Origin: Candidatus Spongiisociaceae bacterium
Lineage (GTDB): Bacteria; Actinomycetota; Acidimicrobiia; Spongiisociales; Spongiisociaceae
DNA length: 64,000 nucleotides
Direction: 5' to 3'
Assembly (NCBI GenBank): GCA_965202675.1
Contig: OZ241842.1
Location: 899,188-963,187, forward strand
In this document: positions 1-64,000 of the stretch, piece after piece
Layout of the letters: every line of letters starts with the position of its first letter
Position numbering within the stretch: the first letter of the stretch is position 1
Notes under the pieces: generated by a model
Databases searched by the model: none
Told to the model about the DNA's origin: nothing
Seen by the model: the letters and a program-made list of their open reading frames with translations, nothing else
Made by a program: the position numbers and the translations under genes

Positions 1-72
1 GGCGTTGACGCTGCCCAACAGGTAGGCCGCCAGACACAGAACGGCGGCTCCGATGAAGTTCGGATCGTTCAT
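1..72 (-). CDS. plsY: Glycerol-3-phosphate acyltransferase PlsY, N-terminal fragment (gene continues beyond window start)
   Basis: Reverse-complement translation of nt 1-72 gives MNDPNFIGAAVLCLAAYLLGSVNA, which matches the characteristic PlsY N-terminus (…AYLLGS…). Only 24 aa are visible. Confidence 0.35.
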   Translation of the reverse strand, partial: MNDPNFIGAAVLCLAAYLLGSVNA

Positions 73-177
73 ACGGCGCTCACCGGGCGGATTCTATCCC
101 GGCGGTGGTATGATTCCCGCCGGGCCGGACGCAAGACCGCCGGCCGCCCTCCGATCCCCGACAGAAGGCCTGCCCAC

Positions 178-504
178 ATGCCCACCTATGTTTACGAGTG
201 CCGGGAATGCGGGCACCGGTTCGAGATCTTCCAGAGGTTCAAGGCCGAACCATTGCAGACCTGCCCCGAGTGCCGGGAGTCCGCCCTGCGCAAAGTGCTG
301 TTCCCCGCCGGGGTGGTATTCAAGGGCAGCGGGTTCTACGTGACCGACTCGCGGGAGCCGCGCAGCAAGGTCTCCGCCTCGGCCAACGGGTCGAAGGACA
401 AGAAGACAGACGCCGGTGCGGCCGGCGGCAAGGCCGCGGCGGACGCCGGGAGCTCCTCCGCCGGCAAGGCGGCCGCCAAGTCGGGAACCAAACAGGATTC
501 CTAG
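178..504 (+). CDS. FmdB-family zinc-ribbon regulatory protein
   Basis: The N-terminus MPTYVYECRECGHRFEIFQRF…CPECR is the typical CxxC…CxxC FmdB zinc ribbon, followed by a low-complexity K/A/G-rich tail. Confidence 0.8.
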   Translation: MPTYVYECRECGHRFEIFQRFKAEPLQTCPECRESALRKVLFPAGVVFKGSGFYVTDSREPRSKVSASANGSKDKKTDAGAAGGKAAADAGSSSAGKAAAKSGTKQDS

Positions 505-656
505 GGCGGCGTTAACCCTTGGTTGCCGTACGCCGCGTCGCGCGGCAAATCATCCACACACGCGGGCGGAACACCTGCCGCCCCGCCGCAACAACCATAC
601 GCATCTCGGAACCGACTCATTCAGCCGCGGTCTTCTCCTCACCCGCCCCCGCCGTT

Positions 657-909
657 CAAGAACGCGAAAATCCGGCGCACCGCCCCCGGCTTCGCCGGGC
701 CCTGCCCCCGCCTCCACCGCCGGCATCGGATCCATCGCCAGGACAAGCCGCCCTGTACCGGGCGCCGGCGCCCGATCTGCCAAGGTTCCGATAATGACCG
801 CCGCGCGCTCCAGAACCCCGGCGGCGGTGTTTGTGTTTCAGCACACACATAGTATCACAAACCTATGACAAACTCAATACCCTCATCCTGGAATACGAAA
901 AATTCTTGC
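657..909 (+). repeat. Interspersed repeat element copy 1 (type A tail); contains GC hairpin CCGCCGCGC…CCGGCGGCGG followed by TGTTTGTG
   Basis: Shares most of its sequence with 6859-7112 (reverse orientation) and 40562-40824. It shares the 5' half (aacgcgaaaat…ccggcggcggtgtttg) with 13300-13632 and 22110-22432. Confidence 0.8.
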
Positions 910-1025
910 CGACTGCCGGGCTCCTACGCGGAGGGCAAGAACTGCGCATCTGGGATCACAGAAGGCATCGGGAAGGCGCGGCGCATCACGGCAGGCGCAG
1001 GCCGGCGGGAGCGGCGTTGCGAGAG

Positions 1026-1640
1026 GTGATCGGGGTCGTTCTGGCGGGCGGCACCTCCCGCCGGATGGGGACCGACAAGGCCCTGTTCGAGGTGGGGGGC
1101 CGGTCGATGGCCGAATGGGCGGCCGCCGCCATGGAAGCAATCGACACGGTGGTGATAGTCGGCCGCCGCCGGGGTCTGGCCGGCCTCGACGCCCTCCCGG
1201 ACCTCTCATCCGGGGTGAAGGGACCTCTGAGCGGCCTCTACACCGCCCTATCGGTGTTCCGGCGGCCGCTGGTGGTCACGGCGGTCGACCAGCCCCTGGT
1301 GCGGGCGGAGACCATATCCCGCCTGGCCGAGCTGGCCGCCGAGGACCGCACGGCCGTATGCGTCGACCGCCGACCCCAGGTGACCTGCGCCGCCTACGCC
1401 GCCGCCTGCCTGGAAGAAGCCGCCCGCCAAGCCGGAACCGGCGGCTCGATCCAGCAGATGCTGCGCTCAATCCCCTGGACGCGCCTCGAGCCAGAAGTCT
1501 GGTCTTCATGGGGTGAAGACGGCCGCTCCTGGTATTCGATGGACTCCCCGGACGACATCATCGCCGCCGAGCAGCGCTTCCGCCTCGACCTGCTGGGACA
1601 GGGCCGCCCCCGCCGGGGCCGGAGGGAGACCGCGAAATAA
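1026..1640 (+). CDS. mobA: MobA-like NTP transferase (molybdenum cofactor guanylyltransferase family)
   Basis: VIGVVLAGGTSRRMGTDKAL… is the MobA/nucleotidyltransferase N-terminal motif. A GTG at 1026 fits better than the ORF-track start at 831, because the 831 extension lies inside the repeat element. Confidence 0.65.
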   Translation: MIGVVLAGGTSRRMGTDKALFEVGGRSMAEWAAAAMEAIDTVVIVGRRRGLAGLDALPDLSSGVKGPLSGLYTALSVFRRPLVVTAVDQPLVRAETISRLAELAAEDRTAVCVDRRPQVTCAAYAAACLEEAARQAGTGGSIQQMLRSIPWTRLEPEVWSSWGEDGRSWYSMDSPDDIIAAEQRFRLDLLGQGRPRRGRRETAK

Positions 1641-1701
1641 ATCCGGCGGATTCGGCAACAAACCCCTTCCCGTTTACCTCCGAATGTGGTACCTGTGAGT
1701 A

Positions 1702-2238
1702 ATGCTATGGATCGCCCGCCCCCCTTATCTGAGATGGACCGTCATCGGGTTGCTGGTCGTCGTGAGCTTGTGGCTGGAGATCCGGCCCGAGTCCTCGGCA
1801 ACCCACCCATTCCTCACCCGCGACCTGGCGCCGGGAGAACCGGTGGAGAACGCCCTGGAATGGCGCCCGGTGACCGCAGGCATGCTGGAGCCGGTGGCCG
1901 GAACCGGATACGCCGACCGCCGCCTCACTGCCGGCCAGCCGCTGGTCCTGGGCGACACCACGGACGCCCCGGCGGCGGTCCCGGCCGGATGGTGGCTGGT
2001 GGACGTGGACGTCCCGGCGGAGACGGCGGCCGGCGCGCAGGTGCAGCTGGTGATCCTCCCCTCGCCCGGCAGCCGCCCCATGCCCCCGATCGGCGGTCTG
2101 GTTACCGGCGTGCGGCCCGCCGACTTCGCAGACGACGGCTTGATCGGCTCGGTGGCCCTCCCGCCGGACCGAGCCGCCACCGCCGCCGCGGCCATCGCCG
2201 AGGAACGGGTTTCGGTGCTGGTGCGGGCCCGCGGCTAG
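1702..2238 (+). CDS. SAF-domain protein, CpaB/RcpC-like (Flp pilus assembly family)
   Basis: N-terminal TM helix, then a …TRDLAPGEPV…RRLTAGQPLV…VPAGWWLV… pattern typical of the CpaB SAF domain. Confidence 0.45.
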   Translation: MLWIARPPYLRWTVIGLLVVVSLWLEIRPESSATHPFLTRDLAPGEPVENALEWRPVTAGMLEPVAGTGYADRRLTAGQPLVLGDTTDAPAAVPAGWWLVDVDVPAETAAGAQVQLVILPSPGSRPMPPIGGLVTGVRPADFADDGLIGSVALPPDRAATAAAAIAEERVSVLVRARG

Positions 2239-2327
2239 CGGCAGGCTGCGCCTCTTCAGCCGGCCGGAAGCACCCGACCGGGGCCCGTTGAGATCAAAGG
2301 ACCGCTTGCCGACATGGGAGTCCTGTC

Positions 2328-5261
2328 TTACTTGCCGGGGGGCGAGGCCACCGAAGGTTCCGAAGTCCACTGGTCGGCCAGGTACCGAGCAATGGGTTCG
2401 GCGTCCCGCTCGTCTATGCCCAGCAGGACGGCGGCGGCTTGATCGAACTTGCGGCGGCGGGGATCATCGCGGGCTTGGTTGGCGGGTTTCAGGGGCAGCT
2501 CGAACAGGCCGGCCCCGTGTTCTTCTCGGACCCGGCGGGCTCTTTCCAGGAGGGCAGGGTCTCGAAAGTCGGGGATGGTCAGCCCGCAGATATCGTGTAT
2601 CTGGGCTTCTGATCTGCCGCTTTTCTGCCGCTGCGCCTGCATCCAGAAGGACGCGAACCCGAAGATGGAGTTGGACCACACGGCCATCGCGTACCGAACC
2701 AGCTCCCAGTTGGACTGCATGCAGTCATCGGCCTGCCGCGGGCGGAGGCCCGCCCATGCCGCCCCTCCGAGGATTCTGTCCTGCGAGACGACCGCCAGGG
2801 CGGTGTTGCTGGTCCAACGCATGTTCTTTTTGTGGAACAGGTCGGTCTTCTTGTCCAGCTGTTCTCTTACCTTCCTGTGGTCAGCATATTTAATGCCGTA
2901 ATGGGTCGGTTCTATCCGCACCGCGGTTTGCGATTCATGGTCGGTTGCCCAGAGCGAAGTATAAGGGGAGTCTCTATAGGATTTATCGGGGTTGATAGGA
3001 TGAAAGGTAAACGCACCAATCGGTTGGCTTCCGGCGTTGTGCCCTATGGAATGGTGGGTCGGCCCGACATCGAACAAATCGGAAAGTCTCGCTACAGGGA
3101 ATCGGGCTGCGATCCTGTCGTCTACGGTTTGAACACATCCGTTGACCAGCAGCTCGGCGATGGGGACCAAACCCAACAGCCCGGCGGCTCCGGACCCTCC
3201 CCATATGCGGGAGGGCGGGGCAATATACCATCTGCCCGCAATATCGCCGCCCACCTCCAACACTCCCAAATCGCCCGGCTTTGCCCCGGACAGCAGCCGA
3301 TGCAAGCTTCGGGCGGTTTCCGCCGCCTCTACTGCGGAGCCGAAGAGGTTGTCGATGCTGACATAGGCTATCCCCTCCCGGCCCGACCTGGACTTGCGGC
3401 CGGTAACAAGCACCTCCCCCAAAAAGGTGTCGGCCGACAGGGAATGCTGCCCTCCTTCCACCCCCCTGGCGAATGAAGTAACCGTGAGGTCCGTATACCC
3501 ATCCGACATCATGGCCCTGAACCTCTCCCAGCTTCCCGCGGCGGCGCAGGTCAAAGGCAACACCAGACCGATGCGTTTTCCGTCCTTCAGCTTGCGATCC
3601 CCTATAGCGGCAAACACTGAAGCAAGACCCGCCTTGCCGTCGCCGCAGGTATCTTGCGCCAGTTTCCACACCCGTTTCTGCGCCGCCCGCCGGTCTTCGC
3701 AAGATATCCCCGACAGATCGAACAGTTTTTGCCCGCCGCCGGTCCTCGAGTAAGGTGGATTCATCAATACGGCGTCAAATGATCCGTCTTCTGCGCTCAA
3801 TACCGAGATCCCTTCTCCGTTGTCTATCTCCGTTCCTTTCTGGGTGTCGTAGTTGTCGGTGAACAGTCGGGTTTCATGCTCGCCCAACAGCTCCACCGAG
3901 CCGGTGAACACTCCGGCGCCGTTCTCATCGTGAGAGTTGCCTATCTTCGCCAACCCGATATTGGTAGGATTGTAATCGACTTCGGGCCGCAGGCTCACGA
4001 TGCCGGCCGCGGTAAGATGGATCGCGATCGGAGTGATATCCACCCCGCACAGACCCTGCTCTATCATCGCTCTGTGATAATCGTCGAGCGGCGTCTGGCG
4101 CGCCGAAGCAAACTGCTTCAAACGCCTGTAGCCGGCCAGCAACAAGGCACCTGTTCCGCATGCGAAGTCCGCTATCCTCCAATCTCGGCTTTCGCCAGAC
4201 ATCTCCTGCTGTTCGGGAAGGGTCATATATGCCAGATATTCGGCCACTTCGGGGCGGGTGTAGAAAGCGGCGGAGTTCTTGCGCTGCCCGGCATCCATTA
4301 CCCGCGCAAATATTTCCCCTGCCAAGCTGGCAGTCTCGCCCAGAAGGTATTGCTCCGCCTTGTCGACAGCGTCCGCCAAAACAGTGAAGGTGTCCCGGTG
4401 GGAAGCCGGAGGCAGAACACGAGGAAAGGCGTCATACGCAGGACGGAAAACAGAATGATAGTTGACGGCAAGCACCTTTCCCCATTCGTCCTTCACTGCC
4501 CGAGGAAAGATGTTGCCGGTTTCATCCCGACAGGATTCGGTGTTTCCCAATTGCGGATTCTTTCTCGCCAACTCGTTCAAGATCAGCAAAGAATCGAACC
4601 ACACCAGACACGCCACCTGCAAACCCGTTTTGATGTTGTCGGGTGACCCCATCAGGGCGCTTATCCGCTTTTTCTCGTCGAGATGGTTGCCCAACTCTGC
4701 CTCCAAAGAGGTCACCGCTGTCAAAATATAATCTGCCGCGGTGTCAGCAGCAAGATTGATTATTTCTGTATCTGTTACAGTCTTTGTGACACTGTAACAA
4801 AAGTCAGATAATGCTCCCGTCAACCATCCCTTCTCAGGCCACAAGCTATAGTCATCAGCGCTGTTGCCTGAAACGAACTTCCACCGCAATTCCTCTTTAC
4901 CGGTCACGAATCTATTTGCTGCTTCCCCATCCTTCCACTGATTAGCTCCCGGCGGGTAATACACAGCCGCAGCCCTGCGAATAGGTGACGTTCTATCAAA
5001 AGAACCCTGAGCCGATTCAGAAAGAGTGAGCCCCAATTCCTTTCTGGCGTCATCTACCGGATCCCCCGCACCCTCATGGAACTTGCATTCGACCACCACG
5101 GGAGGAGAATTGGGCAGGATCAGCAGCACATCCGGCGACCTGCGCTCTTCAATGAACAACCCTACATTTTCGCTGTTTTTGACAACCCAACTGTCATCCC
5201 ATCCCGATACGGTCCTGATCGCATCCGCGAACCTGTCGTTGAAAGTTGGGTTGCACTTCAT
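2328..5261 (-). CDS. Type IIL/IIG restriction-modification enzyme (N-terminal PD-(D/E)xK nuclease + N6-adenine methyltransferase + C-terminal specificity region)
   Basis: 977 aa. The N-terminus has …PD…VVVECK (PD-ExK-like). Methyltransferase motif I is IADFACGTGALLLAG and motif IV is VLMNPPYS, with a long C-terminal region. The region has visibly lower GC than its flanks. Confidence 0.7.
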   Translation of the reverse strand: MKCNPTFNDRFADAIRTVSGWDDSWVVKNSENVGLFIEERRSPDVLLILPNSPPVVVECKFHEGAGDPVDDARKELGLTLSESAQGSFDRTSPIRRAAAVYYPPGANQWKDGEAANRFVTGKEELRWKFVSGNSADDYSLWPEKGWLTGALSDFCYSVTKTVTDTEIINLAADTAADYILTAVTSLEAELGNHLDEKKRISALMGSPDNIKTGLQVACLVWFDSLLILNELARKNPQLGNTESCRDETGNIFPRAVKDEWGKVLAVNYHSVFRPAYDAFPRVLPPASHRDTFTVLADAVDKAEQYLLGETASLAGEIFARVMDAGQRKNSAAFYTRPEVAEYLAYMTLPEQQEMSGESRDWRIADFACGTGALLLAGYRRLKQFASARQTPLDDYHRAMIEQGLCGVDITPIAIHLTAAGIVSLRPEVDYNPTNIGLAKIGNSHDENGAGVFTGSVELLGEHETRLFTDNYDTQKGTEIDNGEGISVLSAEDGSFDAVLMNPPYSRTGGGQKLFDLSGISCEDRRAAQKRVWKLAQDTCGDGKAGLASVFAAIGDRKLKDGKRIGLVLPLTCAAAGSWERFRAMMSDGYTDLTVTSFARGVEGGQHSLSADTFLGEVLVTGRKSRSGREGIAYVSIDNLFGSAVEAAETARSLHRLLSGAKPGDLGVLEVGGDIAGRWYIAPPSRIWGGSGAAGLLGLVPIAELLVNGCVQTVDDRIAARFPVARLSDLFDVGPTHHSIGHNAGSQPIGAFTFHPINPDKSYRDSPYTSLWATDHESQTAVRIEPTHYGIKYADHRKVREQLDKKTDLFHKKNMRWTSNTALAVVSQDRILGGAAWAGLRPRQADDCMQSNWELVRYAMAVWSNSIFGFASFWMQAQRQKSGRSEAQIHDICGLTIPDFRDPALLERARRVREEHGAGLFELPLKPANQARDDPRRRKFDQAAAVLLGIDERDAEPIARYLADQWTSEPSVASPPGK

Positions 5262-5364
5262 GGTGTTCAGAGTACAGCAGGGGTGTGACAGGATTCAGCA
5301 ACCTCGGCGCGTCAACACACCGCCGCAGGACTCGGCGCGGGAAACCGCAGGCAGACGGCAACGG

Positions 5365-6696
5365 TCAACCGCCTCTTCGGGGCGGTATGAGAACAACCGG
5401 ATCATCGGGTGCTCGAACGGGCCGCGCCGGATGCCGGCTGCCGCCGGGGCGCCAGAGGGTCTGGATGGGCCGCAGGTGGAGCCGGTCGCCGACCGTGACG
5501 GACTGGTTGCCGGTGTGGAGGAGGACGCCTGCTTTGAAAAAGCCGGGGGCAGCGCGGTCGATCCTGTCCCTCAGCCAGCGGACATGGCCCAGCTGGGCGG
5601 CGGCGGGAGACCGGGTTGCCTTAATCTCGAAGGCGGCGACCGACCCGTCGGGTCTTTCCAGGATCAGGTCCACCTCATGGCCCCGATGATCGCGGTAGTG
5701 GTACATGTCGATGCGTTCGGGCGAGGCGGCGATCTGCCGGGCGATCTCATTTACCGCAAACGTCTCGATGAGCGGCCCGGCGGCCGGATGGACGGGCGCG
5801 GCCAGACCATCCGGGTCGGCGCCGATCAGATGCGCCGCCAAGCCGGAATCGGTGAGATATATCTTGGGTCGGCGGACAGCCCTCGCGGTGAGGTTCCGCG
5901 ACCAGGCCGGAAGCCGGACGATCAGGAAAACGGCGTGAAGCCATTCGAGGTACGAAAGTACAGTGGCGCGGTCGATGCCCAGCCTGCGGGAAGCGGCGGC
6001 TGCGTTGGTCTCGCCTCCGCCGAGCGACGCCGTCCACCTCAACAGGCGGGGGAGAGATATTGCCTTGCGGATGCCGGAGAGAGCGGCCAGATCGCGTTGG
6101 ATCACCGTATCCAGGTAACTCTCGAACCATTCCCCCCGTCTGGCCGGGTCGTGGCGAACCGCTTCGGGATAACCTCCCCGGCACAACTGCCGCAGGTATT
6201 CATCCCGGCCGAGATGCTCGAGCAGCGGCGGGCCGGAGAACCCCTCGAACCACCTGCCGACGTCGGGCGGGGAACCGCCGGACAGCTCCCGTTCCGACAG
6301 CGGGCAGAGGCGCAGGATGCGGACCCGCCCGGCCAGGGATTCACTGATAGTGGGAACGGTCAGGAAGTTGGTGGAGCCGGCGAGCAGGAACCGACCGGGA
6401 TCCGGGTCGGCGTCCACGAGCCGCTTGACGGCTCGGACCACCCGGTCGCCGCCGAGCTGTATCTCGTCGACCGCCAGCGGGCGGCGTCGAGCGGCGAGGA
6501 AGGTCAGCGGATCGGCCAAGGCCGCCTCCCGCTCCGCATCGTCGTCGAGCGAAACGTACTCACCGCCCCGTTGCTCGGTTACCAGCCGGGCAAGGGTTGT
6601 CTTTCCGCACTGACGGGCCCCGTGCAGGACGACCGCGCGAAAAGCATCGAGCGCTTCGCCGAGGCGGGGCCGGAGGTGCCTGCCGATCAATTCCAT
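5365..6696 (-). CDS. AAA+ ATPase of the DUF4143 family (COG1373-like)
   Basis: Walker A is GARQCGKTTLARL, with a characteristic C-terminal DUF4143 region. It is a paralog of 43374-44624. Confidence 0.75.
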   Translation of the reverse strand: MELIGRHLRPRLGEALDAFRAVVLHGARQCGKTTLARLVTEQRGGEYVSLDDDAEREAALADPLTFLAARRRPLAVDEIQLGGDRVVRAVKRLVDADPDPGRFLLAGSTNFLTVPTISESLAGRVRILRLCPLSERELSGGSPPDVGRWFEGFSGPPLLEHLGRDEYLRQLCRGGYPEAVRHDPARRGEWFESYLDTVIQRDLAALSGIRKAISLPRLLRWTASLGGGETNAAAASRRLGIDRATVLSYLEWLHAVFLIVRLPAWSRNLTARAVRRPKIYLTDSGLAAHLIGADPDGLAAPVHPAAGPLIETFAVNEIARQIAASPERIDMYHYRDHRGHEVDLILERPDGSVAAFEIKATRSPAAAQLGHVRWLRDRIDRAAPGFFKAGVLLHTGNQSVTVGDRLHLRPIQTLWRPGGSRHPARPVRAPDDPVVLIPPRRGG

Positions 6697-6858
6697 AAGA
6701 GCAACTATAGCCCCTAATCAACAATTTACCGGCTGGCTAATCGACAATTTATCCAGAACCTGTTCCCCAATTTTCCTGATGAGGCTCGGCCCTTCAACGT
6801 CAATACCGGCGTGACGAGCTGCGCAGTTCTAGCTCTCCGTGTAGGAACCCGCCGGTCC

Positions 6859-7112
6859 GCAAGAATATTTTTCGCATTCTGGGATGAGGGTATTGAGTTT
6901 GTCATAGGTTTGCAATACTATGTATGTGCTGACACACTAACACCGCCGCCGGAGTTACGGAGAGCGCGGCGGTCATTATCGGAACCTTGCCAGGCCGGGC
7001 GCAGGCGCCCGAACAGGGCGGCCTGCCCGGGCGGCGGATCCGATGCCGGTGGAGGAGGCGGGGGCAGGGCCCGGCGCAGCCGGGGCCGGTGGGCTGGATT
7101 TTCGCGTTCTTG
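6859..7112 (-). repeat. Interspersed repeat element copy 2 (type A, reverse orientation)
   Basis: Reverse complement of the copy 1 core, including …cacaaacaccgccgccgg…ggaaccttgccaggccgg…. Confidence 0.8.
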
Positions 7113-7188
7113 ATTGATGGGGCGGGTGAACCCGGACGCCAAACCGTCAGCCAAGTCCATGGGAAGTACACCCGGCTAACTTGGCGGG

Positions 7189-7953
7189 ATGCTGGAAGCG
7201 ATCGTGTGGGGGCTGGTGCAGGGGTTCACCGAGTTCCTGCCCGTCTCGTCGAGCGGACACCTGCGCCTCATCCCGGAACTGTTCGGCCTGAACCCTCCCG
7301 GCCTGGCCGCCTCGGCGGTGCTCCACCTGGGGACGCTGCTGGCGGTGGCCGCCTACTACCGGAGCGACATCGCCTGGATCGTCCGGGGTCTGGGCCGGAA
7401 CGCCGCCGCCCGGAGGATTGCCCTGATGCTGGCCGCGGCCACCGTCCCGGCCGCCGCGGCGGGGGCGTTCCTGTCGGAGGCGGTCGGACGGTTCCAGGAA
7501 TCAGCCGCGGCGGTGGGCGCGGCGCTGCTGGCGACGGGCGCCGTGCTGCTGGCGTCGAGGTTCTTCGCCCGGGGGGTCCGCCGCGTCGAGGACGCCGGTT
7601 TCAGGGATGCGGCGGCCATCGGCCTGGCCCAAGCCCTGGCCCTGCTGCCGGGAATATCCCGATCGGGAATGGTGATCACCGCCGGAATGATGCGCGGCCT
7701 GTCGGAGAAACAGGCGGCCCGCTTCGGTTTCCTGATGGCCGTCCCGGTGATCGCCGGCGCCGGAGCGAGAGAAGCATGGTCGGCGGCGGAAACCGGGGCG
7801 TTCGGTCCCGAGCTGATCCTCGGAACCGCGGTGGCAGCCCTTTCCGGCTACTGGGCCGTCTCCCTGCTGCTGAAGACGCTGACCCGCCTTGGCCTCTGGC
7901 CTTTCGCCCTCTACTGCCTGGCCGCCGGAACCGCCGCCCTGGTCTGGACCTGA
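7189..7953 (+). CDS. uppP: Undecaprenyl-diphosphate phosphatase
   Basis: MLEAIVWGLVQGFTEFLPVSSSGHL… is the canonical BacA/UppP start. The protein has multiple TM segments. Confidence 0.9.
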   Translation: MLEAIVWGLVQGFTEFLPVSSSGHLRLIPELFGLNPPGLAASAVLHLGTLLAVAAYYRSDIAWIVRGLGRNAAARRIALMLAAATVPAAAAGAFLSEAVGRFQESAAAVGAALLATGAVLLASRFFARGVRRVEDAGFRDAAAIGLAQALALLPGISRSGMVITAGMMRGLSEKQAARFGFLMAVPVIAGAGAREAWSAAETGAFGPELILGTAVAALSGYWAVSLLLKTLTRLGLWPFALYCLAAGTAALVWT

Positions 7954-8009
7954 GACCACCTCTCTGAAAACCGGCGGCGGCCCGGTCATGCGAAGCGGTT
8001 CAACCCTCG

Positions 8010-9101
8010 TCAGCCGATGCGGAGTTCGGGGTGGGTTCTGATCCGGGGCCTGGTTTCCGCCAGATAGCGCGCCAGACGGTCGAACGCCCGGGCGGCTTCA
8101 CTGCCGGGGGCCGCCGTATTCACCGGTTCGCCGCGATCGGCGCCGGCCCGCATCTCGGGGAGGATGGGGATCTGGGCCAGCAGTTCCACATCGTTCTCGC
8201 GGGCCAGGGCCGCCCCGCCCCCCTCGCCGAAGATGCGGTAGCGCTTGCCGTCGTCCCCGGTGAACCAGCTCATGTTCTCCACTACCCCCACCAGCTTCTG
8301 GTCCACCCGGTCGGCCATCCGCGCCGCGCGGGAGGCCACCCGCCGGGCGGTGGGCTGAGGGGTGGTCACCAGCAGTACCCGCGCCCTGGGCGCGAACTGG
8401 GAGATGGAGATGGCCACGTCCCCGGTCCCCGGCGGCATGTCTATCAATAGGAAGGCCGGGTCGTCCCAGAACACGTCGGTCAGAAACTGCTCGAGGGCCT
8501 TGTGGAGCATGGGGCCGCGCCACACCACCGCCTGGCCGTCCGGGACGAAATAGTCGATGGATATCACCGACACCCCGTGGGCGCGCAGCGGCAGGATCGA
8601 GTCGGCCACCACCACCGGAGGGCCTTCCGCCCCCAGCATCCTGGGGATCGAATACCCCCACACGTCGGCGTCGATCACCCCCACCGTATGGCCCAGGGCG
8701 GCCAGGCTCACCGCCAGGTTGGCGGTCACCGACGACTTGCCCACCCCACCCTTGCCGGAGGAAACCGCCACTGCGTAGGTGGAGGAACCCGGGCCTCCCA
8801 CCGGACGCTTCTCGCCCCGCACCCCGGCCATCAGCTCGGCCCGCTGCTCGTCGCTCATCAGCTCGTGCTCCACCCGCACCGAGCTCACCCCCTCCACCGA
8901 CCGAGCCGCCCCCTCAACCGCCTCGATCAGGGCGTGCCCCGGCTCGCCGGGCACCGGTATCAGCAGGTCGATCACCGCCGCCCCCCGCCGCTTGACCGCC
9001 GCCGACTTCACATATCCCAGGCCGCCCAAGGGCCGCCCCAGGATGGGGTCGACGGCGGCGGCGAGGACGAGGTCCAGCGCTTCGCCCGTTGCTCGGCTCA
9101 T
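8010..9101 (-). CDS. apbC: Mrp/NBP35-family Fe-S cluster carrier ATPase (ApbC) with N-terminal DUF59
   Basis: P-loop GKGGVGKSSVTANLA with …DADVWGYSIPRMLG…, a CxxC region, and a DUF59-like N-terminal domain. Confidence 0.85.
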   Translation of the reverse strand: MSRATGEALDLVLAAAVDPILGRPLGGLGYVKSAAVKRRGAAVIDLLIPVPGEPGHALIEAVEGAARSVEGVSSVRVEHELMSDEQRAELMAGVRGEKRPVGGPGSSTYAVAVSSGKGGVGKSSVTANLAVSLAALGHTVGVIDADVWGYSIPRMLGAEGPPVVVADSILPLRAHGVSVISIDYFVPDGQAVVWRGPMLHKALEQFLTDVFWDDPAFLLIDMPPGTGDVAISISQFAPRARVLLVTTPQPTARRVASRAARMADRVDQKLVGVVENMSWFTGDDGKRYRIFGEGGGAALARENDVELLAQIPILPEMRAGADRGEPVNTAAPGSEAARAFDRLARYLAETRPRIRTHPELRIG

Positions 9102-9354
9102 GTAGTTCGCATCACTCTCGGCGGTGGATTAGGTATCGGCGCGGCCGCCGGCCCGGAGTATATGGCGGCGGGCCGGGCTGCAAAGCGGGCCCATCTGCAG
9201 AGCGGGTCCGGCGCGGATCGGACTCCGCCGGACCGTCGAGGGTATCAGCGGACAGGATATCCGCCAACCCTCTAACATCGGGGAGGCAGAACCCGGACGC
9301 TCTTGGCGCTCCGCGGCGTCTGTTGCGCACAGGACCAGAAACAGGCCGGAGACC

Positions 9355-12045
9355 ATGAACAACCAATCCAACGGCAACCCTTTCGGGTCGGAAGCCGTCA
9401 TCCCGACGCCCCTGGGCGTCCGCACCGTCCACCGCCTCGACGCCCTCAGGGACCTGGGCGACCTCGACGCCATGCCCTATTCGATCAAGGTGCTGGCCGA
9501 AGCCGCCCTGCGCACCTACGACGGCCGGACGGTCGCCGACGAGGACATCCTGGCCCTGGCCTCCTACGACGGCGCCAAGGCCGCCGAAGCCGGGGCGGAG
9601 ATCCCCTTCTCGCCCGGTCGAGTGGTGCTGCAGGACTTCACGGGCATCCCGGCCCTGGCCGACCTGGCCTCCATGCGGGACGCCATCGTGCGGATGACGG
9701 GCGACCCGGCCGCCGCCGCCAAGGTCAACCCGCTCGTCCCCTGCGACTTGGTGATCGACCATTCGGTGCAGGTGGACGCCTTCGCCTCCAGCTCCGCCCT
9801 GCTCATCAACTCGCAACGGGAATTCGAACGCAACCGGGAGCGCTACGAATTCCTGAAGTGGGGGCAGTCGGCCTTCGACAACTTCCGGGTGGTGCCTCCC
9901 GCCACCGGCATCGTCCACCAGGTCAACCTGGAATACCTGGCCAAGGTGGTCTGGGACGACGGAACGACCCTCTACCCCGATTCTCTGGTGGGAACCGACT
10001 CCCACACCACCATGATCAACGGCCTGGGGGTCCTGGGCTGGGGCGTGGGGGGCATCGAAGCGGAGGCGGCCATGGTGGGGCGGCCCATCTCCATGCTGGT
10101 GCCGGAGGTGGTCGGCGTCCGCCTCACCGGACGGCTCCCGGAGGGGGCCACCGCCACCGACCTGGTGCTGCGCATCACCGAGCTGCTGCGCCGGCGCGGG
10201 GTGGTGGGGCGCTTCGTGGAGTTCCACGGACCGGGGCTGGACTCCATGCCGGTGGCCAACCGGGCGACCATCGCCAACATGGCCCCCGAATACGGCGCCA
10301 CCTGCGGTTTCTTCCCGGTCGACCGCCAGACCCTGGCCTATCTGGAGCTGACCGGACGCCCGCCCGAGCTGATCGAGGCCGTCGAGCAGTACACCAGGCT
10401 GCAGGGCATGTGGAGAGACGACTCCCGCGAGATCGTCTACTCGTCGGCGCTCGAGCTGGATATGAGCCGCATCGAGCCGTCCCTGGCCGGACCGCGCCGC
10501 CCCCAGGACCGCATCGCCCTGTCGGAAATGAAGGAGCAGTGGCGGCGGGACCTGGGTTCTACGTTCGCGGGGCACGGCCATCCCGAAGGAGCGAAAGAGG
10601 TGGAATCCGGCGGGGAGGTGTTCGACCTGGCCGACGGGGCGGTGGTAATCGCCGCCATCACCAGCTGCACCAACACCTCCAACCCGGAGGTAATGGTGGG
10701 GGCGGGGCTGCTGGCCCGCAAGGCGCGGCGGCTGGGCCTCACCCGCAAGCCCTGGGTCAAGACCTCCTTGGCGCCCGGCTCCAAGGTGGTAACCGAGTAT
10801 CTGGATAGAGCCGGGCTCACCGAAGACCTGGAGGCGGCGGGGTTCTTCACAGTGGGGTACGGGTGCACCACCTGCATCGGCAACTCCGGCCCCCTGCCGG
10901 ACGCCATCGCCGCCGCCATAGACGGACACGACCTGGTGGCGGCTTCCGTGCTGTCGGGCAACCGCAACTTCGAGGGGAGGATCAGCCCCCGCGTCAGGGC
11001 CAACTACCTGGCCTCGCCGCCCCTGGTGGTGGCCTACGCCCTGGCGGGCACGGTCGACATCGACCTGGCTTCCGAACCGCTGGGGCAGGACCAGGACGGC
11101 AATGACGTGTTCCTGGCGGATCTGTGGCCGGACCCTTCCGAAACCGCCGCCATCGTCGCCGGTTCCATCTCCCCCGAACAGTTCAGGGAGCAGTACGCCA
11201 CCGTGTTCGAGGGGCCGCCCGAATGGCGGGAGATCGCGGCCGAGCCCTCCGCCCTCTACCGGTGGAACCCGGACAGCACCTACATCCAGCCGCCGCCCTT
11301 CTTCGACGGGCTTACCGCCGAACCGGGCGCCATAGAACCCATCTCAGGAGCGCGGGTGCTGGTCATGGCGGGCGACTCGGTTACCACCGACCACATCTCG
11401 CCGGCCGGTCCGATCTCCGCCGACTCCCCGGCCGGGCGGTACCTGTTGGAGGCGGGGGTGCCGGAGCTGATGTTCAACAGCTACGGCTCCCGCCGGGGCA
11501 ACGACCGGGTGATGGCGCGGGGAACCTTCGCCAACGTGCGGGTGCGCAACCGCCTGGCGCCGGGAACCGAGGGCGGGTGGACCACCGACTTCACCGACGG
11601 GAAAGTCAAGGCCATCTACGAGGCCGCCGTGCGGTACAAGGCGGAAGGCGTCCCCACCATCGTCCTGGCGGGCGACGACTACGGCATGGGGTCCAGCCGG
11701 GACTGGGCCGCCAAGGGGCCGCACCTGCTGGGGGTGCGGGCGGTGATCGCCGGGTCCTACGAGCGCATCCACCGCTCCAACCTGGTCGGGATGGGGATCC
11801 TGCCCCTCCAGTTCATGCCGGGCGAGAGCGCCGAGGCGCTGGGCCTGGACGGCGCCGAGACCTTCGACATCCCGGTCGACAACGGCTTGGCCCCCCGCCA
11901 GGAACTGGAGGTAACGGCCGCCCGCCCGGACGGAACCGCCGTCCGCTTCACCGCCCTGGTGCGGGTCGACACCCCCGTGGAGGCGGACTACTACCGCAAC
12001 GGCGGCATCCTCCACACCGTCCTGAAAGAGATGGCCTCCGAGTAA
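9355..12045 (+). CDS. acnA: Aconitate hydratase A
   Basis: 896 aa with full-length aconitase signatures (…[25 protein letters not shown]…, …SGNRNFEGR…). Confidence 0.95.
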
Positions 12046-12049
12046 CAGC

Positions 12050-13130
12050 CGCCCGCCGCCTAGGTGTGCAGCTCGGGTAGGTTGTCCCCGGTGAGGGCTT
12101 GTAGGGTTTCGATGGGTGTGGCCCATCCGAGTGCTCCGTGGGGCCGGTGGTGATTGTAGTAGTGGATGTAGTGATGGAAGGCTTCATGGCGTTGTTGTTC
12201 TGAGGTCCAGGGCTGGATGTAGGCCCATTCCTCGAGCAGGGTGCGGTGGAAGCGTTCGATCTTGCCGTTGGTCTGGGGCCGGTAGGGGCGGGTGTGTTTG
12301 GGTTTGACGCCGAGCCGGGCGCAGGTCTGGGCCCATAGCCCTGATCGGTAGCAGGGGCCGTTGTCGGTGAGGACCCGCTCCGTTTGGATGCCTTGCCGGT
12401 TGAACTCCCAGACGGTGCGTTCCAGGAACCCCGCCGCGGTGGCGGCGGTTTCGTCTCCGTGGATTTCGGCGTGCCATGCTCGGGTGCGGTCGTCGAGAGC
12501 GGAGTGGATGTATCGGTATCCGACCCTCTGGGAGGGCCCCGCTTTGCCCCGGCCGTGGGCGTGCCAGCCGCCTCCGTCGGGGATGCCGGCCAGTTTTTTG
12601 ATGTCGATATGAACCAGCTCGCCAGGCCGTTCACGCTGGTAACGCACCACCTGCTGCTGCTGTGGGGCGGCTCGGTCGCCCTGGTCGAGGCGGCCCAGCC
12701 CGGCGTCGGTGATTATCCGATGAACCGTCGAGGCCGCCAGCCCGGTCTGATAGCCGATCCGGGCCGGCCCCCACCGGTACCCCACCCGCAGGCGCCGCAC
12801 CTCAGCGGCTACCCCATCCGGGGTCCGGGCAGGCGACCGACGCGGCCGCGACGACCGGTCCAGCAGCCCGTCCGGGCCTTCCTCCAGGTAGCGGTCCCGC
12901 CATTTACGCACCGTTTTGGGATCGACCTGGTAGCGCTCGGCCGCGGCCGCTACCGGCCAGCCCTGGTCCGTGACCAGCTTCACCATCGCCGCCCGGCCCC
13001 TCGGCGTCAGGGACGCGTTCGGGTGCTGTGCTGTAGCCTTGCTCATGTGAGCCCTCCTTTCAGACAGGTTTAAGTACCCCGTATTCTGACTCGGAGGGCT
13101 CACCCAACCAACGACCCATCAAGCCACCCC
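12050..13130 (-). mobile_element. IS481-family insertion sequence (boundaries approximate)
   Basis: Contains a single DDE transposase. It lies within about 15 bp of the acnA stop. There is a short hairpin (gtgagccctcc/ggagggctcac) around the transposase start. The terminal inverted repeats were not resolved. Confidence 0.6.
12060..13046 (-). CDS. IS481-family DDE transposase (integrase core)
   Basis: An HTH N-terminus followed by an rve integrase core (…HIDIKKL…YIHSALDD…TDNGPCY…). An ATG at 13044-13046 is preferred over the ORF-track start. Confidence 0.8.
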   Translation of the reverse strand: MSKATAQHPNASLTPRGRAAMVKLVTDQGWPVAAAAERYQVDPKTVRKWRDRYLEEGPDGLLDRSSRPRRSPARTPDGVAAEVRRLRVGYRWGPARIGYQTGLAASTVHRIITDAGLGRLDQGDRAAPQQQQVVRYQRERPGELVHIDIKKLAGIPDGGGWHAHGRGKAGPSQRVGYRYIHSALDDRTRAWHAEIHGDETAATAAGFLERTVWEFNRQGIQTERVLTDNGPCYRSGLWAQTCARLGVKPKHTRPYRPQTNGKIERFHRTLLEEWAYIQPWTSEQQRHEAFHHYIHYYNHHRPHGALGWATPIETLQALTGDNLPELHT

Positions 13131-13299
13131 CCAGCCGGGGGGTGGAAACACACCAGCTCCTCCCCCAAACAGGGACAACCTCCCCGAATATCACACCTAG
13201 GACAGCCGAACCAGCCAGCCCGTTATTCCCCGACCCGAGGCGGCGGCAACCGCTCGGACAACCGGACGCAGCCGAGACAACCTCCGATATCCCCGAAGC

Positions 13300-13632
13300 C
13301 CGTGAAAAACACCGCTCTTGCGAAACCCTCCCCCGCTGAACCCCCTGTTGAACCCCCTTTTCCCACCAAGATCACCCCTTGAGACCGCGAAAACCCCCGC
13401 GCCCACGCCCGGCTCCGCCGGGATCCCTCCCCCGCCACCGCCGCCGCCGGCGGATCTCGCACCGGGCCGCGGGGGCCCGACCGGCCCCCGGGTCGGGGCC
13501 GGGCGAAAATCCTTCGATCTATGACCGCCGCACACTCCAGGATCCGGCGGCGGTGTTTGCGCTCAGGCCCCTTCTTTGTACAACATTTCGGGGCCGTCGT
13601 CTAGAGGTTGTCCGGAAGAATTTTTCGCGGAC
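13300..13632 (+). repeat. Interspersed repeat element copy 4 (type B tail)
   Basis: Shares the 5' half with the type A copies. Its distinct tail …tttgtacaacatttcggggccgtcgtctagaggttgtccggaagaatttttcgcg… is shared with copy 5. Confidence 0.75.
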
Positions 13633-13886
13633 TCCCCCGGGGCCCGCCGGCGGAGGCCGCAACCGGTCACGGACCGGACGAACGGGCGGCGCCGAAATCG
13701 GAACGGGTTGCTCCCCGGGTCAGGTCAGGACGGTGCGGATCCGGGGCAGCGAACGCCCTTGACCGAACTGCCCTACAACGCCTTGCCGGCATTTGCCCGG
13801 CGGGTCGGGATGATCAACGACACCACGGCCGGCATCCCGGGTCGGCCGCCGGATCAAACCCGCCGGCCGCCCGGAACCAACCCCGC

Positions 13887-14162
13887 CTAGGTGTTTACGG
13901 AATCTTTGAGCCCCTTGGCGGCCTTGAAAGCCGGTGCCTTGCTCGCCGGAATGGCTACGGCTTCCCCGGTGCGGGGGTTGCGGCCCATCCTGGCCTGGCG
14001 CTCCCGCACGGAGAAAGTGCCGAATCCGGCGATCTGGACCCGGTCGCCGTCCTTGAGGGCCGCGGCTACGGCGTTGAATAGAGAATCGACCGCCGCCGCG
14101 GCGTTCGATCTGGTCAGGTCGGTCTCGTAGGCCACGATGTGGGCTAGGTCGCGTTTGTTCAT
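13887..14162 (-). CDS. hupB: HU-family DNA-binding protein
   Basis: MNKRDLAHIVA…RVQIAGFGTFSVRERQARMGRNPRTGEAVAIPA is the canonical HU fold sequence. Confidence 0.9.
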   Translation of the reverse strand: MNKRDLAHIVAYETDLTRSNAAAAVDSLFNAVAAALKDGDRVQIAGFGTFSVRERQARMGRNPRTGEAVAIPASKAPAFKAAKGLKDSVNT

Positions 14163-14297
14163 TTCACTCCCATCCTCCGCCCCTGGGGGCCCCTTGCCTG
14201 CGGGTCAACCGGACATCCACAGGCTGTAGGAATCAGCTGTTCCGAGTATACATCCCCTGTGCGGCAAAGTCAGGCCGGGCGGCGGAGGAAATACCGG

Positions 14298-15254
14298 TCA
14301 GCCGCCCGCCCGCAAGCCGTCCAGCTCGGCCGCCTTGGCAGAAACCGCCTCGGCGGCGGCGGACAGATCGGCCATTTCCCGGTCGGTAAGCGCCAGCTCC
14401 ACCACCTCCTCCACCCCCCCGGCGCCGAGGCGGGCGGGAACCCCCAGGTAGACATCGGAAACGCCGTACTGCCCGGTCAGCCAGGCGCACACCGGCATCA
14501 CCCGCCGCTCGTCATCTACAACAGCCCGGGCCATGGCGGCCGCCGCCGAGGAGGGCGCGTAGTAGGCGCTGCCGGTCTTGAGCAGCCCCACGATCTCCGC
14601 CCCTCCTTCCCGGGTGCGCTCCACCAAGGCCTCGATCTCGTCGGGGGGAAGCAACTCGGTCAACGCAACGCCCGCCACGGAGCACTGCGAGGGAACCGGC
14701 ACCATGGTCTCCCCGTGGCTCCCGAGCGTCAGCGCCCGCACCTCCAGGATGTCGACGTCGAGGCGCTCGGCAATGAAATGGGCGAAGCGGGACGAATCAA
14801 GGACGCCGGCCTGCCCCATCACCCGGCGGCGGGGAAGACCGCTCACCTCCGCGGCCAACTGGGTCATCTGGTCGAGGGGGTTGGTTACCACCATGATGGT
14901 GACACCGGGGGAACGCTCCACCAGTTCCCTGGTTACCTGCTCCACGATCCGGGCGTTGACGGCCAGCAGATCCATCCGCGACATACCCGGTTTGCGGGGC
15001 AGGCCGGCGGTGATGATCGCCGCATCGCTGCCCGCCGTGGCGTCGTAGTCGTTGGCGCCGACCACCCGGGTGCGGTAGCGCTCGACGGGCCGGGACTGGT
15101 TCATATCGAGCGCCAGACCCTGGGGCAGGCCCTCCACGATGTCGGTCATCACCACCTCGTCGGCGATGTCCCAGGCGGCCAGGCGCTGGACGGTGGCCGA
15201 CCCGTACTTGCCGGCCCCCACCACCGTGATCTTCTTGGAATCTCCGGCGCCCAT
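14298..15254 (-). CDS. mdh: Malate dehydrogenase (LDH-like family)
   Basis: KITVVGAGKYGSATV… Rossmann fold with MDH signature. The start is probably at the internal Met (MGAGDSKK…). Confidence 0.9.
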   Translation of the reverse strand: MGAGDSKKITVVGAGKYGSATVQRLAAWDIADEVVMTDIVEGLPQGLALDMNQSRPVERYRTRVVGANDYDATAGSDAAIITAGLPRKPGMSRMDLLAVNARIVEQVTRELVERSPGVTIMVVTNPLDQMTQLAAEVSGLPRRRVMGQAGVLDSSRFAHFIAERLDVDILEVRALTLGSHGETMVPVPSQCSVAGVALTELLPPDEIEALVERTREGGAEIVGLLKTGSAYYAPSSAAAAMARAVVDDERRVMPVCAWLTGQYGVSDVYLGVPARLGAGGVEEVVELALTDREMADLSAAAEAVSAKAAELDGLRAGG

Positions 15255-15410
15255 GCCAGGCCCTCCCAACTGCGCGGCTGCGGCCCGCCCGCGATTCTAT
15301 ATGTACGGGCGCGATATCTATTCCCCTCCGGTTTTCGGGGGAAATCCGCCCCGTCCGGAGGAAGGGCCGCGGCCCGCCGGCGCGCCGGTGAAGAAACCGG
15401 CCGCCCGCTA

Positions 15411-16655
<1,245 letters not shown>

Positions 16656-16755
16656 GTTTCCGTATTAGCCTGCCGAGGTTAGTTCCATCCGGCCCGGCGG
16701 GTGAATTCCGGAAATCTACATCCGGGGCGGGGCGGGCGCCGGGTATCCTGGGCGG

Positions 16756-17829
16756 ATGGCGCCTTCCCTCCGGCTGGCGGAGCTGCGCATCCCCCTGCGC
16801 CGTCCTTTCACCAACGCCCGGCGGACGGTCGCCGAGCGGGGATTGGTGCTGGTGGGGATTACCGAGGCGGGGGCGACCGGCTGGGGGGAGGCCGCTCCGT
16901 TTCCGGGAATGACCGCCGAGAGCGTGACCGAGGTGTGGGAGGCGCTGCGCGACCGGGCGGGAAGGGTGCTGCACGGGGATCTGTCGGGGCTTCCGGCCAC
17001 CGGCGCGGCGGCGGCCGATCAGGCCCGGTCGGATTGGAAAGCCCGGATGGACGGAACCCCCCTGGGCGGGCGGGCAGCGGGCGGAGGTCGGCGGGCGCGG
17101 GCCTGCGCGGCGGTAGGCCTGGAACAGTCGCCCGACGAGACGGTGCGGCGGGTGGGGGAGGCCGTGGAAGCAGGGATCCGGCAGGTGAAGATCAAGATCG
17201 AGCCGGGCCGCGACCTCGACTGGCTGAGGGCGGTGAGCGCCGGCTTTCCCGAGATCTCGGCGGCGGCCGACGCCAACGGAAGCTACGAGGAGGACGACCC
17301 GATCCTGGAGAAGTTGGACGGCCTGTCGCTCGCCTATCTGGAACAGCCCCTGGCGGCCGGCGACCTGGACGGGAGCCGTCTGCTGAGCGCCCGGCTCGAG
17401 ACCCCGATCTGCCTGGACGAATCGTCGTCTTCGCCGGCGGGGGCGGAGGAGGCCGTAGCCCGCCGGGCGGCAGACATGGTGAGCCTTAAACCCGGTCTGC
17501 TGGGCGCCGCCGGAGCGCGCCGGATGGCGGAGCGGGCGGAAGCGGCCGGCATGGCGGTCAAGATCGGCGGCCTGATGGAAACTTCCGTGGGACGCGCCCA
17601 CGCCCTCGCCCTGGCCGCTGCGGCGGCGGACGCAGGACCGCCCTCCATCCGGTTCACCGACCTGGTCCCGCCCCGGCTGCTGCTGGCCGCCGACGTGTCA
17701 CCCCACCCCTGGAACCTGACCGACGGCTTCCTGACCGCCTCCGACGGCCCCGGCCTGGGCCTCGACGTGGACCTCTCCGAAGCCGAAGCCGCCGGTTGCG
17801 TGGTCCGCATCGAAACCTTCACGGCCTGA
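16756..17829 (+). CDS. Enolase-superfamily enzyme (mandelate racemase/muconate lactonizing family; possibly o-succinylbenzoate synthase-like)
   Basis: Length and metal-ligand spacing resemble the MR/MLE fold (KIKIEPGRDLDW…DANGSY…LEQP…CLDES). Confidence 0.6.
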   Translation: MAPSLRLAELRIPLRRPFTNARRTVAERGLVLVGITEAGATGWGEAAPFPGMTAESVTEVWEALRDRAGRVLHGDLSGLPATGAAAADQARSDWKARMDGTPLGGRAAGGGRRARACAAVGLEQSPDETVRRVGEAVEAGIRQVKIKIEPGRDLDWLRAVSAGFPEISAAADANGSYEEDDPILEKLDGLSLAYLEQPLAAGDLDGSRLLSARLETPICLDESSSSPAGAEEAVARRAADMVSLKPGLLGAAGARRMAERAEAAGMAVKIGGLMETSVGRAHALALAAAAADAGPPSIRFTDLVPPRLLLAADVSPHPWNLTDGFLTASDGPGLGLDVDLSEAEAAGCVVRIETFTA

Positions 17830-17844
17830 CCTCCGCCAGGACGG

Positions 17845-19173
17845 CTACGACACCTCGAAGAGCTCCCGCAATCGTTCGGCCGCGGGAGTAAACCGGTATT
17901 CCCTGCCCACTTTGCGCCGCTCCAGCAGCCCCTGCCCGCATAGTTCCATCAGGTCGCCGTGGGCGGTCGGGTAGGTGATCTTGTAGGTGTTCTGGTGCGA
18001 CTTGATGGTGAATGTCTCGTAGGGCCGGCGCAGGGCGCGGCTCAACAGATCGATCTGCCGGTGGTTGAAGTCCCGATCACCGCGCAGGGACTGCTCGGCT
18101 CGGCGCACCTCGGCCGCTTTGGCCTCCAGGTAATTCCATAGCTCTTCGATGGCTCTGCGGAGGATTTCCAGCTGATGGAGAAGGAAGTAGGTGAAGTCGG
18201 CCTCGTCGGTCTCCGTGCGGACGAAGGCCTTCGTGTATTGAGCCGGCGCCCGACGGAGCAACCGGGAGATGGAGAGGTACTCGGCCAGTCAGTACCCCTG
18301 CCGCAGGAGGGAACGGTAGAACAGCGCTCGCGCCGTCCGTCCGTTCCCATCCACGAAGGGATGCAGATAGGCCAGGTAGAAATGCAGGGCGACAGCCCGC
18401 ACCACCGGGTGCACGAAGGGTTCCGGCGGTTCGCCGTTGGCGAAGGACACGAGCAGATCGATCCGTTGCGGCAGATCGTCGGCCGAAGGGGGTACGAATA
18501 TCGGATCGGGATCCTGGAAGTCGCCCACTACCACCCGTTCCTCCCCTGGCTGCTGGATGCGTCCGGCGTCTTCCGGACGGTCCAGAGTTCCTTCGGTAAC
18601 TTTTCGGTGTATGTCCAATATCGTTTCAACCGTCAACGGAGTTTCGGGATCGCGGCGGATTTCCTGCATTGTCCGATAGTTGTTCACCACCATGTGCTCG
18701 GCGTTGTTGGTCGGAGGCTTGCCCGAGCGGAGCAACTGTCTGGCATCCCGGCGGGTGGTGGCAGCCCCTTCGAGCAGGCTGGAAGCAATCGCCTCCTCCA
18801 TCAGGCTCGAAGCTACGTAGCGGTTTCTGTCTCTGGGGTCGATCACATCTTCGGGCAAACCGATGCGTCCGGCGGCTTGCTGGTCGATCTGGTGCAACAG
18901 CGAGTGCACCTCGTCGGTCAGCACGTAGCTGAAGGGATGCTCCAGGGAGTCGGTGAGCGGCAACAACCGCCGTCCTTGCAGCCGCGCGAACTTGATGCCG
19001 AGCCCCTCATCCACCACAGCTTCCAGGCCCAGCCGGTCCATCAACGTAGCTGCTGTCAGCAGCCCCGCATCCGCTACCAGCGACTCGTCGTTGAAAACCA
19101 CCTCCAAGCGGTCGATTTTGTGCGATACTGCGCTCACAGGAAGTGTCTCCTCGTCCAAGGCCGAAGCCGCCAT
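17845..19173 (-). pseudogene. fic: Fic/Doc-family protein, disrupted: in-frame TGA at a conserved Trp position plus an N-terminus replaced by an IS1380 transposase fragment
   Basis: Fic motif HPFVDGNGRTARAL. The reading frame continues …RQGY*LAEYLSISRLLRRAPAQY… across a TGA at 18289-18291. Its first about 60 aa are nearly identical to the N-terminus of the IS1380 transposase at 20742-20922. Confidence 0.6.
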
Positions 19174-19275
19174 TGCGTACGGCTATTATCCCAGGTCAGA
19201 GAGACACTTCCCAACATTTCAGCCCCAAAACCCCACACCCCATCGGTGGATTCAGGTTTAGAGCGTTAGCGGATA
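19000..19275 (-). mobile_element. Solo copy of the IS1380-family left end (IR + 5' UTR + first about 45 codons of transposase)
   Basis: Near-identical to 20790-21058. The 19243-19275 terminal sequence forms a 33-bp inverted repeat with 19378-19410. Confidence 0.7.
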
Positions 19276-19425
19276 GGGGATGACCTGGCCATTCCGTCGG
19301 CGAACGCAGCGCTCTGCCGCCCATGCTCACCAGGTAGAACCATCCAACAGTTTACTCGTGCCAGGATCCTCCCGGCTCCCTATCCGCTAAGCCTCTTAGC
19401 CTGAATCCACCGTTTTGTTGGCGGG

Positions 19426-19620
19426 GTGTGCTGGTTTGTGGGGTGGTGGGGTGTTTGGGGTGTCGGGGTGGGTTGGTTGCTCGGTTGTTTGGGGGGTTTC
19501 GGCGGGAATGCGGGGGTGTCGGGGGTTTGTGCGGCTGGTTTAGGGGTGGTTGGGGTGGTTTGGGCGTGTGTGTTTCAGGGTGGGGTGTTCACCGGCGGTG
19601 GGCGGGCGGGGTCAGCAGAG
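19426..19620. repeat. GT-rich low-complexity tract (GGGGT/GGTT-type), G-quadruplex-prone
   Basis: About 200 bp made almost only of G and T on the + strand, inside the 3' region of the IS1380 element. Confidence 0.8.
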
Positions 19621-20922
19621 TTGGGGTAAGGCGCGGAGGTTGTCGAGGATGGTCTGGTAGGTGCGGGCCCAGGGCCATCGGGCGGGGAGGCGGAGCAGGA
19701 AGCGGCCTCTGTGGTTGACAACGCGGCCGGGAATGCGGTAGAGACGGACTCTGACGGTGCGTCCGACGGTGAGCACCCCGGCTGGTTGGACGCCGCCCGG
19801 GGTGTTTGATCCATCGGATCAGGTTGTAGGCGAGCACCGCGCAGGCAAGCCAGCCGGCGTTGGCGTTGAACCCCCCGGAGGCAGGTGAGCGAGGCCGCCT
19901 TCTTTGAGATCGCGGACAGCGAGCTCAACGGATGCGTGACCGCGGTGCACCCGGTCCGCTTCGACGGCAGGCAGATCGGTGTCGGTGGCGAAGGCGTGGT
20001 ACCCCGGGCGGTCCAGATCTGGGCTTGGTGTCCGACCAGCCGGGTTCGGCGGACCACCAGCCGCAGGGGTTCGGCAGGCCCGCCGATGAGCGTCTCCGCT
20101 GCCTGGGCTGCGCCGGTTTCGGTGTATTCGATAGACTCCCAGGCGGTTTCGGGGATCGCTTCGATAGCTGCTCTGACATTGGGGTAGAGGGGAATGGTTA
20201 TCGACCAGCGCACCCCCAAGCCGCCCAGCTGTTCGATCAGGCCATGCGACCAGAACCCGGCGTCGGCCCGCACCGTGATCTCCCCCGCCGCGCCCGCGCG
20301 GCGGACGCGGCCGACGGCCTCGGCAACAAAGTGAGCGTTGCCCTGCTGTGACGCCCCGCCCCGGAGGCGGGCCGCCACTATTTCGCCGGTGTCGGCCCTG
20401 ACTGCCAACAGGGGGTGGTAACCCAACCGGTTGGTGTAACCGTAGGCGGCGCCTTGTTTGGTTTTGCCCGACACTTCACAAATCGTGGAATCCACATCAA
20501 TCGTCACCGGCCCCCCGTCTGCGAGGCCGCCGCCCGCCGTCCACGCCCGCCGCAGCGCCTCGGTCAGGGCTTTGCCCCGGCTGACGGACATGACCCCAGG
20601 TCAAAGACCGCAGAAAAGTCCCCACCGTTGAAGCCGCCACCGGCCTAAACGGCAGCACCTCCCCGGTGGAACCAGCCCGCAGCCGGTCGGCGTGGTCGAT
20701 ATGCGAACCCCCCAGCAACATCGACGCGACCAAGGTCAACACCTTACGGCCCGGCCTTGCGCCGCCCGCACGGCCGCCGAGGCGGACCACCTCATCCACC
20801 ACATCCTCCAAGCCCAGCCGGTCCATCAACGTCGACGCTGTCAGCAACCCCGCATCCGCTACCAGCGACTCGTCGTCGAAAACCGGCTCCAAGCGGTCGA
20901 TTTTGTGCGATACTCTACTCAC
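19589..20922 (-). pseudogene. IS1380-family transposase, broken by at least 2 frameshifts
   Basis: N-terminal part 20497-20922 (MSRVSHKIDRLEPVFDDESLVADAGLL…GGSHIDHADRLRAG…) and middle part 19575-20591 (…GKTKQGAAYGYTNRLGYHPLL…) overlap in different frames. The C-terminal motif LAYNLIRW lies in a third frame (19589-19837). Confidence 0.7.
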
Positions 20923-21085
20923 AGGAAGTGCCTCCTCGTCCAGGGCCGAAACCGTTGATACATACGGCTATTATCCCAGGTCAGAGAGGCACTTCCCAAC
21001 ATTTCAGCCCCAAAACCCCACACCCCATCGGTGGATTCAGGCTTAGAGGTCGGGGTGCCCGGCGCGCGGCCTCCGCTCGGGTTTA

Positions 21086-21940
21086 TTACAGGCGGCCTTC
21101 GGCGGCCAGGGCGGTGTTGTGCATCAGCATGGCTACGGTCATGGGGCCCACCCCCCCGGGGACGGGGGTGACGGCGGAAGCGACTCGGGTTGCGTCGTCG
21201 AATTTCACGTCCCCGACCAAGCGGCCGGATCCGGTCCGGTTGATGCCGACGTCGATGACCGCCGCTCCGGGGCGGATGTATTCGGCGGTAATCATCTCGG
21301 GGCGGCCCACCGCCGCCACCAGGATGTCGGCCCGGCGGGTTACCTCGGCCAAGGCCTTGGTGCGGGAGTGGGCGACGGTAACGGTGGCGTCCGCCCCCCT
21401 GGCCATCAGCAGCATCGCCAGGGGGCGGCCCACCAGGAAAGAACGCCCCACTACCGCCACTTCCGCTCCCCGGACAGGAACTTCGTAGTGATCGAGAAGG
21501 CGCAGGCACCCGCTGGGGGTGCAGGGCGTGAAACGGGGGCGGTCGTGCACGATCATGCCCAGGTTGGCAGGATGCAGGCCGTCCACATCCTTGGACGGGT
21601 TGATCTCCATCACCGCGGCCTGGTCGTCCAGACCGTCCGGCAGGGGCAGCTGGAGCAGTATCCCGTCCACCCCCGGATCGTCGCTGAGCCGCCCGATCAG
21701 GCCGGTAACCTGCCCCTGGGCGGCATCGGCCGGGAGCTCGTGATGGACCGAGCCGATACCCATCTCGGCCGCCGTCCTCCGCTTGAACCGCACGTAGGTA
21801 TGGGAGGGGGGATCGTCGCCCACCAGCACCGTGGCCAGGGTTACCCGCTTGCCGCGGGCCTCGAGAGCGGCCACCCGCTCCCTGGTCTCGTCGAGCACCA
21901 CCCCCGCCACCGCCCTGCCGTCGATAACGGTGGCGGTCAT
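21086..21940 (-). CDS. folD: Bifunctional methylenetetrahydrofolate dehydrogenase/cyclohydrolase
   Basis: …TLATVLVGDDPPSHTYVRFKRR…DVDGLHPANLG…VVGRSFLVGRPLAMLL… are FolD signatures. Confidence 0.9.
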   Translation of the reverse strand: MTATVIDGRAVAGVVLDETRERVAALEARGKRVTLATVLVGDDPPSHTYVRFKRRTAAEMGIGSVHHELPADAAQGQVTGLIGRLSDDPGVDGILLQLPLPDGLDDQAAVMEINPSKDVDGLHPANLGMIVHDRPRFTPCTPSGCLRLLDHYEVPVRGAEVAVVGRSFLVGRPLAMLLMARGADATVTVAHSRTKALAEVTRRADILVAAVGRPEMITAEYIRPGAAVIDVGINRTGSGRLVGDVKFDDATRVASAVTPVPGGVGPMTVAMLMHNTALAAEGRL

Positions 21941-22109
21941 CCGATCCTCCTCTTCAGGCCGGTCCTCGCCCCCATTCTAACCGGCCGTTCGAACCGAGCT
22001 CGGCTGTCCCAGCACATCTCGGCTGCGTCCACCGGTGCGCCCGACGGCGCCTCCACGGGTCTGCCTCACAGTGAGCTTGTCCCCCGATCCGTCCAAACAC
22101 CCCGCCCCA

Positions 22110-22432
22110 AGAGCGTGAAAAACCCGCTCCAACAACCCGACCTAATTCGTTTGACCAGGCACTTCGCCCCTTTATACCAACCTAAAGCGCGAAAACCGCC
22201 GCGGCCGGGCGCCGCCCGCCGGGCCCGGCCCCCGCCGCCACCACTCGCCGGCGGATCTCGCATCGGGCCGCGGGGCCCTGCCCCGGTCCGAGAGGCGGCC
22301 GGGCGAAATCCGTAGATCTATTACCGCCGCACGCTCCGGAATCCGGCGGCGGTGTTTGTGCTTTTGGCATCTTCTTTATACAGCATTTCGGGGCTGCCGT
22401 CTAGGGGTTCGTTCGGAGAATTTTTCGCGAGC
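22110..22432 (+). repeat. Interspersed repeat element copy 5 (type B tail)
   Basis: Same architecture as 13300-13632 (cgtgaaaaac…gcgaaaac…ccgccgcacgctccggaatccggcggcggtgtttgtg…tttcggggctgccgtctagggg…). Confidence 0.75.
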
Positions 22433-22495
22433 TCCTGAGAAGGAGGGCGGGGAGAGAGCGGCGGGCTCCCCCCGGGGCCGGACAGATGATCCGGC

Positions 22496-24022
22496 TCAGT
22501 GGCGGAAGCGGCGCTCCCCGGTGAACACCATCGCCAGGCCGAGGCGGTCGGCCGCTTCTATCACCGCCGCGTCGTTGCGCGAACCGCCCGGCTGGATCAC
22601 CAGGCTCACCCCGGCCCGCGCCGCCGCCTCGACGCCGTCCGGGAAGGGAAAGAATCCGTCGGAGGCGCAGACGCCGCCCGCCGCCCGCCCGCCGGCCCCG
22701 GCAGCCGCCGCCTCCACCGCCCCCACCCGATCGGGATGACCGGAGCCGATCCCCCACGCCGCCCCGTTCTTCGCCATCACCGCCGCGTTGGAGGCGGCGT
22801 GCGCGCACACCTTCCAGGCGAACTCGGCGTCGTCCTCCAGCCCGTCCGGGCGGCACCGGGTGACCGCCTTCCACGTGTTCCGCCCGGCGCCGGGGCCGGG
22901 GGCGGCCTGCGCCAGCCACCCCCCTTCGGCCTGTCGAAGGATCCGAGCCGGGGAGTCGGGGGGCGGGGCAGCCAGGATGCGGGTGTTGGACCGCCGGGAC
23001 CCGATCCGCTCCGCCGCGCCGGCGGCGTATCCGGGGGCGATCACCACATCCGCCTGGGGGGCGGCCTCGATCGCAGCGGCCGTATCGGCGTCCACCGTCC
23101 GGTTCAGGGCCGTCACCCCCCCGAAGGCGGCCCTGGGATCGCATTCCACCGCCCGCCGGTAGGCGCCGGACAGCTCGTCGCCCACCGCCGCGCCGCAGGG
23201 TCCGGCATGTTTGATCACCGCCGCCGCCGGGCGGTCCCCCAGATCATGCACCAGGGCCCACGCCGCCCCGGCGTCCAGCAGGTTTTGATAGCTCAAGGGC
23301 ATCCCTCCCAGCTGGACTGCGGAGTCCCACCAACCCGCATCCCCTCCCCCGGGACCGGACGCCGCCCCCGCCCGGCGGTAACGCGCCCCCGGCTGGGAAG
23401 GGTTCTCGCCGTAGCGCAGCACCTCGGCCCGCTCGAGGGTGAGATGGATAGTGGGGGGAAACAGCCCCCCCGAAGCGTCGAGCCAGCCCACCACCTCCGC
23501 GTCGAAGGCGGCGGTGCGGGCGAAGGCGGCGCGGGCCAGGCGGCGGCGGGTCCCGGTCGACAACCATCCCCCGGCGCGCAGCTCGTCGAGCACCGGCCCG
23601 TAGTCGGCGGGGTCGACCAACACCCCCACATGCGCGTGGTTCTTGGCCGCCGCCCGCGCCAGGGCGGGGCCGCCGATGTCGATGGCCTCAACGCCGGGCG
23701 CCGAACCGAACGGATAAAAGTTCACCGCCACCAGGTCGATGGGGTCGATGCCGTACCGCTCCATCTCGGCCAGGTGCTCCGGGTCGGACCGGTCGGCCAG
23801 GACGCCGCCGTGGATCTTCGGATGGAGGGTCACCACCCGATGCCCCAGCATGGGCGGGCTGCCCGTGTGGTCCGCCGCGTCCGCAACCGCCAGCCCCGCC
23901 CCTCGGAGCGTCCGGGCGGTGCCGCCGCTCGCGATCAGCTCCCAGCCCAGATCGACCAACCCGGCGGCCAGATCAACCAGCCCGGTCTTGTCAGACACCG
24001 ACAGGAGCGCCCTACGCATCAC
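22496..24022 (-). CDS. purH: Bifunctional AICAR formyltransferase / IMP cyclohydrolase
   Basis: [19 protein letters not shown]… MGS-like N-terminus and a full-length PurH. Confidence 0.9.
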
Positions 24023-24274
24023 AGAACCTTCCGCCGTTCAAAGGGACAAACGACAACATCTGGCCTAGCTGGAGGCAACCGCGCAACTCGGTTCGTTTGT
24101 TCAAATGTTATCTGCGCCGTGTGCGGGGATGTTCGCCTTCACCGCGGGTTTCCGGGCGAGGCACCTCTGCCTTAGGCGGCTTTTCTCCTTGGATCTCACT
24201 ACGCGGTATCGGCGCGGGCGGCCGCGGCGGTTTTGTAGATGGGCTTTTCTCAGTCATAGGTTAACCATAGCATA

Positions 24275-24772
24275 TCAGAAACCCTCTATAAAAACCTGTG
24301 TCATGGCTAACACCAAACTGGCCAGCAATGATAGCATCCCATACTTGAAAAAGTTTGACCGAAATTCTAAATCGTCATCAACGGCAATGATAACGCTCCT
24401 CTGTTGATCCTCCTGCCGATAGATCAGTGTAGAAACCAGACTATCCACACTGTCTCTCTTATCGTTGTGCCACTTCACGAACCCGCTTGCCGGTGAAGAT
24501 ATTCTCCGCCATGTGACTAATGATATAATGAATAATACAATGGCAACTACCGAAGCTAAACATGACAATGCGAGTAATTCTTTTTCTGTCGCCTCAGGAA
24601 TACGCAACACCACAAAGCTTGATACAGCCAGAGAAACAGTCAACAGCCAACCTGACTTGACCTGAGCCTTCCAAGTTCTATCCGAGAGGTAATCTACAAC
24701 CCATCGCGCGTGTTCCAACACCCATACATCTACCTCCTGTTTGTTAACATGCTCCTCTTCAAGGTCAGCCAT
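24275..24772 (-). CDS. Hypothetical small membrane protein (3 predicted TM helices) on an AT-rich insert
   Basis: GC is about 40% versus about 68% in the flanks. There is no recognisable motif. It lies between purH and sucD. Confidence 0.45.
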   Translation of the reverse strand: MADLEEEHVNKQEVDVWVLEHARWVVDYLSDRTWKAQVKSGWLLTVSLAVSSFVVLRIPEATEKELLALSCLASVVAIVLFIISLVTWRRISSPASGFVKWHNDKRDSVDSLVSTLIYRQEDQQRSVIIAVDDDLEFRSNFFKYGMLSLLASLVLAMTQVFIEGF

Positions 24773-24826
24773 TTCGTCTTCTTTTCTTCGGATAATGTCA
24801 GCCGTCTAGTACGGGCCTTCACGTTA

Positions 24827-25711
24827 CTATAGGTTCTTCACGGCCTCGACCATCAGCTCGCCGGCCTCGGTGGGGTTCTCCCCCACCCGCACCCCGGCGG
24901 CTCTCAGGGCTTCGATCTTGGCCGCGGCGGTGCCCTTGCCGCCCGAGACGATGGCCCCCGCATGGCCCATCTTCTTGCCGGGGGGGGCGGTCAGGCCGGC
25001 CACGTACCCCACCACGGGCTTGCTCATGCTCCCGGCGATGAACTCGGCCGCCTCCTCCTCCGCCGAGCCGCCGATTTCGCCGATCAGCATGACGGCCTCC
25101 GTGTCGGGGTCGGCCTCGAAGGCGGCCAGCGCGTCGGTGAACGAGGTGCCCGGCACCGGGTCGCCGCCTATCCCGACGCAGGTGGTTACGCCGACTCCGT
25201 TCAGCTTGAGCTCGTAGAGGGCCTGGTAGGTGAGGGTCCCCGAACGGCTGACGATGCCGACCGGACCGCCGGGCAGGGAGATGTCGTCGGCGATGATGCC
25301 GATGTTGGCCTCGCCGGGGCTGATGATCCCCGGGCAGTTGGGCCCGATGACCCGCACCTGCGGATGGTCGCGCCGCAGCTTGTTGAACAGCCAGGCCTCG
25401 TCCTTGGCGGGGACGCCCTCGGTGATGACCACCACCAGCCCGACCCCGCCCTCGGCCGCCTCGATCACCGCGTCCTTCACGAAGGGGGCGGGGACGAACA
25501 CGCACGACGCGTCGGCGCCGGTCGCATCCACGGCGGCGGCCGCGTCGGCGAAGACGGGTATCCCCTCCACGTCCGAACCCGCCTTGGCGGGGTGGGTGCC
25601 CGCCACCACGTTGGTGCCGTAGCGGCGGTTGCGCAGCCCGTGGAAGCGGCCCTGGCGGCCGGTCAGGCCCTGGTAAACGACCCGGCTGCGCCGGTCCACC
25701 CAGATGCTCAC
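24827..25711 (-). CDS. sucD: Succinyl-CoA synthetase alpha subunit
   Basis: …VVYQGLTGRQGRFH… with CoA-binding and catalytic His region. Confidence 0.9.
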   Translation of the reverse strand: MSIWVDRRSRVVYQGLTGRQGRFHGLRNRRYGTNVVAGTHPAKAGSDVEGIPVFADAAAAVDATGADASCVFVPAPFVKDAVIEAAEGGVGLVVVITEGVPAKDEAWLFNKLRRDHPQVRVIGPNCPGIISPGEANIGIIADDISLPGGPVGIVSRSGTLTYQALYELKLNGVGVTTCVGIGGDPVPGTSFTDALAAFEADPDTEAVMLIGEIGGSAEEEAAEFIAGSMSKPVVGYVAGLTAPPGKKMGHAGAIVSGGKGTAAAKIEALRAAGVRVGENPTEAGELMVEAVKNL

Positions 25712-26856
25712 GCCCCGCCCCCGGCCAGCTCCACCGCCTTGCGGGCGCCCGCCGGCATCGAATCGGCCGTCACGAACCTATCCGACAGGACGGGTCGGAG
25801 CATGGCCAGCCCCTGCGCCGCGTTGGTGCCGTCGAGGCGCAGGACGATCGGCGGCCGCATATCGACCCGCTCCAGGGCGTCGAGGATGCCCCGGGCCACC
25901 ACGTCGCCCAGGACGATCCCGCTGAAGATGTTGATGAAGATGGTCTGGACCGCCGGGTCGTCGTTTATCACCTCCAGCGCGGCGGTCATGGTCGACGCGT
26001 CGGCCCCGCCGCCGATGTCCAGGAAGTTGGCCGCCGACCCCCCGGCCTGGGACACGATGTCCACCGTGCTCATCGCCAGCCCCGCGCCGTTGGCGATCAC
26101 CCCCACCGTTCCGTCCAGGCCGACGTACTGTAGGCCCCGGCCGTGGGCGGCGGCCTCCCGCTCGTCCCTCGGCTGGGTGGCGTCGTATTCCCCGTATTCT
26201 GGGTGGCGGAACCGCGAGCTCGCATCCAGGCTGACCTTGGCGTCAAGGGCGAGCACCCGGCCGCCGGAGGTGAGGATCAGCGGGTTTACCTCCACCAGGT
26301 CGGCGTCCCCCTTCGTGAAGGCCTCGTACAGCCCCAGCAGTATCTCGACCGCCCCCCCGGTTGCGGCGGGATCCAGCCGGGCGGCCTCCGCCCACGACCG
26401 GGCCGCCGCCTCGTCCAAGCCGTCAACTGGGTCGATCAGGAGCCTGGCAACGGCGTCCGGATCGGATGCGGCCACCTCCTCGATGTCCACTCCCCCCCTG
26501 GCGGACAGCATGCCCAGGTACTTGCGGGCCGAACGGTCCAGTGTGAAACCGGCGTAGTACTCGGCCGCTATCTCCGAGGCCGCCTCGACCAGCACCAGGC
26601 GCACCGTGTGGCCGCGGATGTCCATGCCCAGGATGGCCCCCGCGCAGGCCGCCGCCTCCTCGGGGCTGCCCGCCAGACGCACCCCGCCCGCCTTGCCCCG
26701 CCCGCCGATGTGGACCTGGGCTTTGACCACCACGGGGCAACCGATCCGCTCGGCGGCGGCCGCCGCCGAGGACGGGTCGGCGGCCACCTCCCCGGGCGGT
26801 ACGGGAACGCCGTACTGCGCAAGGAACCGCTTGCCCTGATATTCGAGAAGATCCAC
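25708..26856 (-). CDS. sucC: Succinyl-CoA synthetase beta subunit
   Basis: MDLLEYQGKRFLAQYGVPVP… ATP-grasp N-terminus. Its 3' end overlaps the sucD start by 4 bp. Confidence 0.9.
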   Translation of the reverse strand: MDLLEYQGKRFLAQYGVPVPPGEVAADPSSAAAAAERIGCPVVVKAQVHIGGRGKAGGVRLAGSPEEAAACAGAILGMDIRGHTVRLVLVEAASEIAAEYYAGFTLDRSARKYLGMLSARGGVDIEEVAASDPDAVARLLIDPVDGLDEAAARSWAEAARLDPAATGGAVEILLGLYEAFTKGDADLVEVNPLILTSGGRVLALDAKVSLDASSRFRHPEYGEYDATQPRDEREAAAHGRGLQYVGLDGTVGVIANGAGLAMSTVDIVSQAGGSAANFLDIGGGADASTMTAALEVINDDPAVQTIFINIFSGIVLGDVVARGILDALERVDMRPPIVLRLDGTNAAQGLAMLRPVLSDRFVTADSMPAGARKAVELAGGGA

Positions 26857-26994
26857 GAGCCTTGATGATATCTATCTCCAGGCGAGGCGGATCCGTCGGG
26901 CGGCGCAAGACCGTAAGCAACCGATGGGAGCCGCCTGCCGGAGCGGACGGATAAGGCACCGCCTCGGGCGGCAACCGCGGGCAATGGTACTCTT

Positions 26995-28614
26995 GTGAAT
27001 GTGGGAAACATCGAGCAGGCGAGGACACCGAGTCGCAGCCGCCGAACGGCGGGCCGGCCGGGTCGGAGGTACAAGGCCTTCGGGATAGCGATGGCGGCCG
27101 CCGCCGGACTCTTGATACTGACCAGCGGTGCGGCGGCGCAGAACGGATTCGACGACGCCGGCGGGACTCACGAACCGGCCATCAACGCCCTGGCCGGCGA
27201 GGGGATCCTGGAAGGCACCGAGTGCGGCGAACGGAGAATCTGCCCCGACGATCCGCTCCTGCGCCGGGTGATGGGGGTATGGCTCGTCCGGGCCGCCAAA
27301 GAGTCCCCCGCAACGTCCGCCACACGATTCACCGACTTGGACCCCTCGGTCTGGTGGACCCCCTACGTAGAACGCCTCGCCGAGCTGGAAATCACCCAGG
27401 GATGCACCGCCTCCCCGGCGCGGTACTGCCCCGACCAACCGGTAACCCGAGGACAGATGGCAACCTTCCTGACCCGAGCCTTCGACCTCGAGGACGGGCC
27501 GCCGGCCGGGTTCACCGACACCGACGGACATCGCCGCGCCGAGGCGATCGACGCGTTGGCGGCCGCCCGCATCACAACCGGCTGCGGAGAGAACCGGTAC
27601 TGCCCAGACGCGGTAGTAACCCGTGGACAGATGGCAACCTTCTTGGCCCGAGCGCTCAACCTGACAGCCCGGCCCGAAACCCCGGTTGCCGTGAATGATC
27701 CACGCGGATTTACCGCCGTCACCGCCGGCGACTCTTTTTCATGCGGCATACGCACCAACGGCTCTGTAACCTGTTGGGGCTACAACCGGAAGGGTCAAAC
27801 AGACGCACCATACAGACAATTCACCACCATCACCACCGGAGATTCTCACACGTGCGGAATACGCACCAACAACACAATAACCTGCTGGGGCGACGACCTA
27901 TCCCGCCAAACAGACGCACCAACCGGACAATTCACCACCATCACCGCCGGCAGCTGGCATACATGTGGAATACGAACCGACAATACCGTAACCTGCTGGG
28001 GCAACCTGGTCCGTCCAACAGACATACCAACCGGACAATTCACCGCCATCACCGCCGGAAGTACCCATTCGTGCGGAATACGTAACAACGGTGCCGTGAC
28101 CTGCTGGGGCGACAACGATTACGTCCGAGTAGACGCACCAACCGGACAATTCACTACCATCACCGCTGGCATCTATTTTTCATGTGGAATACGCACCAAC
28201 AACACCGTAACCTGCTGGGGCAACAACCGGCACGGTGAAACAGACACACCAGACGGACAATTCACCGCCATCACCACCGGATCTTTACATTCGTGCGGAA
28301 TACGCACCGACAACACCGTAACCTGCTGGGGCAACAACGGGGCCGGTGAAACAGACGCACCAACCGGACAATTCACCGCCATCACCGCCGGAAATACCCA
28401 TCATTCGTGCGGAATACGCACCGACAACACCGTAACCTGCTGGGGCGACAACCGGTACGGTCAAATAGACGCACCAACCGGACAATTCACCGCCATCACC
28501 GCCGGAAATACCCATTCGTGTGGAATACGCACCAACGGCGCTGTGACCTGCTGGGGCAACGTAAAAATCCATTTGCCCCCCGGTGCCCAATTGTCCGGAA
28601 TTAAAGCTGCCTAG
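26995..28614 (+). CDS. Secreted SLH-domain protein with about 9-10 tandem RCC1-like beta-propeller repeats
   Basis: A signal-like N-terminus, then three SLH-like modules (…RYCPD…VTRGQMATFL…), then a repeated unit …FTAITAG.SHSCGIRT.NTVTCWGdN..GQTDAPTGQ…. Confidence 0.65.
   Translation: MNVGNIEQARTPSRSRRTAGRPGRRYKAFGIAMAAAAGLLILTSGAAAQNGFDDAGGTHEPAINALAGEGILEGTECGERRICPDDPLLRRVMGVWLVRAAKESPATSATRFTDLDPSVWWTPYVERLAELEITQGCTASPARYCPDQPVTRGQMATFLTRAFDLEDGPPAGFTDTDGHRRAEAIDALAAARITTGCGENRYCPDAVVTRGQMATFLARALNLTARPETPVAVNDPRGFTAVTAGDSFSCGIRTNGSVTCWGYNRKGQTDAPYRQFTTITTGDSHTCGIRTNNTITCWGDDLSRQTDAPTGQFTTITAGSWHTCGIRTDNTVTCWGNLVRPTDIPTGQFTAITAGSTHSCGIRNNGAVTCWGDNDYVRVDAPTGQFTTITAGIYFSCGIRTNNTVTCWGNNRHGETDTPDGQFTAITTGSLHSCGIRTDNTVTCWGNNGAGETDAPTGQFTAITAGNTHHSCGIRTDNTVTCWGDNRYGQIDAPTGQFTAITAGNTHSCGIRTNGAVTCWGNVKIHLPPGAQLSGIKAA
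27690..28560 (+). repeat. Intragenic tandem array of about 102-bp units encoding RCC1-like repeats
   Basis: Repeated …ggacaattcaccgccatcaccgccgg…tcgtgcggaatacgcaccgacaacaccgtaacctgctggggc… blocks. Confidence 0.8.
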
Positions 28615-28678
28615 AGGCCGGCAGATATGGCACCGGTTTAGGGTTCTATCTCGGTTGCTCCGACTGATTAGTTAACTA

Positions 28679-29089
28679 CTACTCTCCGAATATCGCATCA
28701 GCGGGAGGGACGTTGGACTCCACCCAGCCGGTTACCTCGGCTAGGGGGGTGCCGGGGGTAAAGATCTCCGCCAGGCCGTGTTGCTTCAGTGCTTCGGCGT
28801 CCTGTTCGGGTACGATGCCGCCGCCGAATACCACCACGGTGTCCATACCCCGCCGGCGCAGCAGATCGACTACCGCCGGGAACAGGGTCATGTGGGCGCC
28901 GGAGAGGGCGGACAGGCCCACGGCGTCCACATCCTCCTGGACCGCCGCCTCCACGATCTGGGCCGGGGTCTGGTGCAGGCCGGTGTAGATCACCTCGTTG
29001 CCCGCGTCGCGCAACGCCCTGGCCACGACCTTGGCGCCCCGGTCGTGCCCGTCGAGGCCCGGCTTGGCGATGAGTATCCGCCTGGGCAC
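28679..29089 (-). CDS. Cobalamin (B12)-binding domain protein (methylmalonyl-CoA mutase C-terminal-domain-like)
   Basis: …[20 protein letters not shown]…[14 protein letters not shown]… is the canonical DxHxxG B12-binding motif. Confidence 0.75.
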
Positions 29090-29097
29090 CCGGCCCC

Positions 29098-30225
29098 TCA
29101 GTCCGGCCCGGCCAGGGCCGCCCGCTTCTGTTCTATTTCCCCCATCATCTCTCGGAAGGAAGCCAGGAACTTGTCCACCCCCTCCCGCTCGAGGCAGTCG
29201 GCGGCATCGTCGTAGTCCACCCCCGCCGACGACAGCTCATCGAGGACGGACATCGCCTCGTTGAGCTCCTCCACCCCCAGCGCCGAGGGGTTCCGGGCGC
29301 CGTGATCCTGGTAGGCGGCAATGGTGGACTCCGGCATGGTGTTGACCGTGGCGGGGGCGACCAGCGTGTCTACGTACAGAGTGTCGGGGTAATCAGGATT
29401 CTTGGTGGAAGTGGAAGCCCACAGCGGCCGCTGCGCCCCGGCGCCCAGCCGGTGCAGCCTCAGCCAGCGCTCCGAGGTGAAAGCCCGCAGGAACTCCAGG
29501 TAGGCGGCCCTGGCGTTGGCGACCGCCCCCCGGCCTCTCAGAGCCAAGGCTTCAGAGCCGCCGATCCTCTCGAGCCGGGCGTCCACCTCGCTGTCGAAGC
29601 GGGAAACGAAGAAAGAGGCCACCGACGCCGGCGAAGCGAGATCGCCGCCCGCCTCCTCGAACCTCTCCACCCCCCTTATGTAGGCCTCGATCACCGAGCG
29701 GTAGCGGTCAAGGGAGAAGATCAGGGTAACGTTGACCGAGACGCCCTCGGCGGTCAAGGCCTCGATAGCCGGCACGCCCTCCCGGGTGGCCGGCACCTTG
29801 ACGAGCAGGTTGGGGCGGTCGATCCGCTTCACCCAGTCCCGCGCCTCGGCGACGGTGGGCTCGGTCCGGCGGGCCAGCTCCGGCGACACCTCCACCGACA
29901 CGAACCCGTCCCGCCCCCCGGTGCGGCGGTGCACGGGCCCCATCACATCACAGGCCCGCCGGATGTCCTCGGCGACGACCTCCGTATAGATCTCTTCGGC
30001 GTCCGCGCCCCGAGCGGCGAGGCCTGCGATCTGGGCGTCATAGGAGTCGCCGGACGTTATCGCCTGGGCGAAGATGGTGGGGTTGGAGGTAACGCCGGTC
30101 ACCCCCTCGTCCAGACGGCGGTCGAGCCCGCCCGAGTTCAGCATATCCCTGGAAATGGAATCAATCCAGACGGATTGGCCCAAACGGGCCAGGCTATGCA
30201 GTCTGGAAACATCGGCGCCGGACAT
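29098..30225 (-). CDS. tal: Transaldolase
   Basis: …[14 protein letters not shown]…[11 protein letters not shown]… with a lysine active-site region. The start was chosen at the internal ATG because a strong RBS (ggtgaggggagagaagatc) precedes it. Confidence 0.85.
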
Positions 30226-30287
30226 GATCTTCTCTCCCCTCACCAGGTGAATTCTTGTGCTTTCGTCCCTCAGGTCAGATGATAAGG

Positions 30288-30467
30288 TCATTCCTCGGTC
30301 AAAAATCCCCCGTAGGCAAACCAGAGGTCCCGAAGCCCGGGATCCTCCAAAGCGTCGGACCTACCCTCATCCAAGAACCGCTCACGGGTCATCCCTTCCA
30401 CAGCTTCAATCCATGGGTCGATCCACTCCCACAGCTGTTCTTCGGTTACCTCGATCACTTGAGCCAT
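30288..30467 (-). CDS. Possible small ORF (59 aa) upstream of tal
   Basis: MAQVIEVTEEQLWEWIDPWIEAVEGMTRERFLDEGRSDALEDPGLRDLWFAYGGFLTEE. It is absent from the ORF track because it is under 60 aa. There is no homology call. Confidence 0.2.
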   Translation of the reverse strand: MAQVIEVTEEQLWEWIDPWIEAVEGMTRERFLDEGRSDALEDPGLRDLWFAYGGFLTEE

Positions 30468-30534
30468 TGTCGTCTCTTTTGCCGTCTCCTGCTTTGTGCG
30501 CTGTTTGATCTACCCGCCTGATCGATTGGGCGCG

Positions 30535-30809
30535 TCAGTCTCCGGCGAGGGCGGCGTCGTCGGCCAACAGGGTGACCGTGTTGTCGAAGATCTGGAGGAA
30601 GCCGCCCCCTACCTGCACCTGGATCCGGTCATTTCCCGACTGGATTTCCACCGTGCCGCCCGCCAGAGCGGCCATCAGGGGCTCGTGGTGGGCGAGGATG
30701 CCGATCTCGCCGTCCACCGTCCGGGCGACTACGAACTCGGCCTCGCCGGACCACAATACGGCCTCGGGCGACACCACATCCACCCGCATCGGGGTGGAGG
30801 CGGCGACCA

Positions 30810-30810
<1 letters not shown>
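30535..30810 (-). CDS. atpC: F1 ATP synthase epsilon subunit (short form)
   Basis: N-terminal beta-sandwich sequence …VVSPEAVLWSGEAEFVVARTVDGEIGILAHHEPL… lying directly after atpD. Confidence 0.8.
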
Positions 30811-33156
<2,346 letters not shown>

Positions 33157-33165
33157 GGCAGGGCG

Positions 33166-34707
33166 CTACCCCCCTCCCCCGAAACTCTCCAGGAAGGCGG
33201 CGATGGCGCCGTCCAGCTCCTCGACCTCCGGCAGGTTGCCGGTGCGCCTTATGGCCTCCAGCAGGTGGGGCCGCCGCACCCGCACGAACTCCCGGAGCTC
33301 CTGCTCGGCCCTGGGGATGCGGTCCACCGCAACGACGTCGAGGTGGCCCTCGGTGACCGCATAGATGGCCAGCACCTGTTCCTCGACCGCAACCGGGGCG
33401 AACTGCGGCTGCTTGAGCACCTCCACCACCCGGCGCCCCCGCTCCAGCTGCGCCAGCGACACCGCGTCCAACTCGGAACCGAACTCGGCGAAGGCTTCCA
33501 GCTCCCGGTACTGGGCGAGGTTGAGGCGGAGCGGACCGGCCACCTTCTTCATGGCGCCGATCTGGGCGTTGCCCCCCACCCGCGACACCGAGATGCCGGC
33601 GTTCATGGCCGGCCGGATGCCCGAAAAGAACAGGTCGGTTTCCAGGAAGATCTGGCCGTCGGTGATGGAGATGACGTTGGTGGGGATGTAGGCCGATACG
33701 TCGTTGGCCTTGGTCTCGATCAGGGGCAGCCCGGTGAGGGAGCCGCCGCCCAGCTCGTCGGAGAGCTTGGCGCAGCGTTCCAGCAACCGGCTGTGCAGGT
33801 AGAACACGTCGCCGGGGAAGGCCTCCCGCCCCGGAGGGCGGCGCAGCAGGAGCGATATCTCCCGGTAGGCCACCGCCTGCTTGGACAGGTCGTCGAAGAT
33901 GACCAGGGCGTGCTGGCCGTTGTACATCCAGTGCTGGCCGATGGCCGAACCGGCGTACGGCGCGTACATCTGGAGGGCGGGCGGAGCGGAGGCGGCCGCG
34001 GTGACCACCACCGTGTACTCCATGGCCCCCGCCTCCTCGAGGGAGGCCACCACCTCCGCCACCGTGGAGGCCTTCTGCCCGATCGCCACGTAGACGCACT
34101 TGACCTCATCGGGCGTGCCCTGGAACTGCTTCTGGTTGAGGATGGTGTCCACCACGATGGCGGTCTTGCCGGTCTGCCGGTCGCCGATGATCAGCTGCCG
34201 CTGGCCCTTCCCGATGGGGGTCATGGAATCGATGGCCTTGATGCCGGTCTGGAGCGGCTCGCTGACCGGCTGCCGCTGCACCACGGACGGGGCCTGGGTC
34301 TCCAGCAGGCGCCGCTCGCCCTGGGGAATGTCGCCCTTGCCGTCCAGCGGGTTGCCCACCGGGTCGACCACCCGGCCCAGCAGGGCGTCGCCCACCGGCA
34401 CCGACAGCACCCGGCGGGTCTGGTGGACGGGGTCGCCTTCCTCTATGTGGGTGGGGTCGCCCATCAGCACCACCCCGAGGTCCTGCTCGTCGAGGTTGAG
34501 GGTCACCCCCAGCAGGCCGCCCGGGAACTCCAGCAGCTCGGAGGCGGCGGCGTTGGGCAGCCCCGACACCCGCGCCACCCCGTCGGCGATGGCGGTGACG
34601 TATCCGACCGTCTCCTGCTCGAGGCTGGGCGACCAGTCCGCCACATGCCGGCGGAGGGCGGCGGTGATGTCCTGTGGGCTAATCGTCAGTTCAGCCGTTT
34701 GAGCCAT
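33166..34707 (-). CDS. atpA: F1 ATP synthase alpha subunit
   Basis: P-loop [15 protein letters not shown] and a full-length alpha subunit. Confidence 0.95.
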
Positions 34708-34753
34708 CGGCAGTCCTCTCTCGTTCTCGTCTTCGGCAGACCGGCCGGGCGGG

Positions 34754-35287
34754 TCATCCGACCACCGCCTCGCGCAGCCGCTCGAGCCGTTTCCGCACGG
34801 ATCCGTCGATCACGGTGTCGCCCACCCTCGCCACCAGACCGCCCAGGATCGATTCGTCTATCACCACCCGCACCTCCACCTGGTTGCCGACCCGGGCGGC
34901 CAGGGCTTCCGCCAGCCGGTCGACCGCCCCCCGGTCCAGGGAGACGGCGCTGCGCACCTCGGCCACCACCCGATCCTGGGCGGCCGCCGAACGGGTGGTG
35001 AACTCGTCGGCGATGGCCTCCAGGTCGGAGGCCAGCCCCATACCGACCGCGAAGCTCACGAAGGCGGCGGTCAACCGGTGGGCGGAGGCGCTCAGCAGAT
35101 CATCGATCACCGCCTGCTTGCGCTCCATGGGGAGGCGGATGTCGCCCAGGGACTCCTTCAGCTCGTCGGAGCCTTCCAACGCCCTGGCCACCCGGAACAG
35201 CTCGGTCTCGACCCGTTCCACCGCGCCTTCGCCCCGCGCCATCTCGAAGACGGCGGCGGCGTAGCCCCTGACCCGTTCGTCGACCAT
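34754..35287 (-). CDS. atpH: ATP synthase delta subunit (OSCP)
   Basis: Position in the operon and the delta-like helical sequence. Confidence 0.8.
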
Positions 35288-36192
<905 letters not shown>

Positions 36193-37017
36193 CTAGTGGG
36201 CGGGCTCCAGCGATGTCTGTATGTACACCGCCGACAGCAGGGTGAAGATGTAGGCCTGCAGGACCGCCACCACCACCTCGAACACGAAGATCGCCAACCC
36301 GAAGACGAACCACACCAACCCGATCCCGGCCTTCAGGCCGATATCCCCCACCCCCACCACGAAGAAGTAACCGGAGGTGAGCAGCAGGGTGAGCATGAGG
36401 TGCCCGGCCACCATGTTGGCGAAGAGCCGCACCGCCAGCGTGATGGGGCGCAGGACGAAGATCGACACCAACTCGATGATCCCCACCAGCCACCGGAGGG
36501 CGATCGGAACCGACCTGGGCCAGATGGTGTCGATGAAGTAGTGCTTGAAGCCGTGCTTGGCGAACCCCACGATCACGAAGAGCACCCAGGTAACCAGGGC
36601 CATGAAGGCGGGCAGGGCCATCCGGGAGGTGATCGGGAAGTTCACGAAGGGGGTGATCTCGAACAGGTTCCCCACCAGGATGAAGAAGAACAGCGACAGC
36701 AGGTAGGGCAGGTACCTGGCGCCTTCGGGGCCGATCACCCCCTTGGCGATATCGTCCCGCACGAAGCCGACCATGCTCTCCACCACCACCCCGTACTTGG
36801 ACGGAACCAGCTCCCGGCGGCGCAGGCCGAAATACAGCACCCCCAGCACGATCAGCATGGCGGCGAAGATCAGGAAGACGGTCCTGGTGAAGTGGAACCC
36901 GCCGATGGAGAACAGCGGGTCGGTGAACTCGAACAGCTCGTTCACGTTGGACGGGGCGCAGATAACATTGCCCTGCACGTCGCAGCTGGACACGGCCAGA
37001 ATCAACGCATCACGCAC
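36193..37017 (-). CDS. atpB: Fo ATP synthase subunit a
   Basis: …LRPITLAVRLFANMVAGHLML… is the subunit-a signature with a conserved Arg. Confidence 0.9.
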   Translation of the reverse strand: MRDALILAVSSCDVQGNVICAPSNVNELFEFTDPLFSIGGFHFTRTVFLIFAAMLIVLGVLYFGLRRRELVPSKYGVVVESMVGFVRDDIAKGVIGPEGARYLPYLLSLFFFILVGNLFEITPFVNFPITSRMALPAFMALVTWVLFVIVGFAKHGFKHYFIDTIWPRSVPIALRWLVGIIELVSIFVLRPITLAVRLFANMVAGHLMLTLLLTSGYFFVVGVGDIGLKAGIGLVWFVFGLAIFVFEVVVAVLQAYIFTLLSAVYIQTSLEPAH

Positions 37018-37498
37018 GCGGGCGGCTACTCCTTCTCCTGTTGTTCTTGTTCCCGGCGCCCCCGGCGCCGCCCAGAGCGGCGGCCTCCCAGACCAGCAGC
37101 GTCACGTAGGTCGCAATCACCGCCAACCCCAGCGCCGTCCTGTCCACCTCGAACAGGGCGATCACCGCCAGCATGACGGCCGCGATCAGGCCGAGGCGGA
37201 CGAAGAAACCTATGAGGGCGCCTGCATGATAGGCACCGAGCGACACCCTGGCCAACCGCGACATCATCGCCCCGCCCAGCAGGTAGTAACCGACGACTGC
37301 GGCTACCCCGGCGGCCGCCGCCGCCAGGCCTTCCCAGCCCCGCAGCAGACCGAACACCGCCAGCATGACCGGGCCGACCACCGCCGTCCGGCGCACGATG
37401 GAACGGGCCATGGCCAGCTCGACCGGCGGACGGTCGGCTATGTAACGCTCCACCTCGGAACGGTCGAGGCCCCTGCGGACGGCTGCGTCGTCAGCCAC
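37010..37498 (-). CDS. Hypothetical membrane protein in the atpI position
   Basis: Multi-TM protein immediately upstream of atpB. Confidence 0.4.
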   Translation of the reverse strand: MADDAAVRRGLDRSEVERYIADRPPVELAMARSIVRRTAVVGPVMLAVFGLLRGWEGLAAAAAGVAAVVGYYLLGGAMMSRLARVSLGAYHAGALIGFFVRLGLIAAVMLAVIALFEVDRTALGLAVIATYVTLLVWEAAALGGAGGAGNKNNRRRSSRPRA

Positions 37499-37781
37499 GG
37501 ATCGGCTGCTTTCCGCCGGGTTTCCCGACCAGCGCCCACATGCGGACGAAGGCGCTCACCGACCCCAGCGCGATCCCGGCGACCACCAGCCAGGGGTCGG
37601 TGCCCAGCCAGCGGTCCGCCAGCCACCCCAGCAGCGCGCCGGCCATGATCGACCCGAAGAAGGAACCCCCCGCCACCCAGCCGTCCGCCACAGCCGAGGC
37701 GGCGCCCCGGTGCGCGGTGCGCAGAGCACCCTCCGGGGCTGCATCGGTTCCGGACTCCCGCGAGCCTGAGATCTCGGCCAT
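37491..37781 (-). CDS. AtpZ/AtpI-family small membrane protein
   Basis: …SIMAGALLGWLADRWLGTDPWLVVAGIALGSV… matches the AtpZ (ATPase_gene1) pattern. Confidence 0.5.
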   Translation of the reverse strand: MAEISGSRESGTDAAPEGALRTAHRGAASAVADGWVAGGSFFGSIMAGALLGWLADRWLGTDPWLVVAGIALGSVSAFVRMWALVGKPGGKQPIRG

Positions 37782-37913
37782 CCCTCCTGACCCTACAGGG
37801 TTGTGATGTTTTTCACGAACTGCGGGTCAGTCACCTCTTTCCTCCCCCCGCTTCCTGCCCGGCAGGTACGACACGGCCTCGGGAGTACGGCAGAAATGGC
37901 GTGCAGTGTCCGG

Positions 37914-38237
37914 TTACAGCAACTTCAGGAGGGCAACGATCATCCCCCCTTGGGCTATCATGGCACCGATCATCCATTTCAAAAGGTCCGCCTTGACGGT
38001 AGCAATATCGGCCTTGACAGCAACGAGACCGGTCTTGGTGGCCAGATTGCTCTCCAACAGGTTGACCTGCTCCTCCGCCAGAACCTCGGCTTGCTGCTCG
38101 GTAAACCCACAAGCGGTCAGTTTCTTCACAAACCGGTGAGTGTCAAAAGTCACCCTACGAGGTTGCATCGGTTCCGGACTCCCGCGGGCCTGCGATCTCG
38201 GCCATCCCCTGATCCTACAGGGTTGTGATGATTTCAC
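37914..38237 (-). CDS. DUF1640-family coiled-coil / TM-tail protein
   Basis: …FDTHRFVKKLTACGFTEQQAEVLAEEQ…LATK…KADLLKWMIGAMIAQGGMIVALLKLL. Confidence 0.55.
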   Translation of the reverse strand: MKSSQPCRIRGWPRSQARGSPEPMQPRRVTFDTHRFVKKLTACGFTEQQAEVLAEEQVNLLESNLATKTGLVAVKADIATVKADLLKWMIGAMIAQGGMIVALLKLL

Positions 38238-38333
38238 GAACTGCGGGTCCTCCCGCTTTCCTGCCCCCGCTTCCTGCCCGGCAGGTGCGACATGGCCTCG
38301 GCAGTACGGCAGAAAATGGCGTGCAGTGCCGGG

Positions 38334-38516
38334 TTACTGCAACCTCAGGAGGATGACGATCACCACCGTCTGGAGCGCCATGGCACCGAAGAACACCCCC
38401 TTCAACAGCTCCGCCTTGGTGGATAACCGCAAAAGCTCCACCTCCGCCCGAACAGCAGCGACATCGGCCTTGGTAGCCAGATTGCTATCCAACAGGTTCA
38501 CCTGTTCCCTCATCAC
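38334..38516 (-). pseudogene. Truncated tandem duplicate of the DUF1640 gene
   Basis: A 60-aa remnant that lacks the N-terminal half. It sits in a roughly 400-bp tandem duplication (37800-38140 versus 38160-38345, including an identical upstream hairpin region). Confidence 0.5.
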
Positions 38517-38678
38517 ATCCCCTTCCCATGAGACTCACACGCCCCGCACCCTGCTCCTCGAGCCGCAAATCAGACCCGGCGGCGCAGGAAGCCCGCTGAT
38601 CACTCCCAACCAACCAAATAACACCACACAAGAACCGAACGAAATACAGACACCGTTGCTTGCGCCCAGCCGGGCTCG

Positions 38679-39950
38679 TCAGACGTGGCCGGGGAAGTCG
38701 GGCGGGTAGGGCGGGTAGTCCGCCGCCAGGGCCGCCGCTTCGCGGGCGGACATCTCCAGGGCCTTCTGGTCGGACCGCTTGCGCAGGGTGCGGGTGATGA
38801 GGGTGGCAACCTGGACGGCCGCCGCCTCCTTCATGCCGCAGGTGGTGATGCCGGGGGTGCCGATCCGCAGGCCGCTGGTTATGTAGGGGGGGCGGGGGTC
38901 GAAGGGTATGCCGTTGCGGTTGAGGGTCACCCCCACCGAATCGAGCAGGGCGGAGGCTTCCTTGCCGGTCAGGTCCTCGTCGAGGGAGCGCATGTCCAGC
39001 AGCATCAGATGGTTGTCGGTGCCGCCCGACACCACCCGCACCCCTTGGGCGGTGAAAGCGTCGGCCATGGCCGAGGCGTTGGCGACGATCTGCGCCGCGT
39101 AGGCCCGGTAGGCCTCGGTGGAGGCCTCATGGAAGCACACCGCCTTGCCGGCGATCTGGCTGATGATCGGACCGCCCTGCATGTCGGGGAACACCGCCTT
39201 GTCCAACCCGGCCCCGAACCGCTCCCTGGCCATGATCATGCCTCCCCTGGGCCCGCGCAGCGCCTTGTGGGTGGTGGCGGTCACGATGTCGGCGAACGGG
39301 ACGGGGTTGGGCAGGGCCCCGCCGGCCACCAGCCCGATGAAGTGGGCGGCGTCCACCATGAACACCGCCCCCGCTTCGTCGGCTATGGAACGGAAGGCTT
39401 CGTAGTCGAGATGCCTGGAGTAGGCCGAGTACCCGGCCAGGAGGATCTTGGGGCGGTGTTCGAGGGCCTTGGCCCGCACCTCGTCCATGTCGATCCGCTC
39501 CGTCCGGCGGTCCACCCCGTAGGCGACGAAGCGGTACAGGCGCCCGGAGAAGTTCACCGGCGAGCCGTGGGTCAGGTGCCCCCCCTCGGCCAGGCTGAGC
39601 CCGAGCACCGTGTCCCCCGGTTCCAGGAGGGAAAAGTAGACCCCCATGTTGGCCTGGGCGCCGGAGTGGGGCTGCACGTTGACGTACTCGGCGCCGAACA
39701 GGGCCCGGGCGCGCTCGATGGCCAGGCTTTCGAGCCGATCCACCACCTGACAGCCCTCGTAGTAGCGCCGCCCCGGATAGCCCTCGGCGTACTTGTTGGT
39801 GTAGACCGACCCGCAGGCCTGCATGACCGCAGGGGAGGCAAAGTTCTCGGAGGCGATCAGGTGGATGTGGGTGTTCTGGCGGCGAACATCCGCCCTGATG
39901 AGGTCTGCTGCGGCAGGATCGACCTGCTCGATGGGCCGCATGTCGGTCAT
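38679..39950 (-). CDS. glyA: Serine hydroxymethyltransferase
   Basis: …HLIASENFASPAVMQA…TTHKALRGPRGG… are canonical SHMT motifs. The start is at MTDMRP. Confidence 0.95.
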   Translation of the reverse strand: MTDMRPIEQVDPAAADLIRADVRRQNTHIHLIASENFASPAVMQACGSVYTNKYAEGYPGRRYYEGCQVVDRLESLAIERARALFGAEYVNVQPHSGAQANMGVYFSLLEPGDTVLGLSLAEGGHLTHGSPVNFSGRLYRFVAYGVDRRTERIDMDEVRAKALEHRPKILLAGYSAYSRHLDYEAFRSIADEAGAVFMVDAAHFIGLVAGGALPNPVPFADIVTATTHKALRGPRGGMIMARERFGAGLDKAVFPDMQGGPIISQIAGKAVCFHEASTEAYRAYAAQIVANASAMADAFTAQGVRVVSGGTDNHLMLLDMRSLDEDLTGKEASALLDSVGVTLNRNGIPFDPRPPYITSGLRIGTPGITTCGMKEAAAVQVATLITRTLRKRSDQKALEMSAREAAALAADYPPYPPDFPGHV

Positions 39951-40561
39951 GGTGATTCCGTTCCTCGTCTGCTGCTGGGTTGAATGAGGGTAGCCGGGCA
40001 CAGGCGGGCCGGATATGCGCTCCGAGAGATGGAGAGGCGGAATCGCCCCTCGACTACGGAACAGGGAGGCGCCGAGTCCGGCGGCAGCCGCGCATCCGGT
40101 TTCAAGGAGCCGGCAGGCGCCCGGATCCGACCCTGCCCGCCGCGCCGCCGAGCAGAATCACCGCAGTATCACCAAACACAGATGCCGGAACCCCCGACCA
40201 CGGCTCCCCGCCCTCCCCGCCCTCCGCCTTACCGGTTCACCAAAGACACCAGGAGTCGTAATCCCGACCACCGAAGAGGACACGGCTACCACAGCCTCGA
40301 GGTATTCACCAAGACACAGGTACCAGAACCCCCGACCACGGCTCCCGCCCTCCCCGGCCTCCGCCTTACCGGTTCACCAAAGGCACAGATGCCGGAATCC
40401 CCGACCCGCCAACAGATCACGAAGACCGCGCCTTCCCCTCCCGCCCGAACCACACGAACGGGTAATCCACCTCCACCAATAGATCGCGAAAACTTCCCGC
40501 CGCCCCCCTCGGATAATCACGACCAGGAAATGTCAGACCCACCAATAGTCGGACCCACCAA

Positions 40562-40824
40562 TAAGATCGCGAAAATCCTGCGCCCCCGCCCCCGGCTACG
40601 CCGGGCCCTCCCCCGCCGCCGCCACCGACATCGGAACCCTTCGCAGGACGCGCAACCCCTGTGCGGGCGCCGGCGCCCGGCCTGACAAGATTTCCAGGAT
40701 GACCGCCGCGCACTCCGGAACCCCGGCGGCGGTGTTTGTGCTTTGACACAACACATGGTATCACAAACCTATGACAAACCCAATACCCTTATCCTGAAAT
40801 GCGAAAAATATTTTTCTCGTTTAC
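40562..40824 (+). repeat. Interspersed repeat element copy 3 (type A)
   Basis: …gatcgcgaaaatcc…ccgccgcgcactccggaaccccggcggcggtgtttgtgctttgacacaacacatggtatcacaaacctatgacaaacccaataccc…. Confidence 0.8.
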
Positions 40825-40843
40825 GCCGGCGGGCTCCGCCGTT

Positions 40844-41425
40844 TCACCGGAAAGACGGGTCGGGGTCGAGGCGCACCGGTCCTTCCCGCAGCACCGCCGG
40901 GGGGGATCGGGTGAGGTCCGCCACCGTGGACGGTGCGCCGCCGGGGCATTCCCCTTCCAGGTAGACCGCCGCCCCCCCGCCGAGCGACGCCCGGGCTTCG
41001 GCGGCGGACCGGGCGGGCGGGCGGCCGCTCCGGTTGGCGCTGGTAACCGCCAGCGGCCCCGTCCGGGCGAGGAGGTCAAGCAGCAGGGGGTGGTCGGGTA
41101 TCCGGACCGCCAGGGTGCCCCTTTCATGGTCGCCCACCCCCTCGGCCAGGGTCACCTTCGATCTGAGTACGGCGGTGAACGGACCCGGCCAGCAGCGGTT
41201 CAACAGGGCCCGAGTCCGGGCGGGCAGCTCGACCAGCGGCTCGACCTGGGCCTGTGAAGCGGCCAACACCGCCAGCGGAAGGTGATCGCCCCGCCCTTTC
41301 AGCTCGAACAGCCCCCGGACCGCCCGGGGGTCGGCCGGGTCGACCGCCACCCCGTATACGGTGTCGGTGGGTACGCCCACCACCCCGCCGCGGCGCAGGG
41401 CGGCCAGGGCGGCTTCCAGGCTCAC
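40844..41425 (-). CDS. tsaC: L-threonylcarbamoyladenylate synthase (YrdC/Sua5 family)
   Basis: …GGVVGVPTDTVYGVAVDP… with a GTG start preceded by GGAGGA. The ORF-track version (443 aa) is over-extended. Confidence 0.8.
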   Translation of the reverse strand: MSLEAALAALRRGGVVGVPTDTVYGVAVDPADPRAVRGLFELKGRGDHLPLAVLAASQAQVEPLVELPARTRALLNRCWPGPFTAVLRSKVTLAEGVGDHERGTLAVRIPDHPLLLDLLARTGPLAVTSANRSGRPPARSAAEARASLGGGAAVYLEGECPGGAPSTVADLTRSPPAVLREGPVRLDPDPSFR

Positions 41426-42237
41426 GGGTTCCTCCGGGCGGTCAGGAAACGGTCCCGCCCCGCCAGATCCCGGTCGACGGCCGCCTCCCACCCCGCATCG
41501 GCAAAGAACCGTTCTATCTCCCGGCCCTGCCCCTCGCCTATCTCCGCCGCCAACACCCCGTCCGGCGCCAGCCACGGGGCGGCCTCCGCCGCCAGATACC
41601 GATACATGTCCAGGCCGTCTCCCATCACCAGCGCCGTCTTCGGCTCGTGGTCCCTGACCTCGGAGGGAAGCCCCTCCCAATCCGACTCGGCTATGTAGGG
41701 GGGGTTGGTCAGGATCATATATACGCCTCCCCGCAGGGCCGGATCGAGGGCGGCCAGCCGGTCCCCCCGGCAGAACTCCACCTCCAGGCCCAGGCGGGCG
41801 GCGTTGAGGCGGGCGACTTCGAGAGCGCCGGCGGAGATGTCGGCGGCGACCACCCGTATGTCTGGCCGCCCGTTCTTGACCGCCAGAGCCAGACAGCCCG
41901 ACCCGGCGCCCAGGTCCACCACCGTGCAGGGCCGGCCGGGAAGCATCCCCATCGCCCTTTCCCACAGCTGCTCGGTCTCGGGCCGGGGTATGAACACCCT
42001 GGGATCCACCCGCACCTCGATCGGCCCGAAAGCGGCGGTTCCCTCTATGTACTGGAGCGGCTCCCCGGCCCGCCGCCGCTCGCACAGCTCCCCGAACAAC
42101 TCCCGCTGCCGCCGGTTCGGCTCCACCCCGCCGGCCGCCGACGCCGACCGGGAGGCCCCGGTAGCGGCCTGCCAAAGCCGCGCCGCCTCATGCCCGGGAA
42201 TCCCCGGCCCCGCCGTCCGCGCCCGGCGGTCATCCAT
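41422..42237 (-). CDS. prmC: Release factor glutamine N5-methyltransferase
   Basis: …GEPLQYIEGTAAF… with …DLGAGSGCLALA… and NPPYI motifs. Its 3' end overlaps the tsaC start by 4 bp. Confidence 0.8.
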   Translation of the reverse strand: MDDRRARTAGPGIPGHEAARLWQAATGASRSASAAGGVEPNRRQRELFGELCERRRAGEPLQYIEGTAAFGPIEVRVDPRVFIPRPETEQLWERAMGMLPGRPCTVVDLGAGSGCLALAVKNGRPDIRVVAADISAGALEVARLNAARLGLEVEFCRGDRLAALDPALRGGVYMILTNPPYIAESDWEGLPSEVRDHEPKTALVMGDGLDMYRYLAAEAAPWLAPDGVLAAEIGEGQGREIERFFADAGWEAAVDRDLAGRDRFLTARRNP

Positions 42238-42357
42238 CGAACAAACGAAGACCGCCCGCCTCGGGTTCGGGAAATGCTTCCAGCAACCGCCCCGCCCGCG
42301 ATCCGATCTCGTTGTAATAGACCCGCGCCGCTGCAACGACGGAGGCGTCGACAACAA

Positions 42358-42606
42358 TCACTGCCTGCGGTCTTCAAGATAGGAGAGGATTGATCTCACC
42401 GGCAACGACGACCCGCCCGCCCGCCGGCGCCGCTCCAAGCGCTCCAGCACCGATTCGAGGTCGGGTTTGGAAACCGGCCTGATCAGTTCCCGCCTCAGGT
42501 ACTCCTGCAGAGATCGTCCGCTGCGTGCGGCCCGGGCCGCGATCTCGTCGCGGGCCTCATCGGGTACATCCCTGATGGTGATGGATTTCGGCATTGCCGT
42601 CATCAT
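42358..42606 (-). CDS. Ribbon-helix-helix antitoxin-like protein (FitA/VapB/Arc family), orphan
   Basis: MPKSITIRDVPDEARDEIAARAARSGRSLQEYLRREL. No cognate toxin is adjacent on the same strand. Confidence 0.5.
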   Translation of the reverse strand: MMTAMPKSITIRDVPDEARDEIAARAARSGRSLQEYLRRELIRPVSKPDLESVLERLERRRRAGGSSLPVRSILSYLEDRRQ

Positions 42607-42641
42607 CTTACAGGTTTCATGCTGTGGGATACACTGCCCGC

Positions 42642-42878
42642 ATGGATGAAGTAACCGTTCAAGAGCTCCAAGAAAGCGGAGATGCGGTCATAGATCGCGT
42701 ACATGCAGGCGAGCGCTTGACCGTGACCCGATCCGGCCGCCCGGTTGCCGAGCTTCGTCCACTGCCCCGCCGAGGACCGGATCCGGCGACCCTGCTCGAC
42801 CGCTGGCACAAGTTGCCCCACATCGACCCCGTCGCCTTCCGACGAGATATCGACCAATTATTGGATCCTCGTCTGTGA
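42642..42878 (+). CDS. Phd/YefM-family antitoxin
   Basis: MDEVTVQELQESGDAVIDRVHAGERLTVTRSGRPVAELRPL. Confidence 0.7.
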   Translation: MDEVTVQELQESGDAVIDRVHAGERLTVTRSGRPVAELRPLPRRGPDPATLLDRWHKLPHIDPVAFRRDIDQLLDPRL

Positions 42879-43317
42879 ACTTCGCCGATAAAGGGCCCGG
42901 CATCCTTGATACCAGCACTGTGATCCTGTTGCCCCGGATCTTGGATCCCAACGCCCTTCCCTCGGAACCGATGATCACCGCCATTACCCTTGCCGAGCTA
43001 TCCGTCGGCCCTCTCGTCACATCCACCCAGACAGAACGGGCCTATCGCCAAGCCCACCTAGACCAAGCCGCAACCGATTTCGAGGCACTCCCGTTCAACA
43101 AGGCGGCCGCCAGATCATTGCCAACGTGGCCTACGATCTCCGCAAAGCTGGACGGAAAGCCGTAGCCCGTTCCTATGATGCGCTCATAGCCGCTACAGCA
43201 ATCGCCAACGGACTTCCCCTCTACACGACCAATCCCCAGGACTTCGCCGCTATCAACGAACCACAGCTCATCCCCGTTCCCCATCCGGACCAAAACCTGT
43301 CCAACACCCCTCCCTGA
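42875..43317 (+). pseudogene. vapC: VapC PIN-domain toxin with a frameshift near 43105-43125
   Basis: N-terminal part …LDTSTVILL…ITAITLAEL… and C-terminal part …YDALIAATAIANGLPLYTTNPQDF… lie in different frames. Confidence 0.6.
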
Positions 43318-43373
43318 GTCGAAGAATCTTCTCGCAGCAACGCACCGAGCCGACCCGGACGGATGCCGGTTGC

Positions 43374-44624
43374 CTACGCCCACAGGGTGCTGATCGGCGC
43401 GGCAGTGATCCGGTCGGCAAGCGGGTAAGGCCAGGAACCGGTGTGCAGCACCACCCCGCCCGCGAACATCTCGCCCAGCCGGTCGCGCAGCCAGATCAGG
43501 TGCTTCGCGTCGCTGCGGGCGGGGGCGGATGTTGCCTTTATCTCTATGCCGATGACCCGGCGGGCATCGATCTCGATGACCAGATCGACCTCGCGCCCGC
43601 CGTCGCCCGACCGCAGATGATGGAGAACCGCCCTGCCCCGAACCGACGCCGCCTCGGCCCGTATCTGCGCCGCGGCGAAGGTTTCCAGAATCCGGCCCAG
43701 CAGGCCGCCGTGGCCGAGCACCCCCTCCGCGTCGGCCCCCGGCGCGGCGGCCGCCAACCCCGAATCGGTGAGATACCGCTTGGGAGATCTGGCCAGACGC
43801 TTCAGCCGGTTGGTTGACCAGGCCGGTATCTCGTCGACGATCATCAGGTTCTGTAAATGCCGCCGGTAGGCATCGCCGGTTCGATGGTTGATCCCGGCCG
43901 CTTCGTTGATCTTCCGGTCGGCAACCACCCCCGCAGATACGGCGGCGTACGCGTCGAAGTAGCGGCGGAACAGGACGGGGTTGCGGGCGCCCAGCACCTC
44001 CCGGGCGGTCAGCCCGTCGATGTACCCCTCCAACCACGCCCGCCTCTCGGTTTCGGGCACCGACAGCACAGCCTCGGGAAACCCGCCCGCGACCGCCAGA
44101 GCCGCATAGCCCCGTATGTCCCACCCGCCGGCGGCCGGTTCCAGGTCTTCGCCGTCGACGATCCGCTCGATCAGCGGTTTGGTTCGGGCCGCCTTCTGCT
44201 CGGCCACCGTGAGCGGCCACATCTCCAGGTTCACCACCCGGCCCACGCCGGGCCAGCCGCCGGGCGTGTCGAGAATGGCCTGCTGCGAACCGGCAAGGAT
44301 GAACCGCCCGGGCCGGAAGTCGTCATCGACCGCCCGCTTCACCGCCCCCAACACCTCCGGCGCGATCTGCCATTCGTCCAGCAGGACGGGTTCGGGGAGG
44401 TTGCGGGCGAGAGCAGCATCCGGGTCGGCCCGGAACACCGCCGCCTCCTCAGGCCGGTCCATCCTCACCACCGTGCGGGCGTGCCTGGCGGCGGTGGTGG
44501 TCTTGCCCACCGCTCTGGGCCCGACCAACATAACCGCAGGCAGACCCGACAAAAGTTGCGTCAGAACGGGGTCGACCAAACGCTCTCGATATACCGGCAT
44601 CCACAAAGCATACAACAATTTCAC
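43374..44624 (-). CDS. AAA+ ATPase of the DUF4143 family (second paralog)
   Basis: Walker A GPRAVGKTTTAARH, with the same architecture as 5365-6696. Confidence 0.75.
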   Translation of the reverse strand: MKLLYALWMPVYRERLVDPVLTQLLSGLPAVMLVGPRAVGKTTTAARHARTVVRMDRPEEAAVFRADPDAALARNLPEPVLLDEWQIAPEVLGAVKRAVDDDFRPGRFILAGSQQAILDTPGGWPGVGRVVNLEMWPLTVAEQKAARTKPLIERIVDGEDLEPAAGGWDIRGYAALAVAGGFPEAVLSVPETERRAWLEGYIDGLTAREVLGARNPVLFRRYFDAYAAVSAGVVADRKINEAAGINHRTGDAYRRHLQNLMIVDEIPAWSTNRLKRLARSPKRYLTDSGLAAAAPGADAEGVLGHGGLLGRILETFAAAQIRAEAASVRGRAVLHHLRSGDGGREVDLVIEIDARRVIGIEIKATSAPARSDAKHLIWLRDRLGEMFAGGVVLHTGSWPYPLADRITAAPISTLWA

Positions 44625-44839
44625 CCGGTTGAATACAACTATTTCATCGGCTCTGATACAACTTTTCCACCGCTCCGTCTACAACTTTTCTTGCCGCCTG
44701 ATTCTGTCGGCGGTATGGCATACTTACTTTTACTCGCTGGTAAGGAGCACAGATGAGTTCTGTCGTCGTAGGGGGTCTGCCGAAGGGCCGGGGCAACGTT
44801 CGAGAAGGGTCGGATGTCGTGCGGCAAGGCACCAGGCTG

Positions 44840-45079
44840 ATGGCGAAGGTCACGTCGAAGGGCCAGGTAACCATTCCCAAGGGCATCCGACGCGAGCTCG
44901 ACATCAAGGAAGGCGACACCGTCATGTTCCGGCTCGGAGAAGAACAGGCGGTGATGACCCGCATCCCCGACCTCATGGAGCTGGCCGGCTCGGTCGAGGT
45001 GCCGGAGGACAAACGGGGCCTGTCCTGGGACGAGATACGCAGCATCGTCCGCCAGGAAAGGGCCAAGAAATGGCGTTGA
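44840..45079 (+). CDS. AbrB/MazE/SpoVT-family antitoxin
   Basis: MAKVTSKGQVTIPKGIRRELDIKEGDTVMF… swapped-hairpin motif. Confidence 0.65.
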   Translation: MAKVTSKGQVTIPKGIRRELDIKEGDTVMFRLGEEQAVMTRIPDLMELAGSVEVPEDKRGLSWDEIRSIVRQERAKKWR

Positions 45080-45468
45080 CGGCGTACATCGACACCAACA
45101 TCCTCGTCCGCCACATAACGGGCGACCATCCGGACCCGGCGGTCCGCGCCGGCGCCTTCATCGACGAAGCAGACGAACTGTTGCTGCCGGAGGTCATCGC
45201 CGCCGAGACGGTGTACGTACTCGAGTCCGTCTACGGGCTCAGCCGCGACGAAACAGCCGAGGTCGTGCGCTCGGTGATCGCCCACCGATCGATCCGCACG
45301 CCGGACGCCCCCCTGCTGTTGAAGTCGCTCGACATCTACCAGGACCACCGGATCGACTTCCCCGAGGCCTACCTGGCGGCGGCCGCCGAATCCACCGGCG
45401 TAGGCATCGTCGCGTCCTTCGACCGCGCCGTCGACCGGGTCTCTTCGATCACCCGCGTCGAGCCCTGA
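45070..45468 (+). CDS. vapC: VapC-type PIN-domain toxin
   Basis: MALTAYIDTNILVRH…D…E…D PIN residues. It overlaps the antitoxin stop by 10 bp. The ORF-track 450-aa frame (44116-45468) is an artefact apart from this 3' part. Confidence 0.75.
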   Translation: MALTAYIDTNILVRHITGDHPDPAVRAGAFIDEADELLLPEVIAAETVYVLESVYGLSRDETAEVVRSVIAHRSIRTPDAPLLLKSLDIYQDHRIDFPEAYLAAAAESTGVGIVASFDRAVDRVSSITRVEP

Positions 45469-45513
45469 ATCACGGAATGACAAAAAAATCCGTCAGATCC
45501 GCCGACAAGGGTA

Positions 45514-45542
45514 TTGACCTTGTCGCACCGATAGGGGATAAT
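45514..45542 (+). promoter_or_regulatory. Near-consensus sigma70-type promoter, TTGACC-17-GATAAT, reading rightward
   Basis: -35 at 45514-45519 and -10 at 45537-45542, about 660 nt upstream of the DUF499 operon start. Confidence 0.4.
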
Positions 45543-45731
45543 GAAGAAGTTGCAATCACCTCCGGTCCGCAGCCGGCGCAGACCGAGACAGGGATCATCT
45601 TCCGAACGCGACCCGCCGGGGTACTGACCAGGCGCGTCCGGATTCTCGGTGGTGGTGGCGGGGGCCGGGCCCGCGAAGCGGGGCGTGGGGCGGCGTTTTT
45701 CGCGTTCTTGCGGGGTCCGGGGGTCCGGATA

Positions 45732-45824
45732 GGGGCTTGACCAGGGGGTTCGCAGGGAACGAGCAGTGTGGTGGTGAACGGGGGCCAAGAGGTGCGATGG
45801 GGGCTTGACCAGGGGTTCGCAGGG
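45732..45824 (+). repeat. Pair of about 25-bp direct repeats (gggcttgaccaggg(g)gttcgcaggg) spaced 67 bp apart
   Basis: Copies at 45732-45757 and 45799-45824. Each contains a TTGACC motif. Confidence 0.7.
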
Positions 45825-46019
45825 TTCGGGCTTACTCGGTGTCGGGCTTTTCTCTGTGAGACGACCGTGGGTAAAAGGATGCACGCGGATAGGGATGCCT
45901 TCGCCGTTCCGTCGGCGAGGGCAGCGCCCTGCCGCCATGCACATCGGGCAGACCATCCAACAGCTACTTGCGTCGGGACACCTTCCGGCTTCCCATCCGC
46001 GCACGGTCTTACCGCCCGG

Positions 46020-46127
46020 GTCAGACTGGTCTTGGGATCAACGATTAGCGCCACCCGACCGGGACGGGAAGCTGGTTGCGGAGGCGTTGTTGGTCAGACT
46101 GGTCTTGGGATCAACGATTAGCGCCAC
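46020..46127 (+). repeat. Pair of perfect 35-36-bp direct repeats (gtcagactggtcttgggatcaacgattagcgccac) spaced 73 bp apart
   Basis: Copies at 46020-46054 and 46093-46127, lying about 80 bp upstream of the DUF499 start. Confidence 0.8.
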
Positions 46128-46206
46128 GGGTACGCTGAGCTGAGACAGTCGACGCGCGGCGGCAATTTCATGGGCCCGATCCGATTCGGTAGTCTACGAT
46201 GTCAAG

Positions 46207-49200
46207 ATGGGCGGCATCCTTGAAAGTTGCAAGCCGCGGGCTGATGTACTGACCGGCGGGCTGACGGACAAGCACTTCGCCGCCCAGCTTGATCAGGTGG
46301 TCGCCAACGCTGCGGGCTACGAGGACTACGCCGACGCCGACCGGTTCTTTGACCTGACCTACCCGACTCAGGGTCTGCGCGACCTGCTGGGCGGCACCTT
46401 CGGGCGTATTAACACCAGACGCCCCCCCCCCCCGCGATAGTTTAGATACTTCTAACGCTGAGTACGCTGTTTATCGATATGAAACCAGCTTTGGGGGAGG
46501 CAAGACTCACGGGCTGATCGCCCTTTGGCATCTGGCACGCGGGGCCCGGCCCGGCAACCTGGCTGATTTTGTTGATCCGGGCCTGTTGCCCGAAACCTGC
46601 CGGGCGGCGGCGGTGGTCGGCGACGCCCTCGACCCGATCAACGGGCTGACCTCCGGCGGCATCACCACCTACACGCTGTGGGGTGAGATCGCCCGGCAGC
46701 TCGGCCCCGACGCCTGGGCCCTGATGGAACAGAGCGACGCCGCCCGCACCGGGCCGGGGAAACAGGTGTGGCTGGACATCTTCGGAGCGGGCCCCGCCGT
46801 CGTCATCATCGACGAGCTCGCCCAGTATCTGCGGCGGCTGGGCGCGTCGGGAGACCAAGCCGTACAGAACCTCGCCCGGGCCACCATCGACAGCCTCAAG
46901 GTGCTGTTCGAGGCCGCCACCGCCGCCCCCGCGGTGCGGATCGTCTTCACCCTGGCCACCGGCGTCGACGCCTTCCAGCGGGAGACCGACGAGCTGTCGG
47001 ACGCCCTCGACCAGGTGGCCGGGGAACAGATTCTCAACGAGGCCCGCGACGTCATGGAGCGGCCCAAGGGGGCGGTCGGCAAGCCCGCCGACGACTACGA
47101 GATCGGCTTCATCCTGCGCCGCCGCCTCTTCTCGCACGTCGACGAGACCGCGGCCGGCGCCGCCCTCACCGCCTACAAGGATCTCTACGCCGGGCTGGCC
47201 GAACGGGATGTCCGGGTCGGGACCGCCACCGACGACCCGGCCGCCTACTGCGACCGCATCCGCACCTCCTACCCGTTCCACCCGGCGCTGATCGACTGCC
47301 TCGACAAGCGCATCGGCCCCCTGCCCGGTTTCCAGCGGGCCCGCGGCGCGCTCAAGATGCTGGCCGAGGCGGTGCGGCGGATCTGGAACGACCGCGCCGA
47401 GCTGCCCATCATCAACCTGGGCGACCTGCCCCTCGAAGCCCAGGCGGTGCGAACCTGCATCACCAGCTCCATCGGCCGAGATGCGCTGGACGGACCCGCC
47501 CAGGCCGATTTCGCCGGCGCCAACTCCCACGCCGCCGGAGTGGACAACGAGCGCTGGCCGGACGAACGGGCCGCCTCCCGCGCCTGCCGCGCCGTGTTCT
47601 GCCACAGCGTCGCGGGCGAACCGGCGCCGGGAGCGGCCCTGCCCGACATCCATCTCGGCGTCCTCCGCCCCGGCGAGAACCCCGAAACGGTCGACGAAGC
47701 CCTGGCCGCGGCGAGCCGGGTGGCCTGGCACCTGGTGTCGGACGGGGCGCGCTGGCGGTTCCAGGTCGAACCCAACGCCAACCGCATCATCGCCGCCGAA
47801 ACCCAAAACGTTTCCCAGGCCGACGTAACAGAGGAGCTGAGCCGCCTGGTCGAACGGTTCTTCGCCTCCGACGGCGCCGTCAGAGCCGTCCACCGCCCCG
47901 CCGGACCCGCCGATGTTCCCGACCAGCCCAAGCTGCATCTCGCTGTCCTGGACTGGACCGACACCAGCGTGGCCGCCCGCGACGCCGCCGAGCCGCCGCC
48001 CCCGGTGGCTGAGATCGCCGACTGGGCGGGGGTGTCCGAAACCAACCGCACCCACCGCAATGCGGTCATAGCCCTGGTCGCCGACGCAGACGAGCTGGAG
48101 GCCATGCGCGATCAGGTCCGGTTCGACCTGGCCGCCCGGCGGATCACCCGCGACGACGAACGCATGCAGCAGCTGGGGCCGGAGGTGGTCAAGCGGCTCA
48201 AGAAGCTGGCCGACGCGGCGGGCCTGGAAACCCGGGTGGCGGTGTGCCGCGCCTACCGGCACCTCTACTGGCCCGCCCGCGACCCCCAGAACCACAACCT
48301 GCGCCACTTCGAGCTTCCGCCCGCCCAGCAGGGCAAGACGCCCAAAGGCGCCCAGACCAAGGTCCTGATCGAAACCCTGCGGCGGCACGGCAAGATATCC
48401 GACTCCGCCCCCGCCACCGACCAGCTGGCCCGCGCCGCCGGTTTTCGCCGAAGCGGGGAGACGACCACCGCCGACCTGGCCGAGGTGCCCTGGCGCGACC
48501 CCGGCCAACCGATCCTCCTCGACCCGAGCCTGATCAGAGAGGCCGTCACGGCGGGGATAAGCAACGGCGCCTGGGTCTACTACGACGCCCGGAAAGAGAA
48601 GGCCTACGACGACAGCCGGGCACTCCCCCAGGTGCGGATCGACCGCGACGCCTGGCTCTACAGCCAGGACAAGGCGCGCGACCTCGGCCTGCTGCGCCGA
48701 CCGGTAACGCCCGACCTGATCGCCCGGGCCGTCAACCAAAGGGAAGGCAGGGCGATCACCGGGCCGGCCCTGCGGTCGAAGCTGGAAGACGACATCGGCG
48801 GGGAGCCGACCAAGAAAGAGGTGCTGGAGTCGCTGGCCGCGGGCCGCTCGGCCGCAGACCCGGTAATCGTGATCGACGCAACCGCCGCCGAACCGAAGGC
48901 CCTGACGCCCGCCGCCGTCAGGCGCGCCCGGCTCGACGACCTGGAGATTCTCACCGCCGGCGCAGCGGACCGGCGGGGCATAACGGTTCCCGAGCACGAC
49001 CCGGCTCCGATCGTCAAGGGGCAGGGCGGCGTGGGCATGGCCTTCCAGCAGATCGCCGACCGCGTCGCCGACCTCGGCGTCGACTCGATCACGAGCATCA
49101 CGATCAGAACCGATGCCGACCCCGGCGGCGGAACCCGGAACCTGCGGCTGCTGAGCCTATGCATCCCCCAGCTTCCGAAGTTCGCCTGCCGGGTCAAGGC

Positions 49201-49471
49201 GTCCATCACATCCGAATACCACGGGCTGGCAGGCGGGCTGAAAGTAGACCTGTCGGGCGGCGCCCGCGAATACCAGCAGATCGAGTCCGCCCTGCTCGGC
49301 CTGGCCGATGCGGGCAACAAGACCGCGGGCCACCTGAGCGTCAAGCTGACCCCGGCCGCCCCGATCAGGCACGGCGGCGGCCGATGGACGCAGCTGCACC
49401 AGGTCGTCAGGGCCAACAATCCGGGCCGGATCAGCATCACCGCCCAGCTGGCCCGGCCCGACGGCGGGTGA
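46207..49471 (+). pseudogene. DUF499-family ATPase (BrxC/PglY-like), split by a +1 frameshift inside a C12 homopolymer (phase-variable or OFF state)
   Basis: The 77-aa N-terminal ORF (…PRADVLTGGLTDKHFAAQLDQV…FFDLTYPTQGLRDLL…) ends in the poly-C tract at 46422-46433. Downstream, in frame +1, …YETSFGGGKTHGLIALWHLARG… (Walker A) continues into the 961-aa ORF 46586-49471. Removing one C fuses the frames. Confidence 0.75.
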
Positions 49472-49480
49472 GGCCGGCCG

Positions 49481-49912
49481 GTGGCTGTTCCCCGAATGTC
49501 CGAGCGGCGGTTCGTGATGCGGCTCCACCCCACCCCCGCCGCCGACGACTGGGGGTTCTCGCTGAGCGAAGAAATCGGAGCGGAGTCGACCACCGTGGCG
49601 GCGTTGCCCGCGCACCGGGCCCGGCGGCACCGCCGGGCGGTGATCGAAGCGGTAACGGCGGACGGTTACCCGGCGAGCGCGGTCAGCCCGCGCCGGCGGC
49701 GGCCCTTCAACCTGACCCAGGAGCCGGGAGTCCGCCTGGCCCTAGCGGTGCGGGCAGCGGCACCCGTCCGCAAGGTAGACCGCCGAATGGCCATCACCGA
49801 ACGGCTGAGGACCATGGGCGATGAAGAGGCCCTCTACTGGTATGCCCAGGTGAGCGGCACCGGCGGAGGACGCGCCCTCCGAGCCCTGCGGCTGTTGCTG
49901 GCCACGGAATGA
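49481..49912 (+). CDS. DUF3780-like small protein of the DUF499/DUF1156 cassette
   Basis: About 140 aa. Its position between DUF499 and DUF1156 matches the canonical gene order, and its stop overlaps the next start (ATGA). Confidence 0.5.
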   Translation: MAVPRMSERRFVMRLHPTPAADDWGFSLSEEIGAESTTVAALPAHRARRHRRAVIEAVTADGYPASAVSPRRRRPFNLTQEPGVRLALAVRAAAPVRKVDRRMAITERLRTMGDEEALYWYAQVSGTGGGRALRALRLLLATE

Positions 49913-52875
49913 GCCAGCCGGACCCCGCCCAAGCGGATCCTGTTACCCGCCCGCGGCTGTTCATCGAGGAGAGTTTCCCCGTAAGGGAATTGGGCATCGA
50001 GTCGGTGCGTGAGAGCGCACCGATACCCGGACAGTTTCCCAAACTCAAGACCCTGCACGTTTGGTGGGCAAGACGACCGTTGGTAGCCAGCGCCGGTGCC
50101 ATCCTAGGTAGCCTGCTCCCGGCCTGGACCGAGGAGCTGGCAGAACGATTCGCGGACTATCCCGAACTCGCTACTGCTAAAGATTATCGCGAATGGTTTC
50201 TATGTATGTGTGGCATCTGGGGCGACCCAATCGCGGCCCGAGAGCTTGTCCTAATTGCGAAAGCAACGGGGATACGTAACGCCAAAAATCCATACACGTA
50301 CAAACAGGCCTTCAAGAACATTCCGACTGCAGGCAACCTAGGTATTTTGCACGAATTATTAGAGGATACATGGGGGCAAATACCCTTCGTTTCCGACCCG
50401 ACTGCAGGTGGGGGTTCGATTCCTTTCGAGGCCTTGCGCTACGGGTTGGCTGCTCATGCAAACGACCTTAACCCGGTCGCTGTCAGTGTGCTACGGGCTG
50501 GGGTCGAATTGCCTGCCCGCTATGGAATGGGCCTCAACGCCGACCTAGAAACCTGGGGGCGTCTGTTAGTAGATCGGCTTAACAACCGTCTAGGCCCATT
50601 CTTCCAACCTCATGACGATCAAACTGGTAAAGCCGCCACCTTTATCTTCGCCCGGACAGTAGCCTGCCCGCGCACCGGCAAAACGGTACCTCTGGTGGGA
50701 GACTGGTCGTTGCGCCGGGTCAGGAATCCAGCGGCGGTGCGGCTCATCACCCACCGCGACGGCATCGAGCTCGACGAACCCGAGTACCAGATCGTCGAGG
50801 GCCTAGACATCGACTTTCATCCTAAGGACACGGCCACTTATTCACGCGGCAAGGGCATCTCACCCTGGGATGGACTGGTGATCGACGGCAACTACATACG
50901 GGCCGAAGCCCAGGCCGGACGCATGGGTGAAGTCCTCTACGCAGTGGCCGTCCGCACCCCCAAGGGCCGCGGCTTCCGGGCCCCCACCGAGACCGACCGG
51001 GCCGCCTTGGCCGCCGCCGAAGCAGAGCTGAAACGGTTATTGCCTCAATGGGAACAGGAAGATGTGCTACCGACCGAGGCGGTACCCCATGGCACCAAAA
51101 CAAAAGACTTGCTCAACTACGGGATGACGCGCTGGCGAGATCTGTTCACCCCGCGGCAGCTACTGTTGCACGGTTGCTTCGTGGAAGAATACCACAAGCT
51201 GATCCACGAAGTCCGAGCCGCCATTCCCGAACGCGACCGGGCTGACGCGGTGCTCGCACTGCTAGCGATGGTGCAAGGCAAGGCGGTCAGCTATAACTCG
51301 CGCCAGGCCGGGTGGCATGTCAACCGTGGTCAATCGGCCCCCACCTTTGCCATGCATGCCTTCCCGTTCATGAAAACCTTCGCCGAGTTTGAGGGCGGTC
51401 GAGAGCTATATCCATGGTGTCTCCGACAGTTACTCGACGCCTACTCCGGTATTGCCGATCTGTTACCGGGTACCGCCGACCTGCCTGGCCCCGAAAGCCC
51501 AGTCCTCAGCGGCGAACCCCGAATCGAGGTAACCAAGGGCAACGCCGGATACATGCCCGACATCCCTGCCCGGAGCTTTGAGCTGGTGTGCATAGACCCG
51601 CCCTACTACGATAACGTGATGTACGCAGAGCTGTCCGACTACTTCTACGTGTGGAAAAAACGCACCATCGGCAAGCTCTGGTCCGAGTTCTTCGACGACG
51701 AGCTGACCAACAAACACGACGAGGCGGTCAAAAATAAGACTCGCTTCGCCGCTATGGGACGACGGGCGAACGAGCTTGCAAGCAGCGACTACCAGTTCAA
51801 GATGCAGGCCATCTTCGACGAGTGCCACCGCATCGTGCGCGACGAGGGCGCAATGTGCGTGATGTTCACACACAAGGCGACTGACGCCTGGAACGGTCTG
51901 GGGGCATCGTTGCTGGATGCCGGATTCACAATCGAGGCATCCTGGCCCATGAGCACCGAGTCGCCAGCTTCGTTGCACCAGGCCAAGAAGAACGCGGTCA
52001 AATCGACCATCTTCCTGGTGTGCCGCAAGCGGCCGGACCGGCCCGACGAGGGCGAGCGTATCTACCTTTCCGAAATCGAGGCGGAAGTCCGCGCCGCAAC
52101 GGGAGAGGCCCTGCTCCGCGCCGCCGAGCAGGGTTTGAGTGGGGTAGACCTGCTGCTGTCGACCTACGGCCCAGCCCTTTCGGTGCTGTCGCGCCATTGG
52201 CCGGTCTACTCCGCCGAGACCGACGACGAAGGCCGTTCCCGACGGCTACACCCCGAAGAGGCCCTCGACATCGCCCGGGCCGAAGTTACCCGCCGCCAGC
52301 GCATCCGCCTGGTAGGGCGCGAAGTAGAATTCGACCCGTTTACAGACTTCGCGATCGCCGCCTGGGATACCTTCCGTACCCGGCAGTTTCCCTTCGACGA
52401 CGCCCGCCGTCTAGCCCTGGCCGCGGGCGGACTTGATCTGTCCGAGCTGAAACGAGCCAAGCTCGTCAGGGCCAAAGCGGGCAATGTCACCATGCTCGAA
52501 CCCCGCGAGCGGCTGCGCCGCGACGGAGACGAAGACCTGTCCGGCGTCAACCGAAGCCGTTCCGCCTTTGCGGTCGCGGTCGACGCGGTGCACACCGCCC
52601 TATACATCACCGACCTCGACGGCCTCGGGGCGGCCAAGCACTGGCTCGACCAGCGCGGCCTGACCAACAACTCGCGCTTTACGGCCTGCTTGCAGGCGCT
52701 GGTAAGGGCGATCCCCCGCACCAAGACAAGGGGCGAGTGGAACCTGCCCGAGGCCGAGCTACTCGACGACCTGGTTACCACCTACTTCCCCGACATCGAG
52801 GTCCCACCCGACCCGGGCGAGGACCCCGAGCAGCTAACCCTTGACAACTCGAACGACGATCCATCCGATGGCTGA
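49909..52875 (+). CDS. DUF1156-family N6-adenine DNA methyltransferase
   Basis: N-terminal …LHVWWARRPL… signature and catalytic DPPYYDNVMY motif. 988 aa. Confidence 0.8.
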   Translation: MSQPDPAQADPVTRPRLFIEESFPVRELGIESVRESAPIPGQFPKLKTLHVWWARRPLVASAGAILGSLLPAWTEELAERFADYPELATAKDYREWFLCMCGIWGDPIAARELVLIAKATGIRNAKNPYTYKQAFKNIPTAGNLGILHELLEDTWGQIPFVSDPTAGGGSIPFEALRYGLAAHANDLNPVAVSVLRAGVELPARYGMGLNADLETWGRLLVDRLNNRLGPFFQPHDDQTGKAATFIFARTVACPRTGKTVPLVGDWSLRRVRNPAAVRLITHRDGIELDEPEYQIVEGLDIDFHPKDTATYSRGKGISPWDGLVIDGNYIRAEAQAGRMGEVLYAVAVRTPKGRGFRAPTETDRAALAAAEAELKRLLPQWEQEDVLPTEAVPHGTKTKDLLNYGMTRWRDLFTPRQLLLHGCFVEEYHKLIHEVRAAIPERDRADAVLALLAMVQGKAVSYNSRQAGWHVNRGQSAPTFAMHAFPFMKTFAEFEGGRELYPWCLRQLLDAYSGIADLLPGTADLPGPESPVLSGEPRIEVTKGNAGYMPDIPARSFELVCIDPPYYDNVMYAELSDYFYVWKKRTIGKLWSEFFDDELTNKHDEAVKNKTRFAAMGRRANELASSDYQFKMQAIFDECHRIVRDEGAMCVMFTHKATDAWNGLGASLLDAGFTIEASWPMSTESPASLHQAKKNAVKSTIFLVCRKRPDRPDEGERIYLSEIEAEVRAATGEALLRAAEQGLSGVDLLLSTYGPALSVLSRHWPVYSAETDDEGRSRRLHPEEALDIARAEVTRRQRIRLVGREVEFDPFTDFAIAAWDTFRTRQFPFDDARRLALAAGGLDLSELKRAKLVRAKAGNVTMLEPRERLRRDGDEDLSGVNRSRSAFAVAVDAVHTALYITDLDGLGAAKHWLDQRGLTNNSRFTACLQALVRAIPRTKTRGEWNLPEAELLDDLVTTYFPDIEVPPDPGEDPEQLTLDNSNDDPSDG

Positions 52876-55800
52876 GCGCCCGCCGGGGTGCTTCCAGGGC
52901 CTCGACCTCGCTACCCGCTACTCGGCGGGCGCCAGGGACATGCTGGCCGATTTCTACGTCCCGGTGCTGTCGAGGGCGGTGCGCTACGACCGGGCGGCGG
53001 GCTACTTCGCCTCGTCGTCGTTCTACGCGGCGGCGGCCGGGATGGCCCGGTTCATCGACAACGCAGGCGAGATACGGCTCCTGGTCGGCGCGCAGCTCAC
53101 CGAGGACGACCACAAGGCCCTGCTCGGCAATGTTCCGCTGGACCACATCCTGGCCGAACGCCTGCGGCGGGAAGGGCCGACCGTCGACGACGTGGCCCGG
53201 CGGCGCCTGCAGGTCATCGCCTGGCTGGTGAGAGAAGGGCGGCTGACCATCCGGGTCGGACTGCCCTGCGACGACTTCACCGGGGCGCCGATCCCCGACC
53301 CCGACGATCCGCGGCAACACAAGTACTTCCACATCAAATGGGGCGTGCTCGAAGACGCCGCCGGCGACCGGCTGGCCTTCGACGGCAGCATCAACGAATC
53401 GGCGTCGGGTTGGCAGAGCAACTACGAGTCCTTCAGCGTCTACCAGTCGTGGAGCCGACAGGCCTGGCGGCAATACGGCCGGCCGATCGTCAACGAGTTC
53501 GAACGGCTCTGGCGCGGCGGCGAGGTGCACGGCTGGCGCAGCCTGGCCCTGCCCGAGGTGGAACAGCGCCTGATGGACCTTCTGCCCGCCGAGCCCGGCT
53601 GGGCGCCGCCGGCCCGGGACCCGCTCGAACCCGAGCTGAGCGAGGCCGACCGGGCGGCGATCGCGGAGATCCGGGCCGCCCCCCGCCGCGGCGCCGGCGT
53701 GGGAATGATGTCGAGCGGCATCGAACCCTGGCCCCACCAGCTGGCCATCGCCCGGCGCATCTGCGAGAACCGGCCCCGCAGCTACCTGCTGGCCGACGAG
53801 GTGGGACTGGGCAAGACCATCGAGGCGGGGCTGGTGCTGCGGGAGCTGTGGCTCGGCGGTCAGGTGGAAACGGCGTTGATCCTGGCCCCGGCGTCGATTC
53901 TGATCCAGTGGCAGGAGGAGCTGGCCGAGAAGTTCCTGCTTGAGGTCCCCCGCCTGGACGGGCGCAGGCTGCGTTTCCCCGGCGGGGCGGAGCGGCGTCT
54001 GGAGCGCGGCGAGAACCGTTGGCGGGCGGCGCCGGTGCTGCTGTCGTCTTCGCATCTGGCCCGGATGCGCTCCAACCGCGCCGAGCTGCTCGACGGGCCC
54101 GGCTGGGACCTGGTGTTCGTCGACGAGGCCCACCACGCCCGGCGGCGGGGGTCGAGGCCCTCCGACTCCCCCAACCAGATGCTGGCAACCCTGAAGGCGC
54201 TGGCCGAGGAGAACCTGTTCGGGTCGCTGCTGCTGGCGTCGGCCACCCCCATGCAGCTCCACACGCACGACCTCTGGGACCTGCTGGCGCTGTTCGGCCT
54301 GCCGGACGGCTGGAACCGCAGCGCCGACGCCATGGAGCGCTACTACCGCGCCCTCCAGGAGCCGTTCGGCGACCGCGACTGGGTCCATCTGCAGAAGATG
54401 ATGGCCGGTTACCTGGAGGAAGCGGCGCCCGACCCCTATGTCGTGGAGATGATCGAAGAAGCGGCGGGCTTGGTGGGGGCGGCCCGCATCCGCGGGTTCC
54501 ATGAGAACCCCGGGTTCCGCTCGGGCGGTGTCGAAGAGGAGGCGAGGCCGTCCTGGGACGACTGGCTGCGGGCCAACACGCCGGTGCGCGCCCGGGTGTT
54601 CCGCACCACCCGGGCGACCCTGCGCCGCTACAAGCAGACCGGGGTGCTGGACCCCGATACGGTCATCCCGGAGCGGCGCATCGACGACCGGTTCTACAGC
54701 CTGGGCGGGGCCAAACCCCTCTACGACCGCATCGAGCGCTACATCCTGCGCTACTACGACGCCTACCTGTCCGCCGGGGGCAGGAGCGCGCCGCTCGGCT
54801 TCATCATGACCGTATACAGGCGGCGGCTGACCTCGAGCTTCTACGCCATCCGCAAATCCCTGGAGCGGCGGCGCGAGGTGCTGGCCCGCCGGGGTTCGCT
54901 GCCCGGCCTGCTCGACGAAGACGACCGGTTTGCCGCTGAGGGCGCCGAGGGCCTCGACGACCTAGCGGGGCTCGACAACCTGGAGGCCGGCGACCTCGCC
55001 CTGGCGGGCGGGGACCTGCGGGCGGAGCTGGCCGAGCTGGACGACTTCATCGGCGAGCTGGGGAACCTGCCGCCCGACGAACCCAAGATGGAAGGACTGT
55101 ACGACCTGCTCGACCACAACTTCGGTTCGGGCGCGCACGACACGGCGGTGATCTTCACCCAGTACCGCGACACCCTCGAATACATCCGCCGGCAGCTGCT
55201 CAATATCTACCGGGGCGGGCTGGCCTGCTACTACGGCGGCCGGGGGGAATGCTGGGACGAAGCGTCCGGATCATGGGAGCGGGTCGGCAAGGAAACCATC
55301 AAGGAGCGGTTCCGGCGGGGCGAGGTGAAGATACTGCTGGGCACCGACTCCATGTCGGAGGGCCTCAACCTGCAGACCTGCGGCTGGCTGATCAACTTCG
55401 ACCTGCCCTGGAACTTCACCAGGGTGGAGCAGCGCATCGGTCGGGTGGACCGCATCGGCGGCCAACCGGAGGTGCAGGTCAGCAACTTCTTCTACAAAGG
55501 CACCGTGGAGGAGGACATCTACCGCCGCATCCGCGACAGCCACGACTGGTTCTCCAACGTAATCGGCAACGCCGCCCCGGTGCTGGCCGCCGCCGAGAGC
55601 CTGATATCCGACGCCGCCATGAGGCGCAGCACCACCGAGCAGGCCGCCGTCGAGATCAAAGACCTGATCGCCCGCCTCGACCGGGCAGCCGTCCGCCTCG
55701 AAGACCTCGACTCCGTACCCCGCTTCGACACCGACCTACAACCCCCCATGACCCTCCCCGACCTCCGCCGCCGCCTCCTCTCGATAGCAGCCGTCCAAGA

Positions 55801-55975
55801 CCTCCTAACCCCACCCGACGGCCCCGCCCCCAAAGACATATGGCGCCTAACCCTGAACGGAACCGACCACCACATAACCTTCACCCCCACCCTCTACGAA
55901 CAAACCCCCCGCCTCAACCTCCTCACCTGGGGCAGCCCCCTCCTCACCCGCCTCCTAACCCACCTCGACCCCTGA
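52868..55975 (+). CDS. SNF2/DEAH helicase with N-terminal PLD-like nuclease domain
   Basis: N-terminal …RYDRAAGYFASSSF… (PLD-like), then helicase motif I LLADEVGLGKTIEAG, motif II FVDEAHHAR and a C-terminal helicase domain (…LLGTDSMSEGLNLQ…). The start overlaps the DUF1156 stop by 8 bp. Confidence 0.8.
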   Translation: MAERPPGCFQGLDLATRYSAGARDMLADFYVPVLSRAVRYDRAAGYFASSSFYAAAAGMARFIDNAGEIRLLVGAQLTEDDHKALLGNVPLDHILAERLRREGPTVDDVARRRLQVIAWLVREGRLTIRVGLPCDDFTGAPIPDPDDPRQHKYFHIKWGVLEDAAGDRLAFDGSINESASGWQSNYESFSVYQSWSRQAWRQYGRPIVNEFERLWRGGEVHGWRSLALPEVEQRLMDLLPAEPGWAPPARDPLEPELSEADRAAIAEIRAAPRRGAGVGMMSSGIEPWPHQLAIARRICENRPRSYLLADEVGLGKTIEAGLVLRELWLGGQVETALILAPASILIQWQEELAEKFLLEVPRLDGRRLRFPGGAERRLERGENRWRAAPVLLSSSHLARMRSNRAELLDGPGWDLVFVDEAHHARRRGSRPSDSPNQMLATLKALAEENLFGSLLLASATPMQLHTHDLWDLLALFGLPDGWNRSADAMERYYRALQEPFGDRDWVHLQKMMAGYLEEAAPDPYVVEMIEEAAGLVGAARIRGFHENPGFRSGGVEEEARPSWDDWLRANTPVRARVFRTTRATLRRYKQTGVLDPDTVIPERRIDDRFYSLGGAKPLYDRIERYILRYYDAYLSAGGRSAPLGFIMTVYRRRLTSSFYAIRKSLERRREVLARRGSLPGLLDEDDRFAAEGAEGLDDLAGLDNLEAGDLALAGGDLRAELAELDDFIGELGNLPPDEPKMEGLYDLLDHNFGSGAHDTAVIFTQYRDTLEYIRRQLLNIYRGGLACYYGGRGECWDEASGSWERVGKETIKERFRRGEVKILLGTDSMSEGLNLQTCGWLINFDLPWNFTRVEQRIGRVDRIGGQPEVQVSNFFYKGTVEEDIYRRIRDSHDWFSNVIGNAAPVLAAAESLISDAAMRRSTTEQAAVEIKDLIARLDRAAVRLEDLDSVPRFDTDLQPPMTLPDLRRRLLSIAAVQDLLTPPDGPAPKDIWRLTLNGTDHHITFTPTLYEQTPRLNLLTWGSPLLTRLLTHLDP

Positions 55976-56200
55976 CCCCCCGATTTACCGGCGCGCCTGC
56001 GCAGCCCCTTCAAATCCAGATCGGGCGGGCAGATCCGGCGACGCGTGGACAACCGCGCCGGACCCGTGTTAGCATAGAAAGATGACCGCCATCACTGACA
56101 CCGCGGAAGCATCTACCGGCCTTGCCGTACCGGATCAAGGCTACGAAGGCCCGCCCCTAGAAGAAATCAAGAGCGTTCTACCGTTCAAGGTAGCAAAGCT

Positions 56201-56952
56201 AACCGTCTTATAGAAGAGAAAGGAAAATGAATGGCCATAACCACCAATGTAATCACACGCACTTTCCGAATTAAATATGGAGTACAAACTGGAACTTGCT
56301 TTACCATTGATATTGATGAACGTCAATATATTGTAACGGCTAAACATATCGTAGCAGATATAAACCCCAACGACAATATTCAAATTCTACATGAAGGTAA
56401 ATGGAAGGAATTGACAACAAACATTGTTTGGATACCTAACTCAGATGAAGATATTGCGATTCTAGCTCCTGAAATTCGAATCTCACCTCCCTTTTTATTA
56501 ATTCCTAGCATGGAAAGGATGTATTTGGGTCAAGATTTGTATTTTTGTGGGTTTCCTTTCGGGTTGAACACTGAAGTCGGGACACTAAATCGTGATTTTC
56601 CTGTCCCTTTCATTAAGAAAGGAATCGTTTCAGCTGTTGAAACTAGAGAGAACTGTTCAGCCCGAATCTACATTGACGGCCATAATAATCCCGGATTTTC
56701 TGGAGGCCCTGTTATTTTTACTGATCCGAAAACGAATGAACTCAAAGTCGCAGGAGTTATTAGTGGCTACTACCCAAATTATGAACCAGTTCTTAAAAAC
56801 AATAATCGCACCGAATTAATGAGCATACAAAACACTGGTATAGTGATCGCATATGCTCTGGGAAGAGCAGTAACCTACATTGAAGAACACCCTACGGGTG
56901 TACCTGCAAAACCTAGCCTAGAGGATAGCGGATAGGTATTAACCGTCTTATA
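56201..56952 (+). mobile_element. AT-rich gene cassette bounded by 13-bp perfect direct repeats TAACCGTCTTATA
   Basis: Repeats at 56201-56213 and 56940-56952 enclose only the protease gene. GC is about 36%. Confidence 0.55.
56231..56935 (+). CDS. Trypsin-like (S1/chymotrypsin-fold) serine protease
   Basis: Catalytic-triad context TAKHIV (His), DEDIAIL (Asp) and GFSGGPV (Ser). Strong RBS aggaaaatga. Confidence 0.65.
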   Translation: MAITTNVITRTFRIKYGVQTGTCFTIDIDERQYIVTAKHIVADINPNDNIQILHEGKWKELTTNIVWIPNSDEDIAILAPEIRISPPFLLIPSMERMYLGQDLYFCGFPFGLNTEVGTLNRDFPVPFIKKGIVSAVETRENCSARIYIDGHNNPGFSGGPVIFTDPKTNELKVAGVISGYYPNYEPVLKNNNRTELMSIQNTGIVIAYALGRAVTYIEEHPTGVPAKPSLEDSG

Positions 56953-57110
56953 TACTCATGATGCACCACACAAAGGCGACTTTATTTAACCCGATATTCA
57001 GAAGCGGTTCCCTGAGGCACAGGGCGTAATATTCGTGTTTCACAAGGCACCCGGCTTGCCCGACTAGATTTCGGCAGACGGTATTCAGTAGTATGGTAAG
57101 GTGAGGCATC

Positions 57111-57374
57111 ATGACAGCAACATCCCGACAAGTCTTGCCGTGGACGAAGCACGGTTCAGAAGACTGCCCCTACGAGGACGAGAACGCTTGCGTCGACGCG
57201 TGGACCGTAGCTCATCGGGAGCAACTAGACCGATTCACTGAGAAAGTGCTCGCCGATCTGGCCGCCGAGTCGCCCGAAGATTATACGCTCAACAGCGAAG
57301 GACGAACGCCACGCCCGCCCGGTCTCCGGGCCGCGGGGTCGCGGCCGTTGAAGGCGGTACCGAGGGCTAACTGA
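57111..57374 (+). CDS. Hypothetical protein (87 aa)
   Basis: Good RBS (aaggtgagg). No homology call. Its C-terminus runs into the coxM-derived repeat. Confidence 0.3.
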   Translation: MTATSRQVLPWTKHGSEDCPYEDENACVDAWTVAHREQLDRFTEKVLADLAAESPEDYTLNSEGRTPRPPGLRAAGSRPLKAVPRAN

Positions 57375-57655
57375 GCAGCGGTGGCGAGGGCGGCTTTTAA
57401 CGGCCCGGGCGGTGTACACCTTGGCCAGGTGGGTCTTTGTACTCAACCGAGCCGTAGAGGTCCTCGAGCACCTTTATGCCGTCCACGGCGTGGGAGGCCG
57501 CGGCTGATACGGCGGTGTCGGAGCCGTCCGTGCCTACCAGGGCGGCGACCGCCGCATCGGCCCGCGGTCGGGCGGTTGCCCACTCCGGTTACGGCCGTGG
57601 CGGCGCTGATATACCCGTTGGACCTGGTTATTGAGGCGGCTACCCCGGCCGCGGC
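57338..57655 (-). repeat. Degenerate copy of the coxM 3' end (attL/attR-like direct repeat, copy A)
   Basis: About 92% identical to 61870-62188, with indels that break the coxM frame (the fragment translates as …THLAKVYTARAVK…). Confidence 0.8.
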
Positions 57656-57797
57656 AGGTGAGCCGCTTGGTACGGACCCTCCACCTCTAACACGCCGTTT
57701 CAAGGCTCATGCCAAGCCTCGATTCCACGATCAAGTACCGAAGATTATGCGAGGAGAGATCCTAGTGAGGCACATGACTGCCTACTATTCCTCAAAA

Positions 57798-58925
57798 CTA
57801 TAAGGGGTACATAGTAGCCACGATTTCTCTTACAACGAGGTGAGAAATTCGATTGCGCCCGTTACCACCCATAGTACTGAACCTACTTGAAGGAACCGTA
57901 TGCTCCCGTACTCGATACCATTGCTGAGCTAGATTGACCAGTTTTTCTCCGTTCATTCCATTAGAAGCTGTTCCAGAGGGAAAGGTGAGAACTACACGGC
58001 AACCGTTTTGGGATAAAGTATAAAGTAGTTCCTTCATTACCTTCAGAGCTTGAGATTTAATACTGTAGGCTGAACTAGGTCTTTCCGAAATGGGAGGGTA
58101 TCGCCCGACTCCTGACACAGATCCGCACTTACCCCGAGCTAATGTTTCTAGTACATGATAGAATCGACTGTAATGGACTGATGAATAAGGCGGATCAACA
58201 AACACGACGTCGTCTTCGTTAAGCGTACGAGCTAGTACGTTAGCGTCCGCCATATCCGCTGTACCTTTCTGCAGAGCATGTCGACTAGCAAGATCAGGAA
58301 GCTTATCCATGATGTAAGAAATAGGGTCGATCCGCCAACTATCTGCTATATGTGGTAAAGCCGAACGAGTTGGCTGGAATGGCTGAGCTGTATGCCCGGG
58401 AGAAGCAGCACAACGAGATGCGGCTAAGATAATCAGAGCCTGACAAAAACGCTTAAGCTGAGAACTATGCCGTGGCAAATTTTCAAGGAGCGAATCAAAA
58501 ACCATAGCTTGCCGTGGTGAAAAATAATGACCGCCATATGCCGTCCAAATCAAACCACCAGTTTGAGAACTACACAACCCTCTTGCTTCTAACACAGTTT
58601 CTATTTTTTCAACATCCTCTACCGAAAGGGACTGGAAAAGGGGACTACGTGCAAGAGCAAGTTTGACTGGGTTTAGCCAGCCTTCTACAACACGAGACTG
58701 ATCAAGAGGCCTATCACGCTCAATTACAGCTCCAGCTAGAACAACAGCATAGCGCTGTAAATCAGCGGCCAAAACCGATAAGCCGCGCGCCTGTGCCACA
58801 TACCAGGATACTCGCCCTGTTCCCGAAAATAAGTCTACGAACCTCTTCGCTGTGTCAGCCTCGGCTAGCACTATTTCACCCAGCCCATTCTCAAGCATTG
58901 CCAACTTGGACCCCATATACTTCAT
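57798..58925 (-). CDS. D12-class (Dam-like) N6-adenine DNA methyltransferase
   Basis: N-terminal KYMGSK (AdoMet motif I-like) and catalytic VFVDPPYSSVHY. 375 aa, GC about 45%. Confidence 0.7.
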   Translation of the reverse strand: MKYMGSKLAMLENGLGEIVLAEADTAKRFVDLFSGTGRVSWYVAQARGLSVLAADLQRYAVVLAGAVIERDRPLDQSRVVEGWLNPVKLALARSPLFQSLSVEDVEKIETVLEARGLCSSQTGGLIWTAYGGHYFSPRQAMVFDSLLENLPRHSSQLKRFCQALIILAASRCAASPGHTAQPFQPTRSALPHIADSWRIDPISYIMDKLPDLASRHALQKGTADMADANVLARTLNEDDVVFVDPPYSSVHYSRFYHVLETLARGKCGSVSGVGRYPPISERPSSAYSIKSQALKVMKELLYTLSQNGCRVVLTFPSGTASNGMNGEKLVNLAQQWYRVREHTVPSSRFSTMGGNGRNRISHLVVREIVATMYPL

Positions 58926-60262
58926 GATACTAGCCCCATAATAGCGAACCTTCCTAGATTCGTCGTCTCGTGGAGAGAGCGTGCACAGTTGACAAAAAAT
59001 CCTTGGATAGACTGATCATCAGAATCAATCCATTCTTCAATATCTTCTAATGCGCTAGCTACATCCGCCCACAGATCTGTAATATTTTCAGGTCTATTAA
59101 TATCTTTCCATAGTCCTATTTCCCACCCTCTTATACTCCACCAAAATTCTAACGTCTGAAAGTCTATGTTTGTAGCTCTCATAAAATCACTTGCTGCTCC
59201 GGTAGCTATATGAAGCAGAAAAAAGGCACGACTTAATAGTGGACGAGGATCACCATAATAATCACCTCTACCTGATGATAATCTAATAAGTTTTGGTACC
59301 TTTTGATCTAAAATTTTACCTAAAATAAACCGTTCTACTTCTTTGTATAAGTAACCATCTTCAAGGACGGCTGTAAGCATAGTGTCCACTTGTCTTTTCA
59401 ATTCGTCAGGGTGATCTTGTAACGTAGGCATAGAATTAAAAATATTCTCTACTGTCTGACACAAAAAGTATAGATCCAAGATATCAATACCTCCCTGTGT
59501 AGTAGAGGGCTCAAGTTTACGAACTATATCAGAAACATATTTGATAGGTTTCATAAAATTTCGATTTCTGTAACTAGAAATATAAAGAGGTCCATAGCTA
59601 GCGGCATTTCTTAAGAATCGATCATTAGTCATCCGCTTTAGATCAACACCAAAGTCGTACAACATCTTCGAGGCATTGATAAGGGCCGGGCCTTCTTCCC
59701 CTACACATGGCATTTCGTTAATCCACATCGTCAAAGGTATCGAGCGAGGACGAACTATTCGACCTAATAGAACACCAGCATCTCTTGATTTCAGCCAATG
59801 TTCTAAATATAACCAGATCGCATGATGAGTTGATCGTCGTTTATCAGATATTAAATGAGCATTGCCTGCTACGTCTATTATGCAATGATGTTGATCAAAT
59901 ACACCAATACCTTGACTTGCCAAAAGCGACATAGTTGCGCGCATCTCTGCGTAATAACCTAGATGAATCGCTATTGGCTCTCCGCGTACCTGGGCATAAA
60001 GAGCTTGTCCTAGGTACTCCCAACTATCAATGAGATGAAAGAGTATTGATACAGCTATGTATTCTCTTAGATCATGTGAATTCAGGTTGCCCTTTTTATC
60101 TTCCTTCTTAATACTTTTTACAAGGTTATTATAGTAGGTATTGTTCCTATTAAGCCAACGGTCATTGCCAAAATTGTTAAGCAAAGATGGCGCGGATTTT
60201 TGAATACCATCTGGCGAAGCCAAGTTTAAATATTCCTTTTCTTGTGAACTCAATTTATACAT
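58922..60262 (-). CDS. Hypothetical protein, 446 aa, no recognisable motifs
   Basis: Overlaps the neighbouring genes by 4 bp upstream and 8 bp downstream, consistent with an operon. Low GC. Confidence 0.6.
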   Translation of the reverse strand: MYKLSSQEKEYLNLASPDGIQKSAPSLLNNFGNDRWLNRNNTYYNNLVKSIKKEDKKGNLNSHDLREYIAVSILFHLIDSWEYLGQALYAQVRGEPIAIHLGYYAEMRATMSLLASQGIGVFDQHHCIIDVAGNAHLISDKRRSTHHAIWLYLEHWLKSRDAGVLLGRIVRPRSIPLTMWINEMPCVGEEGPALINASKMLYDFGVDLKRMTNDRFLRNAASYGPLYISSYRNRNFMKPIKYVSDIVRKLEPSTTQGGIDILDLYFLCQTVENIFNSMPTLQDHPDELKRQVDTMLTAVLEDGYLYKEVERFILGKILDQKVPKLIRLSSGRGDYYGDPRPLLSRAFFLLHIATGAASDFMRATNIDFQTLEFWWSIRGWEIGLWKDINRPENITDLWADVASALEDIEEWIDSDDQSIQGFFVNCARSLHETTNLGRFAIMGLVS

Positions 60263-61754
60263 TATAATTCAGTTTCTGAGCAACATCTTGTGCTATTACC
60301 GCTAATCTGCTCTCGGAATTGCTCAAATAACGGAGAAGATCCTCTCGAAGTTCTTTATATCCTGTACCACCTCGAAACCGTGCCTTAGCCTGGCGTTGCT
60401 GTTCGGATAAACCAGTAGCCTTTGACGAACGCCAATCGTATCCGGTAAGACCCTTAGCTATATCACCAACATACTCACCAACTGGTTGTTCTTCTAGGGA
60501 TACCAAGGCACTGGATACATCCTCCTCAGAAGTAGCGGAGCCTGGATCGCAAATCCAACTGCGAAGCTCTTGTTCGTCGGCCTGAATAAAGCATAGGTCG
60601 TTCAAAGTGTAAAGAAACCCGCGCACTCCCATATCCGAGTTGAGCATAGTTTCCTCACCTTCAAAAGCTGGATCAGGTGAAATATAATTGTCCTTTCGCA
60701 AATTTCTTATCCAGTCATATTCGGATTTAGCTATTTCTTCTTTTAATTTATTCCATGCATATATTAGAAAGGCTGCTTGTTGTGATCGAGACCATGGAAG
60801 CACTGTTTTGTTCTCTCCTACTGGTGCTCCAAATAAGCCACCTACTTGAACGCGCGGGCCTTCCCAACTCTTAACAAAAGTTGTCTGGAGATTACGAACC
60901 CAGGAATTTTGGGTCACCATTTTTCTTTGCTGACCTAACATATCTATACGTTGATGCCATGGGCTCTTAGGATGAGCCCAGAGAGCTTCGGTAAGCTCCT
61001 GCGACCGAGTAGCCTTATATATAGTGTCATCAAAACGTTCCAGCCAATCCTCTGTCCTAAGGAGCGGATACAGATCAAAAGCAAGACTCGAATTAATCCG
61101 CTTTGGTTTTATATTGATAGTATAGAAAAGATAAGCTTGCCAACTCCGATCCAATCCATAGAAGGCAACAACAGGTAACTCATATCCAGTAAGCTGATCA
61201 GCGCTCTCTTCAAAGGCCCACAACCTGTGCTGACCATCAATAACCTCAAGCGGAGGTAATGTTTCGGATAACTCCCAATTTGAATCGCCTGATTCTGGCA
61301 ATTCAACAAGTGCAGAGCCGTTTTCTTTAAGTTCTACATTTATCTGATCGTCTAGATGAACGGAGCGACCACGATGATCAGTATCTCCAGGCGACAAGAT
61401 ATTGACAATCACTGCCGTCGGTAGCCAACCCGGTTTCATGAGATCAGTATAATTCGAGCTTTCTCTTTTTGTTTGGCTCAGGCCAGACCATGGGAACCCG
61501 TGTTGTATATAATTAGCAATCTCCTCGGATCGCTTTACTTCGTGACCTCTCTGTATCCCAAGATCAAGTGCCCGAGCACCGGTTGTGGAACGGCGTTGTA
61601 TGCCGGTGAGACGGCGCAACTCAGAAGCATCAAGCGAAAAGAGTAGGAACCAAGGTTTCGGCTTCCGCCGAAACTGTTCGTCGTCAAATTTCACCCTATC
61701 CCATTCACTGAGCCACTGATTCACGATCAGAGCAGGGATTTTCTTTTTTGGCAT
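60255..61754 (-). CDS. DGQHR-domain protein (DndB-like)
   Basis: …PLEVIDGQHRLWAFEE… signature motif. 499 aa, first gene of the three-gene operon, with an RBS aggag upstream. Confidence 0.75.
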   Translation of the reverse strand: MPKKKIPALIVNQWLSEWDRVKFDDEQFRRKPKPWFLLFSLDASELRRLTGIQRRSTTGARALDLGIQRGHEVKRSEEIANYIQHGFPWSGLSQTKRESSNYTDLMKPGWLPTAVIVNILSPGDTDHRGRSVHLDDQINVELKENGSALVELPESGDSNWELSETLPPLEVIDGQHRLWAFEESADQLTGYELPVVAFYGLDRSWQAYLFYTINIKPKRINSSLAFDLYPLLRTEDWLERFDDTIYKATRSQELTEALWAHPKSPWHQRIDMLGQQRKMVTQNSWVRNLQTTFVKSWEGPRVQVGGLFGAPVGENKTVLPWSRSQQAAFLIYAWNKLKEEIAKSEYDWIRNLRKDNYISPDPAFEGEETMLNSDMGVRGFLYTLNDLCFIQADEQELRSWICDPGSATSEEDVSSALVSLEEQPVGEYVGDIAKGLTGYDWRSSKATGLSEQQRQAKARFRGGTGYKELREDLLRYLSNSESRLAVIAQDVAQKLNYNV

Positions 61755-61869
61755 GTAACTCCTGATTCTTCACGTTGATTGAATCTGAGGCCGAACCCTC
61801 CAGCTTTTGCGACCTGGGGTATTCATTCTGGCCACATTAACAGTCCTCCACCCGCCTGGATGGGTTGCA

Positions 61870-62188
61870 GGCGGCGGTCAAGGCGGTACCGGGGGCTAAC
61901 CGGCGGCGGCGAGGGCGGCTTTGACGGCCCTGGCGGTGTACACCTTGGCCAGGTGGGTCTTGTACTCGACCGAGCCATAGAGGTCCTCGAGCACTTCTAT
62001 GCCGTCCACGGCGTGGGAGGCCGCGGCTTGTACGGCGGCGTCGGAGCCGTCCGTGCCTACCAGGGCGGCGGCCGCCGCGTCGGCGCGCGTCGGGCGGTTG
62101 CCCACTCCGGTTACGGCCACCGTGGCGGCGCTGATATACCCGTTGGACCTGGTTACCGAGGCGGCTACCCCGGCCACGGCGTAGTCGG
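61870..62188 (-). repeat. coxM 3'-end repeat, copy B (part of intact coxM)
   Basis: Direct-repeat partner of 57338-57655. Confidence 0.8.
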
Positions 62189-62762
62189 AATGGCCTCCCC
62201 GGCGGCCCAGCTTGTCGTAGGCCGAACCGGTTCCGGGGCCTGCCTTCGGGATGCGCATCTCGGTGAGGATCTCGTTGGGTTCCAGCGCCGAGGTCATCGT
62301 GTCGACGAAGAAGTCGGCGGCGGCGATCTCCCTCGTCCCGCCGGACGAGGCCGCCACCATCACCGCCCCGAGCGCCAGCGCCGCCACCGGCTGGTCGGCG
62401 GCCAGGTCGGCGTGGACCATCGACCCGCAGCAGGTGCCGCGGTTGCGCACCTGGCGGTCGCCCGTCCAGGAGGCGGCGGCGGCCAGCGCTGAGGCGCGCT
62501 CTTGGATCAGGCTGCTGGAGGCCACCTCGGCGTGGCGCACCAGGGCGCCGATCGAGATGTGGCCGCCGTTGTCGGCAATGCGGTCCAGCCCGCCGATCCG
62601 GCCGATGTCGACCACCATCGGCGGCGACAACAGGCGCATCTTCATCAGCGGGAGCAGGCTCATGCCGCCGGCCAGCACCTTGGCGCCGGGGTTGGCGTCG
62701 AGGGCGGCCAGCGCCTCGCCCAGGCTCTCCGGAGCGGCGTAGTCGAACTGTCGTGGATACAT
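61896..62762 (-). CDS. coxM: Molybdo-flavoprotein FAD-binding (medium) subunit, CoxM/XdhB-like
   Basis: MYPRQFDYAAPESLGEALAAL…AGGMSLLPLMK… is the FAD-binding PCMH-type domain. Confidence 0.85.
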   Translation of the reverse strand: MYPRQFDYAAPESLGEALAALDANPGAKVLAGGMSLLPLMKMRLLSPPMVVDIGRIGGLDRIADNGGHISIGALVRHAEVASSSLIQERASALAAAASWTGDRQVRNRGTCCGSMVHADLAADQPVAALALGAVMVAASSGGTREIAAADFFVDTMTSALEPNEILTEMRIPKAGPGTGSAYDKLGRRGGHSDYAVAGVAASVTRSNGYISAATVAVTGVGNRPTRADAAAAALVGTDGSDAAVQAAASHAVDGIEVLEDLYGSVEYKTHLAKVYTARAVKAALAAAG

Positions 62763-62774
62763 GGTTTCTCCTCC

Positions 62775-64000
62775 CTACGCCTTGGCGTCCTGGATGGCCT
62801 GCCAGACCCGTCTGGGCCGGAGCGGCATGTCGATGTGGGTCACGCCGAGCGGTTCGAGCGCGTCGACCACCGCGTTGACCACCGTCTGGGCGGCGCCGAT
62901 GGTGCCCGCCTCGCCGATGCCCTTCACGCCGAGCGGGTTTACATCGGTGGGCGTAACCGTGCGCTCCAGCTCGAAGGACGGCAGGTCGGCGGCGGTGGGC
63001 AGGATGTAGTCCACCAGGGAGGCGGACAGCAGGTTCCCGTCCCCGTCGTACACCGCGTCCTCGAACATGGCCTGGCCGACCCCCTGGGCGATGCCCCCGT
63101 GGATCTGGCCGTCCACGATCATCGGGCTGATCACGTTGCCGCAGTCGTCCATGCCGATGTACCGCAGGAGCCGCACGTCCCCGGTGTCGGGGTCAACCTC
63201 GACCATGGCGATGTGGGCGCCGAACGGCCAGGTGGCGTTGCCGGGGCTGAAGACGGCGTGCGCCTCCAGGCCGCCCTCCAGGCCCTCGGGGAGCAGGTGC
63301 GGCTGGTAGGCGGTCTTGGAGATGTCCTCCCAGCTCACGGAGCTGTCGGGGGTGCCGACCACATGGGCCCCGCCGCCGCCGAACTCGATGTCCTCCTCGG
63401 ATGCCTCGAGCAGGTGGGCGGCGATCCGGGCGGCCTTGGCCCTTACCTTGGCGGTCGCCTCGTAGCAGGCGGCCCCGTCGACCGCCGCCGAGCGGGACCC
63501 GAAGGTGCCGACGCTGGGCGGCGCCTCCTCGGTGTCGCCGTGGATGACGCGGATGCGCTCCACGTCCATGCCGAGGCCGTCGCCCACTATCTGCGCCCAG
63601 GTGGTCTGGTGGCCCTGGCCGGACGGCCCGGTGCCGATGGACACGGTGGCCGACCCGTCGGGGTGGATGCGCACCAGGCTGGAGCCGTTGAAGGCCGACG
63701 GCATCTGGTACTCGGCCCACGAGAATCCGAGGTCCACCAGCGGAGAGGGGCCGAAGCCGCACACCTCCACGTAGGTGGCCAGGCCGACCCCTACGCAGCG
63801 CCCCTCGGCGCGGGCGGCGTCCCGCTCGGCCAGCAGGCCCGTCCAGCCGGCCGACTCCAGGGCGGCGTCGAGGTTCGACTCGTAGTCGCCGGTGTCCATG
63901 GGGAACCCCATGGGCGACACCGCCCCCGGGAAGTCGGAGGCGGGGATGTAGTTGCGCCGGCGCACCTCGGCCGGGTCCATCCCTATCTCCCTGGCGTACA
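62775..64000 (-). CDS. coxL: Molybdopterin-binding large subunit, CoxL/XdhA-like, C-terminal part (N-terminus beyond window end)
   Basis: …GMDDCGNVISPMIVDGQIHGGIAQGVGQA… matches the aldehyde-oxidase/xanthine-dehydrogenase molybdopterin-binding C-terminal domain. Confidence 0.8.
   Translation of the reverse strand, partial: YAREIGMDPAEVRRRNYIPASDFPGAVSPMGFPMDTGDYESNLDAALESAGWTGLLAERDAARAEGRCVGVGLATYVEVCGFGPSPLVDLGFSWAEYQMPSAFNGSSLVRIHPDGSATVSIGTGPSGQGHQTTWAQIVGDGLGMDVERIRVIHGDTEEAPPSVGTFGSRSAAVDGAACYEATAKVRAKAARIAAHLLEASEEDIEFGGGGAHVVGTPDSSVSWEDISKTAYQPHLLPEGLEGGLEAHAVFSPGNATWPFGAHIAMVEVDPDTGDVRLLRYIGMDDCGNVISPMIVDGQIHGGIAQGVGQAMFEDAVYDGDGNLLSASLVDYILPTAADLPSFELERTVTPTDVNPLGVKGIGEAGTIGAAQTVVNAVVDALEPLGVTHIDMPLRPRRVWQAIQDAKA

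Follow-up and report, generated by a model that had tools for sequence, protein, structure and literature searches.

Background

Gene cassettes of integrons carry an attC site at the 3' end of their ORF, an imperfect hairpin of 55-140 nt that runs from an R'' box (RYYYAAC) to an R' box (GTTRRRY). Complete integrons are reportedly not known in Actinobacteria (Cury et al. 2016). Homologues of bacteriophage-resistance integron cassettes (BRiCs) also occur outside integrons (Kieffer et al., 10.1101/2024.07.02.601719).

Here, we describe a serine protease gene in a 64-kb stretch of DNA (hereafter the window) from a Candidatus Spongiisociaceae bacterium. It resembles integron cassettes and BRiCs: it is a promoterless single ORF whose ends are discrete and whose 5' UTR is very short, it lies next to a candidate platform promoter, and it occurs in many contexts. 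In some of these, homologues of the protease are canonical cassettes that belong to arrays of 3-8 attC sites. The window copy differs from integron cassettes in that it has no attC hairpin, TTRRRY start, IntI or cassette array, and in that its flanking repeat consists of 13 nt of its own 5' end and not of an attC.

PrrC in the prr locus is an accessory defence gene embedded in a type I restriction-modification (R-M) operon. Hma or "type-2 BREX-related" (BR) systems are defined by a DUF499 ATPase, a DUF1156 N6-adenine methyltransferase (N6-MTase) and an HKD/PLD-helicase encoded in one operon (PMC12839542, PMC11232893). The hma operon is reported to be an insertion hotspot, with insertions in ~66% of hma loci that include Septu, PARIS, AAA_21 and DUF262/DUF1524 genes (PMC11232893), and "auxiliary and backup effectors" have been described around BR systems (PMC12839542). 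The window shares with the accessory genes of Hma/DUF499 and type I R-M operons the location of a foreign gene within or directly behind a restriction-like operon; in L006, a locus of a sister lineage, GmrSD_N and HEPN genes occupy this slot, and L112 and L041 embed the protease. Unlike the window gene, the reported accessory effectors of Hma/BREX-related systems are nucleases or ATPases, and no trypsin-like protease is listed in PMC11232893 or PMC12839542.

Cytoplasmic chymotrypsin-fold domains like that of the window protein have been acquired recurrently by unrelated defence systems as the trypsin modules of Hachiman, Avs, Lamassu and DRT. These modules activate zymogen effectors (Tuck et al., PMC12799240; Evans et al., 10.1101/2025.11.14.688446), and each combines a sensor-fused protease with an adjacent gene for its substrate, which is an MBL, alpha/beta-hydrolase, Pepco or EACC1 protein (PMC12799240; 10.1101/2025.11.14.688446). 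The window protein, in contrast, is a protease domain alone, and its homologues have no conserved partner gene (81 loci).

Host operon and cargo slot

Features of the locus are listed in Table 1. Judged by its domain content, the operon upstream of the protease appears to be an Hma-like, type-2 BREX-related restriction-like system, since the DUF499 ATPase, the DUF1156 N6-MTase and the HKD/PLD-helicase that define such systems are all encoded in it. Its PADLOC matches are HmaB (3.9e-73), PLD_Helicase (8.3e-61) and HmaA (9.7e-51), and NCBIfam returned DUF499_antiphage. The small gene at the position that stand-alone DUF3780 has in Hma loci matches DUF7680, not DUF3780.

Table 1 Features of the protease unit and its surroundings (positions in the window)
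Feature	Position	Strand	Basis or remark
Defence operon of host-like GC carrying the slot	46586..55975	+	Pfam, PADLOC, NCBIfam, source-contig gene calls
DUF499 ATPase	46586-49471	+	
DUF7680 protein	49481-49912	+	
DUF1156 N6-adenine methyltransferase	49909-52875	+	
PLD/HKD-SNF2 helicase	52841-55975	+	
Promoter-like site, TGGACA-18 nt-(TG)TAGCAT	56046..56075	+	Consensus scan; conserved in L002, L035, L006
43-codon "leader" ORF, host-like GC	56082..56213	+	Translation, L006 comparison
5' UTR of the unit, promoterless, 31-32 nt	56199..56230	+	Conserved in L002, L035, L033, L034, L003
Left TAACCGTCTTATA copy	56200..56212	+	Initial bases of mobile unit and protease 5' UTR
Shine-Dalgarno AAAGGA within the 5' UTR	56219-56224	+	Read from the sequence
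Stand-alone trypsin-like (S1, HtrA-fold) serine protease, 234 aa	56231..56935	+	Triad H39, D74, S157 (GFSGGP)
Right TAACCGTCTTATA copy	56940..56952	+	Repeats the unit's first 13 nt; putative terminal redundancy or insertion scar
Spacer from unit to next gene, intermediate GC (40-60%)	56953..57110	+	
orf87, 87-aa ORF, right border of the slot	57111..57374	+	Conserved beside the same helicase system in L006, L034

Between the helicase gene and the protease lies a promoter-like site that is probably the promoter of a cargo slot. It ends 6 nt 5' of the ATG of the 43-codon leader ORF, which suggests a leaderless transcript. The first ~31 codons of the leader are homologous to the N-terminal extension of GmrSD_N (DUF262), the slot cargo in L006, and the dN/dS of the leader is ~0.17-0.38 against the sister strains L002 and L035; the ORF is part of the slot and not of the protease unit. 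In L006, the same promoter and leader are followed by GmrSD_N and RiboL-PSP-HEPN genes with a GC content of ~40% and then by a homologue of orf87. For the window's orf87, searches of Pfam, PADLOC and NCBIfam gave no family match. The locus would define a reusable slot for cargo genes, equipped with a promoter and leader of its own and located inside an Hma/BREX-related system. The protease unit is probably transcribed from this host-type promoter and leaderless leader, which together would drive its expression.

The gene had been placed between the helicase gene and the DGQHR island, and this location is correct, with orf87 and a 285-bp pseudo-copy of a flavoprotein gene's 3' end separating it from the island. 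We examined 28 GTDB genomes that encode a related helicase system, and the protease follows the helicase in none of them. They showed no empty slot site either, L006 being the one informative sister slot. An exact-pattern search of JGI metagenome contigs with a conserved orf87 motif, meant to reveal an empty site or different cargo, gave no match. A 10/13 match to the repeat motif after the helicase gene of L008 was dismissed, being covered by chance expectation (hand calculation).

A promoterless single-gene unit

The segment from 56199 to ~56939 is a horizontally acquired, promoterless single-gene unit made up of a 5' UTR with a ribosome-binding site and the serine protease gene. It begins with CTAACCGTC, and a unit with an identical 5' end was found in at least four different flanking contexts. 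In a six-sequence alignment, the homology of the window, L033, L034 and L003 contexts starts at an invariant CTA (56199-56201) and stops around the protease stop codon, at ~56936. By blastn, positions 167-904 of L033 align with 56199-56936 of the window, and both L033 flanks are unrelated to those of the window. Discrete ends, a promoterless ORF and a short 5' UTR are cassette-like features that the window unit has. The earlier note's idea of a horizontally acquired single-gene cassette is borne out by these contexts and by the family members that are integron cassettes.

The cassette is GC-poor relative to its host, as had been claimed, and the figure of 36% given for it was too low: we measured 39.3% for the protease ORF and 38.9% for the stretch between the repeats, against 67.1% for the window outside 56-62 kb. 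Low GC extends ~50 nt past the right repeat and ~40 nt before the left one, and the foreign segment may therefore slightly exceed the repeat-bounded unit. In 56 homologue loci, the GC content of the gene averages 5.8 points less than that of its flanks and never exceeds it by more than 5 points.

The 13-nt repeat

The window contains exactly two copies of TAACCGTCTTATA, both on the + strand, and no third copy even at 2 mismatches. The right copy lies where the earlier note had put it, and the left copy, given there as 56201-56213, had to be shifted by one to 56200-56212. The protease gene is the sole ORF between them, so that the repeats do enclose this gene alone. The left copy includes the stop codon of the 43-codon ORF and lies 18 nt 5' of the protease ATG. 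As the homology of four contexts starts at 56199, the left copy is the 5' end of the unit itself, and the 13-mer consists of the first 13 nt of the unit, which recur 4 nt past the protease stop codon. The flanking repeat is an exact match in the window, whereas the sister strains L035 and L002 show 12/13 and 10/13, respectively.

The claim that a chance recurrence of a 13-mer is very unlikely was reached by too simple an argument. In composition-matched simulations, ~5.7 exact 13-mer direct pairs within 1 kb were expected per 64-kb window, and ~10 isolated pairs are actually present, all within GC-rich DNA. What holds is the local case, as the probability of any such pair in this AT-rich kilobase is 0.008. 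Furthermore, the copies lie 1-4 nt from unit ends that were defined independently by the comparison with L033, L034 and L003, a coincidence of <1e-5 (hand calculation: 4^-13 x ~20 positions), which makes chance negligible. Still, one may argue that the pair is coincidental and mechanistically meaningless and that the protease arrived through illegitimate recombination or island mosaicism, given that the repeat is not selectively conserved between sister strains and is missing in L033 and at all other insertions of the gene, and that the breakpoints of sister-strain divergence lie away from it. Given the match with the unit ends, we find this improbable.

Allele swapping limited to the cassette was also considered and rejected. 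Identity between the window and L002 declines gradually from ~55,600 and not at the repeats; it shows a step inside the protease gene near 56,500 and is still low through orf87.

In line with the site-specific insertion suggested in the earlier note, the 13-mer could instead be an attachment-site core or a target-site duplication left by a site-specific recombinase or transposase acting in trans, in which case the cassette could excise and re-insert. A sharp 13-bp identity at both unit ends is the attL/attR pattern expected after Campbell-type integration, and no similarity extends past the 13 nt on either side (P = 0.69 after, P = 0.66 before). In addition, its position differs between related islands, as the unit precedes orf87 in the window and follows it in L034. 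Against this, the left copy belongs to the conserved 5' UTR of the protease and accompanies the gene into unrelated contexts, so it is not target DNA; this excludes a target-site duplication. The right-hand copy is missing in L033, L034, L003 and five other contexts, and an identical 13-mer already present in the target would be improbable unless a related unit was resident. Domain searches of the island (~43.3-62 kb) revealed no integrase, transposase or recombinase gene, and no terminal inverted repeats were found at the unit ends. Taken as a whole, an attachment site or target-site duplication seems improbable.

The same observations, no inverted repeats, no transposase and a left repeat that accompanies the gene elsewhere, led us to reject an IS element, transposon or MITE. 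Inverted repeats, terminators and RNA structure in the flanks did not exceed shuffled controls, Rfam gave no matches, and no tRNA lies near the locus.

We favor the explanation that the gene is a mobile unit whose repeat is a terminal redundancy from a single ancestral insertion and whose product is a defence effector, and we give this reading as a whole about an even chance. The redundancy could have arisen if a circular insert was opened or crossed over inside the 13 nt, or if the inserted fragment was longer than one unit and came from a tandem or concatemeric copy. The repeat of today would then be a neutral, decaying scar common to the sister strains. Under this terminal-redundancy reading, the junction of the circle or tandem would read GATAGCGGATAGGTAT-TAACCGTCTTATA-GAAGAGAAAGG, and under an att-type crossover the empty site would read GGTAGCAAAGC-TAACCGTCTTATA-TACTCATGATG. 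No circular junction or tandem copy was observed. The flanking repeat is confined to one lineage and absent in eight other insertion contexts of the gene, and any mechanism would therefore be drawn from one event.

A bolder reading, which we regard as improbable, is a cassette system independent of integrons, in which a promoterless single-gene circle with a 13-nt terminal crossover site would insert at a leaderless promoter platform in actinobacterial Hma-type operons, its cargo being a single-protein abortive-infection protease with neither fused sensor nor zymogen partner. If true, this would be a functional analogue of the integron, with platform promoter and exchangeable cargo, in a phylum without integrons; the exchangeable cargo would be the protease in the window and GmrSD_N + HEPN in the sister lineage.

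Relationship to integron cassettes

Members of the protease family are bona fide integron cassettes in at least 11% of homologue loci. Among 99 loci, 11 have canonical attC hairpins (GCCTAAC...GTTAGGC) immediately adjoining the gene on one or both sides, where ~1.4 are expected by chance, and arrays of 3-8 attC sites were present in L071, L091, L095, L103, L110 and L113.

This raises the question of whether the window unit is itself a former integron cassette, its 13-mers being remnants of two adjacent attC sites of the donor array, namely of their R''-box ends (RYYYAAC followed by C...), which were captured along with the segment. In the canonical loci, the attC located at or over the stop codon starts with GCCTAAC or GGCTAAC, followed by C, and the window copies read AGCTAAC-CGTC and TATTAAC-CGTC, the right one beginning 1 nt past the stop codon. 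Adjacent attC sites in arrays share identical stretches of 15-21 nt that flank the gene in like manner, and defence cassettes with pseudo-attC sites are known outside integrons (10.1101/2024.07.02.601719). Several features of the window unit disagree with such an origin. Downstream of either copy there is no R' (GTTRRRY) partner and no hairpin, the left copy is 18 nt from the ATG and falls far short of attC length, and the unit does not start with TTRRRY. The 31-nt UTR is stable in L003 and L034 despite a dS of at least 0.9, and the integron-borne homologues are just 40-46% identical to the window protein. We therefore consider an ex-integron origin of the 13-mers very unlikely.

No attC-like pair or hairpin lies beside the window protease, and the spacer behind the unit holds no attC-like hairpin, terminator or other detectable structure. 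The few attC-like candidates in the window, at 5185, 39201 and 46036, occur at background rate and are not canonical; that at 46036-46095 was rejected as part of a 73-nt-spaced repeat. Neither an IntI integrase nor a cassette array was found among the examined island genes.

The protease

The protein is predicted to be a cytoplasmic serine protease of HtrA-like fold with an intact triad. It matches Pfam Trypsin_2 (PF13365) over residues 21-162 (1.6e-12, 48.8 bits against a cut-off of 27.6). Its AF2 model (pLDDT 88.7) shows a chymotrypsin double-barrel with His-Asp-Ser order, for which Foldseek found the protease domain of DegS/DegP (probability 1.00, TM ~0.6); against viral models, only generic chymotrypsin-fold matches were obtained. 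The claim of an intact triad is supported, as H39, D74 and S157 align to the catalytic residues of HtrA in PDB sequence matches. Across an alignment of 52 sequences, H39 and D74 do not vary, and conservation of S157 is at least 90%. In agreement with the earlier note, we detected neither a signal peptide nor a membrane anchor: there is no hydrophobic segment, and sequence and AF2 model place the N-terminus within the folded barrel. A dN/dS of 0.17-0.47 indicates purifying selection.

HtrA, DegS and DegP (S1C) gave the best structure and sequence matches and share the fold, the His-Asp-Ser order and the GxSGGP motif with the window protein. Unlike them, at 16-19% identity and a TM of ~0.6, the window protein has no PDZ domain (it ends ~50 residues past the protease domain), no signal or anchor and no housekeeping synteny. 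Its NCBIfam scores of 24.8 and 24.6 bits are far under the family cut-offs of 416 and 470, and membership in the HtrA/DegP/DegS subfamily was rejected. In PADLOC, the nearest profiles represent protease domains from effectors of the Lamassu, DRT and Hachiman systems, the matches being LmuA (4.8e-13), RT-Protease_XI, PDC-M35A and HamA1.

Defence effector or other function

The homologues form a large, conserved family of solitary genes, with >1,600 protein clusters and >500 loci in JGI metagenomes. With a mean column identity of 57% in the 52-sequence alignment, it is unusually conserved for a defence gene.

By genomic association, a role of the protease as a stand-alone defence or abortive-infection effector is plausible. 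The earlier note had proposed to check the surroundings of homologues, and some are embedded in type I R-M and Hma-type operons. One lies inside a type I R-M operon (L041) and another between a helicase gene and a DUF1156 methylase gene of a distant Hma-like system (L112). In L036/37 the homologue follows an ORF with an HsdS-like C-terminus, identified only by eye, and in L042 it adjoins an Eco57I-type gene. The protease may be a proteolytic effector that works on its own in anti-phage defence or abortive infection, and it may form a backup layer to the restriction-like system that carries it. A zymogen or sensor partner of the kind found in characterised trypsin modules is not present. The papers retrieved by full-text search describe serine proteases that are partnered or fused to a sensor, and among them we found no experimental test of this stand-alone family.

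The alternative that the protease is no defence effector is unlikely, and still the most probable of the rival explanations. The gene could encode a selfish or addiction-type toxin, serve as a cassette for niche adaptation (for example in processing or quality control) or derive from a phage, with defence regions simply tolerating its insertion. In favor of this, the neighbours of the homologues are heterogeneous, many immediate ones being housekeeping genes and PADLOC-type ones a minority; the column identity is unlike that of typical fast-evolving sensors; integron cassettes encode many functions outside defence (PMC10661359); and a few homologues sit at prophage ends. This is opposed by the independent embedding in restriction-type operons in L041, L036/37 (HsdS-like ORF by eye), L112 and the window, by the Eco57I-type neighbour in L042, by the GmrSD_N + HEPN cargo of the L006 slot and by the closest profiles being those of defence proteases. 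The signal peptide or PDZ domain expected for a quality-control role is not present. A toxin would leave the absence of a conserved antitoxin-like partner to be explained, and just 9 matches among 2.9 million viral contigs (IMG/VR) speak against a phage gene.

When the neighbours at 81 loci were clustered, no family was shared by more than 4 of the loci, and by Pfam and PADLOC, any one family accounts for at most 2 of the 105 immediate neighbours. Some homologues adjoin toxin-antitoxin genes. A type II toxin-antitoxin pair was rejected for the window, as there is no conserved adjacent small partner and the 43-codon ORF belongs to the slot.

The presence of the family in integron cassettes and restriction-type operons across phyla makes it a candidate minimal single-protein module of proteolytic defence or abortive infection. 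Such a module would differ from the known sensor-fused protease paired with a zymogen. The window copy, a cassette-type gene outside an integron with exact ends and a 13-nt redundancy in a 67% GC actinobacterial symbiont, may offer a rare sequence-level view of the movement of cassette genes between integrons and ordinary defence islands.

The family is rare on phages and plasmids. Searches of plasmid and phage databases returned one plasmid and three phage records, at 35-37% identity.

Boundaries of the protease unit

The gene for the trypsin-like serine protease sits in an island between housekeeping genes, next to an operon that is the counterpart of the DUF499/DUF1156 restriction-like Hma system and of "type-2 BREX-related" systems (PMC12839542). 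The island yielded no integrase, transposase or recombinase gene, the surroundings of the protease gene no tRNA and the window no Rfam family. Relatives of the operon's helicase occur in 28 GTDB genomes, mostly Acidimicrobiia MAGs, several bearing sponge-associated Candidatus names such as Poriferisocius and Spongiisociaceae.

Features of the island and its borders, in window coordinates
Feature	Position	Strand	Remarks
Left of island	prmC 41422-42357		prmC, ATP synthase operon, SHMT
Island genes			DUF4143 ATPase and MazE-like gene
Four-gene operon			Host GC; DUF499 ATPase, DUF7680 protein, DUF1156 N6-adenine methyltransferase, PLD/HKD-SNF2 helicase
Left 13-mer	56200-56212	+	Ends 18 nt before protease ATG; includes stop codon of upstream 43-codon ORF (leader, 56082-56213)
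5' UTR of unit	31 nt	+	AAAGGA at 56219-56224; protease ORF directly after
Protease ORF	56231-56935	+	234 aa
Right 13-mer	56940-56952	+	Begins 4 nt past protease stop
orf87	57111-57374	+	87 aa; right border of cargo slot
D12-class Dam-like methyltransferase	57798-58925	-
446-aa protein	58922-60262	-	No family match
DGQHR/DndB-like protein	60255-61754	-
Right of island: CO-dehydrogenase-type flavoprotein gene	61896-62762	-

The 13-mer TAACCGTCTTATA occurs exactly twice in the 64-kb window, both times on the forward strand, and a third copy is absent at up to two mismatches. The earlier note had reported this pair correctly except that its first copy begins one nucleotide before 56201, and the protease gene is, as claimed there, the single ORF enclosed. 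The strong GC contrast also holds, with values of 39.3% for the ORF, 38.9% between the repeats and 67.1% for the window outside 56-62 kb in place of about 36% and 68%. Neither copy shows similarity beyond the 13 nt, and there are no inverted repeats at the repeat.

The claim that chance recurrence was very unlikely needed a different argument. In composition-matched simulations, a window of this kind contains approximately 5.7 exact 13-mer direct pairs spaced within 1 kb; the real window has about 10 isolated pairs, every one in GC-rich DNA. Set against the unlikely alternative that the repeat is meaningless are the probability of such a pair in this AT-rich kilobase alone (0.008) and, decisively, its position: chance is negligible because the unit boundaries were set independently of the repeat, and a hand calculation for a 13-mer at the unit end (4^-13 x ~20 positions) gives less than 1e-5.

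These boundaries come from the closest protease relatives, which lie on short metagenome contigs. Two sister loci, L002 and L035, have the flanks of the window and an exact left 13-mer; their right copies match at 10 and 12 of 13 positions, respectively. In contig L033 (76% amino acid identity), the leader start as in the window is followed by 80 nt of unrelated sequence, the unit and again unrelated sequence, with blastn aligning L033 167-904 to window 56199-56936. The gene lies after orf87, not before it, in L034 (71%), and between a PhD-PIN pair and a methyltransferase in L003 (65%). All these contigs share 5' UTR homology that starts at an invariant CTA (56199-56201), and nothing upstream of it aligns across the contexts; the left 13-mer therefore makes up the opening 13 nt of a discrete unit that has no promoter of its own. 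Homology ends at the stop codon or just before it.

The right 13-mer is the unit's own first 13 nt repeated 4 nt beyond the unit. Since the left copy moves together with the gene between contexts, the repeat cannot be a target-site duplication. The shared ends in differing contexts (L033, L034, L003) bear out the mobile single-gene unit proposed in the earlier note; its reading of the repeats as marks of site-specific insertion goes wrong on the nature of the repeat, which is the unit's own end and neither a host target nor a proven att site. The 13-mer was not found flanking the protease gene in eight other contexts.

The window and L002 are 98-99% identical in the helicase, 91-96% over approximately 55,600-56,500 and 80-85% from there through orf87, and dS rises from 0.06 in the helicase through 0.25 (leader) and 0.29 (protease) to 0.35 in orf87. 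Divergence does not break at the repeats; the repeat is thus an old scar inherited from a common ancestor and does not mark where alleles are now being exchanged. Either of two events may have left the unit plus its first 13 nt: a circular molecule opened or crossed over within the 13-nt segment was inserted, or the insert was a stretch of a tandem or concatemer longer than one unit. Neither a circle nor a tandem copy of the unit was observed, nor an empty site.

In L034, the 9 nt directly upstream of the unit (within 625-640) are GATAGCGGA, identical to the last 9 coding nucleotides of the window protease (56924-56932), and L034's own protease has a truncated C-terminal tail. This match could be a circularly permuted cassette junction or coincidence. 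The first 7 nt of the unit (CTAACCG, 56199-56205) also equal the stop-codon region of the flavoprotein gene (CTAACCG, 61896-61902), which is the other insertion hotspot of the island and the junction at which the L034 unit sits; microhomology and chance are both possible.

The cargo slot

Within host-GC sequence (56046-56213), the leader ATG at 56082 lies 6 nt past the end of a promoter-like site (TGGACA-18-TAGCAT, extended TG), a spacing that, by the general pattern of actinobacterial promoters, probably fits a leaderless transcript. In L006, a Ca. Spongiisociaceae genome whose helicase is 79% identical, the promoter and the first ~31 leader codons are present (13170-13300), and the leader continues in frame into a GmrSD_N (DUF262) protein as its N-terminal extension, followed by a RiboL-PSP-HEPN protein (both genes ~40% GC) and directly by an orf87 homologue. 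Window and L006 carry different foreign genes between leader and orf87, and that space is therefore a cargo slot. Promoter-like site and leader appear to form a conserved expression platform, fused to or preceding varied foreign cargo, and the slot promoter would drive protease expression. The protease gene occupies the cargo slot of this Hma-type system as a discrete foreign single-gene unit with terminal 13-nt redundancy.

Another low-GC (~43%) two-gene cargo lies directly past the helicase on the opposite strand in L008 (Ca. Poriferisocius, 13389-14985), encoding a 314-aa protein and a 220-aa putative membrane protein, neither with a Pfam match; locus L005 has no low-GC pair after the helicase. 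The slot agrees with the inserted defense genes in about two thirds of hma loci (PMC11232893) and with the "auxiliary/backup effectors" of BREX-related systems (PMC12839542); neither paper mentions a trypsin-like protease.

The protease and its family

The product is an intact cytoplasmic S1 protease kept under purifying selection (dN/dS 0.17-0.47). It matches Pfam Trypsin_2 (48.8 bits), and its PDB sequence matches are HtrA proteases, with catalytic His, Asp and Ser aligned. In a 52-sequence alignment with an unusually high mean column identity of 57%, H39 and D74 are invariant and S157 (GFSGGP) is at least 90% conserved, in agreement with the intact triad noted earlier. The AlphaFold model (pLDDT 88.7, pTM 0.86) is a chymotrypsin double barrel with the N-terminus within the fold and a disordered C-terminal tail; the lack of a signal peptide is thereby confirmed, and no PDZ domain was found. 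The top structural matches are the DegS and DegP protease domains (TM ~0.6, 16-19% identity), viral structure models gave generic matches only, and the protein scores far under HtrA family cut-offs. Its best PADLOC matches are the protease domains of Lamassu LmuA, RT-Protease_XI, PDC-M35A and HamA1.

A homologue search gave 1,615 protein clusters, almost all of 220-255 aa, and a JGI scan yielded more than 500 loci. Members of the family travel as single genes, in part by way of integrons. No neighbor gene is conserved across 81 loci (the biggest neighbor cluster comprises 4), and no Pfam or PADLOC family recurs in more than 2 of 105 immediate neighbors. Gene GC is on average 5.8 points below the flanks and at no locus more than 5 points above them. 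The family is rare on plasmids, phages and viral contigs.

A flanking-repeat search found 15-21-nt repeats in L075, L091 and L113 which are attC sites, the recombination sites of integron cassettes. In a core-site-plus-hairpin scan, the gene was directly adjoined on one or both sides by a textbook attC site in 11 of 99 loci, with ~1.4 expected from the scan's background of approximately one site per 13 kb. These sites read GCCTAAC...GTTAGGC, span 56-132 nt and form the typical bulged hairpin; several, of 60 nt, closely resemble the aadA-type attC (GCCTAACAATTCATTCAAGCCGA...GTTAGGC). Six loci, L071 (4348-8010), L091, L095, L103, L110 and L113, have arrays of 3-8 attC sites in which the homologues are canonical integron cassettes. 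No attC, TTRRRY start or cassette array was found at the window copy. Many small phage-defense systems are encoded by integron cassettes and have homologues outside integrons (10.1101/2024.07.02.601719); another cassette-type adaptive function is an alternative to a defense role.

As to whether homologues are embedded in defense islands, restriction-type operons are one recurrent setting, and in L042 the gene sits beside an Eco57I-type gene. In L041, the gene lies inside a type I R-M operon and overlaps the end of hsdS, and in L036/37 it follows an ORF with an HsdS-like C-terminus, recognized by eye in a truncated product without domain match. In L112 (MKWU01000229.1, 1900-12200), a homologue of 42% identity stands between the helicase and DUF1156 methylase genes of an Hma-like system only distantly related to the one in the window (24-30% protein identity), an independent association of the family with this class. 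Other homologues neighbor toxin-antitoxin genes (HicAB, PhD-PIN, DUF433/DUF5615); that the protease is a selfish toxin is a further alternative.

Plausibly, the unit is a defense effector. The protease may be a self-contained proteolytic effector of defense or abortive infection that possibly backs up the restriction-like system. In the trypsin-like defense proteases characterized so far, the protease is joined to a sensor and its substrate is a zymogen encoded next to it (PMC12799240; 10.1101/2025.11.14.688446). The window protein has neither feature; if it serves in defense, it would have to be sensor and effector by itself, or else host or phage proteins would have to supply its trigger and substrate. 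Most of this is covered by known kinds, namely cassette-type genes, accessory genes embedded in R-M-like operons and trypsin-like defense proteases. New are the stand-alone protease family as a cassette/defense-type module, the family's connection to integrons and, in an actinobacterial island, a terminal redundancy that lacks attC.

Other repeats and inserts in the window

A direct repeat of ~285 bp (~92% identical), present as a degenerate pseudo-copy at 57371-57655 and as the 3' end of the flavoprotein gene at 61896-62180, brackets the low-GC (~42%) three-gene minus-strand island at 57656-61895 (4.2 kb), in which no integrase was found. It looks as if DNA had inserted into the flavoprotein gene at its 3' end and left the gene restored. 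In L002, flavoprotein-gene 3'-end sequence that is closer in sequence to the intact copy comes after orf87, and the contig stops there.

Upstream of the DUF499 operon, a 37-nt element, GGTCAGACTGGTCTTGGGATCAACGATTAGCGCCAC, is repeated 73 nt apart (46019-46115) and a ~25-nt element, GGGGCTTGACCAGGGG...TTCGCAGGG, 68 nt apart (45732-45812); both pairs may be regulatory. The hairpin at 46036-46095 passes loose attC criteria, yet it is not canonical and was rejected.

At 27708-28560, where GC is lower (59-65%), a 111-nt unit is repeated 7.7 times in tandem (77% matches); the array is probably a gene for a repeat-containing protein. Beside the ATP synthase operon, a ~160-nt segment is duplicated 424 nt apart (37740-37900 and 38164-38320), and a 69-nt tandem repeat (3.5 copies, 61% matches) occupies 40169-40406. 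An isolated low-GC (~45%) ORF of 165 aa without Pfam match (24275-24772, minus strand), in a GC dip at 24-25 kb (53%), may be another small foreign insert.

Follow-up and report, generated by a model that had tools for sequence, protein, structure and literature searches.

A low-GC gene cassette between diverged copies of a coxM 3′ end in a Candidatus Spongiisociaceae bacterium: an insertion scar that homology-anchored capture may have left

How does a set of defence-type genes come to lie between two copies of the 3′ end of a coxM gene when no recombinase gene accompanies it? The question is raised by a 64-kb stretch of DNA from a Candidatus Spongiisociaceae bacterium (hereafter the window), in which a preliminary description had reported direct repeats of about 92% identity at 57338-57655 and 61870-62188. 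The repeat is real, although blastn placed it at 57341-57655 (copy A) and 61871-62180 (copy B), with 90.25% identity over 318 columns (E = 9.8e-119). A repeat search of the window spaced the matching blocks 4522-4529 bp apart, and blastn found no third copy anywhere in it. The outer 9-10 bp are marginal and secure homology is confined to the intervals listed for the two copies in Table 1. This secure unit comprises 283 coding bp of coxM (about 290 bp had been proposed), the stop codon (61896-61898 in copy B, equivalent to 57367-57369 in copy A) and 16 bp downstream, here termed T1, for which the earlier count of 14 bp was roughly right. Within the coding part the copies differ by 17 substitutions, spread 7/3/7 over the codon positions, and copy A indeed carries indels that break the coxM frame: five of them (-3, +1, +1, +1 and +4) destroy it.

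The product of the gene that ends in copy B contains FAD_binding_5 and CO_deh_flav_C domains and is therefore a medium subunit of the CoxM/XDH family. Since the linked CoxL of a conspecific contig has the motif AYRGAGR, which is form-II-like, the name coxM is meant in the family sense. The G+C content of the cox genes is 0.70-0.75, as against 0.34-0.50 in the DNA between the repeat copies. As first described, a DGQHR/unknown/Dam operon lies precisely in that interval, which holds exactly three genes, all on the minus strand. The DGQHR protein scores above the cut-off of TIGR03187 (68 bits) and below those of PF14072 (27.2 vs 29.1), DGQHR_dnd_1 (60 vs 450) and DpdB (29 vs 300), whilst the 446-aa partner matches no family and has no fold match in the PDB. 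No nuclease domain was identified in the three-gene operon.

Table 1. Features of the window around the coxM repeat, with positions in the window, strand and the basis of each assignment.
Feature	Position	Strand	Basis
Hma-like defence system (DUF499, DUF7680, DUF1156 methylase, PLD-SNF2 helicase)	46586..55975	+	profile searches
Swap slot neighbouring the cassette	56084..56956	+	ORF, domain and contig comparison
Small conserved ORF, 87 aa here (71-77 aa elsewhere), native convergent coxM neighbour	57111..57374	+	homologues
G+C-rich intergenic stretch, T1 to small-ORF homology	57300..57350	.	about 40 bp longer than in empty site
Copy A, displaced frameshifted coxM 3′ end	57351..57655	-	repeat; colinearity of copy A and left flank with empty-site contig L087
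T1 in copy A, 16-bp segment downstream of stop	57351-57366		
Spacer, 120 bp	57656..57775	.	in window and L081 (88% identical); absent from L085/L086/L097
Cassette tail downstream of Dam stop	57776..57797	.	also in the L085/L086 alleles
D12-class (Dam-like) N6-adenine DNA methyltransferase, DPPY motif	57798..58925	-	ORF and domain search
Conserved partner protein, 446 aa, all-alpha	58922..60262	-	ORF; profile and fold searches
DGQHR-domain (DndB/DpdB-like, ParB superfamily) protein, 499 aa	60255..61754	-	profile search
Cassette leader, T1 to DGQHR start	61755..61879	-	junction comparison across contigs
Copy B, functional coxM 3′ end with T1 (61880-61895)	61880..62180	-	repeat search, blastn
coxM-like gene, intact, FAD-binding medium subunit, 288 aa	61896..62762	-	FAD_binding_5 and CO_deh_flav_C domains
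coxL-like large subunit, C-terminal part; gene extends beyond	62775..63980	-	ORF and domain search

Whether the cassette is an insertion was decided by comparison with conspecific metagenome contigs whose cox genes are 96-99% identical to those of the window. An empty site in relatives, the first check that had been suggested, is present in L087, L088 and L089, where coxM abuts a convergent 71-aa ORF. Homologues of this small ORF adjoin either coxM or the cassette in L085-L091 and L097, and in the window this ORF extends at its 3′ end into T1 and the copy A stop region. Moreover, the window read from 57655 to 57140, that is copy A and its left flank, is colinear with the L087-type empty site. 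Therefore, copy A is the displaced native 3′ end and the cassette is the insertion. Copy A also keeps an uninterrupted T1-T2 junction like that of the empty site, as expected for an end derived from the recipient, and the sequences suggest that the whole junction of copy A, T1, T2 and small ORF is identical by descent with the empty-site haplotypes. The intergenic stretch beyond T1 contains a GGCCGCG/CGCGGCC hairpin, whose fold is no better than that of shuffled sequence. The pattern that would have pointed to a tandem duplication unrelated to integration, a duplicated coxM fragment with no island between, is absent from every contig examined.

The other contigs show that the locus takes several forms. 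L085 and L086 carry the same cassette family with the same proximal junction and lack copy A; thus this cassette can be inserted without giving rise to the duplication. The L085 type may, on the other hand, have arisen by deletion. A different, unrelated cassette (ORF255) lies in L090/91 between coxM and a more decayed coxM remnant; there the remnant is at least 75 bp and the cassette begins right at the stop codon, compared with some 301-305 bp and 16 bp after the stop in the window. The lengths and boundaries of the duplications therefore differ between haplotypes, and L085/86 have no distal repeat at all. In another clade (L097, L178 and L179) the cassette lies outside a cox context and still has a coxM 3′ remnant beside it. 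One population thus holds four states: coxM with nothing inserted, the cassette on its own without copy A, the cassette and a duplication of about 300 bp, and a different cassette with an older remnant.

Such diversity raises the concern that coxM strain variants were collapsed or chimerically joined in the metagenome-assembled genome, given that the source population has many co-existing haplotypes and that the short-read contigs L081, L082 and L083 end at or near the repeat. We consider an artefact of this kind extremely improbable. L081, an independent assembly from another sample, has the same junction of spacer and copy A as the window, a 3.0-Mb contig has on record exactly the window's 446-aa middle protein, and copy A is frameshifted with a flank colinear with a real empty site.

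The two junctions of the cassette behave differently. The proximal boundary, at 61879/61880, is identical in the window, L081, L082/83, L085/86 and L093, so that every cassette allele, even the L085/86 type without duplication, has one and the same junction of T1 and cassette; this could reflect a single ancestry. It follows that a donor configuration of coxM, T1 and cassette exists in the population, being the arrangement of L085/86, L082/83 and L093; in L097, too, a piece of coxM travels with the cassette. The distal junction, at 57655/57656, joins coxM-internal sequence to an unrelated spacer with no clear microhomology visible at the join, and the spacer matched nothing elsewhere that would indicate its source. 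Identity to the conspecific contigs falls from 96-99% in the cox genes to 62-94% in the cassette and about 70-80% in the distal flank, so that the cox side offers a long anchor of high identity and the opposite side poor homology.

We next consider where the second coxM end came from. Comparison with outgroups assigns about a dozen substitutions and all 5 indels to the branch of copy A, and only 4-5 substitutions (62085, 62030, 61995, 61977 and 61931) to that of coxM. Both copies share states specific to the strain group (GAT at 62139/37/36, G at 62007, G at 61965 and T at 61888), which places the origin of the "replacement" 3′ end in the same population and not in a foreign host. Judged from these patterns and from the 7/3/7 spread over codon positions, the differences between the copies look like relaxed decay of copy A from a near-identical start, as opposed to an imported foreign allele.

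The absence of a visible integrase, reported at the outset, was upheld by every search made. A search for a recombinase nearby had been the second check suggested. Neither Pfam, PADLOC nor NCBIfam profiles detected a tyrosine or serine recombinase in the cassette or in the ORFs of 42-64 kb, nor was one present among the selected ORFs scanned elsewhere in the window. The three tyrosine integrases of the DGQHR islets described below gave no tblastn match in the window. Gene calls of the roughly 10 conspecific contigs contained no integrase or resolvase within 10 kb on either side of the locus in any haplotype, as far as the flanks are sequenced, and no recombinase pseudogene was detectable in these contigs or in the window.

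The cassette family does travel with integrases elsewhere. Most of 80 metagenome loci preserve the operon, which also occurs on 2 plasmid types and 8 predicted viral contigs (predicted prophages) and forms the cargo of tyrosine-integrase islets with flanking repeats of 43-46 bp (L111, L126 and L141), two of these repeat sets being tRNA 3′ ends. The integrase of the L141 islet is truncated. An integrase origin for the cassette family is therefore plausible, and the locus could be the remnant of a site-specific integrative element whose attP contained the coxM 3′ end and whose recombinase has since been deleted or acted in trans (CIME-like), the L085 type having lost attR (copy A and spacer). 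We regard this as a credible possibility that falls short of probable. Its topology is exactly that of islands that target 3′ ends, with an intact gene, cargo and a displaced end; the truncated L141 integrase illustrates how an integrase may decay; a second, unrelated cassette occupies the equivalent position in L090/91; the remnant stays with the cassette in the non-cox contexts of L097, L178 and L179, as an attP-borne fragment would; and the spacer could be what is left of an element's arm. However, with only 125 bp between T1 and the DGQHR gene and 142 bp after Dam, any integrase must have been removed without trace from the window and from some ten conspecific contigs. Moreover, the boundaries differ between the two duplicated haplotypes, L085 is without the distal repeat, and the population-specific variants common to both copies, with differences resembling decay, do not suit a travelling allele. 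Of the 3′-end-targeting pattern first proposed, the intact gene and the displaced, decaying copy stand.

The events may also have run in the reverse order, the cassette having entered cleanly between coxM and the small ORF to give the L085 type, and copy A with the spacer being a later, unrelated ectopic insertion or duplication into the interval between Dam and the small ORF, possibly by tandem duplication and partial deletion. The L085/86 configuration exists, this interval varies too, with a VapBC-like insert in L097 and a tandem of 11 bp in L085, and copies A and B share local variants. Nevertheless, this order is unlikely: copy A continues into T1-T2 and the small ORF exactly as coxM does at the empty site, a junction that an ectopic fragment would have to recreate by chance, and tandem duplication would require an additional copy of the cassette that was later removed precisely.

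We favour, at about even confidence, an account in which the feature is an old insertion scar produced by homology-anchored capture, Campbell-like or resembling homology-facilitated illegitimate recombination (HFIR), and not an active element. A low-GC defence cassette of 4.2 kb, acquired horizontally, would have entered a sponge-associated Acidimicrobiia (Ca. Spongiisociaceae-like) population directly downstream of coxM, at the proximal edge of a defence island of about 17 kb. The incoming DNA would have carried its own last 285 bp or so of coxM and the 16 bp downstream beside the cassette, because in the donor, as in L085-type strains, the cassette would already have followed coxM. The shared coxM sequence would have let recombination fuse this incoming copy to the resident coxM, giving the functional copy B. 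The fusion could have come about by one crossover with a fragment that had circularised (Campbell type), or by recombination that was anchored in the homology and completed by an illegitimate join at the far end. The resident 3′ end would thereby have been pushed to the far side of the cassette, to decay as copy A whilst still joined to the small ORF, and the join of spacer to coxM-internal sequence would be the illegitimate one. Host recombination functions, presumably dependent on RecA, would suffice, making an element-encoded recombinase unnecessary.

Several points weigh on this capture model, among them the spacer without a matching source, the possible origin of the L085 type by deletion and the integrase islets and predicted prophages that carry the operon elsewhere. 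The copy A remnant of L081 is much more decayed than that of the window, which calls for an extra event such as gene conversion. Classical HFIR reportedly deletes recipient DNA more often than it duplicates it, and a circular intermediate is therefore an added assumption here. Separately, the two haplotypes with coxM 3′ duplications, together with the L097 remnant, can also be read as a recurrent site-specific target, against the capture model.

An extension of homology-anchored capture, which we offer tentatively and rather doubt, is that the tail of coxM serves as a portable homology arm. Fragments consisting of a coxM 3′ end and a cassette would home to coxM by host homologous recombination without a dedicated recombinase, and each capture would leave a displaced tail, as in the window and L081, in L090/91 and in the L097 remnant. 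If true, this would provide a naturally occurring case in which the loading of defence hot spots without a recombinase could be dissected. The cargo would then be a widespread and uncharacterised defence system of three genes, linked to a methylase, with a middle protein of a fold for which no relative has been solved.

The type of scar, an island inserted at a gene 3′ end, is already familiar. Genomic islands that target tRNA and tmRNA genes insert in gene 3′ ends, and ICESt1 and ICESt3 of Streptococcus thermophilus are said to occupy the 3′ end of fda, with recombinase-less derivatives known as cis-mobilisable elements (CIMEs). Like these, the coxM locus has an intact gene, defence cargo between repeats of its 3′ end and an empty site in sister strains, and related cargo is in some cases part of integrase islets with 43-46-bp repeats, two at tRNA 3′ ends. 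Unlike them, it lacks a recombinase gene or remnant, its repeat is about 300 bp of decaying sequence instead of a short conserved core, and its distal boundary varies between haplotypes, one of which has no distal repeat. The value of the locus lies in its context: a single population shows the four states at coxM next to one another, and none of them includes a recombinase gene.

Homology-anchored displacement that leaves orphaned 3′ pieces ("sequential displacement") has been described for the T6SS effector-immunity arrays of Vibrio cholerae and for Rhs C-terminal loci, the HFIR mechanism being treated there in general terms only (PMC5361080). The coxM locus resembles these arrays in its conserved upstream anchor (coxL/coxM) with non-homologous cargo downstream, in a resident 3′ piece shifted distally and orphaned, in the lack of an integrase and in alternative contents within the species. 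It differs in that a gene of housekeeping type, and not a toxin tip or immunity gene, supplied the displaced piece, that only one displacement is visible per haplotype, and that a duplication resulted, for which a Campbell-type or equivalent topology is required.

The cargo recalls DndB and DpdB, of dnd phosphorothioation and dpd 7-deazaguanine systems respectively, in its DGQHR/ParB-like domain and linked DNA-modifying enzyme. However, its partners are a Dam-like methylase and the all-alpha 446-aa protein, and no dnd or dpd genes are among its neighbours. Together with the DndB, DGQHR_dnd_1 and DpdB scores under cut-off, this speaks against assignment of the cassette to a dnd/dpd DNA-modification system. 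The DGQHR/partner/Dam operon is a conserved and unstudied module of plasmids, prophages and integrase islets and a candidate phage-defence system.

Lastly, the cassette is not the self-contained element that it was first taken for, but the first slot of a hypervariable defence island of roughly 17 kb (about 44.7-61.9 kb), which is absent downstream of coxM in other genera. Conspecific contigs contain at least five haplotypes at this locus, with alternative contents between conserved flanks that are rich in defence genes (Hma-like, GmrSD_N, HEPN, PIN/antitoxins and DGQHR/MTase). Defence-island hot spots flanked by core genes have been described for the E. coli and Pseudomonas pan-genomes. The coxM locus is similar, a variable interval between conserved genes filled with Hma-like, GmrSD, HEPN, VapBC and DGQHR/MTase systems and with several alternative occupants in conspecific genomes; it differs in that the host belongs to an uncultivated Acidimicrobiia lineage and that the edge falls inside the 3′ end of the flanking gene, leaving duplicated gene tails. 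The locus bears on how defence systems enter such hot spots without mobile-element genes. Exchange is also evident in the swap slot next to the cassette, which keeps, at 56084-56175, roughly the first 30 codons of a gene that is GmrSD_N in other strains and has, at 56231-56935, a low-GC trypsin-like protease cassette in place of HEPN and GmrSD.

A repeat search of the window recovered in-register repeat blocks at a spacing of 4522-4529 bp, and MAFFT aligned 57340-57655 with 61868-62180. By blastn the two copies share 90.25% identity over 318 columns (E = 9.8e-119). The coxM repeat is real and far beyond chance. No third coxM copy was found by blastn in the 64-kb window, and the far end of the 17-kb island discussed below has none. 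The coding parts of copy A, the decayed coxM 3′ end, and copy B, the 3′ end of the intact gene, differ by 17 substitutions (codon positions 7/3/7), and five indels (-3, +1, +1, +1 and +4) break the frame of copy A. Both this direct repeat with its broken copy and an operon lying between the copies had been claimed in the preliminary description and were confirmed; its minus-strand genes encode a Dam-like D12 methylase, an unknown protein of 446 aa (the partner) and a DGQHR protein. G+C content between the copies is 0.34-0.50 versus 0.70-0.75 in the cox genes. The intact gene encodes a CoxM/XDH-family medium subunit, because of its two domains and the MoCoBD_2 large subunit adjoining it upstream. 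CoxL of a conspecific contig (L085 7610-9988) carries an AYRGAGR motif, which is form-II CODH-like, and the cox operon may therefore not be a true CO dehydrogenase.

Searches with the DGQHR and CoxM proteins, together with contig look-ups, recovered conspecific metagenome contigs of five types, whose cox genes are 96-99% identical to those of the window. The main features are listed below, where T1 is the 16-bp segment downstream of the coxM stop.

Features of the coxM locus in the window and on related contigs (numbers beginning with L)
Feature	Position or contig	Strand	Content
Secure coxM homology (copy B vs copy A)	61880-62180 vs 57351-57655		283 coding bp, stop codon and 16 bp downstream (T1)
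coxM-like gene	61896-62762	-	FAD_binding_5 and CO_deh_flav_C domains
DGQHR protein gene	60255-61754	-	
Partner gene	58922-60262	-	
Dam-like methylase gene	57798-58925	-	
Spacer	57656-57775		120 bp between cassette tail and copy A
Hma-like system	46586-55975		DUF499, DUF7680, DUF1156 methylase, PLD-SNF2 helicase
Type E, empty site	L087/88/89		coxM, then convergent 71-aa ORF overlapping its stop, HEPN_RiboL-PSP, GmrSD_N, helicase
Type W, window type	L081		cassette 94% identical; same spacer and same spacer/copy A junction
Type D	L085/86		cassette allele; cox-to-Dam stretch about 83-85% identical to window
Type N	L090/91		different ~930-bp cassette (ORF255), beginning right after coxM stop
Further cassette alleles	L082/83/84 and L093		DGQHR 81% and partner 54% aa identity
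Decayed coxM 3′ remnant before cassette, no cox operon	L097 2683-2845; L178 2335-2386; L179 1271-1322		

An empty site in close relatives, by which it had been proposed to check the insertion, is thus present on three contigs. Because the window from 57655 to 57140 is colinear with one of them (L087, 10583 to 11056), copy A can be identified as the resident coxM tail, still joined to its native neighbour. On the type W contig, a more decayed copy A extends for only ~70-90 bp before giving way to a stretch that recurs at the end of contig L012 and is probably an IS or repeat; within about 60 bp, this copy A remnant (14060-14273) shows 16 differences and a duplicated 9-bp stretch. Type D shares the proximal junction of the window, and ~22 bp past the Dam stop the sequence passes straight into the region of the small ORF (57111-57374), with neither spacer nor copy A; an 11-bp tandem lies at this junction in L085. 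In type N the cassette matches no family and has a G+C content of about 0.48; beyond it come a decayed remnant of the coxM 3′ end, at least 75 bp long, T1, the adjacent T2 sequence and the small ORF, in that order. The contigs with further alleles stop before the distal junction.

Taking coxM of 16 other genomes as outgroups, we polarised the differences between the copies. The derived state lies with copy A for all five indels and for about a dozen substitutions, and with coxM for four or five substitutions (62085, 62030, 61995, 61977 and 61931). Moreover, the two copies share states apart from the E and D strains at 62139/62137/62136, 62124, 62007, 61965 and, within T1, 61888. Given these shared strain-group states, and differences that fall mostly on the A branch without clustering at third codon positions, the most economical view is that A and B were nearly identical at the event and that A has decayed since. 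On this view the 'replacement' coxM tail came from the same population. The event is not recent, as type W shares the junction and substitutions between A and B amount to about 6%, where conspecific cox genes differ from one another by 1-4%. The type W copy A remnant is far more decayed than that of the window, despite the same junction, and A may have been converted by B in the window lineage. Polymorphism along coxL-coxM has no sharp haplotype break at 62180 that would mark a donor/recipient boundary.

Any circular or anchored DNA carrying a coxM tail beside the cassette would, by recombining within that tail, yield exactly the observed topology, whichever enzyme acted. We give homology-anchored capture about an even chance of being correct. 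Host recombination is supported by the long anchor on the cox side (96-99% identical, versus only about 70-80% on the distal side), by the presence in the population of a coxM-T1-cassette donor configuration (type D), by the T1-T2 junction of copy A, uninterrupted as in a naive recipient, and by a published proposal of the same recombination logic for T6SS and Rhs loci, where 3′ pieces are likewise displaced (PMC5361080). Insertion by a lost or trans-acting integrase is a possibility we entertain tentatively. The cargo operon does occur in islets that carry an integrase and have 43-46-bp repeats on either side (L111 at tRNA-Thr, L126, and L141, its integrase truncated, at tRNA-Pro), as well as on predicted prophages and plasmids, and in a related clade (L097/L178/L179) the cassette retains at least 100 bp of a decayed coxM tail directly behind UGDH/epimerase genes. 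However, no recombinase was found in the cassette, among the ORFs of 42-64 kb, among the other window ORFs scanned or in the flanks of any haplotype, tblastn with the integrases of the DGQHR islets gave no match, types W and N differ in how far the repeat extends and in where the cassette starts, and type D lacks the distal repeat. The earlier reading therefore stands for an insertion that displaced the native 3′ end, and for the absence of a visible integrase, with the involvement of one no more than a possibility. The related clade also carries a VapBC-like pair between Dam and the small ORF. A simple local deletion as the origin of the L097 arrangement is conceivable but unsupported, because a look at 10 kb around coxM in 80 relatives did not find the UGDH/epimerase genes of L097.

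The only transposase genes among the ORFs scanned are an IS481-family gene (12060-13103) and a DDE transposase fragment, which occupies 18289-20591 together with a Fic-domain gene; both lie more than 37 kb from the insertion. A 407-bp flanking repeat at L130 was rejected as a parallel case since it contains an IS21-like transposase fragment. Neither the rest of the window nor 180 loci contain sequence similar to the spacer or to its two flanks, and derivation of the spacer from the small-ORF/T2 regions was discarded, local alignment being no better than with shuffled sequence. A hairpin across the empty-site insertion point (GCCCCGGA...UUCGGGGC) was not taken as a targeted structure, as it folds no better than shuffles. 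Rfam families were absent from 55.9-62.3 kb, and promoter and terminator scans stayed at chance level.

Relatives of coxM place the window in Acidimicrobiia, near sponge-associated Ca. Spongiisociaceae MAGs. In other genera a homologue of the DUF4143 ATPase at 43374-44624 lies within about 170 bp after coxM (L005-7), or a homologue of 40844-42175 comes 1.4 kb after it (L010), and the whole ~44.7-61.9 kb interval is thus lineage-specific. Within it are toxin-antitoxin genes, the Hma-like system, a low-GC gene for a trypsin-like protease and the small ORF, besides copy A and the DGQHR cassette. The preliminary description was right that this cassette is an insertion, but it is not a self-standing unit; it is the first slot of a ~17-kb defence island. 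A second swap slot of the same island is 56084-56956, where the low-GC protease cassette, with weak LmuA and RT-protease-like PADLOC matches, replaces a HEPN_RiboL-PSP and GmrSD pair; the first ~30 codons of the sister strains' GmrSD_N gene remain at 56084-56175. The Hma-like system is 89-93% identical in sister strains and has toxin-antitoxin genes beside it at 42.3-45.5 kb (FitA-like, Phd/YefM, and a MazE-like antitoxin with PIN). The small ORF has no family match and has homologues in L085-L091 and L097 with the core ...WTKHSSEDCPYEDENACVDAW..REQLDRFTEK...; there, as in the window, it invariably accompanies the HEPN/GmrSD or protease slot, and no two haplotypes have the same C-terminal tail. 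At the far end of the island, 45468-46018 (~550 bp) is 85% identical, inverted, to 6464-6958 of L085/L087/L090, which lies directly upstream of coxS in these sister contigs; the window stops short of coxS. This match may reflect inverted repeats bracketing cox and island, or the trace of a rearrangement.

An insertion scar at a gene's 3′ end is a known kind of feature. What is of interest here is that one population shows a series of states at a single defence hot spot free of recombinases, and that the DGQHR/partner/Dam cargo is as yet unstudied. DGQHR proteins of the ~500-aa type number in the thousands, and in 80 metagenome loci the partner gene is adjacent in almost all and the Dam-like methylase present in most. 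The three-gene operon (57798-61754) is widely conserved (L095, L096, L099-L177 and L180-L187) and is found on the Zymomonas plasmid pZZM405, a Rhizobium plasmid, eight predicted viral contigs and integrase islets with short repeats. The DGQHR domain passes the TIGR03187 cut-off and fails those of DndB, DGQHR_dnd_1 and DpdB, and PADLOC contains no model of a system made up of these three genes. AF2 modelled the partner with confidence as all-alpha (pLDDT 86, pTM 0.89), and neither its fold nor its sequence had a match in the PDB; the 499-aa DGQHR protein (pLDDT 77) gave no informative PDB structure match and no PDB sequence match. By inference only, the trio is a putative methylation-linked (R-M-like) defence module. 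Lastly, window 1034-6696 may be another island at a tRNA, with tRNA-Pro(GGG) at 1034-1106 and, beyond it, a low-GC gene for an Eco57I-like RM/methylase (2328-5261) and one for a second DUF4143 ATPase (5365-6696); in L141 a DGQHR islet sits at tRNA-Pro(GGG) together with a DUF4143 gene.

Follow-up and report, generated by a model that had tools for sequence, protein, structure and literature searches.

A mobile cassette of a DGQHR-domain protein, an unannotated HEPN-like partner and an exchangeable DNA modification gene

What is the function of a compact operon in which one protein shares a domain with DndB, another is a DNA adenine methylase and a third matches no annotated family? This question is raised by three minus-strand genes in the window, the whole 64,000-nucleotide stretch of the Candidatus Spongiisociaceae bacterium contig that was analyzed. 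The open reading frames lie exactly where the first-pass annotation had placed them, with overlaps of 8 and 4 nt. The DGQHR-domain protein (499 aa; 60255..61754, minus strand) has a ParB/Srx fold and carries its DGQHR motif at residues 173-177. Directly after it comes the gene for protein X (446 aa; 58922..60262, minus strand), a helical protein with a putative HEPN-like domain, followed by the gene for a D12-class (Dam-family) N6-adenine DNA methyltransferase of the long form (375 aa; 57798..58925, minus strand). All of the motifs quoted by the first-pass annotation, LEVIDGQHRLWAF, MKYMGSK and VFVDPPYSS, are present. A 120-nt leader upstream of the DGQHR gene (61755..61874, minus strand) contains a Shine-Dalgarno-like AGGAG and presumably holds the promoter or operator of the operon.

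These three genes are the only ones aboard an inserted cassette of 4,216 bp (57659..61874; 44.1% GC). The low GC content reported in the first-pass annotation is borne out by 500-bp windows, which range from 37-48% GC inside the block and stand at about 70% outside it, in an Acidimicrobiia-like genome. The ends of the insert show no terminal inverted repeats, and a ~310-bp duplication of the 3' end of a coxM-like gene lies on both sides. Copy R of this direct repeat (61875..62183) consists of the last ~95 codons of the coxM-like gene and ~20 nt downstream; the gene itself (61896-62762), with FAD_binding_5 and CO_deh_flav_C domains, is intact. Copy L (57346..57658) is a frameshifted remnant of a coxM 3' end; it shares about 90% identity with copy R and can be read only by using all three reading frames. 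Identity to the coxM 3' end of a relative is 92.9% for copy R and 87.1% for copy L, which runs on into a flank (57346-56957) that is collinear with what follows coxM in relatives.

The cassette is not present at the same site in three relatives (L094, L095 and L096). In the window it sits in a 19.6-kb defense hotspot or island, the equivalent of which in a relative measures only ~1.2 kb, and close relatives hold a DUF262 and HEPN_RiboL-PSP pair at the same hotspot. The window records a hypervariable defense hotspot downstream of coxM, where differing ParB-fold and HEPN-fold pairs replace one another between close relatives. The first-pass annotation had described a four-gene DUF499/DUF1156 cassette directly beside the trio. 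That cassette is real, comprising genes for DUF499 (46586-49471), DUF7680 (49481-49912), a DUF1156 methylase (49909-52875) and a PLD/SNF2 helicase (52841-55975), which match HmaC, HmaB and HmaA/PLD_Helicase in PADLOC. It does not directly adjoin the trio, however, as a low-GC trypsin-like protease gene (56231-56935) and the coxM remnant intervene. The trio is a horizontally acquired cassette, mobile into defense hotspots.

Profile searches uphold the DGQHR assignment, with a TIGR03187 score of 68.3 bits against a cutoff of 58.85. In the family alignment, D173-G-Q-H-R177, Q206 and F210...N214 are invariant, and fold evidence places the protein in the ParB/Srx class; a C-terminal helical region of about 200 aa has no match. 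The protein is neither a full DndB (Pfam PF14072 27.2 bits, just below the gathering score of 29.1 and covering profile positions 14-159 of 338; TIGR04172 60 bits against a cutoff of 450) nor a DpdB equivalog (NF041060 29.4 bits against a cutoff of 300). Its best PADLOC match is DpdB at a weak 26.9 bits, and DpdB and DndB models are touched weakly and far under their cutoffs. GmrS/DUF262 has an NTP-binding motif, DGQQR, that is similar to DGQHR (PMC4619093), and both ATP and GTP are bound by a DndB-like protein (PMC12704722).

The 446-aa protein in which the first-pass annotation recognized no motif indeed has no match in Pfam, NCBIfam, PADLOC or PHROGs, and a Foldseek search against the PDB returned nothing significant. 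Structure models are confident, and the HEPN-like domain is tentatively assigned on fold evidence. None of 54 members of the X family matches any Pfam HEPN model, HEPN_MAE_28990 included, even at E <= 10. The canonical HEPN Rx4-6H motif is not conserved across these 54 sequences: H146 is invariant and T145 nearly so, and the positions from -4 to -6 vary or fall in gaps. The invariant polar residues of X, about a dozen in all (H76, D79, H100, E106, R108, H146, D207, D214, R218, N219, R345 and D400), form a pattern typical of an enzyme active site. No recognizable nuclease domain (PD-(D/E)xK, HNH or PLD) was detected in X or in the DGQHR protein. The D12/Dam-type assignment is sustained by Pfam MethyltransfD12 (PF02086; 60.6 bits against a gathering score of 22), and PADLOC MTase_II is matched at 79 bits. 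The motifs FSGTG, near residue 33, and DPPY, at residue 244, are present, and the protein clusters with 51 long-form methyltransferases found after X in other loci.

The association of the three genes recurs in other genomes, as the first-pass annotation required of a genuine module. In 86/86 informative loci, namely those with upstream sequence, the DGQHR gene immediately precedes X on the same strand, mostly with junctions of -4 to +6 nt. Two look-ups begun from DGQHR proteins likewise recover X, and among 72,556 plasmids the two genes occur in the same 5 records. A DNA modification gene (the "writer") is adjacent in 77 of the 81 loci with adequate flanks, and its type varies. Across 85 non-redundant loci it is a long D12 methylase in 51 and a short D12 methylase in 15; MT-A70, N6_N4 and type-I-like methyltransferases (an N6_Mtase/HSDR_N protein) are found as well. 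Methylases account for the writer in about 90% of loci. Three of the 85 carry genuine DndC, two by score (L064 and L057; 676-684 bits) and one by clustering (L080); L064 was also confirmed to have genuine DndD (664 bits). Four loci (L017, L026, L043 and L058) have an intact DGQHR-X pair and no modification gene within about 8 kb.

Matches to the trio span more than 10 phyla, archaea included, and come from no fewer than 154 species genomes; they make up about 1,150 sequence clusters (50% identity) from bacteria and archaea. The genes co-evolve (Mantel r 0.59-0.68, p = 0.001, n = 47) and are inherited as a unit, with mean pairwise identities of 50% for the DGQHR protein, 46% for the methyltransferase and 33% for X. 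Neighbors of the trio elsewhere include DarT-macro, integrases, HsdM, DUF499/DUF1156 systems and IS21 or TniB elements; the trio is also found on Zymomonas and Rhizobium plasmids.

The trio is not an annotated system, in agreement with the first-pass annotation: PADLOC-DB v2.0.0 lacks any model for X and any that is specific to this DGQHR family, and full-text literature searches found no paper naming the trio. Its general architecture is not without precedent, since "HEPN (MAE_28990 family) + ParB nuclease + DNA methylase" already appears as an operon type in a 2013 survey of HEPN domains (PMC3710099). The parts are the same, a ParB-fold protein, a HEPN-fold or HEPN-like protein and a DNA methylase, and the gene neighborhood of the trio agrees with that description. 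The survey predicts such operons to be R-M-linked conflict systems, the same reading as is offered here; its proposal is purely computational, and the searched literature gives the type no name. In the MAE_28990 family the Rx4-6H motif is listed as conserved (PMC3710099), whereas in X it is not. On the Pfam models, rather than on a direct sequence comparison, X stands apart from that family and may be either a divergent member or an analogous family.

The window ORFs include no homolog of DndC or DndD, in keeping with the earlier remark that dndA, C, D and E are missing here. The trio differs from a DndB system in this respect, in the length of its DGQHR protein (about 500 aa), in a writer that is mostly a methylase and in having X as an obligate second protein. 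The DGQHR/ParB-fold domain is common to both, and the module has ties to Dnd and does not stand independent of it, since the DGQHR-X pair takes the dndB position upstream of genuine dndC in 3/85 loci. DndB itself is described as a fusion of ParB and HEPN (PMC3632139), which parallels the DGQHR protein and HEPN-like X as two separate proteins. Dpd, the 7-deazaguanine system, likewise encodes a DGQHR protein, DpdB, together with a DNA-modifying enzyme; no DpdA/TGT-like domain appeared in Pfam scans of the examined island ORFs and sampled neighbor genes.

SspABCD-SspE and GmrSD/BrxU combine a DUF262 ParB-fold NTPase with a DUF1524 HNH nuclease. The trio does not belong to this type, lacking the DUF262 and DUF1524 HNH-type combination; its putative effector is a separate protein with a HEPN-like, non-HNH fold, and its modification is usually m6A, not phosphorothioate. 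An hhalign comparison of the DGQHR profile with the DUF262 protein of the relative was not significant. The trio resembles classical type II R-M systems built on a Dam-family (D12) methylase in being a compact mobile operon whose methylase looks active from its motifs (FxGxG, DPPY) and can give way to one of another family without loss of the partner genes. Neither the DGQHR protein nor X is matched by a PADLOC REase model or a Pfam nuclease model, however; two conserved partners replace the one fast-evolving REase, and the most conserved component of the trio is the DGQHR protein rather than the methylase.

In the favored model the trio is a mobile R-M-like defense cassette with a conserved DGQHR-X effector core and an interchangeable writer, a reading to which we give an even chance of being correct. 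A defense function is suggested by context, namely the hotspot, the plasmids and the neighboring defense genes. In this model the D12 methylase would mark the host's own DNA with N6-methyladenine. The DGQHR protein and X, which are translationally coupled, would assemble into the effector core. The DGQHR protein would serve as a ParB/Srx-fold NTP-binding DNA sensor, and possibly as a nickase too, comparable to the DUF262 domain of SspE, GmrSD and BrxU, while X, its obligate partner, would supply the damaging activity as a nuclease or transduce the signal. The core would thereby tell marked from unmarked DNA and attack invading phage or plasmid DNA without the mark. The writer would be exchangeable because the core, as proposed, reads modification state and not one particular enzyme. 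For a defense effector, the DGQHR protein shows unusually high conservation (50-60% identity), a point against this model, as are the unconserved Rx4-6H motif of X, the failure to detect a nuclease domain in either core protein and the four loci in which DGQHR-X has no modification gene nearby. A further point comes from the two characterized DGQHR proteins. DndB is reported to be a non-essential negative regulator that limits phosphorothioation (PMC4507180; PMC12914056), and DpdB is described as an ATPase through which preQ0 enters DNA (PMC12839542). Both act on the modification side, which counts against a restriction role.

The same observations are the starting point for a rival explanation, which we regard as somewhat unlikely, in which DGQHR-X is a DndB-like governor that binds DNA or NTP and thereby represses, limits or targets its writer. 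On this view the cassette would amount to a regulated modification system, epigenetic or protective and essentially "orphan", that does no killing itself. The dndB slot occupied by the pair upstream of dndC, the precedents of DndB and DpdB, the housekeeping-like conservation of the DGQHR protein and the lack of a recognizable nuclease domain in either partner all fit such a role. It would require, however, that about 950 residues be co-inherited to regulate a methylase of 280-375 aa that normally works alone. The cassette moreover behaves as a defense or selfish element (low-GC insert, hotspot, plasmids, integrases and defense neighbors), and the invariant polar residues of X look enzymatic. 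The free exchange of writer families disfavors regulation through specific protein contacts, and an Aravind-lab reappraisal questions the pure-regulator view of DndB itself (PMC10853773).

A PrrC-like abortive-infection guard, in which X is a latent HEPN-type RNase restrained by the DGQHR protein, the methylase or both, would kill or arrest the cell once phage interference with host modification or restriction freed X. The HEPN-like domain, a full BglII-type R-M system adjoining the trio in at least 5 loci, the DUF262 and HEPN pair at the relatives' hotspot and the proposal of this very logic for HEPN domains in R-M operons by Anantharaman et al. 2013 (PMC3710099) are consistent with it; we judge it improbable all the same. 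Post-segregational addiction, with DGQHR-X as stable toxin and the methylase as antidote, would stabilize an island or plasmid with no anti-phage role. The occurrence of the trio on plasmids and in integrated islands and the tight linkage of its genes would suit this explanation, but the four loci without a writer would not, the toxicity of DGQHR-X is itself a proposal, and an addiction module of this kind equals a selfish R-M system mechanistically and is compatible with defense. We consider addiction very unlikely. The idea that unrelated genes lie together here by chance, or that the trio is an artifact of annotation, carries virtually no weight: it is refuted by the unbroken 86/86 linkage over more than 10 phyla, the co-evolution, the overlapping start and stop codons and the confident structure models.

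The defense model can be taken further. The same DGQHR-X pair stands beside methylases of at least five kinds and, in a few loci that include cyanobacterial ones, genuine DndC, and this exchange joins methylation-based and phosphorothioation-based systems through a common module. DGQHR-X may be a modification-agnostic reader/effector core for chemically unrelated writers (several m6A methylase families, N6_N4-family (PF01555) methylases and DndCDE), a modular immunity with swappable self-marks. This extension is possible but tentative. If it is true, DndB-type proteins would be sensors or effectors of modification state and not mere transcriptional repressors, and X would found a new family, of nucleases or of other enzymes, in which a HEPN-like scaffold bears an active site of non-canonical make-up (H100/E106/R108/H146). 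Should the trio work in defense, a widespread module would be added to the catalog of modification-based immunity. The long-debated role of DndB, as regulator, NTPase, nuclease or effector, becomes testable in a simpler three-gene setting, and cultured, tractable hosts have the trio, among them Zymomonas mobilis CP4, whose plasmid NC_022903.1 carries it at 9939-13601.

The three genes lie on the minus strand in overlapping order and encode a 499-aa DGQHR-domain protein (60255-61754), a 446-aa protein here called X (58922-60262) and a 375-aa methylase (57798-58925). Neighbouring ORFs of this trio overlap by 8 nt (DGQHR/X) and 4 nt (X/methylase). The coordinates in the first-pass annotation are exact, and the low-GC block that it described is seen in 500-bp windows as 37-48% GC inside against ~70% on either side. 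Its DGQHR call survives profile search, with 68.3 bits on TIGR03187 (cutoff 58.85); the protein falls slightly under threshold on Pfam DndB (27.2 versus 29.1 bits) and far under it on the DpdB model. The methylase, read earlier as Dam-type, scores 60.6 bits on PF02086 and carries FSGTG and DPPY motifs, as a D12-class N6-adenine methyltransferase. X, in which no motif had been recognised, has no match in Pfam, NCBIfam, PADLOC or PHROGs, and the reported lack of dnd genes holds in that the window contains no DndC or DndD homolog. A consensus scan of the sequence for promoter and terminator sites gave counts no higher than in shuffled sequence.

Homologs of the trio co-occur in other genomes and outside dnd loci, as expected of the linked module proposed at first reading. 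The pairing of DGQHR with X is strict: the DGQHR gene lies directly 5' of X on the same strand in 86/86 fetched loci having upstream sequence, mostly with a junction of -4 to +6 nt. A reverse look-up from two DGQHR proteins outside the X match list found X in both loci, and tblastn queries with X and with DGQHR against 72,556 annotated plasmids returned the identical five records, where the trio is annotated as 'DGQHR domain-containing protein / hypothetical protein / Dam family methyltransferase'. The locus sample is mostly metagenome-assembled, and ORFs in the fetched loci were called mechanically as the longest ORF, so that start codons and small genes there are uncertain.

X forms a closed family. 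A word-indexed search found 147 homologs. Searched exhaustively with the X profile, 1.84 billion representative proteins yielded 1,235 clusters at E <= 1e-3 (1,153 at E <= 1e-10), with essentially no twilight-zone tail and no remote relatives or fusions. Lengths among the 150 matches listed range from 380 to 476 aa and are mostly ~450 aa. The DGQHR proteins of ~500 aa form a large family of unusual conservation, in which the best 120 matches all share at least 51% identity. With one genome per species scanned across 185,579 species, X relatives occur in 154 stretches; the bacterial hosts are Actinomycetota, Chloroflexota, Planctomycetota, Alpha-, Gamma- and Deltaproteobacteria, Cyanobacteria, Acidobacteriota, Bacteroidota, Verrucomicrobiota, Patescibacteria and Acholeplasmataceae, and the archaeal host is Methanoregula.

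The pair depends on a modification enzyme, or writer, and the writer is exchangeable. A modification gene adjoins DGQHR-X in 77 of the 81 loci with adequate flanks, and the position of the methylase varies, some loci having it 5' of the pair and others in convergent orientation. Among 85 non-redundant loci, 51 carry a long-form (~384 aa) D12 methylase and 15 a short one (~286 aa), while seven carry an MT-A70 enzyme, an N6_N4 enzyme (PF01555) or, in locus L078, a D12 domain within the X ORF. One locus (L044) has an N6_Mtase/HSDR_N protein and three (L064, L057 and L080) have DndC/DndD. No writer was seen in four loci whose contigs are too short for judgement, nor within ~8 kb in four others. 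An assembly indel probably accounts for the apparent 826-aa fusion of X with the methylase in L078, which was set aside, since the DGQHR gene of the same locus is frameshifted and X and methylase normally overlap by 4 nt.

In the three Dnd-type loci, two of them cyanobacterial, DndC lies directly 3' of DGQHR-X, so that the pair stands in a phosphorothioation operon at the place of dndB. The DndC proteins of L064 and L057 score 676-684 bits on TIGR03183, and that of L080, a plasmid of Pseudanabaena biceps O153, was placed with them by clustering. L064 further encodes a genuine DndD, at 664 bits on TIGR03185. A DndD-like ABC ATPase and a Uma2-family putative endonuclease precede DGQHR-X-DndC in these loci (L064 52-4970, L057 64-4827, L080 1798-4537). 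Both were scanned in L064, where the ATPase scores 179 bits, under the DndD cutoff; the members in L057 and L080 were assigned by clustering. L064 and L057 show a PLD-helicase match, and the arrangement resembles CxC-ATPase/'Pbe' systems (PMC10853773). A Methanoregula locus (L026 9383-14560) has no methylase beside DGQHR-X; its opposite strand encodes a Schlafen/AlbA_2 protein, a DndD-like ATPase (166 bits, under cutoff) and a PLD-SF2 helicase, which may represent a different partner system.

The three genes are inherited together. In 47 loci that carry the long D12 methylase, pairwise identities of the three proteins correlate (Mantel r 0.59-0.68, p = 0.001), and conservation runs from DGQHR (50%) through the methylase (46%) to X (33%), which evolves fastest. 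In the plasmid collection the sole methylase more than 30% identical to that of the window belongs to a Rhizobium trio, and the long-form methylase is therefore trio-bound in this sample. A silent methylase was also considered from the SMRT methylome of Zymomonas mobilis ZM4, whose three motifs include none assignable to the trio methylase (PMC8432527). This was rejected because the trio-bearing plasmid is not that of ZM4: plasmids pZZM401-405 originate in strain CP4, and ZM4 lacks them (PMC5930841).

The structure model of X (pLDDT 91, pTM 0.92) is nearly all helical. Foldseek found nothing significant for it in the PDB, and the X profile met only noise among PDB sequences. The string RRSTHH in X was considered as a canonical HEPN Rx4H motif and discarded, since only T145-H146 are conserved in an alignment of 54 sequences, in which no canonical Rx4-6H motif is conserved. 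Comparisons by hhalign of X with the HEPN_RiboL-PSP protein of a relative, of DGQHR with the DUF262 protein of a relative, and of DGQHR with X were all non-significant. For want of a significant Foldseek or Pfam match and of a conserved Rx4-6H motif, X is called only HEPN-like, a label that claims no membership in HEPN. Its invariant polar residues (S72, H76, D79, H100, Y103, Y104, E106, R108, H146, D207, D214, R218, N219, Y223, R345 and D400) suggest an enzyme, not a scaffold. For its partner, the DGQHR motif has been equated with DGQQR, through which GmrS/DUF262 binds NTP (PMC4619093), and a DndB-like protein binds ATP and GTP (PMC12704722).

The model with the best support, to which we give an even chance, is that the trio is an R-M-like defence module with the core as its effector. 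The exchangeable writer would mark self DNA, and the invariant two-protein core would read the modification state and act against unmarked invaders, with a ParB-fold NTPase, possibly a nickase, as sensor and the HEPN-like X as its partner. Such a core would be analogous in architecture to SspE and GmrSD, but divided between two polypeptides. That the proteins have these enzymatic activities, form a complex, discriminate in this direction and protect the cell is predicted by the model. The main rival, which we hold to be rather unlikely, makes DGQHR-X a pair of DndB-like governors of modification devoid of killing activity. It draws on published descriptions of DndB as a non-essential regulator (PMC12914056) and of DpdB as an ATPase that drives the insertion of the base (PMC12839542), as well as on the dndB-like position of the pair; a 2024 reappraisal of Dnd leaves the role of DndB open (PMC10853773). 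The probability left over falls jointly to a PrrC-like abortive guard and a pure addiction module.

Under the R-M-like model the trio is of an already known kind, defence that is linked to DNA modification and built from ParB-fold and HEPN-like parts. A 2013 survey of HEPN proteins (PMC3710099) lists an operon type 'HEPN + ParB nuclease + DNA methylase', whose architecture the trio shares, and ParB-HEPN fusions, DndB itself included, are described there and by Makarova et al. 2013 (PMC3632139). By profile search X is not recognised as a member of the HEPN_MAE_28990 family of that survey, as none of 54 X-family members matches any Pfam model, HEPN included, at E <= 10. The first-pass annotation did not recognise the triad as a named system. 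In PADLOC-DB v2.0.0, X has no model and this DGQHR family none specific to it, and full-text literature searches (DGQHR, DndB-like, ParB-like with HEPN, MAE_28990) found no paper naming or testing the trio. The novel parts are the unannotated X family, its strict pairing with DGQHR, and the exchange of writers across methylase families and phosphorothioation.

In the window the trio is a discrete cassette. It is flanked by a ~310-bp direct repeat, whose right copy (61875-62183) is the 3' end of an intact coxM-like gene, for the FAD subunit of a CO/xanthine dehydrogenase, and whose left copy (57346-57658) is a frameshifted remnant of that end. The 4,216 bp of unique DNA between the copies (44.1% GC) hold only the three trio genes, with no terminal inverted repeats at the insert ends. 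In the relative L096 (CoxM 84% identical), coxM is followed by ~1.2 kb with one 322-aa ORF and then by prmC, sua5, glyA and the atp operon. The window does not return to these core genes (prmC/sua5) until 42246, and on the coxM side the boundary is at 61873, which defines an island of ~19.6 kb (42247-61872) containing an AAA_14/DUF4143 ATPase ORF, a PIN-domain ORF, an Hma-like cassette, a protease gene and the trio. The closest relatives, L094 and L095 (CoxM 97% identical), lack the trio; this absence, together with the island as compared with L096, marks its acquisition as recent. These comparisons identify the site downstream of coxM as a hypervariable defence hotspot. Where the window has a lone, low-GC (41-45%) trypsin-like serine protease gene (56231-56935, plus strand) with PADLOC matches to LmuA and RT-Protease, L094 (11590-12711) and L095 (1287-2875) have a DUF262/GmrSD_N and HEPN_RiboL-PSP pair, and the flanks of the swapped cassette (window 55859-56175 and 56957-57346) are identical. 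That pair is another ParB-fold and HEPN-fold combination at the same hotspot.

The trio is mobile, and its company elsewhere includes defence genes. On plasmids it lies at 9939-13601 of NC_022903.1 (Z. mobilis CP4) and at 446924-450849 of pRt932 (Rhizobium tumorigenes). Integrases, HsdM and BglII-type R-M occur nearby in several loci, and IS21 or TniB elements in some. In at least five loci of differing lineages the immediate neighbour of the trio is a BglII/BamHI-type restriction endonuclease, accompanied for example by an N6_N4 methylase in L001 (4490-5883) and a short D12 methylase in L042 (4811-5422); trio and classical type II R-M are a recurrent pairing. On a Zymomonas plasmid (L092, NC_013788.1, labelled ZM4 pZZM405; true source strain CP4, PMC5930841), a DarT (PF14487) and macro-domain pair (9938-11661) comes after the trio and resembles a DarTG toxin-antitoxin defence system.

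The four-gene DUF499/DUF1156 cassette of the first-pass annotation is real, but it is not directly next to the trio, as the protease gene and the gene remnant intervene. It is an Hma-type DUF499/DUF7680/DUF1156-methylase/PLD-SNF2-helicase system (46586-55975, plus strand) with an HmaC-like DUF499 ATPase (224 bits) and an HmaB-like DUF1156 methylase (245 bits) by PADLOC; its DUF7680 sits where the similar system of locus L003 has DUF3780. A specific tie of the trio to such systems, suggested by the window and L003, was dropped, being present in just 3 of ~86 loci, and their proximity is read as ordinary defence-island co-localisation. At the 3' end of the helicase ORF, 55500-56085 has a strongly negative GC skew (-0.385) and proline-rich plus-strand translations, with direct repeats at 150-nt spacing at 55762-55969; it may encode a low-complexity C-terminal tail or else consist of non-coding repeats. 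At the island's left edge (43374-45483), the AAA_14/DUF4143 ATPase ORF (43374-44624, minus strand) overlaps a candidate 450-aa ORF on the opposite strand (44116-45468, plus) with a PIN domain at its C-terminal end, and the two may be an ATPase and a PIN toxin. Just before the DUF499 gene, 45468-46001 matches ~500 bp of L094 (6463-6940, 74-85% identity) that sit there upstream of coxS, which suggests a rearrangement or a common mobile flank.
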